From Vicugna vicugna (Eukaryota), in assembly GCA_013265495.1 (NCBI GenBank), contig MU058065.1:8597819-8661818 (forward strand): a stretch of 64,000 nt of DNA, read 5' to 3'. The translations under genes and the position numbers were made by a program. Positions 1-64,000 of this stretch are shown piece after piece. Every line of letters starts with the position of its first letter. The stretch's first letter is position 1. The notes under the pieces are model-generated. The model saw nothing but the letters and a program-made list of their open reading frames with translations. It had not been told where the DNA came from and ran no database searches.

Positions 1-1769
1 CCCAGTGCTTTAATGTAGCAGCCTTCCTCGACGGTATACACTTAAAGAAATTGGCTGTTTCTATCTTGCCAGAAATTCAAGTCCCCCTTTCCTCTCCATG
101 AACAGGAATTTAGTCTTATTATCCTTTGCCTTGAGTGACAGCAACTAATTTTCTCTTTTCCCTGTGGTGGCCTGAGCAGCAGAGCTGTGAACTGGTTCCA
201 GCAAGTTGATTGGGAGTAACAGTGTCACAGGGAAACACCAGGCCCCAGTTCTTCCCGCTGGCGGCTTTAGCCAAGTCACACCCTGCATTTGGTCTTCCCC
301 CCACCTCTAAAGCTGTCTGACTTGAACCCCCCAAATCAGACAAAACTGACTTGAAATCTCTTTGCTTAACAATGGCACACTTTTGCAGCCAGAGCTGCAA
401 ACTATCCCTTGGCTTAATCTGGTTAAAACCAGATAAAGAATTAGGTCAAAGGCCTCTAGCTGCAAAGCAGTCTGTTTCCAGAACTCCAGCGGAGCTGTGG
501 AATAAAAATAAGCAGGGAGAGTTGGAAAAGCATTATTGGTGTTTGCATTTGACTTGTTCTAGGTCAAAATTCTAGCTCTGGTTCTAAGTCGTAACGTAGG
601 AGCTTGCAGAGGGCAACAGGACTGCATGAGCAACCAGGGAAGGATGTGCCTTTCAGAGGTGCCCCTGGGAGTCATTGCAGGATGATACTTGGGGTCTGAG
701 GCTCTGCATGGTCTGTTGAGTCGAAACACCCAAACCGCCAGACCTTAGGAAAATTTCACTTTATTTTCTTCTAAGTGTTAGAGCATCCGGCATCAGTGCA
801 GCAGGTCACCCAGCTGAGGCCCCGCTTTCCCTGGGATTCGGAGAAGAAACTAGAAGAGAGCTCCAGGAGGTCAGAGGGGAGGAGACCCAGATGCAGATCT
901 GCAACCCAGAGGCTTGTTCTTATCTCTCTGGATTGGTGGGTCTGAGGAGGCTGAGAGAGAGAGAACCGCATCAGAGTTTGACCTCCCCAACTCAAAAGGC
1001 TCATTTCCATAGGCCCTAGTTACCAACAGATAGACAGCAAGTGTCCCGGAGAGGTGAGCTGTCTTGCCTACAAGGCCAAGCCTTGTTGGGAGCTGTTGGA
1101 GGGCCCTCCAGATTCTGGAGCCCCCAGGGACTAAGTGCCAGGCGCCTGGGCACTGGGTTCTTCTTGGCCTCCACTCCCTACCCGCCCCCTCCGAGGCTCA
1201 TCTAGTCTGTGGTCTGTCCTCTAATCCACTGAGTTTCTCTGCTCTGTCATTTGATCTGCGCCGTTTGGGCTGCGGTGGAAATAGAGGGCTAAGGAGTGGA
1301 GCGCCGTCTAGGAACAGTGACATGCAGTCCTGTCCCTCCTGCTCACACGCCGTGTGGGATCAGAGAGAATGGGCTTCTGTAGTCCCGACAGAGGATGCCT
1401 GTCCTGGGTGTGTGGCCTTGACATTGTCCAGACCAGCTCTGAGCTTCCTCTGCATAATCACCTCTCTCCCCTCGCCCCTACCGCCCCAGCCCCTCGCACT
1501 GGGATCTGGTTGCTGGGCAGTGAGGGGTGTGTGGCTGGCGGGGGGCAGCTGGAGAGCAAGGCGGGGGCCTGTCTGTCTTCTGGACCCGAGCGGCCAGGCC
1601 AGAGCTGCTTTTGGAATGGAAGCCCCTGCACATTATGTTCCATTTCTCTCATTGTGTCCCAGTTTCCACGTTGGTGGAGGGAAGGACAATGTAATGAGCT
1701 GAATTTGTGCTTAATTGGTGCAGCGTAAGAGTACTGAGAGGAACATGGGTTATGGAGTCGGACAGACTT

Positions 1770-2062
1770 TAAAAAGAAAATTTACTGAAGTAGAGTTGAT
1801 TTATAATGTTATGTTAGTTTCAGGTGTACAGCAAGTGATTCAGCTGTACATATATGTACATATTTATTCTTTTTCAGATTCTTTTCCATTATAGGCTGTT
1901 ACAAGCTACTGAATACAGTTCCCTGTGCTCTACAGCAGGACCTTGTTGTGTATCTATTTTATATATAGCAGTGTGTATCTGTTAATCCCAGACTCCTAAT
2001 TTGTACCCCACCACCACCCTTTTCCCCTTTGGTTACCACAGTTTGTCTTCTATGTCTGTGAC
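1770..2062 (-). mobile_element. Truncated L1 3' end inserted into a MIR
   Basis: Typical antisense artiodactyl-type L1 3'UTR (gaagtagagttgatttataatgtt...ccctgtgctctacagcaggacc). It is flanked by a repeated gacagactt (~1761 and ~2064), a likely TSD, with MIR-like sequence on both sides. Confidence 0.75.
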
Positions 2063-4974
2063 CGACAGACTTGAGTTTGAATTTTAGGTTCCCCACTGAA
2101 TAGCTGGGGGGTCTCAGCCGAGTTGTTTAACCTCCTAGGGCCTCACTTGGCGCATCTCTAGAAAGACCCATCTCGTCGGATTTTCTGATGGATGGAAAGA
2201 TACGTGTAGAGTGCCTGCCAGACAGAGCAGCCTCGATACCTACGATTCCTTAAAGAGCAAAGTACTTCTCAAATGTCAAATGCTTGGTCAGGCATTCAGG
2301 TAGAAGAGATGAGTGAATGACTTTGTTTTACTTCTTCTTTCTTGAATTTATTCTGTCTCCCAAAGATAGGAGAATCAAAATATCTGGATTATATAAACCT
2401 GCCTTGTTCAGAATACATGTAGAGTGGATGCCAAGTGGCTTTTTCTGATAAATTTAATGCTGCTTTCTAGATTCAAAGCAGAATCTGTCACCAGCAGAAG
2501 GTGGCCCTTTTGTGATTTGTCATATTCATTTGAATGCAGCCAGCCCATTGGAACACCTGCTGTGTACAGAGGACTGTGTGGGACAAGGGTGAATCCAGGT
2601 GTATCTGCGGAACCCACTATTTGTAGTGAGAGAGACATGCAAATTCCTATATAACAATATCGCGATAGTAACTACAACAGTTCCCGTAAAGAGGCTGAGG
2701 AAGCTTAGAAGAAGAAGCAGTTACTTTAACTGGTAAGACGACTTCTTGAAGTGGTGGCGTTTGAGCTAAGCCTTGAGGAGTGACTAGGATTTAGGTGGCG
2801 GTGGAATGAGGGCATGTATGAACGTGGTCAACGGCACCCAGGGTCCAGGTGCCCTCCAGACTGGACTGGTGGGGCCCTGTGGCCCGGGCACGCTCTTTGG
2901 GACAAAGCTGGAGCTTCAGATCATGGAGAGCCTGTTTGGACTGGAACTTTATTCCATGAGTAGCGGGGAACGGCTGGAGTTCTCTGGGAGGGAAATGGCC
3001 CAGTTTGGCCTTAGGAAGATGGCTGATTGGGAGGCGACTGGAGGAGTTAGCTTCTGGAAGCAGGGGGACCATTACTGTGGCTGCTCAGGCCAATTAAGGC
3101 GAGGCGGTCGGAAGAGAAAAGAAGGGAATCTTGTGACAGAAGGAGAAGCAACGGGACTGGGTGATTGACTGAGGTTGGGAAGGTGGGAATGAAGGGGAGT
3201 GAGCAGCCGGCGACCGCGTGTCAGAGGAGTGTCAGAGGCCAGGTGCTGGCTTGGTGGGGGGTCAGGGGGTCAGACTGGACTCTATCGGGTGGCTCAGTCA
3301 ACAGCCCATCCACATGGAGGCATCTGGCAGAAAGGGGCAATTGGAGACCTGGAGCTGAGGCAACAGAAGGAGACTGGGGAGTCACTGGCAGGGAAGCAGC
3401 GGCTGCAGAAGCTGGGGCATCAGGGGAAATTATCCAGGGAGGTGGCGAGGACAAGACCCAAGACAGAGGCTGGGGAAAGGACTGCACAAGAAAAGGAGGA
3501 AGAAGAGGATCCTGCAAAGAGCGAGGGGAGGGGGAGAGGGAGAGGGAGGGGCTCAGCTGAAGGAGATGCTTTAAAGGCAGCAGATCCTGAATCTCAGCCG
3601 TCCTGCTGGCTGACTCCAGGCAGGCTACTGGGCACACCTGTCCCCTGCGGTGTGGGGGGCTGGTGTCCACGACAGGCGCTGTCCTGAGGGGACACTTAGT
3701 AGACGCTCATTCCTTTCCCCTTCCCTGCAGAAACCTGGGGAGGCATGCTCAGAAGGGGTGGCTGCCAGGGTTCAAGGCTTTGGGAAAGGACTGTGAGACA
3801 CCCCTGTTCAGTCACTAGTGAGACGAGGAGGTGGGAAGGTAACTCCGGCACTTTGGGTGGGTAACAGATCTGAGGAAGGCCGACTGCCAGGGGCTGGTGA
3901 GTAAGGGGATGAGGAGGAAGTGAGAACAGCTTAGAGGGACCTGAAGCCAGTTGGCAGCAGGGTGGAGGAGGGAGCCCAGCCTCAGGAAGGAGCAGGGTTA
4001 GTGGGAAGGGCGTCGTGGCTGCTGCATCAGGGAAGCCAGCTGTCCCCTTGAGAAGAGCAAGCTAGTTCCTTGCAGAATCCTTTTCCTCTTGGATTCGGCC
4101 TCCGAGGGTCAAGCTTTTGGGTGTTTGTTCAGAGGTGCCAGCTCTGGAAGGAGGAAGCCCATCACACAAGGCAGGGAAACTGCGGTCTGTCACGTGAGCC
4201 TGGAGAGGCCTCGGCTGGCTTTCTGAACGAGGCTTCCCTGTGACCCTGTCACTCACAAGCCTGGGAGATGGGGGCCGCAAGCTCTCCGGGGACTTTTCCC
4301 GGGGAAGGACAACACTGTGGCCGGCTGCCTTTTGAAATGAGAGATGGGGCATCAAGAGGAAGTGCCGTGGGTAAGTCTAAGAAATCTGGGGCTTTTCTCA
4401 GTCCTGAAGCCTGGAGCCTAGTTTCAGAAAAGTTGGGGCAATTTCAGGCTCTCTCTGTTGCAGGCAAGCACCTCCCGGTCCAGAACATTGGCCTTTTCTC
4501 CTCCATCCTCAGAATATCAGAGCTTACTTGGCAGCTTCTGCCACCTCCCCACCGCCCACCCCGCCTTCCTCTTTAAGGGAGTGGTTTTGCCTTTGTCTCA
4601 CTCCTCCAAGACGAAGATGAGATGGACAGGAGGGCGTGTAGGGGAGGGGTGGGGAAGGTGGGAGGGGGTGAGATCCTTCCACCTGCTCTGAGATGGGGGA
4701 GACAGAGCCGAAGTCCCCAAAGGAAGGACTGGAGTAACGTCCCAGGGAGTCAGCCCTTGAGAAAGGCATTCTTGGATTTGGTAGCATTCTTGGCCAAAGC
4801 CTGGGAATAGTCTGCTTCTAGAAAAGTTTTTCCCAGGATTTCAATTGTGTTTTCTTAGTTCCTCCTTCAGGCTGGTCTCTGTTCTAATCATCTGCTCTTT
4901 CATCCTCTTCCTACTTACTTTCCTCCCTTCCTACCTTGCTCATGCGTGTCCCCCCACCTTCCTGTTTGAAGAAT

Positions 4975-5225
4975 CAGTGTGGACAGTGGCGAAGTGTGTT
5001 GCCCCTACAACCGGGCTGCCTGGGTCTGAAACCGCAGCTCCTCACTCACTGGTGTGCACGCTTGGGCAGGTGCTTCACCTCCCTGAACCTCATTTTCCTC
5101 ATCCTTAAGATGGTATAATAATATCCATCTCATAGAGTGACACATCGTATTATGAGAATTAACTGAGTAAATACATATGAAGAGCTTAGAGTAGCACCTG
5201 GGAAGTAGTAAGTGCTCTGTAAACA
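4975..5225 (+). mobile_element. MIR SINE
   Basis: MIR core motifs: ttgggcaggtgcttcacctccctgaacctcattttcctcatc, atggtataataata, tagtaagtgctc. Confidence 0.7.
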
Positions 5226-6979
5226 CTATCCGTCTGTCTGTCTGTCTCTATCTCCTTTTTCATAAATGCCTTCAAATTCTTTTTGGATTTTGCCAGGTGG
5301 CACAGAAAAAATATATTATGTTGAAAGAGCCTATAGAAATTGTATTTCTAGAAATCATAAATTATATAGTATATTTCTACTAAAGTACCGAAATTCTAAC
5401 TTAGAGTTCCCTTACCGGATCTCTCAGAATTAGAGAGCCTTCATGCTGGATGGAAAGTTCCTTCTAACGTTGATTTTCTTTCTTGTGGCTTCCATCAAGA
5501 CTAACCGGTCTTAGTGGAACAAGGAGTAAATAAAGTTATTAGTTATTGGTTCCTGTCATTAGGAGTAAATGAAAACACATCTGACTCTTAGGTTGAAAAA
5601 AGTCAGCACCGCCAGAGGACCAGGTGCAGGGACGTGTCTTCCGCATGAACTGCTGCTACTACATTTCGACCTATAGATTTTACTTCCTAGGCCTTGTTTG
5701 TTATATGTTTCAAACCATGATGATCACATTCCGCGTATTAGCTATCTCGGCTACATTTGTGACCTTTGGCCTCACGAAACCGAGCCCTATTCTGCATTAC
5801 TGAAAACCTCCCTCCAGGCTGACATCAGCTGTTTTGAGTCCTCTTCAGCAGCTGCACAACTACCCTGGTCTGCCTTATCTGTTACATGTTTCTCTCTGAA
5901 AAGCAAACATGAGAGATTCTGTTAGAGGCTCATTAAAATCCAGATACCCCCCCACCCCTGGTATTGTATGTCTTCCTCTTTCTTACCTGGTATTTCCCAC
6001 TACCTACAAAATGAAAGAAAACTAAACTGGAGAAGCAGTCATGATGATTTTTCTATCTTTTAGAGAATCTCTCTTCATTTTAAATTGAAAGTAGCATAAG
6101 ATGATGTGAATTAGTGAAAGTTGAAAGCAAAGGGGTAACTATTACATACAATGTCCAGAGAATTCGTTTTACCAAAAGGCTATCTCTCTCTAGTAAAAGC
6201 ATTTGGCTGCTGTTCATTTTGTAATGCCCTAATTTAGATGTTTAATTTTTGTAATGCAGTATTATAGCCACAATTGTCTGATACCTTTTTTTAACTTCAG
6301 TGTTGAGTTGAAGTGGAAATTCCCAAAGGGGTGTAGATACTGCAGGGTACATGTAGGTACTTAGTACTTTTTGATGGTGATGTTAGAAAGATACAACTAA
6401 GAAGCCAAAACATTTTAAGGCATTTTCTAGCTTTAAGGCACATTTAGGAAAGAAAATACTGTAATTTTTTAGGGGACTATTTTCTATAAAACAAATATAT
6501 ATGTTTATTATAATTTTATTTGTCTGTACCAGATGGTCAAAAAGTCAAGTTAAAGAAGGATTTGGAACCGTATATTCTGGTACAGAATGATGACTAAAAT
6601 ATATTATCAAGTGAAAAGTACAAGGTATAGTATGCTACTATTTATGGGAAAAAAATAGAAGGCTCTAGGAGAAATTGGGAACATTTATTACTTGTAGAGA
6701 GGACACTGGTGGCTGGGTAAAGGAGCTTTCAGTGCTTTTTGAATTCTGAATCATGTGAATGTATTACCTAACTTAAATTAACAAATAATAAATGTATAAG
6801 AAAAAAGCTGGATTGGGGAAGCAACAATAAGTAGTTTTTTAAATTTCCTTTTTTTAAGGGTAAACAGGCTTTGGAGTTAGATGCACTTAAGCGTTGAATT
6901 CTGGCTTGACTGCTGCTGGCAAATGAGTGTGGGGAAAGTTCTATCACTTTATTATAAAATTTGGGAAAGATCTTCTTGG

Positions 6980-7487
6980 CGTTACCGAAAAATTGGCCCC
7001 TGAACCCTGAAAGGCAAATTCAAACTCGGAGACAGAGTTTGGGAGCAAATTAAAAAGCAGCTTTATTGCCTTGCCGGGCAGAGGGGAGTCACAGCAGGCT
7101 AGTGCCTTAGTAACTGTGAATCCATCATGGAGTTGGGGCTTGGTGATTATACAGGCGAACGGGACGGAGTGTATCAGTGATAATGAACAATAGAGTCTTT
7201 TACAAAAGTTTGTCTTGTGTCACGGGAACTTCTGGTGGTCTGTTAAGTAGTTCATTGCCTGCAGCCTTCGCGTTATCTGGTCTGATCCCTCTGGTGTTAT
7301 AGGGGCTTTTGGAGGGTCTGGCCGTTCCTTCAGGGTTATCGTTCCGTGACCTTCTTTTTGGAAAACAGCTCCTAGGTTTAGGTACAATTATTTAGGGTAG
7401 GGCATAACTCAAAGAAAGCAAATTAATTAATCACAATAAATTCTTAAAGCTGCCTTAGCATCAGGGAAGCCATTTTGTGACTCCTTC
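6980..7487 (-). mobile_element. Solo ERV1-type LTR
   Basis: Begins (c)gttaccg and ends ...ccttca. It has a minus-strand AATAAA (gctttattg, ~7060) and an overall layout typical of artiodactyl ERV1 LTRs. Family not assignable without a search. Confidence 0.6.
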
Positions 7488-7532
7488 ATTGCCTGGGTTT
7501 TTATACAGATCAAATATAGTAAGAACCATTTC

Positions 7533-8174
<642 letters not shown>

Positions 8175-9329
8175 AAGAACTATTTCTTAAAGTGTAGTTT
8201 GTGATTATCTGATCTTAGGGTATGGAATGAAGAAGATAAAGAAGATTTAAGACTGGGTGTGAGCATCTTCCTCTGAAGATTTTTTTTTTTAACCATCCCA
8301 GAAAGATAAAAGACAAGATCATCTCAATGCTAGGTTCTAGATGGTAAATAGATTTTAACTGAAAGTTATTATGAATCAAACGTTAACTTTGAATCATTAG
8401 ATCCAGTCAAGAGGGTTCAACATGTCTTTGTAATTAAGAGAATTGAGTATTAAACCAATAATGGTTAGACCCCTCTTCTCTGGATTTTTGGAGGAAATTC
8501 GCCATGAAATATAAGCCATTTCCTCTCCCCTGTTAGAACAACAGTCTTGTGAGAGTTGAGAAGCTCTGCTCTGATGGGGAGAGTTCAGGGGAGGCACCAT
8601 AAAGCAATCCCCTGATGCAGAGAAAGACTGCTGTTGTATCTGTGTCGTTGTCTAAGTCGCCCCTGGGACAGAAGGATTGAGCCGTCAACACTGCATTCTT
8701 TGTAAGCCATATCCATTCCTACCTAAATAGGCCTATATGCTGAACATTTTCCCCCAGGGTCTAGAGGTGGGAAAATATGAGACTCACATTTTGTGGAGTA
8801 TTTATAGTTACCTTTTTGTTTATGTACTCATTGAGTGGGCTCTGTAACATGAATCTCTCAGATGCAAGGGCCAGAAAGAGGACTCCAGTTGTCTAAACCA
8901 GAATGGAATTAGCTTAGATAACAGAATTCCAGAAATAGGACTGACTTCAAATGAGATTTAATTATGAAGCCCAGGATGGCCTCAGGCTCTACCTCTCTGT
9001 GATTCTTTCGTCTTGGTCCTCTTCTGAGTATTGGCCTTCTTAAGCTGGCTCGTCTCACTGTAGTAAAAGCTATGGGAGCATTTCTGGATTTGGTACCCTC
9101 ACACCCTGTCCTGTGGGGGAAGAGAGAACACCCCTCCTGATAGTGTCCAGAAGTCTGTGGATTTTGTTGCATCTCCTTGGCTTGAGTTGGGTTACGTGCC
9201 CATCTCTGAGCCAACAGGATATACTGGTTGGCTTAAGTTATTGAATTTCAAACCTTGCACCCACCTCAAAGGATTCCTATTTCATTGCTCTGGGAGGAGG
9301 ATCCCCTGCATTGGTATTTTATTTTATTT

Positions 9330-9560
9330 TTTAATTTTTTTTGTCATTGTTATTTATTTTTTTACTTTTTCAAAGTTGAGTTATAGTCAGTTTACAATGT
9401 TGTGTCAATTTCCAGTGTAGAGAACAATTTTTCAGTTATACCTGAACATACATATATTCATTGTCTCATTCTTTTTCGCTGTGAGCTACCACAAGATCTT
9501 GTATATATTTCCCTGTGCTATACAGCATAATCTTGTTTATCTATTCTACATATGCCTGTG
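9330..9560 (-). mobile_element. Truncated camelid-type L1 3' end
   Basis: T-rich tail followed by ttatagtcagtttacaatgttgtgtcaatttccagtgtagagaacaattttt. Nearly the same sequence occurs at 40310-40470. Confidence 0.8.
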
Positions 9561-9614
9561 TTTTGTTTTTTAATAGCAGCCTTCCTAGTGAGTGAAAGTG
9601 ATGTCACACGCTTT

Positions 9615-9718
9615 TGGGGGTTGGGGGAATAATTAGGCTTATTCATTTATTTTTGGAGGCAGTACTGGGGACCTCGTGCATGCTAAGCACGTACTCTACC
9701 ACTTGAGCTATACCCTCC
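9615..9718 (-). mobile_element. tRNA-derived SINE (Vic-1 type), internally deleted
   Basis: Reverse complement reads ggagggtatagctcaagtggtagagtacgtgcttagcatgcacgagg...ccccagtactgcctcc, matching the copy at 29351. Confidence 0.8.
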
Positions 9719-12449
9719 TGCTCATGCATTGGTATTTTAAAATATTCCCTATTAGTTCTAATGTACAACCAAAGTTGAGTTTATTGGCCTAAGCCAATCA
9801 GTGCTCACTCTTAGAGCTGAGAATGTAACTGTTCTCCAAAGCAAAATCGAGTTAAACTGACAGATTGTTGAGAGAAGGGGAAAATAGATCTAGGGGAACA
9901 AACATCAAATATCTGCTTGTGGCAAACGTATCCGTGGCCCCAGTGTTCATATCACATCTTTCTTTTTTGCCATCAGAACCCACATTTTGTTTGGGACCAC
10001 AGTGTGCCAGCCCCAGGGGATATAGGTTGTGATTGGCGCAAATACTGGTGATAATCTGTGTCCCCACTTGTCCTGCCTCCCTTACAATGAGAGAGAAACA
10101 TGAAAGAGCTAAATCGCTCTCTTTGTTCATAGCAGAGGATGCAAAGCTAGTTTAAAGTTAATACATAAGACATGAGAAGTGTAAGCCTAATATTTGGAGT
10201 TACAGAAGTAACCACCAGAGAAGAAGAAAGGGGCTGAGCTGGGGGAGAAAAAAGGGAGGGAGAGGAGAAAAAAGAAATGTTCACAGGTAGCCACTTCTAA
10301 GGAATAAGACAAGAAAAAAGAGGATGAGAGAGCAAACACTTAGTTGTCATTTTATACCCCTCTGTTCTCTGTTTATTTCTATGTGATTATATTCTTTTTA
10401 TAATTAATTATATACATTAATTGCTTCTGAAGTTGCTCCTAAGAGTGGAAGATGATTTTAAAAACCATGTAACCTACTGTTCAACAACATTTCTTTAAAT
10501 GTATAAATCACCTTTTTGACATGAAATAAGGAGGACTTTTTAACTGTGCCATTTGTCCACAACCTCACAGTGCAGAGAGGAATCAGACGTTTTAATTTTG
10601 TGCATGAGAAAATCATCCCAGGAGCTTAAATCAGAACTCAAAGTCAAGGCCAGCTCATGGACGGAAAGCTGCAGGAGCTCCTGATGGCGGCAGGAGATTG
10701 AGCTGTGTTCTGCGTTTCATGTTTGGCCGCAGCCTTCTTATCTAGCAGCCCTAAGCTGATTTGGCCAACAACTAGTCAGAAGAAAAACCTCAAGAATTCA
10801 GCTATAAGCATCTTCAGTTTTTTGTTCTTTAGTCACATCATTTTCAGTTTGACTTGGTTCCCAGGTCGTCTGTGAAATTAAATCTGCTTGATTTCTTTTA
10901 TTATGCTTTTGCTCATGATTAAAGTTTCGGGTCACAGCGTCACAATAACCACAACGTATTATTTCAGAAATTATGAGAAAACAAAGACTACTCTGGAAAA
11001 TAAGACTTTAAATTTTGATGTCGAGTAGGTTTGGGTGTCAAGTCACTTGTGAATAATATTTAACTGATCTTTAATTGTGATTTTCAGATTGTTTGTCTAA
11101 AGAAATTGGTACAATTTAAAAAATGTAGAAGGACATCGTGAGACTTATTTTTTTTCTGATTCCAGGAAATAGGTGAGTTAGCTTCTTTAGTGTGTGTAAG
11201 ATTTTGTTTCCCCGTTTCTCATTTGCCACATTTAGATTCTATTCTTTAGGGTCGTATGTTAAAGAGGAATTCAGATTCCCCTCTTACCGTTTATTTTTTC
11301 AAAAGCCAATTTTTAGTTAAAACTCTACCTAAGATTCCACTGGTTTTAGAGCTTTCAATTTTGCACAGAACTCTCAGACCTTTTCATATATGATTATCCA
11401 TGACTACTGTGTCAAAAGAAGGCAGTAATAATGTGGATTTATGAAATGCAGTTTCATCCTGTTCATCTTAACAGGCACCTATCATGTTCAGGTCAGCCAG
11501 TGGCATCATTGTTTGGGGCCATCCTTAGCAGATTTTAAAATGTCACATTGTTGCTTCTCCATCGAACTGTTTATTAGGGGAATAGACACTGAAATGGCAT
11601 GAATTTGTGTAACATTTGATGTTGGTATTTAGGAATAGCAAATAAATGATAGATGGACAGCAAGAAGAGAAAGGTTAAAAAAAAAAAAACTGGAAGCCTA
11701 GATGACCCAATAATAAATGGGTCTCTGAAAAATAGAAATTTGGCTACACCTAGTGCAGGACACAAGTTTGGAGGCGTTAGCCTAAGGAGCTGAAAGTTAG
11801 CAGAGACCTCTAATTGCAAGTTAATGAAGCCACCTAGTGGTTTGGTACATAATCTAAGGTTGTGGGAATTTGTAAAGTGTGGATTGATTGTGTGGGTCTG
11901 GAACCAGGCATGGCAAGGAGTCTGGCTACTTTCCATTCAGTCCAGCAAGGAGGGTCAGTTACACTGAGAATAAGCACAGCCCTGCTCTGTGTCATCTTTT
12001 ATTTATGTATAGTCTTTTTGTCGGAAAGGACTCAAGATAACTTTCGTGAAAATACAATGAGAGAGCACAAACTAGAAGACGAGACAGAGAAAAAACATGA
12101 ATAAAGACACAGAGTAGTAAAAACTTCTGGTAATTCAAAAATGCTTCCAAAATCCTATCAGTTTTCCATTGAAAGGGCTCTACATTTTCAGGTAAGTGTG
12201 GAAATTGATTGGTTATGAAATTCACAATGTCCAGAAGAGTGAAACAATTTCCAGGAAAAGTAAAATCACACCTGATGTCAAAGAGCAGAGAAATTTTCCT
12301 TCTGGAGGTCCTCACAGATCACGTAGCGCATAGCGTAATGTGTATTGTCCCTAGTCCTCATGACGGAAATCATTCTGAGTTGAGAGATTTTTTCCTAAAG
12401 GTGTCCACACTGCTTTGGAGGAGAATGTGCACCAAACTCCATTTTCAGG

Positions 12450-12640
12450 GCTTGCATTAAAGCATTTGATCCTCAAAATAAGCCTGCGAGGTAGGTAGTG
12501 TTATGATCTCCGTATTATAGTTGAGCCCACTGAGACACAGGGAGGTTATCAACTTGCCCGAAGTCAGGCTGTTAAACAATGCAGGTAGGACTCAGACCTG
12601 GGAAGTCTGGCTCTAGCACCCACGCTCTTTTCCAAGATGC
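12450..12640 (-). mobile_element. MIR SINE
   Basis: gaggtaggtagtgttatgatctccgtattatagttgag...actgagacacagggaggtt...aacttgcccgaagtca is the antisense MIR core. Confidence 0.65.
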
Positions 12641-14154
12641 TGTGTATACAGAGTGGCCCAGCCAATGAAAATAGCAATACTGAATTCTTACATGGTCCGT
12701 GGGGGAGGAGGTAGGAGTGCTTTAACGTGACGCTGAAGATGAGGTCGGGACTGCACATGTCTGAGGTGACTCAGTTGACTTTGCCCTCCAGGGTTCCAGA
12801 CTTTACCCCGACCCCCGTCACTACACACTCTTGTACACACATGGGCACACACGCCTTTGGTCAAAAACAGAGGACCAAGAAAGAGTAATCAGATTCACCA
12901 ACTTCCTGACTTCTAGAAAACAGGTGAAATCCAGGACCTTTTTGATGCCTTTGTATCTTCAGATACAGGAGCTAAATGCAATCGTAACAAAACGCACTTT
13001 ATTTTGCTAGTTGTTCTTTCTCGATGTGGTATCTATAAACGCTTGTGAATGGCAGCTAAATTGATTTCTCTTAACCAGTCATGAAAGTTGATTAGCAATG
13101 AGCAGATCAGCGATGAGCAAGGTAAGCCTGGAAAGGAACTTGGTAGGGAAATCAGGGCATCACTGAAACATTTCTAGTTAGAGGAGTCAGAATAGCCTGT
13201 AACTTGAGTCTTAAATCGAGCAGTTAGAATGATGTTCTTTTAAGCTGTGCATTAGGGTAGTTGTGTGGTTAATGTTATTGCTAACAGGAAAAAGTACACG
13301 CTATAAAATGACTCTTCTATATAGGTAAGACTCCTTGAAAACAAATTTCCATGGCATTTAAAAGAAATGCTTAGCACAATAAAGATTTTAATGCTCCTAA
13401 AAGATTCAAGTTCTGTTTGAGGACCAACATGATGGCCTACCACCCATAAGACTGAAGTTTCCAGAATGATAAGCTGTTAATAGTTCTGCCAAATGCTTGA
13501 AAGATTCATCTTATCATGGGAGTATAAAGGAAAGAGGGCGCTGCTGAGATATGAAGGAAACATTGACTGGAAATCAAAAAACTTGGGATTTACTTTATTC
13601 TGATGACAAAGGAAGACACAAATTCTTTGTGTGTTATTTTTCTCATGAACTTGGGAGTCAGACCTGGATTCAAATACCGGTTCTGATCCCTGTTAGGGCT
13701 GGATGATATTGGATTAACCAGTTAAGACTTTTTTGGCCTCAGTTTCTTCATCTATAAAATGGCTTCAGTAATTCGTAAATCTTGTCAGGTGCTCACTGTA
13801 TGTATATTGTGTTTTTTTAATACCTTTGATCTTTGTAACAGTCTTAAATGGCATATTCACTATTGTTATCCCCACTTTACCGGTGCTATCACTGCAGTTG
13901 GGAGAATAGGTAATGTGAAGAGTTTAGGATAATTTTTGCAGTGTGTTATAGCGCCTGGTACATAGCAGATTCTCCAGACATGGGAGCTGAGGTCTACCTG
14001 TTGTCTCCATCTCTTTCTTCTCCTCTTCTTTTGGGATATGCTTTGAAGATTGGTGACGAGGAGAACTGCATGCTTAAACAGCTTAAGTTTGGGAATTAGA
14101 CAGAGATTTAGGCCAACTGTTTAGAAATAAAACTGAATTTTAATTTTCCTGCAG

Positions 14155-14245
14155 GAGTGGCAAAAACTCAACTATGATATCTACACCCTGCGACAGATTC
14201 GAAGGGAAGTGAGAAGTAGATGGAAACGCATTTTAGAAGATTTAG
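14155..14245 (+). CDS. MREG: Melanoregulin, internal coding exon (third from last)
   Basis: Acceptor ttttcctgcag and donor G|gtgagt, 91 nt. Encodes [30 protein letters not shown], which matches remembered melanoregulin. Confidence 0.95.
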
Positions 14246-15502
14246 GTGAGTCTGAAAGTGATTACGAAATGGTAAAAATAACCAGTTGTGATCATTCCTC
14301 TTCACTTTCTTCAGCCTAGTTTTTATGAAAAGGGTGTCAGTAATGACTAACTAAGGCTACTTACTGTGTACTAATTATTTTCCCAATCCTGTTCTCCCTG
14401 TATCCTCAAGCACAAACATCTGATGTTCCCGTTATCGGCAGCCCCTGTCTTGAGGACGTGTTTTGCCATGTGCTACTCCATCCGTCCTCAGTATCAAGTA
14501 GCACAGGCAGCAGAATCACATGGGCACTGCCATTGAATTTGGGGGCCTTTTGCATTGATTGAATTAGATGGGACTGATTGGCCAATCAGTAGCAGCTTTA
14601 TAAGATAAGGCAGATTGGGAGAAATACTGTTTGTAAGAGAGACAGCAAAATACAGTGTAGACTTTCATAAGGACTACAAGGTAGGGAAAATACCCGTGGT
14701 GTTAGAGTAGACATTGCGTATTGATTTTTCTTAATTCTGCCTGGGCTGTGATAGAATAAACATGGTCTTCACACTGTAAAATGAGCTGGCTTTAATGTTT
14801 AAAATAATGAACATATCAGCTTTGGAGACCTCAGTCCTTCTGCTTTGAAAGAGAACATGACACCTTGGCATCAGAACTTTTCAAAAGAAAGGTACCAAGT
14901 TGCTAGCCCCTGTTGCTTTAGTTGGGATGCAGTGGAATGGGGTGGACCTCTGCCCTCTTTACTTATTCAGTATTATTGTGACTTAATAGTCTCCTTTTTA
15001 ACAATGTAAGTTGCTCCAGGCAGGTTAAATCTGTGAGTCTTCTATACCTTTGGGAAGTAACTTAACTCGCCAACTACATTGCCCCAGGAAGGGAATCTGG
15101 GCTTGGAGAAATAGGGGAGGAAAGTGACCACTTTGCAGATTGGGGTGGGGCAGGAAGGAATTCTGGGGACAGGGAAGGAGATGAAGGGTAGGGAGTGGAA
15201 GGAGGGTTTCCAAACCAAGAAAAGGGGCAGCAAGCAGTCAGTGGGTATCTAAGATTTAACTTGAAGGGAAAAGCTAATGAAGAAAATTTGGTAAGAGGAA
15301 ACCTCAAAAGAATTTTAATTAAAGACTCCTGCCAACCACACCGAGCTGGGAAGCAGCATGTGAAGTGGAGGCTTGGGCTTCTGTTTTCTCGTGCTTGTTC
15401 AGAATTCACCCTTGGGTCCCTTAATCTCCTGCAGGGACCGCACTGCGGGGCTGTCATTTCTTTGTGACTACTTTACATGAAGGTTCAATTTCTTTACCTT
15501 AG

Positions 15503-15666
15503 GTTTTCAAAGGGAAGCAGATTCTTTGTTGTCGGTGACGAAACTCAGCACCATCAGTGATTCTAAAAACACAAGGAAGGCTCGGGAGATGTTGTTGAGA
15601 CTGGCCGAAGAGACCAATATTTTCCCAACCAGCTGGGAGCTCTCAGAGAGATACCTCTTTGTTGTG
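15503..15666 (+). CDS. MREG: Melanoregulin, penultimate coding exon
   Basis: Acceptor tttaccttag and donor gtaagt, 164 nt, in phase with the previous exon. Encodes (G)FQREADSLLSVTKLSTISDSKNTRKAREMLLRLAEETNIFPTSWELSERYLFVV. Confidence 0.96.
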
Positions 15667-16206
15667 GTAAGTGAATACCTTTGTCCGTCTGCCCTGATTT
15701 TGCCTTAAATTTTTGCTTTCCTGTTGGTCCATATACTCATCATTCTGACACCACTAGCTCTGCCACAGTGTGAGGTGTGGCAGGTGAGGCTGGCATCTTC
15801 TGCATTAGTTCCCAGTGGCCGGCACATTGTAATCCCTTGGAGGGCTTTAAAAATTCAGGTTTTTGGATTGCACTCAGACCAGCTGAGACTTGGGTTGTGG
15901 CTCAAGAGTCTATCTGTATTTTTCAGCCAATTTTGCTGTGTAGCCAGCCTTCTGAACCATTTTTTTGTTCAAAGAGATGTAGGAAAGATTGTGTCTATAA
16001 CCAAAGGTTGAAAAATGATTTGAAAAGACTCTTAGACAGCATAAGTGAGGGATTAAGGAGTGTCTCTAAATTTGTTAAGAAAAATGTAATAAATGTTTTA
16101 CTTACTCATCATTTCTAGGGTGGATACTGAGGTTTTAGATTGGTTTTCTCACTGACAGGGCTTGGTTTCTATCTTGAGAACATTTTTATCTTTAACTTTT
16201 TGGCAG

Positions 16207-16341
16207 GACCGTCTCATTGCACTCGATGCTGCGGAAGAGTTCTTTAAAATTGCCAGTCGAACTTACCCCAAGAAGCCTGGGGTCCCATGCCTGGCAGATG
16301 GCGAGAAAGAATTGCACTGCCTTCCGTTTCCAAGTCCCTAA
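16207..16341 (+). CDS. MREG: Melanoregulin, last coding exon
   Basis: Acceptor ttttggcag. Encodes DRLIALDAAEEFFKIASRTYPKKPGVPCLADGEKELHCLPFPSP followed by TAA. Confidence 0.96.
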   Translation, partial: DRLIALDAAEEFFKIASRTYPKKPGVPCLADGEKELHCLPFPSP

Positions 16342-18500
16342 AGGAGAGGCTGCGAGGCAACACTGGAATTCTTCCACTGGAACTCAACAGCCAACCAAAG
16401 TTGGACAAGTGCTAGAGGGCTAGCTAAGGGAAGAAGGATTCTGGCTCCTACAGAAATCTAAGGGTTTGAATGTCTGGTCATCATGAGGACTTGACTCTGT
16501 GAAATGTTCAGGTTACATTGAAACACCCTAGGGACCTTGCATCAGCAAGTTGGTCAGCGGGATATTTCATCATGGGTGATTAGCTTCCAAGAACTCGTTG
16601 CCCCTGTTTTGGTTTTGGTTGTACAATAAGCTCTAAACACTGGTCCTGCTGGGAGAATGGGAAATTCTAGTTAATAAAACAGTAAGATTAATAGAACTAC
16701 CATTGAACCCATATATGGATTACCAATGTTTAAGTAATTGTTACACAATACAGGCTAACACCAAAATAATACCAGGCATCACATGACCTTTCCTTGACTT
16801 GGAAGCACCTACAGAGCCTTGGAGGTGTTTGAGGCCTCATTCTGAGTATCTGTTATGATGACTCAGAAGTTTAGATGTACCCAGTAATAGAAACACCTAG
16901 GAGTGCTGCTCAGAAGTGAGTCCCAAATAGAATGATCCCAAGGAGTACTTCTGCAGCTACATGTAAAAAGCTCTGTCTTCAGTTGTGGCACAAGCATCTT
17001 AATGTCCCAACATTATTGAGATCTGGTTACCTCATTTTTGCATATTGCCCAGCCCTGATCCACAAGCCCTTGATATTTTATCTGGGATGGCACCTGTTTG
17101 ACCTCCACTTTCTTCTCTTCTGTTTAGTCTGTCCCCAACTTATCAGCCGAGAGTGGCACCTGTCCAGGGACCCCCAAGCAGACTTGCAGCTCTATAGGCA
17201 GTGTTGCATTGAAGGTCCTTGCTGGACTTTCTCCCTTTCTGAAGATGATTTTTCAAACTGGAGCAGTTCTGTCAACACAGCTTGTTTCTATGCACAGATT
17301 GAGCCGTCCAGCTTCCAAAGTGACTTGCCACGTAGGCAAGGAGCTTGCCATGAAATCATGGTTCATTTTATTGAAAAGACTTTCAGAGCCTGTAGGATTT
17401 CTCCATAGATTGCTGAGAACAATGGCAATATTTTTACTTTTACAGATTTTGCTCTTCTGACTTCAAGTTAAAAAGTAACTTGTATTTAGTCTGCACAGGG
17501 GATTGTGACTTGAAAATTTTCCTATCCTGACTGGCCCTTTTGGCAGTGAAGACAATGTTTAAGATGTTTGTTAGAGGAGATGCGTGTTCTCCATTTACGA
17601 ATGCATTGCAGACCAATTTAACTGACATGTTTCAGGTAAATTCTTCCTAGTTTAGTAAGTAAACTGAAAGTTTTATTTTTTAAAATAAAAAATATATTTT
17701 TATTTTGTTTTATGTAGTACTTAATCCCTCTCTCATGTTGTTGAAAATTAGCCTGAAGGTATTTTTCCTCACGTCTGTGGGCTCTTGCAAGATAAACATA
17801 CAAACAGTGAAACAAACAATAAATTAAACCAAAAAAAAAAAAACTTGGAAAATCATATTATTTTCATCTTTGTCCTTGGAATTTGTATTTTGTCTTTCTG
17901 CCTTCTTTTGATGTCAAAATAGATGGGATTGTTTGCATCTATGGAGAATAAATTGTAACCATAGTCTTTATTTTTGGTAATGAATAAGGAAGGATAAACT
18001 TGTCTCTCTGATTATAAAAACATGTGGAATTATCCAGGAAATCTTCCTTGCAAGGAATTAAAAGTTTTCTGTGTTTACTTTTCAGTTGAATGTGTGTTTT
18101 ATTTCTGAGAATTAAGAAGGAACAGATATTCTTTCCATAATCCCTTTAAATTAAAGGGTTAAGAAGCTGAAAGACTGAAAGGGCTTAAGGCCCTCCCATC
18201 ATTCTAAAGCCATTCGAGGGGCGGATCTGTGCCCAAGTCCATTGAGTGGTACGTGAGAGAGGCTTAAGGAAGCCTGAAGTGACCACTTCAGAAGTCACAA
18301 GTTACTCGGCAAGACCAGGATGCAAAGGTTCATGCATGTATGCGGGGCGATTTCAGGTGGTAGATGGAAATTTTTATGTTAATAAGTTACTCATTTTAAT
18401 ATGCAGCATGGGGAAAACCTGTAATTAGCAGATCAAACTCCTGATTTCCTATTCCACGGATATTATTGCAGTGAACAATAAAGTATAAATGTTTTCTTAA
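16342..18500 (+). other. MREG: Probable MREG 3' UTR with candidate poly(A) signals
   Basis: Repeat-poor, AT-rich sequence after the stop codon. AATAAA occurs at 16673, ~17683, ~17818, ~17947 and 18477. The true end is inferred only. Confidence 0.55.
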
Positions 18501-20420
18501 AGGGGGTTCCAGGAGACCCAGTGGACTCATGGACCAAAGTGATAAAGAATGCATTGGTGAGAGGTCCCCTGCATCACTGAAAGCTCGGTAGTATCCATGC
18601 AGGCCAGGGGCTATTCCAGAACTGGGCTCATGGAAGCAATGGGGATGGAAGAATAGGGGCCCAGTGGCAGTGCTTCACTGCCAGAAGAAAAGTGGGCACA
18701 ATTATAATGAGTGGCCAGGTCTGAGGGTTACCTGCAGAGAGATTTGGAGATGGTTGATGGAACCTGGCATCCCTAGGGGCAAACTAGATGGGTAGCCAAT
18801 AAGAGTATTGTTCAAACTAGACCATGAAAAGATCTCAAGGATGGACGATCAGGAGATATACAGGGCATAGCCATAGCCATCTTAATAAAAAGCCATGATC
18901 TCCTGCCAAGTTTCCGGACCTTGGCTGTTTCCTAGACCCAGAAACTACTGACTGAAGGGAAGGCTGGATTCCCCAAGGAGGACTTTGAAACATCACTGCA
19001 AGTGTATATGGCAATGCTTCCCCTATTCCTTCTGCAAAAGGACCTATAGTTGTTTACCGGGAGACCATACACTGGGAAAAGGAGTGTACACAAACACCCT
19101 GAGGACATGGGACACAAGGTCCAAGTTGACATTGATACTCAGGGACAAGAATATCATTGGAGTGTGCCATTTAGAGTCAGGGCAAATGGAGTTCAGATCA
19201 TAAATGGAGTCCTCCCCCAGGTCTAATTCACCGGAGGTCCACTGAGTCCATGGATCTACCCAGTGGTCATCTCTCCACTTCCAGAATAAATTATTGGACT
19301 CAATATACTTGGAACTTAGCAGAACCACCATTTGTTTTTTTGGCCTGTGGGTTAAAAAACATCTTAATGAGAAAGCTAAGTGGAAACCTCTCAAAATACT
19401 TCACTCCCCTGGCCAAGATAGTAGACCAAAGTCAATATTGTATTCCAGAAAAACAATAGTGATTAGTATCCTTAAAGACCCAAAGGATGCAGGAGGGTTG
19501 GTCTTGATTAAAATTCTATTTAATTCACTACTCTGGACCTGAAACTAGGTGGATCCTGGAGAACGAAAGTGAATTATTGAAAATTCAACTAAATAGTAGC
19601 CCTAATTGCAGCTGCTGAGCTAGATGTGGGATCTTTGTGAGAATAAATTAACACAGTCTCAGCCGCATGGTATGTGGCAAATGATCTGGCAAATGTGTTC
19701 TCTCCATACCCATCAAAAAGGTAGGTCAGAAAGTGTTAGTATTCACCTGAGATGGACAGCAGTGCATATTTATGGTATTGCTCCAGAGCTATCTAAACTC
19801 TCCTCCCTCTGTTTTAATATAGCCCAAAATGATCTGGACCATCTAGACATTCTACAGAATATCACATTGGTTACTGTGTCAGTGACATTAGCGATGAGTA
19901 TAAATTGGCAAACGCATTAGAGGCCCTGACAAATGACATGAGCTTCAGAGGTTGGGAGATAAATCCTACAGAGTCTCAGGGACCTGCCACTTCAGTGAGG
20001 TTTTCAGGGGTCTGGGTCTGGGGCACACTAAAACATCCCTTCCAAAGGAAAGGTCAAATTATTTCACCCTACATCTCCCACCTCTAAATGGGTGAGCCAG
20101 CAGAATGCTTGGTAGGCAGTCGTCTTCATGCTGTCACCCGGAAATACTGCTCCATCCCATTTAACTGGGTGACATGAAAACCTGCCAGCCACGAGTGAGA
20201 TCCAGGCAGGAAAGGGCTCCAAAGCAGGCCCAAGCTACGGCCAAGCAACTTGACACCTGTATCACAGGACCCTGCAGAATGTTTGGTATTAAAAGTCATG
20301 GTGATAAGAAGAAATGCCACGTGAAATGGGTGAAAAACTCAACAGGAGAATGACAACACAGACCCCAGGGTTCTGGAGCAAGGCCATGCCATTTGCAAGG
20401 GATAAATACACATTACTTGA
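18500..20420 (+). mobile_element. Decayed ERVL internal region (gag-pro-RT remnants)
   Basis: Degenerate ERVL motifs with many stops and frameshifts: KNALVRGPxASLK (~18545), HWEK...DTRSKLTLI protease-like (~19070-19140), and KDAG...GSWRTKVNY*KFN*IVALIAAAELDVGSL*E*IN...WYVANDLANVFSPYP of RT (~19470-19710). Confidence 0.85.
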
Positions 20421-20509
20421 AAAACTGTTCATCATGAGTTGGGTTTTTGTCAGATTCAGGAACGTGTAAGATCAAATTCTCGCATCAATATAATTTTTCC
20501 TGTTATTTT

Positions 20510-20835
20510 TCAATATAAACTATTAATTTTAGAACAGCTTTAGATTTGCAGAAAAGTTGCAGAGATAGTACAGAGTTACGGTTTCCCCCGTTATTAATAT
20601 CTTACCTTAAGGTACGTTTGTCACATCTAATGAACCAATATTGAGACCTTATTATTAACTAAAGTCCAGAGATTATTCAGATACCTTAGGTTGTAACCTA
20701 GGGTCTTTTTCTGTTGCAGGATCCCATGCAGGACATCTAGTCATCAAGTTCTCTTAGGTTCCTCTTGACTATGGTAACTTCTCAGACTTTCTTTGCTTTT
20801 GATGACCTTGACAGTTGTGAGGAGCACTGTTCGGG
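20510..20835 (-). mobile_element. Old L1M 3' fragment nested in the ERVL
   Basis: ttaattttagaacagctttagatttgcagaaaagttgcagagatagtacagag...gatgaccttgacagt, typical of antisense L1MB/MC 3' ends. Confidence 0.6.
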
Positions 20836-21026
20836 AATAGAGAAGAGAGAGAGGATAAGTACTAGTGTGGCCTTGAGGCCAGCTGCAGCAGTGGGGCTCT
20901 AAGTTGTCCAGTTAGCCTTCTTCGTGTAGTTTTCCTCAAGGAAAGAAATGCACCAGGCTGCAGGAGGAGACTTTCCCGGGACTTGCCATAAAAAGCAAGT
21001 GGATTGGACCATCACATGGGTGGACT

Positions 21027-21416
21027 GTTGCTGATGATGTGGGCCACTGCTCCGGTCTGCCCCTTTTGGGTCTGAAATATACATTCCCTCCACTGTTGGC
21101 AGTATTGGTGTCTGAGATCTTAGTCAAGACTGTGTAGGAATTGCCATCAACAGATGAGAGTTGTCAATGTCCACTGTCACCCCCCCCCGTTGGCATCCTG
21201 CATCTACTGACTAGTCAGTTGGTACAAGGGTAGGTGGTGCTATCCCAGCTCTAAAGCTCCCCACTAGATTGGCTGAGGCCTTTGTTATGACTACATCATA
21301 GAAAAAATATTCCCAATCCTGCCTTTCCTCTCTCCTCCGTAGGTATTTGCTAATGAACTTGTTGCTCGCCAATCTCCATTCCAGAATCTTTTCCCCCGGG
21401 GAACCCAATCGTGACA
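21027..21416 (+). mobile_element. ERVL 3' LTR (LTR16/33-like)
   Basis: Preceded by the PPT-like gggtggac. Starts TG, has a degenerate poly(A) signal (aatgaa) and ends ggggaacccaatcgtgaca. Confidence 0.6.
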
Positions 21417-22989
21417 GTACCTGAGTCAACAATACAGTACCCCCAAGACTGCATTTGTAGCTGACACGTTCACAGTGCCCCTACACTAGTTTTAGTGTAA
21501 CTAGGCCAGAGCATTTATCTATTGAAATACATATGATTTCATTATGAGCCATTAAGTAACAACTTTATCTTTGGTATTAGAGCATTATTTTTAAAATGTT
21601 ATCTTAAGTAGGTGTTATTTGTAAATTCATTTAACATAAATGGTTAAATCATTTTAAAAGACCATCATACAAGTGACTTTTCTTTAGCTAAGACATTAGA
21701 GTCAGTAACTTTGGGAAGAGGACCTCACTGACAGCCGTAGAAACTAGTTTATGTGACTACTCTCCAATGATCAGAGACGGATCATGGCACGAAACTTGGA
21801 TTCTTTCCCATTGGATTAATGAATTTATCCATTCCCTCAGATCATGTTCTAATACTAATATCAAAAGAAGTCTGTTTAAATTTGATTAAGTTGCATTGAA
21901 AGGAGTATACTCATAATTTCTAAATCACTACCACGTATAGAGTGAACACGGCCAGCTGCTTTGAATTTTCTTTTACAATAAGTGTTACTATTAGCTTCCA
22001 GAGTATTAGTCCACACTCTTGTTTTGACAAACTACAAATGGATATATGGCATTCTAAATTTTAACTCAACATATGGATTTAGAACACTGGGCTGCAGAGA
22101 ACTGAGTTAGGGAACTAAGTCTTAACCTGATTCTCATCCTTTGATCATTTAGTAACTAAATGGGATTTACCTGATTTTGCTATTCATCCATATTCTAAGT
22201 ATTTAGTGAGACTAAATTTAGAAAGAATAATTTTTTGCATACATGTGTATGTATGTGTATTTCTATATTACATATTATAAAGAACAAAACTAAAATCATG
22301 AGATTCATAATAGTTAAATAAAGCACCGGCCTATAGATCATTACTTTTTCAAAAGCCAACAGCTGTAGTTTTTAGGTAACAATTTACTTAAAAAATTCTT
22401 CAGCATTAGTAGCATGAAAGGTGTAAGCTAATTTTATCATATGTCCTAGAGAAGTGTAGTTAGCATTCGAAGTATCCTAATCAGGAATCCACTTTCCAAG
22501 ATGATTAAACAACAATCTTTATCAAAATTTACACCGGTAAGTTCATTAAGTTGCATAAAGGGGGGTAGGAATGAGTTTCCATTAGCGAAATGAGTGGTAG
22601 TCAAGATAAATGCTTGGCTAGAACAACTGGCCGCCATCAACTTTGCAAGAAGGTGTTAAGAATCTCTTATACCCAGCAGTGTTGAAGGATTAGAGCATCC
22701 TTTGTCCTTTGTCTACCTTCTTCTCAGACCTGAGGCCAAGTTGTCTGATTTGGTTATCAGAATATTGTTGTGTCTACATAAGAATAACACTTTCAATCAA
22801 GTTTCTTTCAAACTTTTATTTCAATAGTGGGTCCCGAGAAACGAAAGTGGAGGCTTCTCTGGGATTACAGGAAGCAAATGAGTAATTCCTGGTTAATAAG
22901 TGTTGTATGAAGAATTTGGGATAAGATTTGCTTCCATTGTAACATTAGGTTGCAAGAGGATGAGGGAGGCTATACATGGCTTTCCCTTT

Positions 22990-23255
22990 CCATTCTTGAG
23001 GCCAGCCTCAAGCAGTGGGATCTAATCGCTTGGAGAGGTATCCCATAGGCTGTTGGGTAGGACCCAGCCATTGGGTGAGGACCTCCAGGGCTATTCCTCC
23101 TCTCTCGTGAACATAGAACTGGAAGGGCCTTGTGGGACCTGTAAGCCCGAAGGCCGGGGATCTTACTAGGAGATTTTCTCATTCTTCCATTGCTTCCTGT
23201 TGGGAAGGATCCCACTGGAGACGTCTTCCCAATCATCTACCCCTAAAGCCCCTTC
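22990..23255 (-). mobile_element. Inverted gammaretroviral pol fragment (RT connection region)
   Basis: Minus-strand reading LQWDPSQQEAMEE*ENLLVRSPAFGLTGPTRPFQFYVHERGGIALEVLTQWLGPTQQPMGYLSKRLDPTA*GWP resembles the MLV-type PALGLPDLTKPF...[29 protein letters not shown]. Confidence 0.85.
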
Positions 23256-23269
23256 TGGGAAGCTGGTCC

Positions 23270-26189
23270 CCATGGATCTGGCGTTTATAGTATTGAACAA
23301 CAGAGACAGGGCTAAAGAGGCAAAAAGGATTCAGGGACAACAGCAAAAGGTGCAATCCTTAGCAGCAGCCTTTATCTCTGCACCACCTCAGAGCTACCCT
23401 CCACCAAGACCCATGGTGAGGACAGGATCCAGGATGCCTGCATCAGAGCCACTGTCTTGCCAAAAAGGGACCTGTTTTAAGTACAGCCAGGAGGGCCACT
23501 GGAAAAACAAATGCCCCAATTTTGGGAAAAGTCCACCAGGACCCTGCCCTATGTGCAAACAGAAAGGCCACTGGGAGCGGGACTGCCCCCAGTCCCGAAG
23601 TGGGCTTGGGGCTCCCAAACCAATGATGGCTGAGATGACTAAAGGCTGCTGGGGCCTGGGACCCTCCCTGGCTCCCACAGGACACCGGGTCATTTCTCCA
23701 GCAGAGCCTTGGCGACTCCTTGTGGCAGGTAGAAAAGTTGTCTTCTTATTAGACAAGGGAGCCACCTACGTGTGCTGACTGATTTCCTTGGACCCTTGTC
23801 CTCCCAATCCAGTGTACTAACGGGGGTCAACAGAAGGCCCCCAACAAGGTGCTTACTAAAAATTTACTTTTACACATGAGTTTTGGCTGGTGGCTGAGTG
23901 CCCCATCCCCTCACTGGGAAGGGACCTACTTGCTCAGTAAATCCCAATAATTAAAATAATCCAATTCAAAGACCCTTACGTGAAAGACATGCACCCCAAA
24001 AAATGTCTACTCTTGGCTTTGGGAGCCTGCCTCAATCCCAAGCCAGAAGAGGTCTCCCTTCCACTCCATATTGATTCTCAAGTCAACCCTGCTGTCTGGG
24101 AACCTGAGGTCCCTGGCAGAGCTACTATTGTCAGGTTATCATCAAAATGGGACCACGTGAGGCCACAGGCAGGCCTCTTCAGATCAGAGGCCAAACCAAG
24201 AGCTTTAATTAAAAAAAACTTCTCAAACCCAGGAAGGCTCCTCAAAAGTGTTCATAAATAGATGGCCAAACGGGAGGCCATTGGTTGGACTAAACTGACC
24301 ATAGCTGATATTTGGAGCCTAATAAAATTTTTTTAGAAAAGTCTCCCCTAAGCTAAATGAGAAAAAACAAAACTATCTTTGTTTTACAAATCTAGTCTTT
24401 ACAGGACCAGAGGTGTGTCTCCAGAAAGGATACAAAGCCCACCAATCCTTTGACCACTCCCAAAACCTCCCCTACGTATTTATCTTAATAGACAAGTATT
24501 AAAAAAAGACACTTTTTTCTGGCCTTTGAAAAACAAAATCTCTCTATGAGACTCTAGGGCTTCCTATGCCTTTGAGATACAAATATTCTACCTTGTCTTC
24601 TCTGGGAATTCTGATCTCACCATCTTTTTAAAATGCAAATTTAAAAAAAAAAAGGTGGGGAAAGAAGTAATTTGGAACTTAATTTGCTAAGGAGAAGTAA
24701 AAATTTTATCTCTTTTTCATAAATATTAGCAAAAAGCCTTAGCCATGTAAGTGGGCAACTTTGATTTGTTCTATCTGCCAAAAACCCCAGTTTAAATCCA
24801 ACTTCTTTGGTAGCCAATGGGCTTTACTTTGTTCTATCTGATTTATGACTAAAATTTTAAAATGAAAACTATAAGGTGTTGTATGCCACAGATGTATGGT
24901 ATTGGCACAATTAAATGGTAAAAGAGCTCTTTAATTGGCTGAAAGGAAATTAAGTACTTCTATAAATACTCAAAACATAGAGAAAACTGGCCAAAATAAA
25001 TTTCAGGTTCACGTTATCTAAAAAGGATTCAGTACTGGTACTGGTATTGAAGCTAGCTTAAGCTTGCTAGTTTAATTAATTCAAACATGTCTTTAGAGGC
25101 ATAAGTGTTAAGTATAATAGTTCGGCTGTGCCCAGGCTTAGTAGAGGGCAAGCAAAACTTTATTATATCTGTTACAAAGCTGTCAACAAAAAAAGTAACT
25201 CAGTGTAAAAAAAACTTTCAAAAAGTAAACAAAACATGGGATTTGGGGTAAACTCTATAGGAGTTTTCTTTTGAAAGTATCCACCTAAAATTCTCTCTCC
25301 AAATTTTGGTACTTAAAAGTTAAAAAGTTCACTGACTATCTGTGTCATTTATAAAATATTAAAACATTAATTGCTGGGCAGGCAGATCTAAGTTTATCTA
25401 CCTTTGCCTTAGAAAAAAAACAAAACAAAACATAAGTTTCTAGTCAGGAAATGGTGATATGACAACCAATTCACAGTTGCTTGCTTCTTGGTTTTTGCCA
25501 GAGATTTAAGGTTTTGGAGGGTTAAAATGATAATACATGTAATTACAGCTCCTAAAATAAGTATTTCAGTAAACAGTGGGAAAGTAAGATGTATGCTTTT
25601 AGTAAGTATTTCGTAAACAAACAAACAAACAAACAAAAGCTAAAAAAAAAGGGTTTCATACATAATCAGAATTTTAAATATCTAACAAATTCTGAAAGTT
25701 CTTTGTGGCCCCAGCTAACTTTAAGATGCTTTAAAAAAAAACCTGAGACATCTCACATATTAAATTAACTAGGATTATTTAATATGTAAAGTTAAATATA
25801 ATCAGTCATAATTCTCATAATTACAAACAAATCTATCAGTTACAGATGTTTAGCCATGCCTTATAAGTCTTTTTGTTGTTACAGACTGTCGAGTTGTTAC
25901 AAAGGTGCTTCATCTTTAAAAACATTCATCAGAAGTCAATGGAAACAGTGGATTTCAACAGTCCCAGTCAAATGATGGCTATTGGAAGATTCCAGCTCAT
26001 ACCCTCAGCCCTCTGGACACAAAAACAAAAGGCTTCCCTGCTCTGGGGGCCCCTAGATTAGGCATTCAGAGATTTCTTACTCCCTGCTAGGCCCCTGTTC
26101 AAGCCTGGCCTGTTAGCAACTTCAGAAGAAGGACCATCGCCCCTCTACAATTCCATAACATTATGGGAGTAAAATCTCTGAGGGGGCGA
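23270..26189 (+). mobile_element. Gamma-like (ERV1) internal region: gag C-terminus/NC, protease remnant, deleted pol, AT-rich internal sequence
   Basis: MDLAFIVLNNRDRA (end of capsid), a degenerate knuckle CFKYSQEGHWKNKC, an intact knuckle CPMCKQKGHWERDC, the protease motif FLLDKGATY, and QVNPAVWEPEVPGRA at the RT start. A purine tract lies at ~26180. Confidence 0.85.
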
Positions 26190-26649
26190 TGAGACAGGAA
26201 GGGGGCAGGGCACAGCCATTCAGGGGATTACACGGCAATTAACGCTAGAATGGCTAAAGATTCAACCCCCAGGAGGACTTGAGGCTCAAAATGGTGGGAG
26301 ATTTGACTTCTAGGAGACCGTGAGCTTCATTATACGCCCACTGTAACACATTAGCATGGTGAATAACATGCCCACAGGCACCCATGGCAGTCCCAAGGCT
26401 AGCCACAAAAGGTCAAAGAGCGGGAAAAGGCTAATTTCCTGGGAATCCCAGCCCCTTCTTCAGCCTAGACTGGTCCTTCGACTTATTAAGATATAAAGCT
26501 ACCGAGCCCATAAAAATTGGCCTTTGGAGACGGCCTGCACTCTATGGAATGTGTGCCCACTTTTATTCTAAACTGAGCTTCCAAACCCCACATCTTGTGG
26601 CCTTTCTCTTGCCTCCTGATGTATCTCTAAATAAATCTACCTTGACTCA
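26190..26649 (+). mobile_element. ERV1 3' LTR (U3-R only) followed by an A-rich tail
   Basis: Starts TGAGACAGG after the PPT gagggggcga. TATAAA at ~26491, AATAAA at ~26630, then ...ctca and A-rich sequence at 26650-26680. Confidence 0.75.
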
Positions 26650-26734
26650 AACAAAAAAACCCCCCAAAAACAAAAAAAGATGATTTGTCCCTCATATGAG
26701 CAGAAGACTAAGTTAGACAAGCCTGGGGGTGGAT

Positions 26735-27010
26735 ATACACCTACATAATATACATATTTTATATGTATATATTTCATTTTATAGGTATATATATGTATAT
26801 ACTCATATATATAATACACATATATATACACACATCCATACAGATATGTGTATATATATGTAATATATACCCATAGACATATGTATTGATACACACATAT
26901 ATAATATACATGTTATACATGTACATATATTATATATGCATAAATATACAGATATATAATAAACATTACATATATACATATCCATACAGAGACTTGTGTA
27001 TTTACATGCA
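26735..27010. repeat. Degenerate (TA)n/(CA)n low-complexity repeat
   Basis: Long run of tatata/tacata/cacata units. Confidence 0.9.
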
Positions 27011-27788
27011 CCCATAAAATAGGCACATGATACGGCTGTACATCCCTAGCTAGACCTGTGTATGGATGAGCACCCCTTTAATAGCCACATGATATGGATG
27101 CACTTCACCTCCACCCACAGGCCTGTGTTTGGAGGGGTACCCGTTCTCACAGACACATGATAAGGGTGCACTTCATCTCCATCCCATCTTGTAAACACAT
27201 GACATGGGGTGCGTCTCCACCCTCAGGCCTGGGGATGGAGGGGTACCTCGTCTTGGCATTATTAAAGGTTCTGAGAAGGCCTGCAGTACATTCATTTACT
27301 CTTGTATCAATCTTAGTTGACCTTAGTATCCCTTTATCCACTAACACTGATTAGCTTCCTGTGGACTATTTTGGGAAAGACTGGTCCAGCATATCTCAGG
27401 TCTCTCCCAGCACTTACACTGATAACACGTAGGAAGAGCAACGTAGTCTTTTGACACGGCTCTGGAGATCAAGGGAGCAAATTTTAATGTCCCGGAGTTG
27501 ACAAGGCACCTGTTTATATTAATTGGCCCCTTGAAGATCAATATGATTCCCTTGTTCCTATAAAAGCCTTCACTCAGGGAAAGTGGTAATGACCATCACA
27601 GAATCTTGGTGGCCACCTACAGTACAATTAGAACTGGTCAAGAAGGGCCAGCTACCCTCAACATAGTTTAGTTTTCCTTTCCAGTGTAACGTGCTTTTCT
27701 CCACAGCAAATGCTTTTGCCACTGTTCCCTAGAACAGTTCTGCTGCCTTTAACAGGGTCGCTTCCCCACTTCCTTGTCCAGAATGAAG

Positions 27789-27930
27789 TCAGTGTGCAGG
27801 CAGGCTGTCAGGAGTCCTCGGGTTAAAGAGCTGCTCTTCCAGGAAGGCACCTCCGAAGCCATACTGTTCTTCATGCAGACTGATTTCTTCCGGTGACAAG
27901 TGGCTTCCTCCAAGAACAAAGTCTGCAAAC
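27789..27930 (-). CDS. NEMP2: Nuclear envelope integral membrane protein 2, exon 9 (last coding exon)
   Basis: 142 nt encoding (K)[46 protein letters not shown] then TGA. AG acceptor at 27931-27932. Confidence 0.94.
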
Positions 27931-28642
27931 CTAGGTTTTTTTGTTTTAAATAGTTAACGTTATCACAGAAAGGTTTATTTTGAAGATAACATGTTCCCTT
28001 GATACTTATCCCCTTAAATTAAACGTGACTTTGCATCAGTGGAGGATGGCATTTACACAGCGGGCGTGAAAACAGGAATGGCTTATGTATCCTCCTCGAG
28101 ATGCTCAGGGAAAGGCAGACTCAGAAGCATCGGTGCTGCCAAAAAGACCGCTCCTGTTTTCTAATCCCGTCTCTCTCCCTTTCTTAATAAACATATTATT
28201 TATTCATTATTTGGTGTCAACACTTCCCCTTCAGCCTCCAATCTGAGGGCACTGTCGTTGGGAGAAAGCTATGAAGAAGGGAAAGCACTAAGGAAAAGAT
28301 GTCGGGGCGGAGATGTCTTTCTTGGTCAACTTTACAAATGACTGTCCGCACCCTCAGAATGAGAAACAAGTGACACATCCCATTCCACCTCTTCCCTTCT
28401 CCTATGAGCTGTCTGGATGGCCTGCCCTATAAAACACATCGGGTCAACACCGATTCTGACACCGGTAGGTTGTACAGTGCAAGTCGGAGCACGGAGGGAA
28501 AAGAACATCCGACAGCTTCCACATCGTCTGTCATGCAGGGAAGTCGGCTGTTTCTAGCTTGAGGCATCTGAACCAAAGCGCTGCATTATTTTCACAATAA
28601 ATCCAACGCAAGCTGTAGTCTGGGCAGCTGAGTGGGGCTTAC

Positions 28643-28819
28643 TTTTTGGGCGCCTGGAGCCTGGAGACAGCCAGCCAGGACGGAAAGCCGGGGCTGCGGC
28701 AGGCCTGGCGCAGCTCCTCCAGGGCGCGGGTGGTCGCAGCATCCGCTTGTTCCCTGTATTCGTCTTCAGTGAGGTACTTAACCACCGGCTTTTTCGATGT
28801 AAACCATGTCTTCACTTTC
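28643..28819 (-). CDS. NEMP2: NEMP2 exon 8
   Basis: 177 nt, ttttag / gtaagc. Encodes (R)KVKTWFTSKKPVVKYLTEDEYREQADAATTRALEELRQACRSPGFPSWLAVSRLQAPK, the conserved NEMP C-terminal region. Confidence 0.94.
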
Positions 28820-29350
28820 CTAAAACACGCAGCATTTAATTGCTAGATTCCATATTTGGTTACTCAATTCAATCCTTAAGATTTATAAAAGTATATTTCT
28901 TAGTGACAGTAATAACTCTTAACTTCCTCTACATCATACTATGCTGCATTATTGCTATCATGACTGGGGTTTATAGAACTTGCTGTTTGGGCCTAATAAT
29001 ACCTTTCTCCTCCTCCTGGACCATCCTAAATAATGTTCTAAGGCATCTGAGGATCAATTTCTGATAAAGATATTAATTGTATTTTTCTTCCTCGGTGATT
29101 TCAAATCACACAAACAGACAATTAAAGGTCTGGCTTCTTTATGCTTGCCTGGATTTCCTTGGGCACTAAAGAAGCAAGCCTTTGAGATGTCCTTTTACGG
29201 AGACCCAGAAGCATCATTTGCCACTTAGTCTCAACACAGAAGACAGAAACATTTGTGGGACAGTGCCTCCACCTAGTGGTGGTGATTCTCACTAATCCTA
29301 GAGAGGGACCAACACTGGACAAAAAGTTGTGTATTAAAAACAATTCTCGT

Positions 29351-29500
29351 GGGGAGGGTACAGCTAAGTGGTAGAATGTCTGCTTAGCATGCACAAGGTC
29401 CTGGGTTCAATCCCCAGTACCTCCATCAGATAAATCAAACAAACTTAATTACCTTCCCCACCAAAAAATAAATAAATAAAATTTTAAAAAAGAAAAAAAC
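29351..29500 (+). mobile_element. tRNA-derived SINE (Vic-1 type) with TSD
   Basis: ggggagggtacagctaagtggtagaatg (A box), gggttcaatcccc (B box), A-rich tail, and TSD aacaattct at 29339 and 29504. Confidence 0.88.
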
Positions 29501-29899
29501 CCCAACAATTCTTTGCTACATGGTGAGGGGCTCATGACTGGAATTTTTTTCCAACCAGGAAAGTCCTAAAGGAGAGAATCTCATAAAAATGGTAATGGTG
29601 ATAAAATTTTTAACATATATGTTATATTTATCAATGAGCTTTTAAAAATGTTTTTGAGTGGCTTAAAATTTAATTTAACCAAAGATTCTCAAATATAAAT
29701 AAATGAGCATCAGAATTACCAAAAGGTGTTTTAACATATTATTTCCTTGAGGTTTGGGACCTGAAAAATCTTTCAATTTTTAGTAACTCTGTGATGGTTG
29801 ATGAGCTGGATTAGGGGCCCACTGACATTATTTCCTTCTCCTTTTCCGAAAACCTAGCCTGGGCCCCCCAGAGGAAAACCCCTGGGCTCTGAGCAGAAG

Positions 29900-30100
29900 A
29901 CTGGGACACAGTCTGGCTCTGAGGTTTACCCACTGTGTGAACTGGGGCAATTCCTTCACAGTTCTGAGCCTCACTCTGCACACAGGGGAAAAAAATGAAA
30001 GTAATAATATCCATCTCAGGAGGTCACTGTACAGATGAAATATCATGTTTTGTGTAAAGTGCTCAGCACAGTGAGTGGCCTATAGTAAGTATGCAGTAAA
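29900..30100 (+). mobile_element. MIR SINE
   Basis: ctgtgtgaactggggcaattccttcacagttctgagcctca...gtaaagtgctcagcacagtgagtggcctatagtaag. Confidence 0.65.
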
Positions 30101-32115
30101 GCTAATCACAAGAGTAGCTACCAAATATTATTAAAATACATTCAAACAGCTCTTTGCAAACTAGAATGTACTATAGAAATCAAAGTATTATTTCTCTGGT
30201 TTATTATTTAACCTGTAAGTTCCTCTTTTATCCCTCAATTCTTCACATAATTATTCACTAGCAAAATGAAAAGTTGAAGTTACAATAATATTTTGATTAT
30301 TCATGTTAACAATACATAGCAAGCGCATAAGGGGATCGTCATGCAGGTGACAGAACACACTCTGCTCCTGGCAGGGCAGTGATGTTTGAAGAGAAAGTGG
30401 AAGGCATTCTCTCTTGGGTTCCTTAGGGCACAAACCTGGCAAAGGACCAGAGGCCTGGAGGATGTGGAGTGGCCAGCCTCCTCCTGGCAGAGGGACCTCT
30501 TGACACAGGGCAGAGAGAAGCAGTCAGCATCAGTGCCTCTGACCCTGCTGCCTTTCAGCCTTGCCACCAGCCTCTGCGTAGGAGCCCTGGTCTCATGCTG
30601 GTGCATGTTTACCCCTGTGACATCACCACATATGCAGCCACCAATTACCAGTCACCGAAGTCTCCTTCTTCACAGCCAAGTCTACCACGTAAATACTTAT
30701 TAACTCCTTCTTCTGGCCTTGAATCTCACTCCTCCAGGCCCCCATCACCTCCTGCCTGGACCACTGTGATGTCTGATGCCTGGCCTCCTGCCCCAGAACC
30801 TCCCCTTACATCTTCCCTCTGTGCCAGAAGACAGATGGGCCCCATCCCACTGCCCGAAGAGTGTTCATGGTCTCTGCTTTGATTTTTGCTTGTTGGATGT
30901 ATTTTTATCTTCAGATTAGTTGCCAACATTAAAAAATCATAAAAATTTACATTCTAACCCATATTCTTAGCTTTTTTAGAAAACCAGAAGGTGTGCAAGG
31001 CTGGCCCATATTCCCACATGGCAACAATCGGCTCAAGTTGAACGGTAACTGACCCCCTTTCGACAGGGCTACATCGTACAACTTCCCACATCCTCACGCT
31101 CGCCCCACCACCTCACCTCTGCTCAGAATCACTCACTCAGTACATGTGAGGGCCCTGAGCATTTGAATTTGTAACCACTGTGCAGGCAGCAGTCAGAGAG
31201 CACTGACTAATGTGCATTAACTGTCAGCTGCCTCCACTGTGCCCAGGATCAGGTCAGATTCCTCAGCACAGCCTGCAATACCTCCACGACCTGGCCGCCG
31301 CCCCCTTGCTCACCTGCCTCCTGATGGTACCAGGCTGGGCTCTCTCCCTGTCAGGAAAGCCCCTCCTATATTTATTCATCTGGCTGTTTTGATTCATTAA
31401 GATTTAGCCCAGTATTATCTCCTCCAGGAACTTTCCTGAACTTTTTCAATGTCACAGTTCCTGGGTGGGCCTACTGAACACTTCAAGGCTATAGAAGTGT
31501 ACACCTACGTCCAAGGACCCCTCACAGGTGGGGACCACCTCTGTCATCTGCGCACCTGACACAAACGCAGGTGCTGAGACTCCGTGACTGAGGACGTGAT
31601 GAAGCCGTGAGAAGAAAAGTTCCCTCATCTTTTTTTCTGTACTTTTAAAAGACTGAACCCTTTTCTTAAAACCTAAGAGAAAGAAAGTCCTCAACATAAA
31701 TAATACCTTTTAACCATTTGTAATCGATTTCTGTTCCCTAACTCTTATCTCAGAAGCACAACAAATACCTCTAAAGCAGTTGTGGGCTCCAAAGAAAGAA
31801 AATGTAGAAAGAAAGCAGAAGTTTTAGGCAACCGAGAGCCCAAGTGATTTTGCCACTGATTTTTGTGAATTCTAGGTGAGCTGTAATTACCCAGCAATTG
31901 GTGGTGCACCTCTGGGAGATTAATGAAGACGAGCACTGGAGGTGGGGTCAGATGCTTAAATTCTCTACCCTCCTCCTCTCTGAGGGAGCATTCCAGATGA
32001 AATGGAGTCAACTCTGAGATTAAATGTGACACGTCCAAAAGATTCCCCCAAAGAATGAATAAAACCAGAGCCCAAAATGTCGCATTTACGAGGGGTAAAA
32101 AAAGATATGCAGTAC

Positions 32116-32338
32116 CTCATGTAGCCGAACGCTTTCAGTGGGTAGCGCAGGTTCCCGGACGACAGGAGAAGGACCATGACCGTACAGGCGAAGCGAGGTG
32201 CGGTGACACCAGCATAGACCAGGAGCAGGGCCAGGAGCCGCAGAGTCCACATCAGGAGATTTCTGCTCCTCTTCTCAACCAAGGGCCCGTGCTTGTAACA
32301 AACAGTAAAGCTGAGACACCCAACTATCAAGATATAGC
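32116..32338 (-). CDS. NEMP2: NEMP2 exon 7
   Basis: 223 nt, ttgcag / gtactg. Encodes (G)YILIVGCLSFTVCYKHGPLVEKRSRNLLMWTLRLLALLLVYAGVTAPRFACTVMVLLLSSGNLRYPLKAFGYM, containing hydrophobic TM segments. Confidence 0.94.
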
Positions 32339-33964
32339 CTGCAAGAGAAGAATGTAAAAGAATATAAATCTGAACTTGAGAAGTTATGTGAAAAACCTGG
32401 CAGAGCCTTGACTTAGAGCTAAGAACATATCAGAAAACCTTCCTTTTTGCTTTCTCTTTCCAATGAAGCAAAGTTGAAAAAATGCATTTAGGGCTAGTTA
32501 TTCCTTCCATGTGAGATGCTAGGCTGACTTTTGTAATAATTAAGGATGTATAATAATAAATTAATATAATACATTATGTATAAATATACCTGTTTTCTAG
32601 CCCCGAGTCCTACAGGGCAAATATTATCACGGTAGCTCTGGTCAGGAAGAAGCCTCGGTGTATGTCACAGTCTGCTATAAAACCTATTTTTAATTTTTAC
32701 TTTCTACTCACAAAAGGAAAATCTAATTTTACAATGAGGGATCAGGCTGTCACTCTTGTAATCCACTGCTCAGTCACAGCATTACTAACAGAGGGACAAT
32801 GAGATATTCTGTGGCGCCTCATGTTGTGATCCAAGGTGAAGTGCAAATCGCCTCTTACACATTCCATCAAAAGTGTTTCATTTGTATCTAATGCAAGCCT
32901 CAAGATCTAATTTCCAGCTTATAGGAAATGGGGTGGGGGGGAGGGGAGGAAACAAGTTTCATCATATCACAAAGGTGTAATCAGAAAAATCCGGAAAGTA
33001 GAACATTGTATAGGACAACTACCTTGGTCTCTGTGATGGGGGAAAAAAAAAAAGAACTGTTACAGATTAAAAGATTTATAGGACACAACAGGCATAAAAT
33101 GTGATTCTGGACTATATGCTACCTTGTACAAACCAACAATTAAGGATGTTTAGGAAATTTAATGGCCTGGATAAGACACGATTTTATGTAATTATTAATT
33201 TTTTAAGATTTAATAGTTATTTAACTATAGAGGAAATGCTTTTGCTTTTTAGAGATGCTTAGTGAAGTACTGAGGGAAACATACCATGAGATCAATAATT
33301 TACTTGGAAAATACCTTGGCATAAAAAGAATAATGGACTAAAAGCATAAAACCTTCAAGTGAAAAAAAAATCGATTGCTTTTGAGTGGGTGGATTTATGT
33401 GAAAGATTTGGCACTAAAAGGTTAGGAGAAAACTGATTCCCCCATTGTCCATTATTCCACAATTAAAACAAACACTTTCAAAAAGTTTTTTTTTAACAAC
33501 ATGAAACAAGAACAACAAGTGGTTTCTTAACAGCCTCTCTGTTTCTGAAAAGTCAAGTTTTCATTAGTCATTTATATTTAGGATTTCCACCTTTCATACT
33601 AAATACACTAAGAAAAAGAAGAGCCACATTTTAGAGAAATTTTTTCATTATAATTTCGGTGTGGTTAGAGCTTAACCACAATTTCAAAGCATATATAGTC
33701 AAAAGGGCAAATAGCAAATTTTTTTGCCCTTTTGATCATTAGTATAGAAAACTAAGAAGTATGTCATGGAGAAATAGTCTAACACGAGATGTAATGAACT
33801 GAAATCACCAACCACGGAAATAAGATAAAATACTATTTTTAGCACTTTTCTCCTTAGTTCAAAATGAAAATTTGGATGGAGAGAAACGTATGTCGAAAGA
33901 AGGCCTCTAGCTGTACTTTTCAGCTGTATTGACAGTAAACTGTATTTTTTTAAACTTTACCTAC

Positions 33965-34079
33965 CTAATATATATATTCTGTTTTCATACCACAGCCACT
34001 TCAGATCTTCCATCAGTTGACACAAAACATAAACTGAAGCAAACCAACAACCAACCATTAGAGCCCAAAAGGTGCTATA
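33965..34079 (-). CDS. NEMP2: NEMP2 exon 6
   Basis: 115 nt, cacacag / gtaggt. Encodes YSTFWALMVGCWFASVYVLCQLMEDLKWLWYENRIYIL. Confidence 0.95.
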
Positions 34080-34224
34080 CTGTGTGTGGAAGAAAATAAA
34101 TGACACAGTTTTTGGTTCATTCACTCTCATAAACATAGAAGTAAACAAATAAACCCTCTGAATCAGAAACTTCTGTATGAAACTGCACTGAAGTCAATTC
34201 AAGACACTCGTCTAGGTCTGATTA

Positions 34225-34375
34225 AAGGCGTGGTCCACACACCAGCAGCTTCGATGCCACCTGCGAGCTGGCTGGAATGCAGATTCTCAGGCCCACTGCA
34301 GACTCCTGACTCAGAACCTGCGTTTCAACAGGACCCCCAGGTGACTTGCATATACATTAGTTGGAGAAGCACTGA
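34225..34375. mobile_element. MER5A-like hAT-Charlie DNA transposon remnant
   Basis: gtggtccacac...aatgcagattctcaggccc...actcagaacctgcgtttcaacaggacccccaggtgac...ttggagaagcactg. Confidence 0.7.
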
Positions 34376-34894
34376 TCTAAAGAACAAATTTATCTCAAAA
34401 TAATGCTGGTGTTGCAAGCTTTCATCAGAGTAACTACAATGTTCATATCATGAATTAACATGTATTTATCTTTGACTACGTGCAGGGCAGTCTTATATTG
34501 AAGGTGTTTTGGGGAACTGATGATAATGAAGAAATCCCCGGATGTAGCAACGCCATTATTCAAGGCCCCAGTGGTTCAGCAGCATGACATTCCTCAGCTA
34601 ATGCCATGATGAGAGAATTGTTTACTCAGTATAGAATTAGCTGCCATTGCTCATAAGAAAAATGCATTACCTAGAAAATAAGAGGTTCTCAAAAAAAGTA
34701 TCACCAAAACTTAATACTTAAGCCTACACATAGTAACAAATGAAAATTAAAATCTTTAGAAAAAGATACATTTTACAGCAAGTTTATAAAATGTAGAAAC
34801 TGGAACTGTCATACATGAATTTAGTCTGATCAGTTTTTCATGGTTATGAGATCATGATTTCCATTTTTTATTCATTTGTACCTAGTATACCTAC

Positions 34895-34988
34895 CTTAGG
34901 AATGAATCTTTTCACCAGTAGCAGGACAAAGACTAATGTCATTAGAATACCTAGCACAGTCCCCGAAGAGTAATAGAAAATAGGGCTT
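34895..34988 (-). CDS. NEMP2: NEMP2 exon 5
   Basis: 94 nt, ttgacag / gtaggt. Encodes (Q)SPIFYYSSGTVLGILMTLVFVLLLVKRFIPK. Confidence 0.95.
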
Positions 34989-36087
34989 CTGTCAAGACAA
35001 GCAGATAAAAGAAATTTAAATGCCAAGTTGCACTCTCAGTATGAAAAACATGTTTAACGTGGTGACAGTAGCCATAAAGAATACTAAGAAGAAAAACTCA
35101 GATGGCAGCTTTAATTATATCCTATACTCTTAAAAAAAAAAAGAAATCTCTACTTTAAATTTATAGTAAATAGCTTGCCACTAATTCAAAACAGTGTCTG
35201 AGTTATCTTCTATGCTTAGAATCTGATCCAATAATACTTACTGGAGCACCTACCACTTGTCTGAGAGCTTTACATGCACTCAAACAGCCCTGTGAATCAG
35301 TTATCCACGTCTACATTTTACACGGGAGGAAACTAAGGCACCAAGAAGTTAAAGACCTTCTCCAAGTCAGTATCTGCTGCCTGGAGGATTCAGGCTTGCA
35401 GCCTAGCTCCTCTAAGTCCAAGCTTTACTCTTCACACTATGTAGACAACAACCAATTTATTAAGACCATGGAGGATATTAAACACCCTTGATTACACTAC
35501 AAGAAAAAGCTCAAAAACGAACAATGTCCAGAATAGCAAGCTAAGATGTAAAATATTACTGGAAAGAAATTCCTTTTTCATGAGAGAAGCTGTAAGACAC
35601 ACAGTATCAGGATAACATGTTTATCCAGAGTCGGACAGTGGTTAAAGTCAACTTTCTGTATCAGAGCCACAAACCGAGGAGGCAGCTCAAATGTAAGAGA
35701 GGAAGGCATCTGGTATCAGAAAACCTGAGTATAAACTTCAGCCCTGGCCAGAACTAGTCATGTGATGACGGATTGGTTTTCTCACCTATGAAATGAGAAC
35801 AGTCACACAGAGCTCACATAATCATTAAGAGAATCAATTCAAATAATATAACACATATTAATAAATAATACAAAATAATGCATGTGAAAGCACCCTGAAC
35901 CATTACAGATTATACTATACAAACAACAGTTACTGGGTTTAAAACCTTTCAAACACTATCTTCAGACTTACTGTTTGGAAAACCTAAAGCAAGAACTACA
36001 AACTAATGTGGAAATATTGAGCAGAGGGTCAAAAATGTCCTACTGTTTTCGATTCACAAAAATAAGAAAGTAAAAATGAATACTTAC

Positions 36088-36160
36088 TGACTCAAGGTCT
36101 TCGCATAAAAGAAGAGGAACATGCCTGCCACAAACACAAGGAAGAGTTTGAAATCCACAA
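36088..36160 (-). CDS. NEMP2: NEMP2 exon 4
   Basis: 73 nt, ctccag / gtaagt. Encodes (I)VDFKLFLVFVAGMFLFFYAKTLS. Confidence 0.95.
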
Positions 36161-36284
36161 CTGGAGTGAAAAAGACACGGGCACATAAGAAAGATTTTGT
36201 GTCAATGTAGCATTAATGAAAGAAAAGTCGATTTACTGAAATGTCACTGCAGAAAAACTGAATCCAGAAAATCAATGGACTTAC

Positions 36285-36516
36285 TGTTTCGAGTCACGCT
36301 CATTGTATAGGTAAATATCTTCCTGGCAGGAGTCACAGAGAAGCACACGGTCTCCCCATATGGATTGATGACTATGGTTATATCATTAGACTCTTTTGGT
36401 GTCCAAAACTTATGAATCATACATTTGATAATAGACAGAATGGTTTCTGGATACTGGCAATTATGTCTTTCTGTGATATAGACAATACTGAGCAGGCCTG
36501 AACTAGTAATTTTCAC
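36285..36516 (-). CDS. NEMP2: NEMP2 exon 3
   Basis: 232 nt, ttgtag / gtaagt. Encodes VKITSSGLLSIVYITERHNCQYPETILSIIKCMIHKFWTPKESNDITIVINPYGETVCFSVTPARKIFTYTMSVTRN. Confidence 0.95.
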
Positions 36517-37299
36517 CTACAAAACAAGAACAAATTCACAAACACGCAACTCAAAACTTCTTACAAGCTTCTTAAAATCATGAGCAGAGGAGTAAAGAGA
36601 GCCTAAGGCTGGTGGAGTAAAGAACACGCAGATGTACATGGGAAAGTTCTGATCCCAGGGATGGACCTAGAGGTCTGTATTTAGTCAACACACACTAGAA
36701 CATAGACCCTTTTGAAAGTGGGTATTTCTTCCCCTGAGTTGTGGCTGATTGAACTCCTTCTAGCAGGTTATTGTGGCCAAAGGACATGTAAAAAAGGATG
36801 GCACAGAAAATAACAGGTGGCAAACTATTTGGTTACAGACATAATGAGAATAGGGTTTACTACCTCTATCATTTCTACTGTGATTGAGAAAAAGCACTTC
36901 TATCCATCCTATGGATCAGCTGAGCATAAATGATTCAGGCTTCTTTCACCATGCCTCCTGAAGGACCGGAACCCAAGCTCAAGGTCCTACCCAAGCCTCA
37001 CAGCAAAGGATCAGCCACAATGCCAAGCAGATGGCGACAGCCCAGAGATCATTAAAGGACAGCTCCGTGGCTGCTTTTGTCTCTATTTCTTTTCTTTGTC
37101 CAAGGTTAGGGCAAGCCTGAAAAGGGGAGTGAGAGCGCCAGCCCTGAGCCTCAGGCATCAGGCGACACCACTATCTGCCCACTGTGCCTCATTTCTCTTG
37201 GACATCAGCCCCTGGCTCAGTGTGGCTCTCTCTCCAATACTACTTCCTGCCCTACGTCTCTGGGACTAAATAGACACAATATACATACCAAACTCCTTC

Positions 37300-38184
37300 C
37301 AATACGCTGTCCTCTTGGTTCCTTGAACTCCCTTCTTATGCTCCTGTCCGCCACCACATCTCAGCTAATCACTCTCACAGCCACACCCTGATTCTTGTTA
37401 GTCCCAAACTCCGGCCCCAGATACTAGCTGCATTTCATGAACCCCACTGATTGAGCACCACCTCTTATCAGTGTGCCCACTCTTGGCACCCCAATCCCAG
37501 CAAGCATTGACCCTACCATGGATCAGGCATCTTGCCCCTGCTCCTTACCCTTGACGTCCTCAGCCACTTGTCTTCCAGCCAAGTGCCCTGATCAGCCATT
37601 GTAGCCATCCCCCTATATATACCCTTAACTGGTCTGTGCCCTTCTTGCTTTATCACATGTAGTTACAAGATCCAACCCTCCACCTATTCCACTTTTGCAT
37701 CTGCACCACCAGCTGTGCTGGAGAAACTCACGGTGGTCTCACTTCAAACCCATGGCTGTGCACCTCAAGTGGGACCTGAGAGCTGCGGGCAATCACACCA
37801 TCGCTCCCATCCAGTCACTCTCCCACTCCCTTTGACAATGACCTCACAGCTTCTTCTTCCCCGCAACCCCAACAGCTCCTGCCCTCCTCACGCCTGGTCG
37901 ATGATCTCTCCTACTTCACTGAGAATGGAAGAATTAGAAGAGAAAGTTGACCAGCTCCTATGCCCCCCTCCACCCTCCTGTCAGGATCTGCGGGCACATG
38001 CTGTTCCAGCCTGCAGGGAAGAAATTCCTGCCACATGCTCCGTTCTGAAGGCAAGCCCCCAGCCTGTGCACTGGATCTGATCCACCTTCGCTACTCAAGG
38101 ACATTAAACCGGTACTTCTTCCCGCTCTAGCAGACCAACCTACCAGCATACAAACATGCTGGGGTTTTCCCATTTAAAGCAAAA

Positions 38185-38220
<36 letters not shown>

Positions 38221-39196
38221 TCTATAGACCCCAATTTCCCCTCCAGCTACCAACCCGTTTCCTTGCTTCTCGTTGCATTAAAATTATTTTTAGGATAGTC
38301 CTAGGAATGTATTGTTTGCCAGCAGGTAAAGAAGTGCTCCTACAATGACAGACACCCGTTAAAGGATACAGGAGCTAGTCTGAAGGGGCTCCGACTGGCC
38401 ACATCTAGGACAATTTGAATAACAAAATAAGCAGTAATGAATTGTAGTCCAGTGAATGAACTGGCAATCCATGAGACCATGTGGCTATAAATAAACTGGG
38501 GAGGTAAAACTCTTCCTTACAGAAAATGCCAATGAATACAGAAGGAATAATGGAACTAGAAAATCAGCGCTTGATCAACATCGTGCTGTTAACCAATTCA
38601 GGCAAGCGTTATCAATGGATACAACTAGGGGGTAGAAGTTTGATGAGGAATAGAATATATATCACATTTTCCCCTCAAAATATTCATTCATTATAGAGGC
38701 TGGAACAGCCATTTTATAGTGGCAGAACTGTCAATTGACAGATACCACCTCAACCAGTGATCAAAATGGTGTGTATTATCCGTAACAGTACAAATCAACA
38801 CCATGAGCCCTCTGATAATTATGCTGTCCCAGCTCTTCCCTCAGCCGAGAACACTCTCCCCAGACACCCTGCTGGGTAACTCACGTCACTGAAATCTTAC
38901 TCAAATGGCACCTTTTCAATGAGAACTGCCCTGACCACTCTCTTTAACACCGCAGCTTGCCCTTACTCCCCTCATTCACCTGTCTTACTTCACATTCTCC
39001 TTTTTCATAGCACTCACTAGTTTTATAATTTCCTTCTCTTTTACATTTATGGCTTAACTCTAGCCCTCATTCCCAAGAGTACAAACATCACAGGAGCAGG
39101 GATTTGCTTTGTTCCCTGATGTATCCTAAGAGCCTAGAAGAGTTCCTGGCCCTTAGTAGGTGTTCAATAAATATTTGTTAAATGTTGAATGAAGGA
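37300..39196 (+). mobile_element. Fragmented L2 LINE interrupted by an old L1M fragment (~38300-38820) and a poly(A) run (~38188-38215)
   Basis: C/T-rich L2-like body and the canonical L2 terminus cctagaagagttcctggcccttagtaggtgttcaataaatatttgttaaatgttgaatgaa. Boundaries are approximate. Confidence 0.55.
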
Positions 39197-39576
39197 AAGT
39201 GCTAGGCTATGGAGAATGACTACTATCTTGGCCATACCTGGGATCAGAAGTAACCAGAATTTCTATATGGAAGGGTTTGAGATAGCAATTATTTTGGAAA
39301 GCAGGCGAGAACATGTTGTCTTGAGCTGTGTCTAAACAGCAAGCATACTGCACTCAGTGCATTTATTTGGAAAGGTTGGAGAAGGGCTTATGAAGTGTGT
39401 GGAGAGTTAATGTCCCTCCCACCCAGCCCTCCCCCTGAACCGCTGTGTGTGATCGCCCGGTCAGCCTCCACACTGATGCATAGCTCTTATCAAACAAAAG
39501 CTGCTTTCTGCTCTTGAAATAGTACATCTTAACTCTCTGTTCTCAAGACATAATTTAAACATAGGCTCTTTCTTAC

Positions 39577-39692
39577 CTGCACAGTTGACCATATATACTT
39601 CCATTTCATTTGGGAATTTTGATTGTAGCAGTAACAGTTTGACTCAAAAGTTTTAATTAAATCCATTTCCTTCAAAGCTTTACACCTTGGAA
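39577..39692 (-). CDS. NEMP2: NEMP2 exon 2
   Basis: 116 nt, tttttcag / gtaaga. Encodes (V)PRCKALKEMDLIKTFESNCYCYNQNSQMKWKYIWSTVQ. Confidence 0.95.
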
Positions 39693-40276
39693 CTGAAAAA
39701 TGAAAAAGGGAATATATTTCCTAATATGTAATTGCTCAGAATCTTATCTTCTTTCTCCTTTGTTCACGGGGATAATGATAGCTGTTCTTACATTCTATGA
39801 CCAGTAAAATTCTTCTGCATGGTAATTATAGCTCTTCAGTCTTTCCAACCTAGCAGGAGACAAGACAAAAAAACTACAGCCCAGTATCAATACTCTTAGG
39901 ATGTATGGAGGAGCTGTAGGAGCACAGAGCACAGGCACTTCAGTCCTGGAGCAGAGGCAAGAACTGAGGGCAGCTCCCAGGAAACAGGAAACACAAGTGA
40001 TGCACTGAAGGACAGTCAGGGGCACTGAGACAGAGTCAGGGGGTAGGGGTGGCAAGTGCGTACAGAACTTGGGAGATGAGGGAACTCGTGGAAGTGGATC
40101 AGCCATTTATGAGGATGGAGTGTAGGGAATACACGAGGACACTGCAACACGTGCAGCTAGAGAGGTTACTACTACGCTAAGGAACGTGAAGAACTTCATG
40201 CTGAAAGCAGAGCACTGAAGGATTACAGGTAAGTCTAAAGGCTCAGAAGGAAACTGCTGACACTCAAAGGGGTTTA

Positions 40277-40741
40277 TTTTTCATTTTCATTTTTTTTAAC
40301 TTTTTTTTAATTTAGTTATAGTCATTTTACAATGTTGTGTCAAATTCCAGTGTAGAGAACAATTTTTCAGTTATACATGAACATATATATATTTATTGTC
40401 ATTTTTTTTCTCTGTGAGCTACCACAAGATCTTGTATATATTTCCCTGTGCTATACAGTATAATCTTGTTTTTGAAATCCCCGTCTGTCCTTCCCACCCC
40501 CTGCCCCCTTGGCAACCCCAAGTTTGTACTCTATGTCTGTGAGTCTGTTTCTGTTTTGCATTTATGTTTTGTTTTTTTAGATTCCACATATGAGTGATCT
40601 CATATGGTATTTTTCTTTCTCTTTCTGGCTTACTTCACTTAGAATGACATTCTCCAGGAGCATCCATGTTGCTGCAAATGGCGTTATGTTGTCGGTTTTT
40701 ATGGCTGAATAGTATTCCATTGTATAAATACACCACATCTC
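40277..40741 (-). mobile_element. Young 5'-truncated L1 (ORF2 C-terminus plus 3'UTR) with TSD
   Basis: Encodes MWCIYTMEYYSAIKTDNITPFAATWMLLENVILSEVSQKEKEKYHMRSLICGI*, the L1 ORF2 end. T-rich tail, and TSD ctcaaaggg[g/a]ttta at 40263 and 40742. Confidence 0.92.
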
Positions 40742-43030
40742 CTCAAAGGGATTTAACTGCAAAGAGTCCAGGGAAGATGTGGGCAGGGTTAAGGCATGAA
40801 CGACAATGCAGCAGAAAGCCTTCCACACCCCTAGGCCTGAAATGGCAAGGGGAGGACCTCTTGTTAGTGGAGCTACTGGAGGTGGCAAGACAGGAGTCTA
40901 AGGGAATGCAATCCTGCCAGGCTCCAGCAGAAGCTCTCTCCTGCCCCGATCAGTGCCTCTCACGGCCAAACCCTAAGGGAAGCCAGAGGGCAAAAATGCC
41001 CACAGAGGTCAGCTTCCTGGAGCTGAGCAGGGGAGAGAAGGGCAGAGAATGGCTCATCAGGAACAAACAGAGAATAGCCAGCTCAATCAGGAAGCGACAG
41101 GAACACAGTCATGTCTCAGGAAGAGCATTCTATGAGCCACGTGAAATATTAGCAGGGAAGACTGAAAGCAGAAGAGCCGTGAAGAAGGCTCCCAAAGCAA
41201 CCTAAGCAAGGAATGAACTAAGTAGGAGGGAGAACAGATTAAAGAGCACTTAGGAAGTGTAGCCGACACTCAAGACTGGATTCATGAGAGAGGAGAGCAA
41301 GAAGATGGTGTGAAGATTCTGGTGAGTGGGGAGATGGTGAGGCCCTTTTCCCAGATGAGCAATACTGGAGAAGCATGCATGTGCAGGGAAATGGGGGTGA
41401 TTTTAATTCTGGACACACTGGGTTTTGGTTGGTGGGACCAGGGGAAGATGGCTAGGTCTGCAGCACAGGACAACTTCGGCTGGAAACAGATGTAGTACGT
41501 ACATACATGTGTGTTCTATGTAATATATAAAAAATATATAATATGCATATTATGTAATACATAATACAACACAACACAATATAACAGAGAGAGAAAAAGA
41601 GAAGACAGGTGCTGCATTATAGATGGAAAATGTAGTAAGTGCCATGAGAACATTATGAAGTAATGGTTTATTTTATTCCACTTTATTTGAATTTAAAATA
41701 AAGTGAGATAAAAGTCATATATTCTTCTGGATCTAGGAGAGGGTGTCATCACTATGTCTGCCAAATATGAAACAGGAACAGGGAATGTTTATGGGCACAC
41801 AGAGAAATGGGCCTTATGCTCAACCAGATTCCTCTAAGGAGAGTGTGGTCAGCTGTTTCTCCGGAAAAATCAGAAATGAAGTTGGAACAACCTGCTACAC
41901 CAAAGTTGGGGAGGGACTGGGTAACCACTAATAACTAGTTAGTTAACAATTATATCCATTTAGGGAATAACACTGCATAAGCCCAGATAGGTCCTCGTCC
42001 TGGCTAACATCCCTAGCTGTTTCCATGCTTAAGCTAGAGAGAAGTGAAGACAGACACTGTAAATGCCCAAACCTCCTAAAATACAACTGCGTAAAAGTCA
42101 GGGTTCTTGGGCGGCTGCACAAAGCAGGGAAGTTACACGAGTATCCAGCGTCGCCCACTGTGACGCTATGAATCATTTAATCTTTACTCAATATTGTGAG
42201 GAAATGCATATGTTTTAAAATATACTAACAAATTTGCAGAGTTTGAGAGTCTGGGGTGCAGATACAAGAATTCATGTTAAGAGGCTGGTCTTAAAAAGGC
42301 ATGAGACAGAAGCTCTAGAGGCTCTCTGTTGAACACAGGATACAAAAATCAAAAGTGCATTTCTGCATGGTCTGTCTACACACAAGAGCGAAAAGCAGAA
42401 CAGTGTTACCAACACAGAAAGCAACGGATGCTGGGCTGCCTTCTTGGGTATATCTGAGATGCAAATGCCCCCGGCCATGGGCTGCCCGAGGGAGATGGCA
42501 CTCCTGGGACATCAAGGGGCTGCATCTGGCCGTACAAAAGATGAGTGTCAAGGGAGGCAGTGTGGATCCTGGAAGAGCCTGAGCAACTGCGGTGAGAACA
42601 CACTACACACATGAAGAGCCTCCAGATAGTGAGCAGCAGAGGTGGCATTAGGAGGGCTCCAGACTCACCTCCCGGTATCCCATGTTCTGCCTCCCATAGC
42701 CTCCCCAACGCTCTCTGCACAGCAGCAGGGTGAAACTGGGTGGCTAGAGTTGAGGACGTTGTGCTGGGGGTCCCCGCCTAATCCTGCGAAGGACGCACAC
42801 TCCAACAGGACAAGTGAAGAGTGTGGGGTATAAGGTCTGCAGAACCCTGCAGCCCAGACCATTACCAGAACCTTAACTTCAGCCTGTTCTTTCTTTAGGG
42901 TTATTCCTAACACCATACGTGTGCTCGCTGCTAGGAGTCCCTTCCTGCGACCCCTCTCCTAGTGGGAGCCACTACTTCAAGGGCTGAATCAGTGCCCATA
43001 AGAACAGTTAGCTACCCTCATTAGTGGTCT

Positions 43031-43794
43031 GAAGGCCTCCCCGAGAAGGTGACATTTGAGCAAACACGTTATTAGAAGCAGCAAGCTCTGCCGAGATCTG
43101 GGGAAAGCGAGCTGCAGGTGGAGGAAAGCAGAAAAGCGTGAGGCAAGGATGGCTCTGCACCCTGAGGACAGGACGGTTGCTGTGGCCAGAGAAACACCTT
43201 CTCCGGGGCCTCAGCTTTGTAAACAAATGCTACCTTAAAATGGGTTTTTTCCCCATTCAGTCCTAAGACAGCCTCCTAAATCATCTGATACCTGTAACTC
43301 TTAAGATAAGAGCAAGATGATGCAATATAGGTAGAGTGCAAAAGTTTCAGTTTAGGAGGAAATGCTTCTCTGCTTTCCTGGCCACAGGCTTCCTTCCTGC
43401 ACTTGGATTCCTGTAGCAGACTTCCAGCTGGTCTCCCTGCTTCCAGAATCGTCCCTGTGATTCTCCCCCACAACCTGTTCCCTAACCAGCACATGTAGAT
43501 CTTTTAAAAACACCCAGGAGGGCACATCACTTGCCTGCTCAGAACCCTCCAATGACTTTTCATCAGACCCATCATAAAACCCAGCCTCCCTTCCCCGGAC
43601 CTGGTTCCTCTGACCTGCCCTCCTCCACTTGCCCTCCCACCTGGCTTCTCCGGCCAAGGCAACGCTCCTGTCCTCAGGGTGCAGAGCCACCCCACCTCAC
43701 ACGTTCCTGCTTTCCTCCACCTGCAACTCGTTTTCCTCAGATCTTGCTGCTTCCAATATGTATGCACAAACGTCACTTTCTCGGGGAGGCCTTC
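43031..43794. repeat. Inverted repeat pair (arms 43031-43195 and 43645-43794), L2-like sequence
   Basis: Both arms read gaaggcctccccgagaa[g/a]gtgac...gcaggtggaggaaagcag...tggctctgcaccctgaggacagga in opposite orientations. ORFs on opposite strands both contain MALHPEDR. Confidence 0.85.
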
Positions 43795-46700
43795 CCTGAC
43801 CCCACTGTCTAAAATGGCCCAGTCCAACCCCTTTCACTGGTGTCCTTCTGATTCTGCTTTGTTTTCTCTTCATATTACCTACCTGTGTTTTAGTTTATAC
43901 TCTGTCTGTCCAAGAAGTTAGGGACACGGCATATCTATTACCATATCTCCAGCATTTAAATCTTTGCTTTGTGTGTGTGTGTGTGTGTTTGTGTGTTGTA
44001 ATTTGAAAGCATGGGTGGGTTATTTGGGCATGCAGGGTTGAGCCAGTGAAAGCCTGGCCAGTCTCTGTAAGGGCCTGGCCAGTGCCAGACAACACCAGAA
44101 GAGGAGGTGCGCTCTGGCCCTCCCCTTGAAGCAGCCTGATGCGGGACCCCCGTCCAGCCTCTGCGATTGCCATCCCACTGACGGAACCTGCAGGCTGCAC
44201 CTCCCCTTTACCCTCCTCCAGCGTTCTCAGTGTATCCTTAACTGGCGGGTCGAGAGCTGAAACCCTCAATATCCCCTGCACTAGAGGCCCACTGCTTCCT
44301 CCTCACCAGAGGAAGGCAGGGGGAAGCAAGAGGTGGCAGTCAGTTCGTTTTTATTTTGCTGGTACGCGGTACATCAGGGTATTGTGCGTAAGGGACCTCC
44401 CAGTTAGAAGAAAAGAACTTGCTCTGATTTCTCCTTGGTCTTCAGCCAGATTAAGGAAAGTAAAGACAGAGGAGGTAGGCTGCCTTGACTACTGACACCT
44501 ACAGGAACACTACTGAAGAGCATGTTGCAAACAGGGTCCCCCTGGAATTCTGCGGGGTGGCCTCTGGCCCTTGAGGCGAAGTTGATGCAGAATTCACACA
44601 ATACATGAGATACTGCAGACAGGAGTCAGCACTTCCTGGTGTCCCCTGGCTGCCCATAGTTATCATCTCCCTCCTGAAGTGAATGCATTTCAATCAACCC
44701 ACACAAGAATCCCTAATTACCTTTGGAACCAGACACTCATGGCCACAAGAAACCACAACCCTAGCTCCAAGTGAGTTCATGTGAATCTTAAGCCATGGGC
44801 TCATTGGACTAGCATAAGACAGCAACTTGTGACAGTCAAGACTGCTACCGTGGGCCGCCTACTGCCTCCCCAGAGAGAACCAGAGCTCTTAATCTTAGAT
44901 TGTTTATAAAGGTTATGTCCTTCCCAGACCTCTCCGCCCTTCAGCAGTCTTCGTCTAGAGACAGTTCATTGTTCAGTTTCCGTTTCCTCTATCTTCTCCT
45001 GAGGGTGGGAAATAGAAAAGGTAGCCTGCTTAGCTGAACTTCTATCACCTGTTCAGGTCCTGACACTGAAGGCCGTGAAGCTGCCAGCACGTCTGCAGGT
45101 GTCATTTACTCACGTGACCTCAGTCTTTGCTTGTTCATTCAGTTAGGATGGAACTTCCTAGTGGCAAATGCAGGCAAATTCAAATATATCACAATATCAA
45201 CAATAACCCTTTACAATGCCATCCAGAAAATGAAAGCAAATTTCTAGGGATTCATAAAAATGTCACAATAACCATTCATTTGGTCAGAAGAGAACACCAC
45301 CTGCCAGGGAAAGCCACTGCTTCCCCCTGGAGCTGAAACACGCCTCCTTCCCAGAGGGCACCCCCATACCCTAGGTATGCACTTCCTCAAACCGGATTCA
45401 GATCAGGAGCATGGGTGCAAGCGTGGGCTCTCTGCCTCATTTCCCAAGCACTTAGGAGTAAGTGCGGGACCAACCCTGAGCGCCCGCCTTACTGCGGCCA
45501 CCCAGCAAGGCCAGGGACCGAGCAAGGCCCTTCTTCACTCTGCAGTCCTTGGCAGGCTCTCCTGAACCTTTCAATAAACCTGACTTCTGGAGAACAATAT
45601 GCTTTTAAACAGTTGTGCCCAATTGCTAAGACAAAGCACAATTATTTCCATTACCAAAGAATTCGAATCAGGGCTCCCATAACCACTGAGATCCCTCAGT
45701 TCACTTTAAATACCAATTTGGAAATACTCAGTAATCGAATGTTAGGACTAGGTATCTTATATATAAAAAAGGGACAGCTGCGTATTACCTGATTTGACTA
45801 ATAAATTAAATCCAAAGTTACTCCTTTGTACGACCTTTGTCATTTATTAGTTTTCCTAAATGTATAAGGATATATTTAAGTGAGAGTTTAGTCATACAGA
45901 AGGTAAAAATATTCAGTCAAAACTTCAGAAAAGGGCAGGTAGTACTTAAACCTACTTACAGAATATACTAAAAATAAAAAGCACAGACATTCTTCAAATC
46001 TTAGCAGATCTTAAACAATCTCCAACATAAAAATATTTCAGCAATGGTCCTTCTGAAAACTTAACCTTACATGGCCCTTATGGTGAAAAAAAATCTTCAG
46101 ATGAAATTATAACAGAATAATAAACCACTTATTAAATTAGACTGCCATTTTTTCCATTTGGCCTATAAAACTGCTTTTGTTTTGAGACAAGTAAGGGGAG
46201 GGAGAGAATACAAAAAGCAACAAATCTTAACTCCTGAGAGTTCAAAGGGAGGAAGGATTTTTCTTGGTATTATTTCGTAAATTCATTTTCAAAGCAGTTA
46301 GCATGTTACAAAAGTAACTTCTCTACTAACCCCAGCTGTTTTTTTTTAACCTGGCTTGAATTTAAATCTTGGTTTTCATTTCTCCAAGAACGTGCATAGA
46401 GAATGAAACTGAAAATACCACCTGCTGACGCACATACGGGTCTGATTTTAACTTCAAGAATTGATTTGCTTCTCCACAGATGAATCAGAAAGCTGTGGTT
46501 TTGAATGGCTGATTGCTGTAGTTCAGTCCTGGGAATTCACTGCTATGACCTGAACTTCGTCTCAGGACAACACATGGTTTCTAGGGACCTCACTCACTGG
46601 TTGCAAACTATGGATGTCTCTTGGCTTGAAGTTTCTCTTCCTCTCAGCCAGACAACTACTCGCCACTCCTGTGTCAACTGCCTCTGACCTTCCTCCAGAT

Positions 46701-48399
46701 ACAGTGACAGAAAGCTGGCCTCAGTCTGGCTGTTCTCCAATCCATGCAAGGGTATGTGTGCTCAAGACAGAATTTTAGAACAGGAAGTATAATCTAATCC
46801 AAGTCTCTCACATTATAGTTGGGGCCCCTTTTTTAATAAAAGAAAGTACCAGCTGTTTGATCTCAGGGTTCCTTATAAAACTGCAGACTTTTAGGGCAGC
46901 AATGGCTCTCAGACTTAGTCTAATCCAGAGGTTCCAACACCAGAGGTGTCAGGGGCACACTCCAGGATCCTGGATTCTGGATGCTTGAGTTGTAAAGCCC
47001 ATCTGGAACGGCAAGTGTTGCTATAAGGCTACAGAAGCTGCCATTTTTCTTGGCTCTGGGCTAGAATCTCATTAACTCAGCAGGTATCCTGCATCAGGCA
47101 GAACAGAAGCATTTATATATGATTTGATTAACAAAATATAGACGTTGACAGCGTTAACACCAAATGCAGCAACATAAAACCCTGAAAAACATTGGGTTCA
47201 CTAAGGTAAATAAAAGGTGAGGAAAATATTGGAGATCATTCAGCTATAGAACATCTTCATTTTACTGATGAGAAAACTATGGCCCATAAAGATTTATGTG
47301 CTGGACCAAGGTAATTCTACAAGTGGGTGGCTGAATGTAATGACTGATCTAGAAATCAAGGTGCTGGATGTTGGTCCAGGGCTACTTACAATTTTCTGGC
47401 TGTTGCCATGCTCAGAAACCCTCCTTCTTAGACATACCTGTGATTTATTTTTTCAACAGTGTATGCTGGTTACGTTTCTTACTACCAAGCCTTTGTTTCT
47501 GTATCTGTAGAATGGGTATATAAGTGGTACCTACCCCGAAGGGCTACTATAGGTATTAAAAATAAGGCAATGCAGATTAAAGCACTTTTAACACTGCCCA
47601 GCACATAGTAAACACAAGAAATGTCTGTTCAATGAAAACTGGTATTGAATAGTCTCCCAAAGTATACCTCATTGCAAGATTCCCATGAGTTGGCATCTCC
47701 AGCTGAATCTGATAACTGCCTTCATCCTTAGACAAAGAATCCTGATTCTATTGGAGGAGAGCAGCTGTGCCCAGCTAAAGACCACACTTGGTTGCCGCCC
47801 TTGCAACCAAAGGCGGGCAATGAGATGAAGAGGAGTTAGTGTACAGTGATTCCAGGAAATCATTTAAAGGATTTCACGGGAGGGAGAATGAAATAGAAAT
47901 GTTAAACTCATAGCAAATTAGTAGCAGTTCTGGAATCCTAACTCCTGACTTGCCCTGCTGTGTCAGGATCTTGAGAGCACTCCACAGACAGCCCCTAACA
48001 ACACTATGAGCACCTGCCCTTTGATTCCTACTACCAGGCACTCTGCACACATTAAACATCACAATAATCCTGTGAAATAGTATCACCTGTGTTTTATGCG
48101 TGACCAGTAACACGACTCACTCAAGGTCACAGAGCTAGTCAGGGCAGGGGAATTTCAGTGGAATTCTAGAGCCAAAGCTCTTACCTTCTCTAGTCTTTAG
48201 TGCAAAGTTACAGCTAGATCGAGAGCTAATATGGTTCTCAGCCTAAGCTGATGTATTCAAACGCCCTGTGTTGAAAGTCCGGAGACTAGGGTCATCAGTA
48301 GCAGTGACTATCTTCTGGTGCTTTTGTAAAACGAAAAACAGAGAGAACTTTGCCATTGTTTCTAGTCCCGAAATCCTTGTGTCTAAGCGCCAGCACAGG

Positions 48400-49150
48400 G
48401 ACCAGGAAAGCCCAAGCCAGCGGAAAGGGAAGTTGGGCCTGGCCCGCGCGCAGGCCGCGCCTGCGGGGGAGCTCTACGCTGGGCAGGGAAGCCCTACGCT
48501 GGGCAGGGAAGCGCCGCCCGTGCCCGGGGCCCTGGCGCGCGGGCAGGGAGGGCGCGGTCCGCCGCCGGGAAGTCGGGAGAGCCGAGCGGGAAGGAGGGGG
48601 AAGGGGAGCGTGCGCGCGCCCGCCGCCCGTGCCCGCGGTTACCTGACAACGCGGCCGCCGCCGCCGCCTCCTCCTCCCAGCGCACGGCGCCTGCGGGCGG
48701 CGCGGCCAGGGGCGGCAGCCAGAGCAGCAGCCAGCACGGCCGCATCCCGCCAGGGGGTCAACTCCGGGCGGCCCCGCGGCGGCCCGAGCCCTAGGGGGTC
48801 GCGCTCAGCCAAGAGGAGCAGAAGCGGCGCGGGGCCCAGACGAGGCCGGGGGGCGGTGAGGCCTGCGCGCCGTCGAGGCGGACGTCCCGCCTCCCCCGAG
48901 GAGGAAGAGTCGGGCCGCAGCCGCCGCCTCCGCGCCGCCCCGTCCGGGCCCCTCCCCGCCTCCCGGCCCCCGCCCCGCCTTTCCCTGGAGGCCGGGGGCC
49001 CCTCCCACCAGTCTCCGCGGTCTGGGCCAGGGTCTGGGGAGGAGGCCCCCTCCCCGTGAGTTGTGCCTAAAACTTCCCCCGATTTTCGACTGGCGGGGTT
49101 TTAGGGCTCAGTCCTCAAGAGTTCCCGGGAGTGACACCCCAGGAAGGCGC
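48400..49150 (-). promoter_or_regulatory. NEMP2: CpG island / NEMP2 promoter
   Basis: Very high GC and CpG density around exon 1, with several GC boxes (ccccgccc/cccgcctc) at 48885-48980 and no TATA box. Confidence 0.9.
48643..48745 (-). CDS. NEMP2: NEMP2 exon 1 (signal peptide)
   Basis: ATG at 48745. 103 nt encoding MRPCWLLLWLPPLAAPPAGAVRWEEEAAAAAALS, donor CAG|gtaacc. All nine exons join in frame (1275 nt). Confidence 0.92.
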
Positions 49151-49344
49151 AGGCTCTTCAGCAACCCCCCTTTTTATAAGAAGTCCGTGTTTAATTTTCC
49201 TTTTTATTTTTTCATTTTCCTTTTTGTCTGTAACAAGCAATCACAAATTGGCAGTTTCATTGCTTAAGTAACTTCTCACATTTCAGTATAAAGAGGATAT
49301 AAAACATTTTCTCACAAATATAACATATCCCTTAAAATCAGCTT

Positions 49345-49650
49345 TTTTTTTTAGATACAGAGAACTAATTGGTGGTTGGTGTGGGAACCTGTGGGAAGTG
49401 AGTGAATTGGGGTGAAGATGATCAGAAGATGCAAAAGACAAGTTCTTGGGATGTAATGATGACTAAAGTTAACAATACTGTAAGGTATATTTGAGAGCTG
49501 GTAACAGGTCTTAAAAGTTCTCATCATAAAAAAAAAAGCTGAGGAAATGGATGTTAAATAAACTTGTATTTGTAATTAATACGTTTTTCAAATCATTATA
49601 CTACACCCTGACACAATGTTATATGTCAATCATATCAATAGAACTGGAAA
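49345..49650 (+). mobile_element. L1M 3' end fragment
   Basis: atgactaaagttaacaatactgta...gtcttaaaagttctcatcataaaaaaa...aatgttatatgtcaatcatatcaata. Confidence 0.65.
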
Positions 49651-50599
49651 AATATCTTGAGTGGCTTTAATATTGATAATTGATATAGAACTTGTAGCCT
49701 TAAATACTATTATACTGTACTTTTTTTTTTTTAAGTGCAAACAAACCCTTCTCAAGCCCTGGAAACTCATTAATGTGATTTGGTATTTTATACTAAACAT
49801 TCCCTGGAACAAAAGATCATTTCCTCTTTTCTAATTTTGGGCTTCTGCTAAGGTACTTCAGAGAACCGAATTGTGACAGAAATCATCCTCTAAAAATAGA
49901 TTAGCCTCATTTTCCCCAAAGGTCTGAGTAGAACTCACCAGACTTGTCCTGGCTTCAAAGTAAAGTTTAACCAATTGCCTTCAAACCCCTGGTGCCATGT
50001 ACACACCCATATACGGCTTTTAGAAAGTTCAGAAATCTCCTTGTAAAGGACTCGAGTTCAGAAATATCTCTGCAAGGGAATCTTGAAGGGGGTGAGTTTT
50101 GAGAAGAAACTGTTATTACTCGAACTCCCACCTTGTCTGACCCTGCAGACTATCTCCAGAGAAACAGCAGAGCCTCTGATCTCAGTGTGAGGTTTGCACT
50201 TGCCTCTTGCATAACGGTTTTTTCCTTAATCATACCCATTTTGATCTTGTTTAATTTTGAATGGCACTATGAAACGTGCCTAAAAGAAACAGGTATATTC
50301 TTGAATAACAAGTGTGTTTTCCTACAGCTGTATCGGGTAGAGAAACAAAAGAACAGGAAGCAGTGTATTAAATTAATATTTAAAGTGCTCTTCATGTAGC
50401 ATATCCTTAATAAATATCTTTAGCTTCTTAGTACAGAACCTAAGTCAAAACACTACATTCCTCTCTACAGGATAGCAATAAATATTCTTCCAGAGATAAC
50501 AGAATCGTAGAAAGTGACAGTTCTGTCATTAGGTGACAATCATAAAATCCCACCTAAACTCCCCAAACTTTCCTTTCATATGGAAACCTTAAGCCACAG

Positions 50600-51229
50600 G
50601 AAGGGGCAGAAAATACCACCCCCAACAGAGCCATGGCAAAGACCCCTGCTTCTAGTGGAGAGATAGAAGCACAAACTCTCACCCCCGGGGGAGCAGGAAA
50701 CACTGGGGTTCAGTGTCTTGACATGACGCAAAGTAGAGGTTGGCAGCCGCTGGGAAACCCTCTCTCACTCAAGACACACCACAGATAAAGGCGGGATTTG
50801 CATGCCCATTTCTGGGTATAAATATTACTTTCCTTAGTCTTTACTGTTTTTTCATAATACCCATTCGATCAAAAATTATAAGACACCCAAACAAGCGGGG
50901 GGCGGGGGGAGAATCCATTATCAAAAAGCTAAAGAAATCAACAGAATCAGATTCAAAAATGACCCACATGTTGGACTACAATTAATAAAGGATCTAGTGG
51001 AAAGAGGGACATCTGAGAACATATAGGAAATTTCAGCAAAGAGATGAAAACAATTAAAAATGTCAAATGGAAGTGCTAAAAACTAAAAGCACATTATTAG
51101 AATTGAAGAATTTCTTCAGTGGGCTTATCAGAAACCTGGAAGTAGCTGAGGAAAGAAAGAATTACTAGTGAACTTGAATATGGGTAAATAGAAATTATCT
51201 ACCCATATAGAAACACAAGGAAAGAACAA

Positions 51230-51308
<79 letters not shown>

Positions 51309-52390
51309 CAGGGCATCCAAGATCTGTGAGCCAATATCAAGTGGTTTAACTGACATAATTGGAGTCCCAGAAGGGAGAGGAAGGATGAAGCAGAGGAAAT
51401 AGTTAAGACATAAATCTGAGAATGTTCCTAAATTAATGAAAACTGAAGAGAAACAGAAAATCTTGAAGACAGCCAGAGAAAAATGAAACACTGCAAACAG
51501 AGAGAGAAAATTTACATCACACTTCTTGTCAGAAATCATGTAAGCCAGAAGATAATGGAGTGACATCTTTGAAGTGGTGGAAGAAAAAAAAATATTAATC
51601 CAGAATTCAATACCCATTTATAATATCTTTCAAAAAAATGGAAGGCAAATGAAGCTTTTTTTTTTTTTCATTTCCAACAGGCTTTCACTACAAGAAATAT
51701 TAAGGAGTTCTTCAGCATTTGGATCTACACAAAGAAATAAATAGCTCTATAAATTATAAAAATGAAAGTAAATATAAAAGTTTTATTATTTTAATCACTC
51801 TAAAAGATAATTCATCTAAAGGAAAAATGTTGCAGTGCACTGTGGGGCTTATCTGTAGAATTAAAATGAAAGACAACAGTACCACAAATAATGAAAAGAA
51901 AGAAATGGAAGCATACTCTCAAAAAGTTCTTTCACTATACATAAAGTGATATAATGGTACTTGAAGTTAGACTGTTATAAATTACAGATGTATATGTAAA
52001 CATTACAGCAATCACTAAAATCTTTTAATAAGAGGTATAACTAATAAGCCAATAGTGGAGATAGAAGGGAATAATAAAATAATCCAAAAGAAGTCAAGAA
52101 TACAGGGGAAAAAAGGATGAAGAACAAATTGGCAAATAGAAAACAACTTAAAAAATGTCAAATCTAAATCCAACCACATGAACAATTATATTAAATACAA
52201 ATGGTCTCAATGTCCAAATTAAAAGGCAGATATTGTCAGATTGAATAAATAAGCAAAAGTTTATTTACTAGGAATACACCTTAAGTATAAAGATAAATCA
52301 GTTCGAAAGAAAAGGATGGGAAAAGATAATGCCATACAAACACCAATCAGAAGGAAGTTGAATGGCTAAATTAATATCAGACAATTACCA
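50600..52390 (+). mobile_element. Old L1 (ORF1 / inter-ORF / ORF2-start remnants)
   Basis: A-rich sense strand with L1 ORF1 hallmarks (ataattggagtcccagaagg, aaaatcttgaagacagccagagaaaaa, ccagaagataatggagtgacatcttt) and ORF2 start-like ccaaattaaaaggcagatattgtcagattgaata. Confidence 0.75.
51230..51308. repeat. (TAGA)n tetranucleotide microsatellite
   Basis: About 17-18 perfect tandem GATA units inside the L1. Confidence 0.97.
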
Positions 52391-55300
52391 GTAATTCAGT
52401 GGGTGTGGGGTCGGCCATGAGATTCTGCATTTCTAACAAACTCCCTGGTAGTGCGAGGACCACACCTTCAGCAGCAAGTCCTTAGAACAATGGGCCCAGA
52501 GAAAAATTGGCAGATGGAAGGATTTCAAGATCAAATAGTTTGGAAAATACAGCTTACTATATTATCTCCCTTAGATGTTCATTATTTATGAATAGCTCAT
52601 TAAATATTTTTAAATTTCTGCAGTAAAGAAATTTGTGGTAGGCAGCCTTTGACATCATGGAATATTGCTTCCTTCTCATGAGAAGCAAACGGGAATACAA
52701 TCTGTAATTAGTGCAGTCTTTTGTTCTTAAATTCACCAGCATTTGTGTGCCTCTTTCTAGGAGATGAACTATATTCATTAAACAAACCTAATGAAAATCA
52801 AATCCCATATAAACAGGACACCTGAGGAATTTTCTATTCAAAAACCTCCTGCAGTATTATGTAGACTAGTTTTCTATCTTTCTGTTAGAAAATAGAGAAA
52901 GCATTTGCCCATCAATGGATCAGTGAAGTGAGAAAGCTGTAGTTGGGGTCACCATTAAACTTGCCCAGGTGATGTAAGACAATTAATTGAAACTGGATTT
53001 TAACACCAGCCCATACATTTCTAGACCAAATGAGATGTTTGAAAAAGGACAAAGTTCATTGCCTCTTTAAGAAGTTGCCCAATTGTATTGCCTACAGATT
53101 TTTAGCTGTGGATTTCTGGTAAGCACCACATGTCTTTCTCTAAGACGGAATGAAGCACTGCTGACTGGGGGATCTGAGTCCCACAGATATGGAAGAAGCC
53201 GGCACTCCTGCCAGAATGGTAGCGATGTTGGTAATTTGGAAATGTTTAGCACTGTGAATGCAGATTCCCAGGACATTCCCTCCAGAGACTGATTCAGTCC
53301 ATCTGGGGTAGAGCCCAAAATACGTCTTCTCAGTATGTACCTAAAGTGACTCAAAAGTATTAGGACTAATCTTTGAGTTTTACAAGTTTCATGCTTGACA
53401 GTAAGTAGCATTTCGGGCAAGTTTGTAATCACAGCTACAATATTGTGTGCATTACATGTAATTTCATACTGCTAGAATGTGATATATACTTATTTTAATA
53501 AACCAATGGTATAGTCAAGTGCTTCTTTAATATTATTTTAGTGACCCGAGTTCTTTAATTTCACTTGACTAGTTCTACATGGTGTGAAAAAAATTACAAT
53601 TCAATTTTCAGCCTCTGCATTTTTATTTCTAGAGTTCTTGCTCTTCATAACTAATTAATTTTCTGTAACTGTCATAGGATTATAATCTGTCATTATGAAT
53701 CAGAAGTAAAATTTAGCTCATGCCAGAAATTATTTAGGAGCTTACACTTGGCTTCTAGGTAGGTAGAACATTTAATTAAATGAATTAGAAGAAAATAGGC
53801 AAAGTTCTACTTTGGGTTCTTTTCTAAAGAAAGATTTAGAAAGGCTGCAATGATACCCACCAATGCCATAAAGATTACAGAGGCTAAATGTCATCATTTC
53901 TTCCTTTAAAAAATTCCCATTTTTAGAATGTTTCATATCAAGAGGGAAAAAAAAAAAAACCAGGCTGTTCAAGACTTCTCCATAAAGGCAAAGAATAAAA
54001 ATAGACGTTGACTTGTTAGATCATGTTTTTCTTAACATGTTTCATTCAGGAAATACTTCAAAATTGACTTGCCAAATACTGCTTCAGTAATTTTAATAAT
54101 ACCTGTCAAAACTAAAAGATAGCCTTTCAGTATGAATAAGTGAGATTGGGAGGGATTAGAATAAATACAATTTATTAAGAAATAAATCATATGTTCTCTA
54201 ATCTAAATTGCTAAAGACCTTGATAAAAGATAATTGGTCAAATTCAATCCGTATCTTTCCATTCAAATTGAAAGATGTGGAATCCTTCAAAGCAGTGGTT
54301 CTCAAATTCTGCTGTGGATAGGCGTCCCATCTCCAAAGATTCTTATTCAGTAGGTCCACTGTATGACCTGGGAAACTACAGTTATGATTCTGAGGCAAAT
54401 AGTCTTGTGACCATACTGCAAAAGTGGTGGGAAAAAATATTTAAAAATGACTGACAATTAGTTGATGATGGCTGGAAAATAGTATCCATGGGAAAAGATG
54501 GATGTTCTCGGCTAATCTGAGAAAAAGAAGGCTGAAATGTTGCAGCTTTCTAAGGGTTGATTTAAGGAACTAGGATACAGAAAACTAGTCACCAGTTATT
54601 TGTTATGTTTTCATAGAAAAAAACAAAAAGGAAATGGGTTTGAACTGCAGTAAGCTTAAGATTGTATATAAATGTATTTTCCCAGCATTGGGATCCTAGT
54701 TCATCTCTTCCCTGGACACCCTCCAATCCCGCCACTCCACTTGACTTGATTCCTAAAGAATCTTTGCCAAAGTTTTGTTTTCTGCCAACTCACCCTCAGG
54801 AAGCACCTTTCTTAACGGGCCATTCTCTACAATCTAGGTTCCCCCACCACCAGCACCCTGCCCCACTGGAGTAATTTCTATGAAAACAGTTTATAGTGAG
54901 GTAATTATATTTGAAAGCATTTTTTTCTTTCAGGGAAAGCTATAAACGGCAGGTATCCTTTCAGTTAAGTTCTTTAATTGCCTTGATTAGTCATTTATTG
55001 ACAATGTGAAAGATTTGTGTGTAATTTGGGAGCCTTTCAATTCAGTTAAAACAGAGATTTTCTCCTCTTGCTTTCAGTTTCCAATCAGGTACTTCAAAAT
55101 GTTCCCAGGATCATAGTCTATCCAGAAAAATTCTTCAGTCTATAGTCTTTCATGTGTTTTTGGAAAGAACTCAAAATTCTTTTAAAAAGGGGCACATAGG
55201 GGCTGGGAGATGGAGATAAATATAACACAGCGTGAGATTTTGTTGTTCTGCTCGTATGTTTTTCTCTTCCTCGCCGCGCTCTAAGTCAGGTCTCAACAGC

Positions 55301-55884
55301 CTCTGTTTCCAGTATAGCTGAATCACAAAATCTCTTTGTATCCGACACCTGGCTAGACCCAAGTGTATTATGGAATGTTTATACAGATTTTTTGACTCTC
55401 TTATTTTTCCAGGATGTTCTTGTAATCATGGGAGTGAAAAGAAAATTTGTAAGCAGCTAACTGTTGGGTAGAAATTTATAATGTTTCCTTTTTTAAAAAT
55501 AATACCTTATTTTTTTTTAAGAAAATTGACACAAGAGAGTCTATCTGTTCTGAGCTGTTTCTAATAACAAAATCATAATTTCTAGATTAGTCATGTTTCA
55601 ATAGAGGTTATGGAAAGTGGAAAATATAAATAATTCAATAATATCCTTCTAAGGTTTGCTAATGTTAACCATATCTTGCCTATAAAGTCTATCTGCTTGA
55701 AATTAGGTGTAATTTTTGCTTGCATTAAGCAAAGTCTGCAAAACTCAATGAAAAAGAATAATAATTATTTTGGACATTTCAGTAATTTCCCCCCAACTCA
55801 ATTACATTTGTTTGCTTTGATTTATACCCTGTCCTTACTGACTGGATCCAGACATCTACCTATATTATCAGAGTATGCATTTGT

Positions 55885-56270
55885 TAGGATATTTCCAACT
55901 ACAAGTAATAGAATTTCCAACTAACAGTGTCTTAAACAATGAAGACACTTATTATGTCACATGGAAATAAGTCCCAGGGCAGGTTGCTTCAGGAGCTTCA
56001 GCGTGCTACCAAGGTCTCAGGCTGTTTTCAGCTTTCTATTCCACTGCTCTCAGCTTGGTGGACTTTGTCCTCAAGCTTTTCTCCTCATAATTGAAAAAGG
56101 CTGCCAGGGCTGCTGATACTGGTCCTCACACAACGGTAACCAAAGGCAGAATTACCTCGCCTTTCATCTCTTGAAGAAGGAAGTAAAGCCTTTCTTAGAA
56201 GCTCTCACCTTCACCCTTTGAGCTGACTCCCTTGTCAGTCCCATCAGCAAGTGACTAGCCCATGCCCTTA
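55885..56270 (-). mobile_element. Old MaLR LTR (MLT1-like)
   Basis: cttaaacaatgaagacacttattatgtcacat...tgctaccaaggtctcaggctgttttcagctttctattccactg is typical of old MLT1 LTRs. Confidence 0.5.
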
Positions 56271-56552
56271 TTAAACCGGGTGGAGTGAATGTCTGGCATT
56301 TTCAGCCTCAATGGCGGGAGGTGGTTTCATAGAAGACAAAAACTGGAAGAGCAATAGACAGGGAAAAAAATCATTATGGTGATATTTTTGACAGCTTCCA
56401 AAAGCCCTCATGAGTGTCTAAAAATGGTAATCTGAAATTTTATGCTGACTTAATAAATGAGTTTTATTCATCATTCTCAATTTTGATAAAAATGTGTTTT
56501 CTTTTTGAAATTTACACATTGACTCAAAATGGGAGTATGCTTCTATACCAAC

Positions 56553-57057
56553 TGTGACTGAAAAATATTGCCAGTCATATCAGTAAACAAAGGATGCTGT
56601 GGCCATCAAGTCATCAGCCACTACTGCCGCCCCAACAGTGAGCAGAGGAACTCAGGATGCAGACAGGCAGGCAGCTCAGCCTCTGTTGCCACCCGCAACA
56701 GGGCCACCTGAGGGAGCTCAGGATGTCGAAGAACAGGATACTGGCCAAAGACAGCTAGGTCCGTCTCAAGGGAATGATTTCAATGAGCCCAGACTTTTGC
56801 ACCTTTCCATACATAGAAAAGCATTAAATTCCTTAACTTGAAATATCTGGTTTTCTTTCATTAACAGTAATCTTTTGATGTTCCAACTACCTGGTCTTTG
56901 TGGCAAAACTCCTATATATCCTGGCTCCTCCCCTGCCTCTTGGAAGTAGTCCCTTAGGGCCATCTGAGAGGCTGCCTCCGGGTTCGAGTCCTCAGAAAGC
57001 CCACCGAATGAAACATAACTCTCAACTTTCAGGTTGTGCTTGTTTTTTCAGTGGACA
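56553..57057 (+). mobile_element. Solo ERV1 LTR (LTR39/MER41-like)
   Basis: TG...CA termini, cctatatatc TATA-like box, ending aacataactctcaactttcaggttgtgc...gtggaca, a pattern seen in laurasiatherian ERV1 LTRs. Confidence 0.7.
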
Positions 57058-58049
57058 GAGTCATATGTTTTTCCTTTTATTGATCTTGTTTAGTAGACTT
57101 ACATAACATCCTTATTCTAAAGCATCCAATTTCCAAAATAGCAAATCTTTTCTATTAGGATAATGAAAGAGAATAAATTAAACAAAGGAGTATGAGTTAT
57201 AATGGGGAAAATAAGAAGATAATAGGAATGGTAAATAATGAAGAAAGCAGGGGGAAAAAAAGGAGAGACGGGGTAGAATGAGCAATTACTAATCTGTATG
57301 GTCTAATGTGAGACAGTTCAGTTAACTGGGTCACTTGCCACTTGAAATGATGGGCGGGATAAGCCATTAAGACACTGGAGCAAATAGAAGGAAAGGGGGA
57401 GGAAGCACTCCTTTTTCAGGCATGCGTTCTGCAGGTTAGAATTTGTCGGTCCTCACTACACTGCAGGTGTGTCCTGGGAAATGCGTGTTCATGTGTCTTG
57501 GCAGTAGTATTCTGATGGCACTCCTTTTTTTGTTGTTGTTCATTTAAAGATAATTTGCCTAACAACCATGCTTAAAATAATCCATCTAAATATTTAAGGC
57601 TCTTACCTTCTCTCTGCAATAATTAAAACAAGGCTAAAACAGGCCAAGGAAATTTTTTGGCTCTAATTTTCAAAGGGCCAGACCTTCCAAGTGATTGGGG
57701 CTTTATAAAGATTTATTCCTCTGTGTAAATTCTAAACCCACTTTAGAGAAATCAGCTCACCTAAACCCACTAGTATTGCTTGGATTTGTTTTAGGATTAA
57801 GAGGTTACTCTTCCTGCCTTTCATTTCACCATCATACCTGGTCCTTTATCGCCTTTTCCTCATTTTCTCTCTTTCTGTTCTTTGCCAGATGTAATAATCA
57901 CTGGAAATGTTATACATTCTTTTTAATACTTTTATACATTCTTTTTAATACTTTGTCAATCTTGAACAATAGACACATGAGAATCTTGAAATTCTTTCTT
58001 TGTTGTAAATAGGTATCCTTTATGTTAAATAGGTTTTTATTACTTTTCA

Positions 58050-59460
58050 TCCTTACAGTTATCATAAAATAAAAGGTTTAGAAAGCAATACAAAATAAAT
58101 CTATACCTTGCATCTCTTAAGTGTGTTATGCCATTTTCTTCTGGCATAAAGTATAGCTGTCAAAGAACCCCCAATGGTAATCTGATTTTTTTCCCCTGTA
58201 AGTCACTTGCTGGTGTTGACTGGGTTCTCAATGGAATATTTTTTTTTCTCTCAAGTTCATTCATTTTACTATAAATATGTCTTGGTGTTGATTAATTCTG
58301 CGCCAACATTCTCAGCTACATAGCGTGCTTTTTCAATATGAAGTTTCATATTGTCTTTCATTTAAGAAAATTTCTCTTTAAGTATAATTTTTAGTTATTT
58401 GTTTTAGCCCCTTGTTTTGCACTTCTTCAGATTCCAATTATTTGAGGTTGAATCTTCTTTGTCCATCTTTAATATTTGTCACTTTCTGTCAAATATTTAT
58501 CTCCTTTATTTTTTATGTAAAAAACTTTCTCCTTTTAAAATTTTATTTTTTCCTACAAGTTTAGTGTCATTTCTGAATTTTTTTTCTAACTGTCTCCTAG
58601 GTTTAGCCACCTCAGTGGTAGAGTTTTAATAATGTTTTATTTCATGTCTTGTATCACTTTCTTAATGTATTTTAGCTTCTTTTGAGATAGAAAGTTACAG
58701 TTTTGATTTGTTTTGTGAGCATATCTTTCTGGTTCAGGGAGATTATTTTGCTCATTGTTTTTCTTAGAAACAGCTTTGCAAGGCGTTTGACCTCAATACT
58801 CTTCTGCTTCTCACTTTATGTGAAAATGGCTTTCCAGGACGTTTAGTAGGAGACGTGGCTTTGAGTAGCTTTTCTAGCTTGACAAACTCCCTCTTCTGTT
58901 GTGTTTAAGTAGTGTCAAGAAGGGTCAGCTGGCTTTCTGAGATGTCCTGGTTCTGTTTGCTCCTCCCCATGTTTATCTGGGCCTCCCCTGTCTGCGGTTC
59001 TGCTGTCTCTGTCCCGCTCAGTTTTGATTCCGTTCTCAGCATCTCTCTTCAGTGTGATGCTCCATCCCAGAAGGAAGCTCTGGCAGGTCAGTCTCTAGAG
59101 AGAGTTCACAGGGCCTTCGTCTCTGTGCAGAGCCCTTGCATTCACTGCCTCCTGGATTGGGCAAAACCTGCCCACATGCTTTCCAGTAAACAGTCCTTGC
59201 TCTTTGTGGCTTCTCCTTTTCCCAAGTCTGTCCAAGTCTGTCAGGCTTCACCCCTTCTCTCTGCTTTTCCTGCTCAGATGCTAATACAGTTCAGGCTGCT
59301 GGTGGGTTGTCCTCACGGACACGTATTTTGAAGTTTGTGTGGATGCCTTGTAGCCTAGTGTCAGTGTAAATGTTGTCCATGCAATTTTGATTCTGCTAAG
59401 TTTTTCTGTATGTTTTTGTATTAAGATTTGGATTCAAAATTATATTGCCGCTATAGTCAT
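58050..59460 (-). mobile_element. Probable ancient L1-related (L1ME/HAL1-like) fragment
   Basis: Strongly T-skewed, degenerate antisense ORF1-like sequence. Family assignment is uncertain. Confidence 0.4.
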
Positions 59461-59727
59461 CTTCTCAGAACCCACCAAGTGGATTTAAAATACTCTCTTA
59501 TTTAGGTAGAATGCACATTTTCACAAAAATTAGAAACGGTACATTGATAATAACTTCCTAACCATTGACAACTTATGATAACTTTAGCAGGGTTTAGGAA
59601 ATATATTCTCAATGCTATAAAATCCTCTGAGAGCTTCAGAGCAGCATATATTTTGGTCTACTTCTGGTATAGTTAAAGAGAGAAAATTTCTGTGTCCCTG
59701 AACCAGTTTAAAAAAATAGGTGCTCCG

Positions 59728-60516
59728 TTTCACATCTACCATGAAGCAGAACTACTTATGTCCCGCATCTTGCAGATACAGCGATGCCACATGGAGCCAC
59801 TCCAAGTGCTGCAGGTCACACAAAGCCCACCGCTGAAGCTGACCTTCACTGGCAGGAACAAGCAAACCACAGGAGCAAAAGTCCAAAAACCAAAAGTCCA
59901 AAAAGCTTTATAAAACCTTTGGCACAAGACAGGTTACAAGCTATTATAAAAATGATAGTTCTCGTTGTATAAGAGGTGTGTTGACACAGTGTTTTCACAT
60001 ATGTTATCTCATTTCATTCTCAAAATAACCATCTAAAAGAGGTACGGTTATTTTGAGTTGATGAAGTTGAGCTTAGAACACTTAAATGACTTTAAGACAT
60101 TAGCAGAGACGGCTCTTACCACCTCTGTGTGTAAAGGGTTTGCTCTTCCACCGAGGGCTCAGCTTTGGAGAGATCCCTGCGCAGCACGTGGGAGGAGGTG
60201 AAACCTGCCTGGCCAGCTCTATCAGTCATCATCCATATATCTCTGGAGGACCCAGGGGGTGACAGGTGCTGCAGGTAGATCTCCCTCATAGTCTGGTCTG
60301 GCTTTGTCTAGCACCGGAGAGCCTGTAAGAGACAGAGGAGCATTTGAACCTGGGGTTTTGGACTTTTGCTCCTGTGGTTTGCTTGTTCCTGCCAGTGAAG
60401 GTCAGCTTCAGCGGTGGGCTTTGTGTGACCTGCAGCACTTGGAGTGGCTCCATGTGGCATCGCTGTATCTGCAAGATGCTGGACATGAGTTGTTCCTCTT
60501 CATGGTAGATGTGAAA
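59728..60516. repeat. Near-perfect 161-bp inverted repeat (arms 59728-59888 and 60356-60516)
   Basis: Direct comparison gives 5 mismatches, all in the outer ~37 bp. The inner ~124 bp are identical, and the spacer is 467 bp. Confidence 0.95.
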
Positions 60517-60674
60517 GGACAGTGTCAGCATTTCTGGTGCTTGTGGCACTGCTTCTCCAGTGTTCACTCTCCAGTACTCTGAGCAGCAGAGAGGAGACTC
60601 CTGCCTCACCTCCAGGGAACCTCTCATTGCATTCTAATATTTTACCTTCAAATTCATGCAACTTTTAAACAATT

Positions 60675-60760
60675 CCACCCCCACCTCCTTAACGGAGGCA
60701 CTGGGGATTAAATCCAGGACCTTGAGCATGTGCTCTACCACTGAGCTATACCCCCACTCC
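60675..60760 (-). mobile_element. tRNA-derived SINE (Vic-1 type)
   Basis: Reverse complement reads gggggtatagctcagtggtagagcacatgctcaaggtcctggatttaatccccagtgcctcc. Confidence 0.8.
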
Positions 60761-61709
60761 CAACCCATGTAACTTTTAAATTCTACTTTGCAACATATAT
60801 GTGCCATTTGAATACAAGAAGAGTATTTTCCATACGTGCCAGTAAGTGAAATTGCTGTTATAGGGAGACCTAGACTCTTCCTCCAGTGGCTTTTGGTACC
60901 TCCTGGCATATTGCTATGTCCTCCTAAAGTGCTCCTCAGTTTGAAAGTATAAGAAGTGTAGAGAAGTAGGCTGTGGCTCTATCTAGGGAGTTTGAAGGTT
61001 TTGCTAAATTTTTGAATTTTATTCTGTAGACACTGAGGAGCCAATGAAGCATTTCAAGAAAGAAAGTGACCTGATCAGTTTTGTGGCTTAGAGGAATGCC
61101 TCTGAACTTCTTTGATTGTCATCTGTAGTAAGAAATACATTTTACATGGCAATTCGTATGCAGCTTATGCATTATCTACGTGTATTATATATATGTGATT
61201 GTATATACATATATAAGAAATAAAAATTTGATGAAACTTTACCTACCCTTATATTTTCCATTCCATTTCCAATCTATTTCATCTAGAAAAAGTTAATGCA
61301 ATTCACTGAATTGGTTGCACAATCTCTAATGGATTGCACCTCAGGTAACGACAGAATTTATGTGCTTCATTCATATTTCAAATGGAACAGAGCTGTACTC
61401 ATTAAGAAACATTTTAATGCTTCTTCCTGGAGGGTTAGGAGATATTACTGAGAAGGAAAAGGAGAGGAGTTTCTCAGACCCCATTACCACCATTTCCCTG
61501 GGTCCAGATTCTCTCTGCTCCCCTCAGTACCATCCATTCTCTTGCAGCCTGCCCACTTCACTCTTGGGATAATTTATTTCAAACAGAACCTTCTCCAATC
61601 ATCATCCTTGACTCAGGAAGTGGGAGAGGGTAATCTCTGTCTTGAACCTTAACCCTGCCTCAGATAGGAAACACTTGAGGGCAAAATGTAGCATATAACG
61701 CAGACCATA

Positions 61710-62072
61710 TGTATGAGTTCGTGAAGGCCGCCATAACAAAGCATCGGACAGGAGGCTCAAACAACAGAAACGGATTTTCTCACAGTTCTGGAGGCTGCAA
61801 ATGTAAGATCAGGACGTCAACAGGATTGGTTTCTTCTGAGGCCTCTCTCCTTGGCTTGTAGATGGCCAATTTCACATGAGCTTCCTTCGGTTTGTGTCTG
61901 TGTCCTAATCTCTTCTTCTAGGGAGGCCAGTCAGATTGAATTAGGGCCGACCCGTAAGAACTCATTTTCACTTAGTCACCTCTTCAAAGGCCCTACCTCC
62001 AAATACAGTCACATTTTGAGGGTTTAGAACTTCAACATATACATTTGGGGGAAAGAGATGAAAATTCAGCCC
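61710..62072 (-). mobile_element. MLT1A/B-like MaLR LTR
   Basis: gccataacaaagca...aaacaacagaaa...ttctcacagttctggaggct...ccaaatacagtcacatt...ttcaacatat...aattcagccc. Confidence 0.85.
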
Positions 62073-62443
62073 TGTAAAAAAATTAATAAACAGAAACCTC
62101 AATTAAATAGTCAGGAGACCAGAAGGGGGAGCTCTGATGCCCTATGATGACAGCGGAGTCCAACAGAAGAAGGACTCCCTCTTCTTTCCTGGTAAGAGCC
62201 CAGCCAGTGAGAGACGGTCACAACTCAGCCAATGAAATGCCACGGACTCTTTGTTTACTATAGTGCCCCCCAACTTCTTTCCCCTCCGTAAAAGAGCTCT
62301 CCTCTCCATTTTTGTGGGGCACTTGGACATGGCTCACTGTGGTTGCAGACTCTGAATTGCAATTCTTTGTTCATCTCAAATAAATCTATTTTTCCTAGAG
62401 AAATAGTATTTCTCTAGTTAGCAGTCTGTGTTTTAGGTTAACA
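62073..62443 (+). mobile_element. Solo ERV1-type LTR nested at the end of the MLT1
   Basis: TG...CA termini, agccaatga CAAT boxes, aataaa at ~62379, and 4-bp flanks gccc/gtcc. Confidence 0.7.
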
Positions 62444-64000
62444 GTCCATATCACCATATTTTTTTTTCTTAAATCAAATACAGCCATTTGTATATTCTAC
62501 AAAATAAATGCCAAAATACTAGCATTACAAATCATATCACTCCTATTCACATAATATAATGAGTTCAGTTACTTAGTTGTTTTGTGGATAGATAGAGTGT
62601 TCATTTTAGTAGCCCCCTAGGAGAGAGTCTTGAAGACTAACTAAATTTTTTTTTAAATAAGAGGGTCTTAGTTTTTATTTTACTGTGAACTTACTGCTGC
62701 CCAGCTGTTTCATCTTGCTCTTGACTAGAAAACTTTTGCATGAGAAGCTGATTTTAAAATGGTAATGAAAGGATTTTCAGTAAAAGAGAAGAGAAAGACA
62801 AGAAATCTTTGGTTTGGGATTCTCTGAGCTGACTGAAAAGAGAAAATCCAAACAGCCCTTTCTCTCTTTGGGAAGTTTAAGAAACAAGCCTAGCAGATCT
62901 GAATTAGCTCAAAGGAAAACCACAGGCTAAGACCAGTATAAGTGGGACACGGACTCCTCAGCTAAGCTCTGGCCTGATAAGGCCACTTGCCAGCCAGGAA
63001 GCTCGTCTGGTTACAGAATGGACTGGGTGTTTCCCGTCCCCTCCAGCTGCCCAGAGATGTACACTGAAGCACCACCGTGGGGCTCTCTCTGGTCTGCATC
63101 CAGCCCTGCCAGTCCACGCACCTCACCTCTTGCCTCTTATCTCTCCGTGGAGCCTCGAACATTCCCCAGCTTCTGCCTCTGAGTTTCCCACTTTACATTT
63201 ATTCCAGGAGGCTGCTGTGGGCGGGGGCCAGTGTCCTAGTACCCAATCCGAATTTGCTGATTGACTGATTGATTGATTCATCAAACTTTATAGACCCCTC
63301 TCCACCCTCCCTACTCCTTGGCCAAGTCCTTTTCAGCTCTCTGAGTCTGTAATCCATTCTATAAAAGTGGTTGTTCATCAAGATGATCTCTATGACTCCT
63401 CTTCACCCTAATGTTATGAGCCTAAGCTTCAGTTTCAGACTTTAGTGTATATTTTTAAAATAATCCCATGTATATTTACAAAAGAACCTTAATATAGAAA
63501 GTGCCTTTGCCTAACAGCTAGGGAAAGAAAAGTACCCCTTTCTTCCTAGGGTTTTAAGCTCATTTTGGATGGAAAATTCAAGCTCACCTCCACCATGAGT
63601 CTTACTCTTGTTCCTCTGTTCTGCTTGGGCCACTCTTGTTTATGGAAGCAACTCTGAGGTCACTGCTAACACTACAAATAAGCTGAAACATTCTCCTTCA
63701 ATGACATTGGCAGGTTTACCACCAATGATCAGGCTAAATAACCCATATATAATTCTGAACAACATAAACTTAAAAATTCCAAATGACCATCTGTAAGATG
63801 GCATTGTCAGCACTGCTTTGCTTTTTAAAATCAGAATTGCTAATGAATTGTTTTCTAATGCTCTTTTGGACCAGCGTACGGATATTTTCCTAAGACATTC
63901 ACAATTGCAAAATGGCTTTGTACTGTTTTCTCTGCTCACCCACTCATCACCCACACATACCTGACCTCCTACTCCTTGCTGACTCATGGGACCGGCCTCC

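Follow-up and report, generated by a model that had tools for sequence, protein, structure and literature searches.

A split ERV1-like element at both junctions of a probable camelid chromosome 5 inversion

A genomic segment of 64,000 nt from Vicugna vicugna (GCA_013265495.1, MU058065.1:8,597,819-8,661,818, forward; G000:C1347 in contig coordinates), here referred to as the window, most probably contains one end of a large inversion that cut an older ERV1-like insertion, was likely closed by end joining, and likely took place in the common ancestor of living camelids. The inversion is visible in the gene order at both junctions, in an ERV whose consecutive pieces lie at different junctions, in the collinearity of the inverted block, and in its presence in alpaca, dromedary, and Bactrian camel.

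In the window, MREG (+) and NEMP2 (-) are arranged tail-to-tail with 11,448 bp from stop to stop, and no N bases occur in the whole window. An earlier note, made from the letters of this DNA, had placed the MREG stop at 16341 and the NEMP2 stop at 27789, 11.4 kb apart, with no MFSD6 exons in between, and both observations hold: when full-length camel MFSD6 was searched against the window by tblastn, no exon turned up in the interval, the sole match being a chance one (E 9.5) at 36 kb, outside it. The MREG exons have AG/GT ends and match the Pfam MREG family and melanoregulin proteins, and the last NEMP2 exon matches the C-terminus of the alpaca and dromedary NEMP2 proteins. Each gene has one locus in the assembly (G000), and these MREG exons are not a partial duplicate, MREG being single-copy. 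The gene features are as follows.

14155..14245, +, MREG internal coding exon with AG/GT ends (PF15812, E 7e-12)
15503..15666, +, MREG penultimate coding exon (55-aa exon, 100% to dromedary melanoregulin; PF15812)
16207..16341, +, MREG last coding exon, TAA at 16339-16341 (splice motif, Pfam, and protein comparison)
16342..18480, +, likely MREG 3' UTR and downstream DNA; AATAAA at 16673, 17684, 17818, 17947, and 18477 (motif scan)
27259..27788, -, proximal NEMP2 3' UTR, 530 bp ahead of the ERV (sequence and motif scan); candidate poly(A) signal ATTAAA at 27488
27930-27789, -, NEMP2 last coding exon, TGA at 27791-27789 (96-98% to camelid NEMP2 C-termini)
28642-28821, 32085-32405, 33963-34091, 34895-35020, 36087-36516, and 39571-39699, -, other NEMP2 coding exons (tblastn limits)
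48-49 kb, GC-rich island (GC 0.66 over 48001-49000), likely site of NEMP2 exon 1
Contig C1347 as a whole: TMEM169 (-) at 8.492 Mb, MREG (+), NEMP2 (-), NAB1 (+) at 8.736 Mb, GLS (+) at 8.93-8.95 Mb
Contig C7665: HIBCH (-) at 1.70-1.755 Mb, MFSD6 (+) with its stop at 1893893, FN1 (+) at 2.299-2.359 Mb, ATIC (-) at 2.384 Mb

A single inversion with breaks 3' of NEMP2 and 3' of MREG, as the earlier note had proposed, predicts a reciprocal junction joining the MFSD6 3' end to the FN1 side. This junction is present on C7665, where the FN1-side region adjoins MFSD6: MFSD6 (+) is followed 405 kb further by FN1 (+) and then by ATIC (-), and the nearest N is 154 kb from the break. In G000 the two junctions sit on separate contigs (C1347 and C7665), and in the independent alpaca assembly VicPac3.1 both are found on one chr5 scaffold, with an MREG-NEMP2 gap of 11,461 bp (11,448 in the window) and an FN1-MFSD6 gap of 406.6 kb; the ortholog table labels the whole scaffold 5q36. 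Published ortholog tables place MREG next to NAB1 in alpaca, dromedary, and Bactrian camel (NAB1 stands in for NEMP2, which is absent from the four-species table), at a distance of 111 kb in dromedary and likewise in Bactrian, and the dromedary NEMP2 and MREG accessions are consecutive. MFSD6 adjoins FN1 in alpaca and Bactrian, in the latter on the same strand at 402 kb; the dromedary table has the two genes on different scaffolds, and this junction rests on alpaca and Bactrian. The same order is thus seen in VicPac3.1 and in the annotations of both Old World camels.

The outgroups retain the other arrangement. In cattle, FN1 lies beside MREG (542 kb apart, one strand) and NAB1, NEMP2, and MFSD6 lie together, so that both ancestral adjacencies are kept; horse keeps the second of these, with MFSD6, NEMP2, NAB1, and GLS grouped within 1.9 Mb. 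A human contact map likewise groups MFSD6, NEMP2, and NAB1, and in human, as the earlier note stated, MREG lies at 2q35, tens of Mb from NEMP2 at 2q32. Among the table rows read, the listed genes at 79.9-103.95 Mb run forward relative to cattle and the MREG side is reversed. Both reciprocal junctions are therefore present on one chromosome with the gene orientations that a two-break inversion predicts, around an inner block of ~19.4 Mb of alpaca chr5 that is collinear with cattle, except for one strand mismatch, and reversed relative to its flanks.

The break itself is recorded by a dead, multi-copy retroviral element (69 non-self matches), one piece of which lies in the window and the other beside MFSD6. 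The features around the break are as follows.

18450..20450, +, old, decayed sequence on the MREG side of the break, which we take to resemble ERVL-type protease/RT
20503..20840, no strand, old high-copy repeat (69-77% identity to 39 non-self places among the matches listed)
21450..22990, no strand, near-unique host DNA, MREG-side flank of the break (two weak non-self matches at 22457-22619)
22991..22999, no strand, inversion junction (G000:C1347:8620809-8620817; partner C7665:1904656/7), placed by the starts of paralog alignments
22999..27258, +, 3' piece of the split ERV1-like element (79-88% identity to best paralogs)
22999-23270, inverted pol fragment within this piece
23271-24200, gag zinc knuckle and protease-like remnant, followed by a non-coding internal part and a terminal repeat
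26190..27258, +, likely 3' LTR region with presumed limits (sequence, TRF, repeat family D4, and the same units in paralogs)
C7665:1903516-1904656, 5' piece of the element, beside MFSD6

The 3' LTR region begins with a purine tract and then TG at 26190, and continues with AATAAA near 26626, an A-rich run, a degenerate (TA)n at 26748-26981, and 62-106-bp repeat units to about 27258. Together with the terminal repeat, the gag zinc knuckle (PF00098, E 7e-5), the pol remnants (PF17919, RT/RNase-H-like, E 2e-4, below its cut-off), and the copy number, this agrees with an ERV1-like element, a class label that presumes these features to be typical. No second LTR or target-site duplication was found; in front of the 5' piece there are only ~50 bases of terminal repeat (score 46 in the alignment, shuffle maximum 44), and several paralogs share this shortened 5' end. 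The switch of orientation inside the element at ~23270 was considered as the break and rejected, as it is a family trait that is also seen in paralogs. The earlier note had described the junction interval as filled with ERV remnants. This is right in part: it is borne out for 22999-27258, and 20503-20840 is an old high-copy repeat, but 21450-22990 is near-unique, and the ERVL character of 18450-20450 is presumed: none of its three forward frames gave a Pfam match and no paralog was found among the 40 candidates scored.

The 5' and 3' pieces are consecutive in 12 paralogous copies elsewhere in the genome. All 11 loci fetched for the MFSD6-side piece continue into the window piece, with 0-17 bases between the two in 10 cases, and the twelfth copy came from the loci of the window search, in which five of 11 lacked the 5' piece and started at 23223 or later. 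Paralog alignments begin at 22999, in one copy at 22991, so that the ERV-side break can be placed to about 10 bases. The split, together with paralogs that hold the pieces in succession, thus gives the break site, the polarity of the change (the camelid order is derived), and an upper age limit. The ERV is older than the inversion that cut it, and is thus a record of the break and not its template.

It is proposed that the element inserted in the NEMP2-MFSD6 interval, ~0.5 kb past the NEMP2 stop, as the positions of its pieces suggest. One break, as the split shows, fell inside this element, and the other would have fallen between MREG and FN1, ~6.6 kb past the MREG stop, judging from the flanks; before the inversion, 21450..22990 would have run on towards FN1. 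The block NEMP2-NAB1-GLS...ATIC-FN1 would then have been turned round and rejoined, with no duplication seen and, according to the paralogs, at most ~15 bases lost at the ERV break. A plain break-and-rejoin is the likely repair route, and the sharing of the new order suggests that it became fixed before the split of Old and New World camelids. The figure of 0-15 bases lost without duplication, as expected of end joining, holds for the ERV break, the MREG-side break being placed by subtraction. No shared sequence (E 1e-5) was found between 16.3-27.9 kb of the window and 200 kb of C7665, and 21450..22990 has no match in C7665:1885001-2085000. The one repeat common to both junction regions is SINE-like and lies at 29.3-29.5 kb, beyond the interval.

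Non-allelic homologous recombination (NAHR) between two inverted copies of an ERV or other repeat, one beyond NEMP2 and one beyond MREG, could be suspected from the presence of ERV sequence at both present junctions, and ERV1 and ERV2 are associated with ruminant breakpoint regions in the available text of PMC11628655. It would leave a whole hybrid copy with overlap at each junction, whereas the pieces here do not overlap, ~15 bases are absent between them, and the DNA that faces the ERV piece across each junction is near-unique or unique. No repeat was found to span the MREG-side break, and because this break lies in near-unique DNA without a shared repeat, end joining is the preferred route and recombination between repeats an unlikely one; with no homologous inverted repeats found across both breaks, NAHR was rejected as highly improbable. 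Alu- and L1-mediated human-chimpanzee inversions arise by NAHR between inverted repeats, in which two homologous copies recombine. They likewise have a transposable element at their junctions; here, in contrast, a single copy was cut in two, and nothing homologous to it lies at the second break. Instead of blunt end joining, the joins could have been made by template switching during replication or by a staggered break with microhomology. A few bases of similarity are possible, as the position of the window junction is free within 22991-22999: in one paralog the alignment extends 8 bases to the left of 22999. However, no duplicated or templated segment is common to both junctions and the C7665 junction shows no matching stretch, and this route is improbable. 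Short homology at the joins could have decayed after some 20 million years.

A repeat-caused misassembly would have to be considered for a junction that lies within a multi-copy element, the more so with the two junctions on different G000 contigs. Yet both junctions are gap-free and cut one element at complementary points, and they recur in the independent alpaca assembly and, wholly or partly, in two camel annotations. The reciprocal junction is also bridged by contigs of ~2.69 kb in three of four sequencing runs from two studies (0, 0, and 1 differences), and independent support for the window junction comes from the other assemblies. A comparison of dromedary Hi-C with alpaca names inversions on chromosomes 9, 16, 30, and 35 and, in the available text, none on 5 (PMC6618069). 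The probability of an artifact is accordingly regarded as negligible. Three contigs from two of the four runs have loose ends precisely at the reciprocal break and continue into ERV sequence; these were taken as paralogs, since three of 15 compared bases differ from the window piece. Run X15, presumably RNA, does not cover this junction and is evidence neither way. It is also extremely improbable that the camelid order is ancestral and other mammals were rearranged, or that several events occurred. Cattle do have a break of their own in the neighbourhood, between NAB1 and GLS/STAT1, but a retroviral insertion begins as one piece, and its split marks the camelid state as derived; the order in cattle and horse and the human contact map agree with this, and the collinear block interior argues against several events.

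The preferred reading remains one inversion, likely in an ancestor of living camelids. At 5e-9 per site per year, a rate given in the available part of PMC8605555, the ERV would date to 9-15 Myr; this date is not relied on, as it is younger than the camelid split, which the inversion predates. LTR-LTR dating is impossible, as the 5' LTR is absent.

Breakpoint regions of cetartiodactyls (Farre et al. 2019, PMC6442394; Arias-Sarda et al. 2023, PMC11628655), as far as the available text describes them, resemble this case in being fixed large rearrangements with intergenic breaks and in having a lineage-restricted ERV1-type element at the break. These studies trace the cattle lineage, the former at 300-kb resolution, with camel as a comparison genome, whereas the present event belongs to the camelid branch, one of its breaks is known to about 10 bases, and its element did not recombine but was cut. 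The ruminant MHC class II inversion (Childers et al. 2006, as cited in the portion of PMC6598621 available) is likewise old, multi-megabase, fixed in an artiodactyl clade, and mapped at its breakpoints; it divides a gene cluster and does not occur in camelids, whereas the camelid chr5 inversion breaks no gene. No prior description of the latter was found in the literature searched, where no paper named both MREG and NEMP2, and term searches of the available text of PMC6371769, PMC7288448, PMC6598621, and PMC6618069 found none. Table S3 of PMC6442394 gives chromosomes only, without coordinates. The gene order was latent in a 2019 supplement, and the ERV split between junctions is new here. The kind of event is already known, and the base-resolved case is new.

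The text available of PMC6371769 and PMC11628655 describes camelid karyotypes as stable and uses camel for comparison in work on ancestral artiodactyl chromosomes. A fixed 19-Mb inversion inside chromosome 5 would escape chromosome painting, and anyone ordering camelid scaffolds by the cattle or human genome can take it for a fault of the assembly. The positions of old breakpoints usually carry an uncertainty of many kilobases. Here a single genome with a bisected retroelement yields position, direction, and an age bracket, and illustrates that the presence of an ERV at a breakpoint does not have to mean that it drove recombination; further old breaks could be mapped by looking for repeat pieces that are consecutive in other copies but lie far apart.

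No coding exon is broken and all four flanking genes are whole. Any effect of the inversion would be regulatory, through the separation of the block from MFSD6-INPP1-HIBCH-MSTN and through a probable shortening of the NEMP2 3' UTR. A search for a NEMP2 retrocopy preserving the old 3' UTR matched the query itself alone. A broader and rather doubtful reading is that this family-wide, undescribed, base-resolved 19-Mb inversion also rewired a regulatory domain. Under it, the distal part of the shortened NEMP2 3' UTR would be stranded beside MFSD6; NAB1-region enhancers would be separated from MFSD6, INPP1, and HIBCH, their contacts in human cells; the 400-kb desert upstream of FN1 would have been brought within about 330 kb of myostatin; and the site might be a reused fragile one, with the independent cattle-lineage break 0.1-0.3 Mb away. 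One break lies ~330 kb from myostatin, which matters for moving cattle or horse QTL intervals to camelids.

The earlier note had placed MREG and NEMP2 tail-to-tail, about 11.4 kb apart, with no MFSD6 exons between them. This layout was recovered in the window (G000:C1347:8597819-8661818, containing no N), where MREG lies on the + strand and NEMP2 on the - strand with 11,448 bp from stop to stop, and a full-length camel MFSD6 query found no exon in the interval. The exons concerned are:

14155-14245, + strand, MREG exon with canonical splice ends
15503-15666, + strand, MREG exon with canonical splice ends
16207-16341, + strand, MREG exon with canonical splice ends, TAA at 16339-16341
27930-27789, - strand, NEMP2 last exon

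The gene order on C1347 is TMEM169(-), MREG(+), NEMP2(-), NAB1(+), GLS(+). An MREG family search of the G000 assembly gave three matches, all from a single locus, and a NEMP search gave two loci, i.e., that of the window and one on contig C2665, taken as NEMP1. An exon-like stretch at 2814-2955 matches, in two frames, the N-terminus of dromedary MREG isoform X2 and is a predicted alternative first exon, frameshifted in G000.

From the human order of MREG and FN1, a single inversion of the NEMP2...FN1 block predicts both this junction and a reciprocal one joining MFSD6 to the FN1 side. The latter, also anticipated in the earlier note, is present on another contig, C7665, and both junctions match the prediction:

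upstream of MFSD6, - strand, HIBCH
stop at 1893893, + strand, MFSD6
405 kb after MFSD6, + strand, FN1
beyond FN1, - strand, ATIC

C7665:1885001-2285000, examined as 40 stretches, contains gaps of 297 N and 161 N, and the closer of them is 154 kb away from the break. The large MFSD6 exon marks G000 as a camelid genome, being 99% identical to that of dromedary; of its 443 residues, 2 differ from alpaca proteins and 4 from Camelus proteins (six of seven proteins anchored). A 3.7-kb L1 remnant carrying two tandem 3'-end segments (L018:3170-6870, L018 being a stretch of C7665) separates the break from the MFSD6 poly(A) signals.

One of the two breaks divides a single element. G000 was queried separately with window 22400-26700 and C7665:1903150-1904750, and among the candidates scored (40 of 3561 and 40 of 205, respectively) both queries reached the same paralogous loci, matching consecutive stretches. 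Both pieces were aligned separately to 22 fetched loci, 11 from each query. In every locus of the MFSD6-side set the window piece continues the 5' piece in the same orientation, at a distance of 0-17 bases in ten; in the eleventh an early end of the first match leaves 45 bases between them. In the window-piece set, six loci carry the 5' piece directly upstream (five being elements of the former set and one new, giving 12 distinct paralogs), and the other five, which lack it, begin no earlier than 23223. The last base of the 5' piece is C7665:1904656, and the first of the 3' piece is window 22999, or 22991 against one paralog that is shorter at that point; 15 bases separate them in six of the seven copies shown where the 5' match reaches the last base. 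The cut lies in a pol fragment that is inverted and gives a weak RT/RNase-H-like match; a gag zinc knuckle comes after it. The element is labeled ERV1-like from the domains found and features of that class. Among the paralogs (L038-L060), the inverted fragment ahead of gag (window 22999-23270; L018:9297-9656) occurs in some family copies and not in others. The ends of the family contain (TA)n together with repeat units of 60-110 bp; instead of an LTR, several copies have at their 5' end only one or two such units. Since an ERV insertion arrives in one piece, the halves once formed a single stretch between MFSD6 and NEMP2, which makes the camelid order the derived one.

Assembly error as the source of this order was rejected, as contigs bridge the reciprocal junction and the order recurs in other camelids. 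Contigs of 2,686-2,690 bases from three of four runs (X1, X5, X9; two studies, three organism labels, compared at the reciprocal junction only) span 98 bases of ERV and 83 bases of host sequence, with difference counts of 0, 0, and 1; no sequence from X15 reaches this point. None of the three labels is that given to the rows marked 'same sample' in 2015. In X5 and X9, three contigs form loose ends at this break and are read as paralogs, since 3 of the 15 bases compared disagree with the window piece. On one alpaca chr5 scaffold (PMC6598621 supplement, Table_5/Table_6), MREG (18.496-18.549 Mb, +) adjoins NEMP2 (18.560-18.582, -), followed by NAB1 (18.657, +), GLS (18.747, +), ATIC (37.443, +), FN1 (37.483-37.550, -), MFSD6 (37.956-38.007, -), INPP1, HIBCH, and MSTN (38.269); the breaks projected from the stops, ~18.556 and ~37.945 Mb, lie 19.39 Mb apart. 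In the same tables MREG lies 111 kb from NAB1 in both dromedary and Bactrian camel, each time on a single scaffold, and MFSD6 lies 402 kb from FN1 on one strand in Bactrian camel; dromedary MFSD6 and FN1 are on different scaffolds. In two annotations, dromedary NEMP2 and MREG accessions are consecutive or nearly so (XP_064341215/6; KAB1278497/9) and far from those of MFSD6. The inversion is almost certainly real and common to the camelids examined. Among dromedary-alpaca inversions, a passage in PMC6618069 names only those on chromosomes 9, 16, 30, and 35. One gene inside the block (row g38582, PMC6598621 Table_5) has the opposite strand in cattle, the three camelids agreeing, which reflects either a local inversion of small size or a difference in annotation.

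Outgroup data from cattle, horse, and human fit the unrearranged order. Cattle keep FN1 (-, 103.88-103.95 Mb) near MREG (-, 104.49-104.56 Mb) and NAB1 (5.57-5.60 Mb) near MFSD6 (5.75-5.81 Mb) (PMC6598621 tables); MSTN, MFSD6, NEMP2, NAB1, GLS, and STAT1 lie within 1.9 Mb on horse chromosome 18 (PMC9526059, in part); NAB1, NEMP2, MFSD6, INPP1, HIBCH, and MSTN appear together in tables of PMC8908906; and in human, MFSD6 and NEMP2 are linked to the NAB1 locus by promoter contacts (PMC10953390, in part). On cattle BTA2, NAB1 is separated from GLS/STAT1 by a break of independent origin (5.4-5.6 Mb and 79.9 Mb). It lies 0.1-0.3 Mb from that of the camelids, and horse has neither; breakpoint reuse around NEMP2-NAB1 is possible.

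Recombination between repeats is expected to leave overlapping hybrid copies at both ends. Window 16.3-27.9 kb and C7665:1885001-2085000 share no sequence at E 1e-5; to the left of the window break, the host flank shows two weak non-self matches, at least 370 bases away, and to the right of the C7665 break the flank has no match in G000 other than itself. A bisected element with a small loss and no duplication fits end joining, which is the likeliest route and, overall, a highly probable one, and a few bases of microhomology may have been involved at the second break.

The ERV pieces differ from their paralogs by K2P 0.087-0.145 (16 comparisons; paralog-paralog median 0.115, 45 pairs), i.e., ~20-33 Myr at a rate of 2.2e-9 per site per year. 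At 5e-9 the age is 9-15 Myr, which conflicts with an inversion common to both camelid tribes, which split ~16-17 Myr ago. The inversion is later than the ERV insertion and probably earlier than this split. The rate of 5e-9 is used in PMC8605555, and ages of ~20 Myr (camelids) and 64.2 Myr (camel-cattle) are given in PMC6371769.

No prior description of the inversion was found in searches of open-access papers and a minority of supplements, or by term in camelid genome and mapping papers (PMC6371769, PMC7288448, PMC6598621, and PMC6618069); passages of PMC11350750, PMC7288448, PMC6442394, and PMC11628655 were among the material covered. The gene order is already latent in the 2019 tables (PMC6598621), and the inversion is notable for the resolution of the break.

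No coding exon is cut. The second break lies only ~6.6 kb past the MREG stop, so that nearly the whole upstream desert stays with FN1. Regulatory effects are a matter of speculation. According to a table of PMC10953390, the NAB1 risk locus of human T cells and monocytes is in contact with the promoters of MFSD6 and NEMP2, and in monocytes with HIBCH/INPP1 as well; all of these contacts except NEMP2's would cross the camelid break. The ERV starts 530 bp past the NEMP2 stop. The human NEMP2 3' UTR spans several kb, so a stretch unique in the genome beside MFSD6, between the L1 and the ERV 5' piece (L018:6880-8500; G000:C7665:1901880-1903500), may be the stranded distal NEMP2 3' UTR. This stretch carries ATTAAA near its left end on the - strand.
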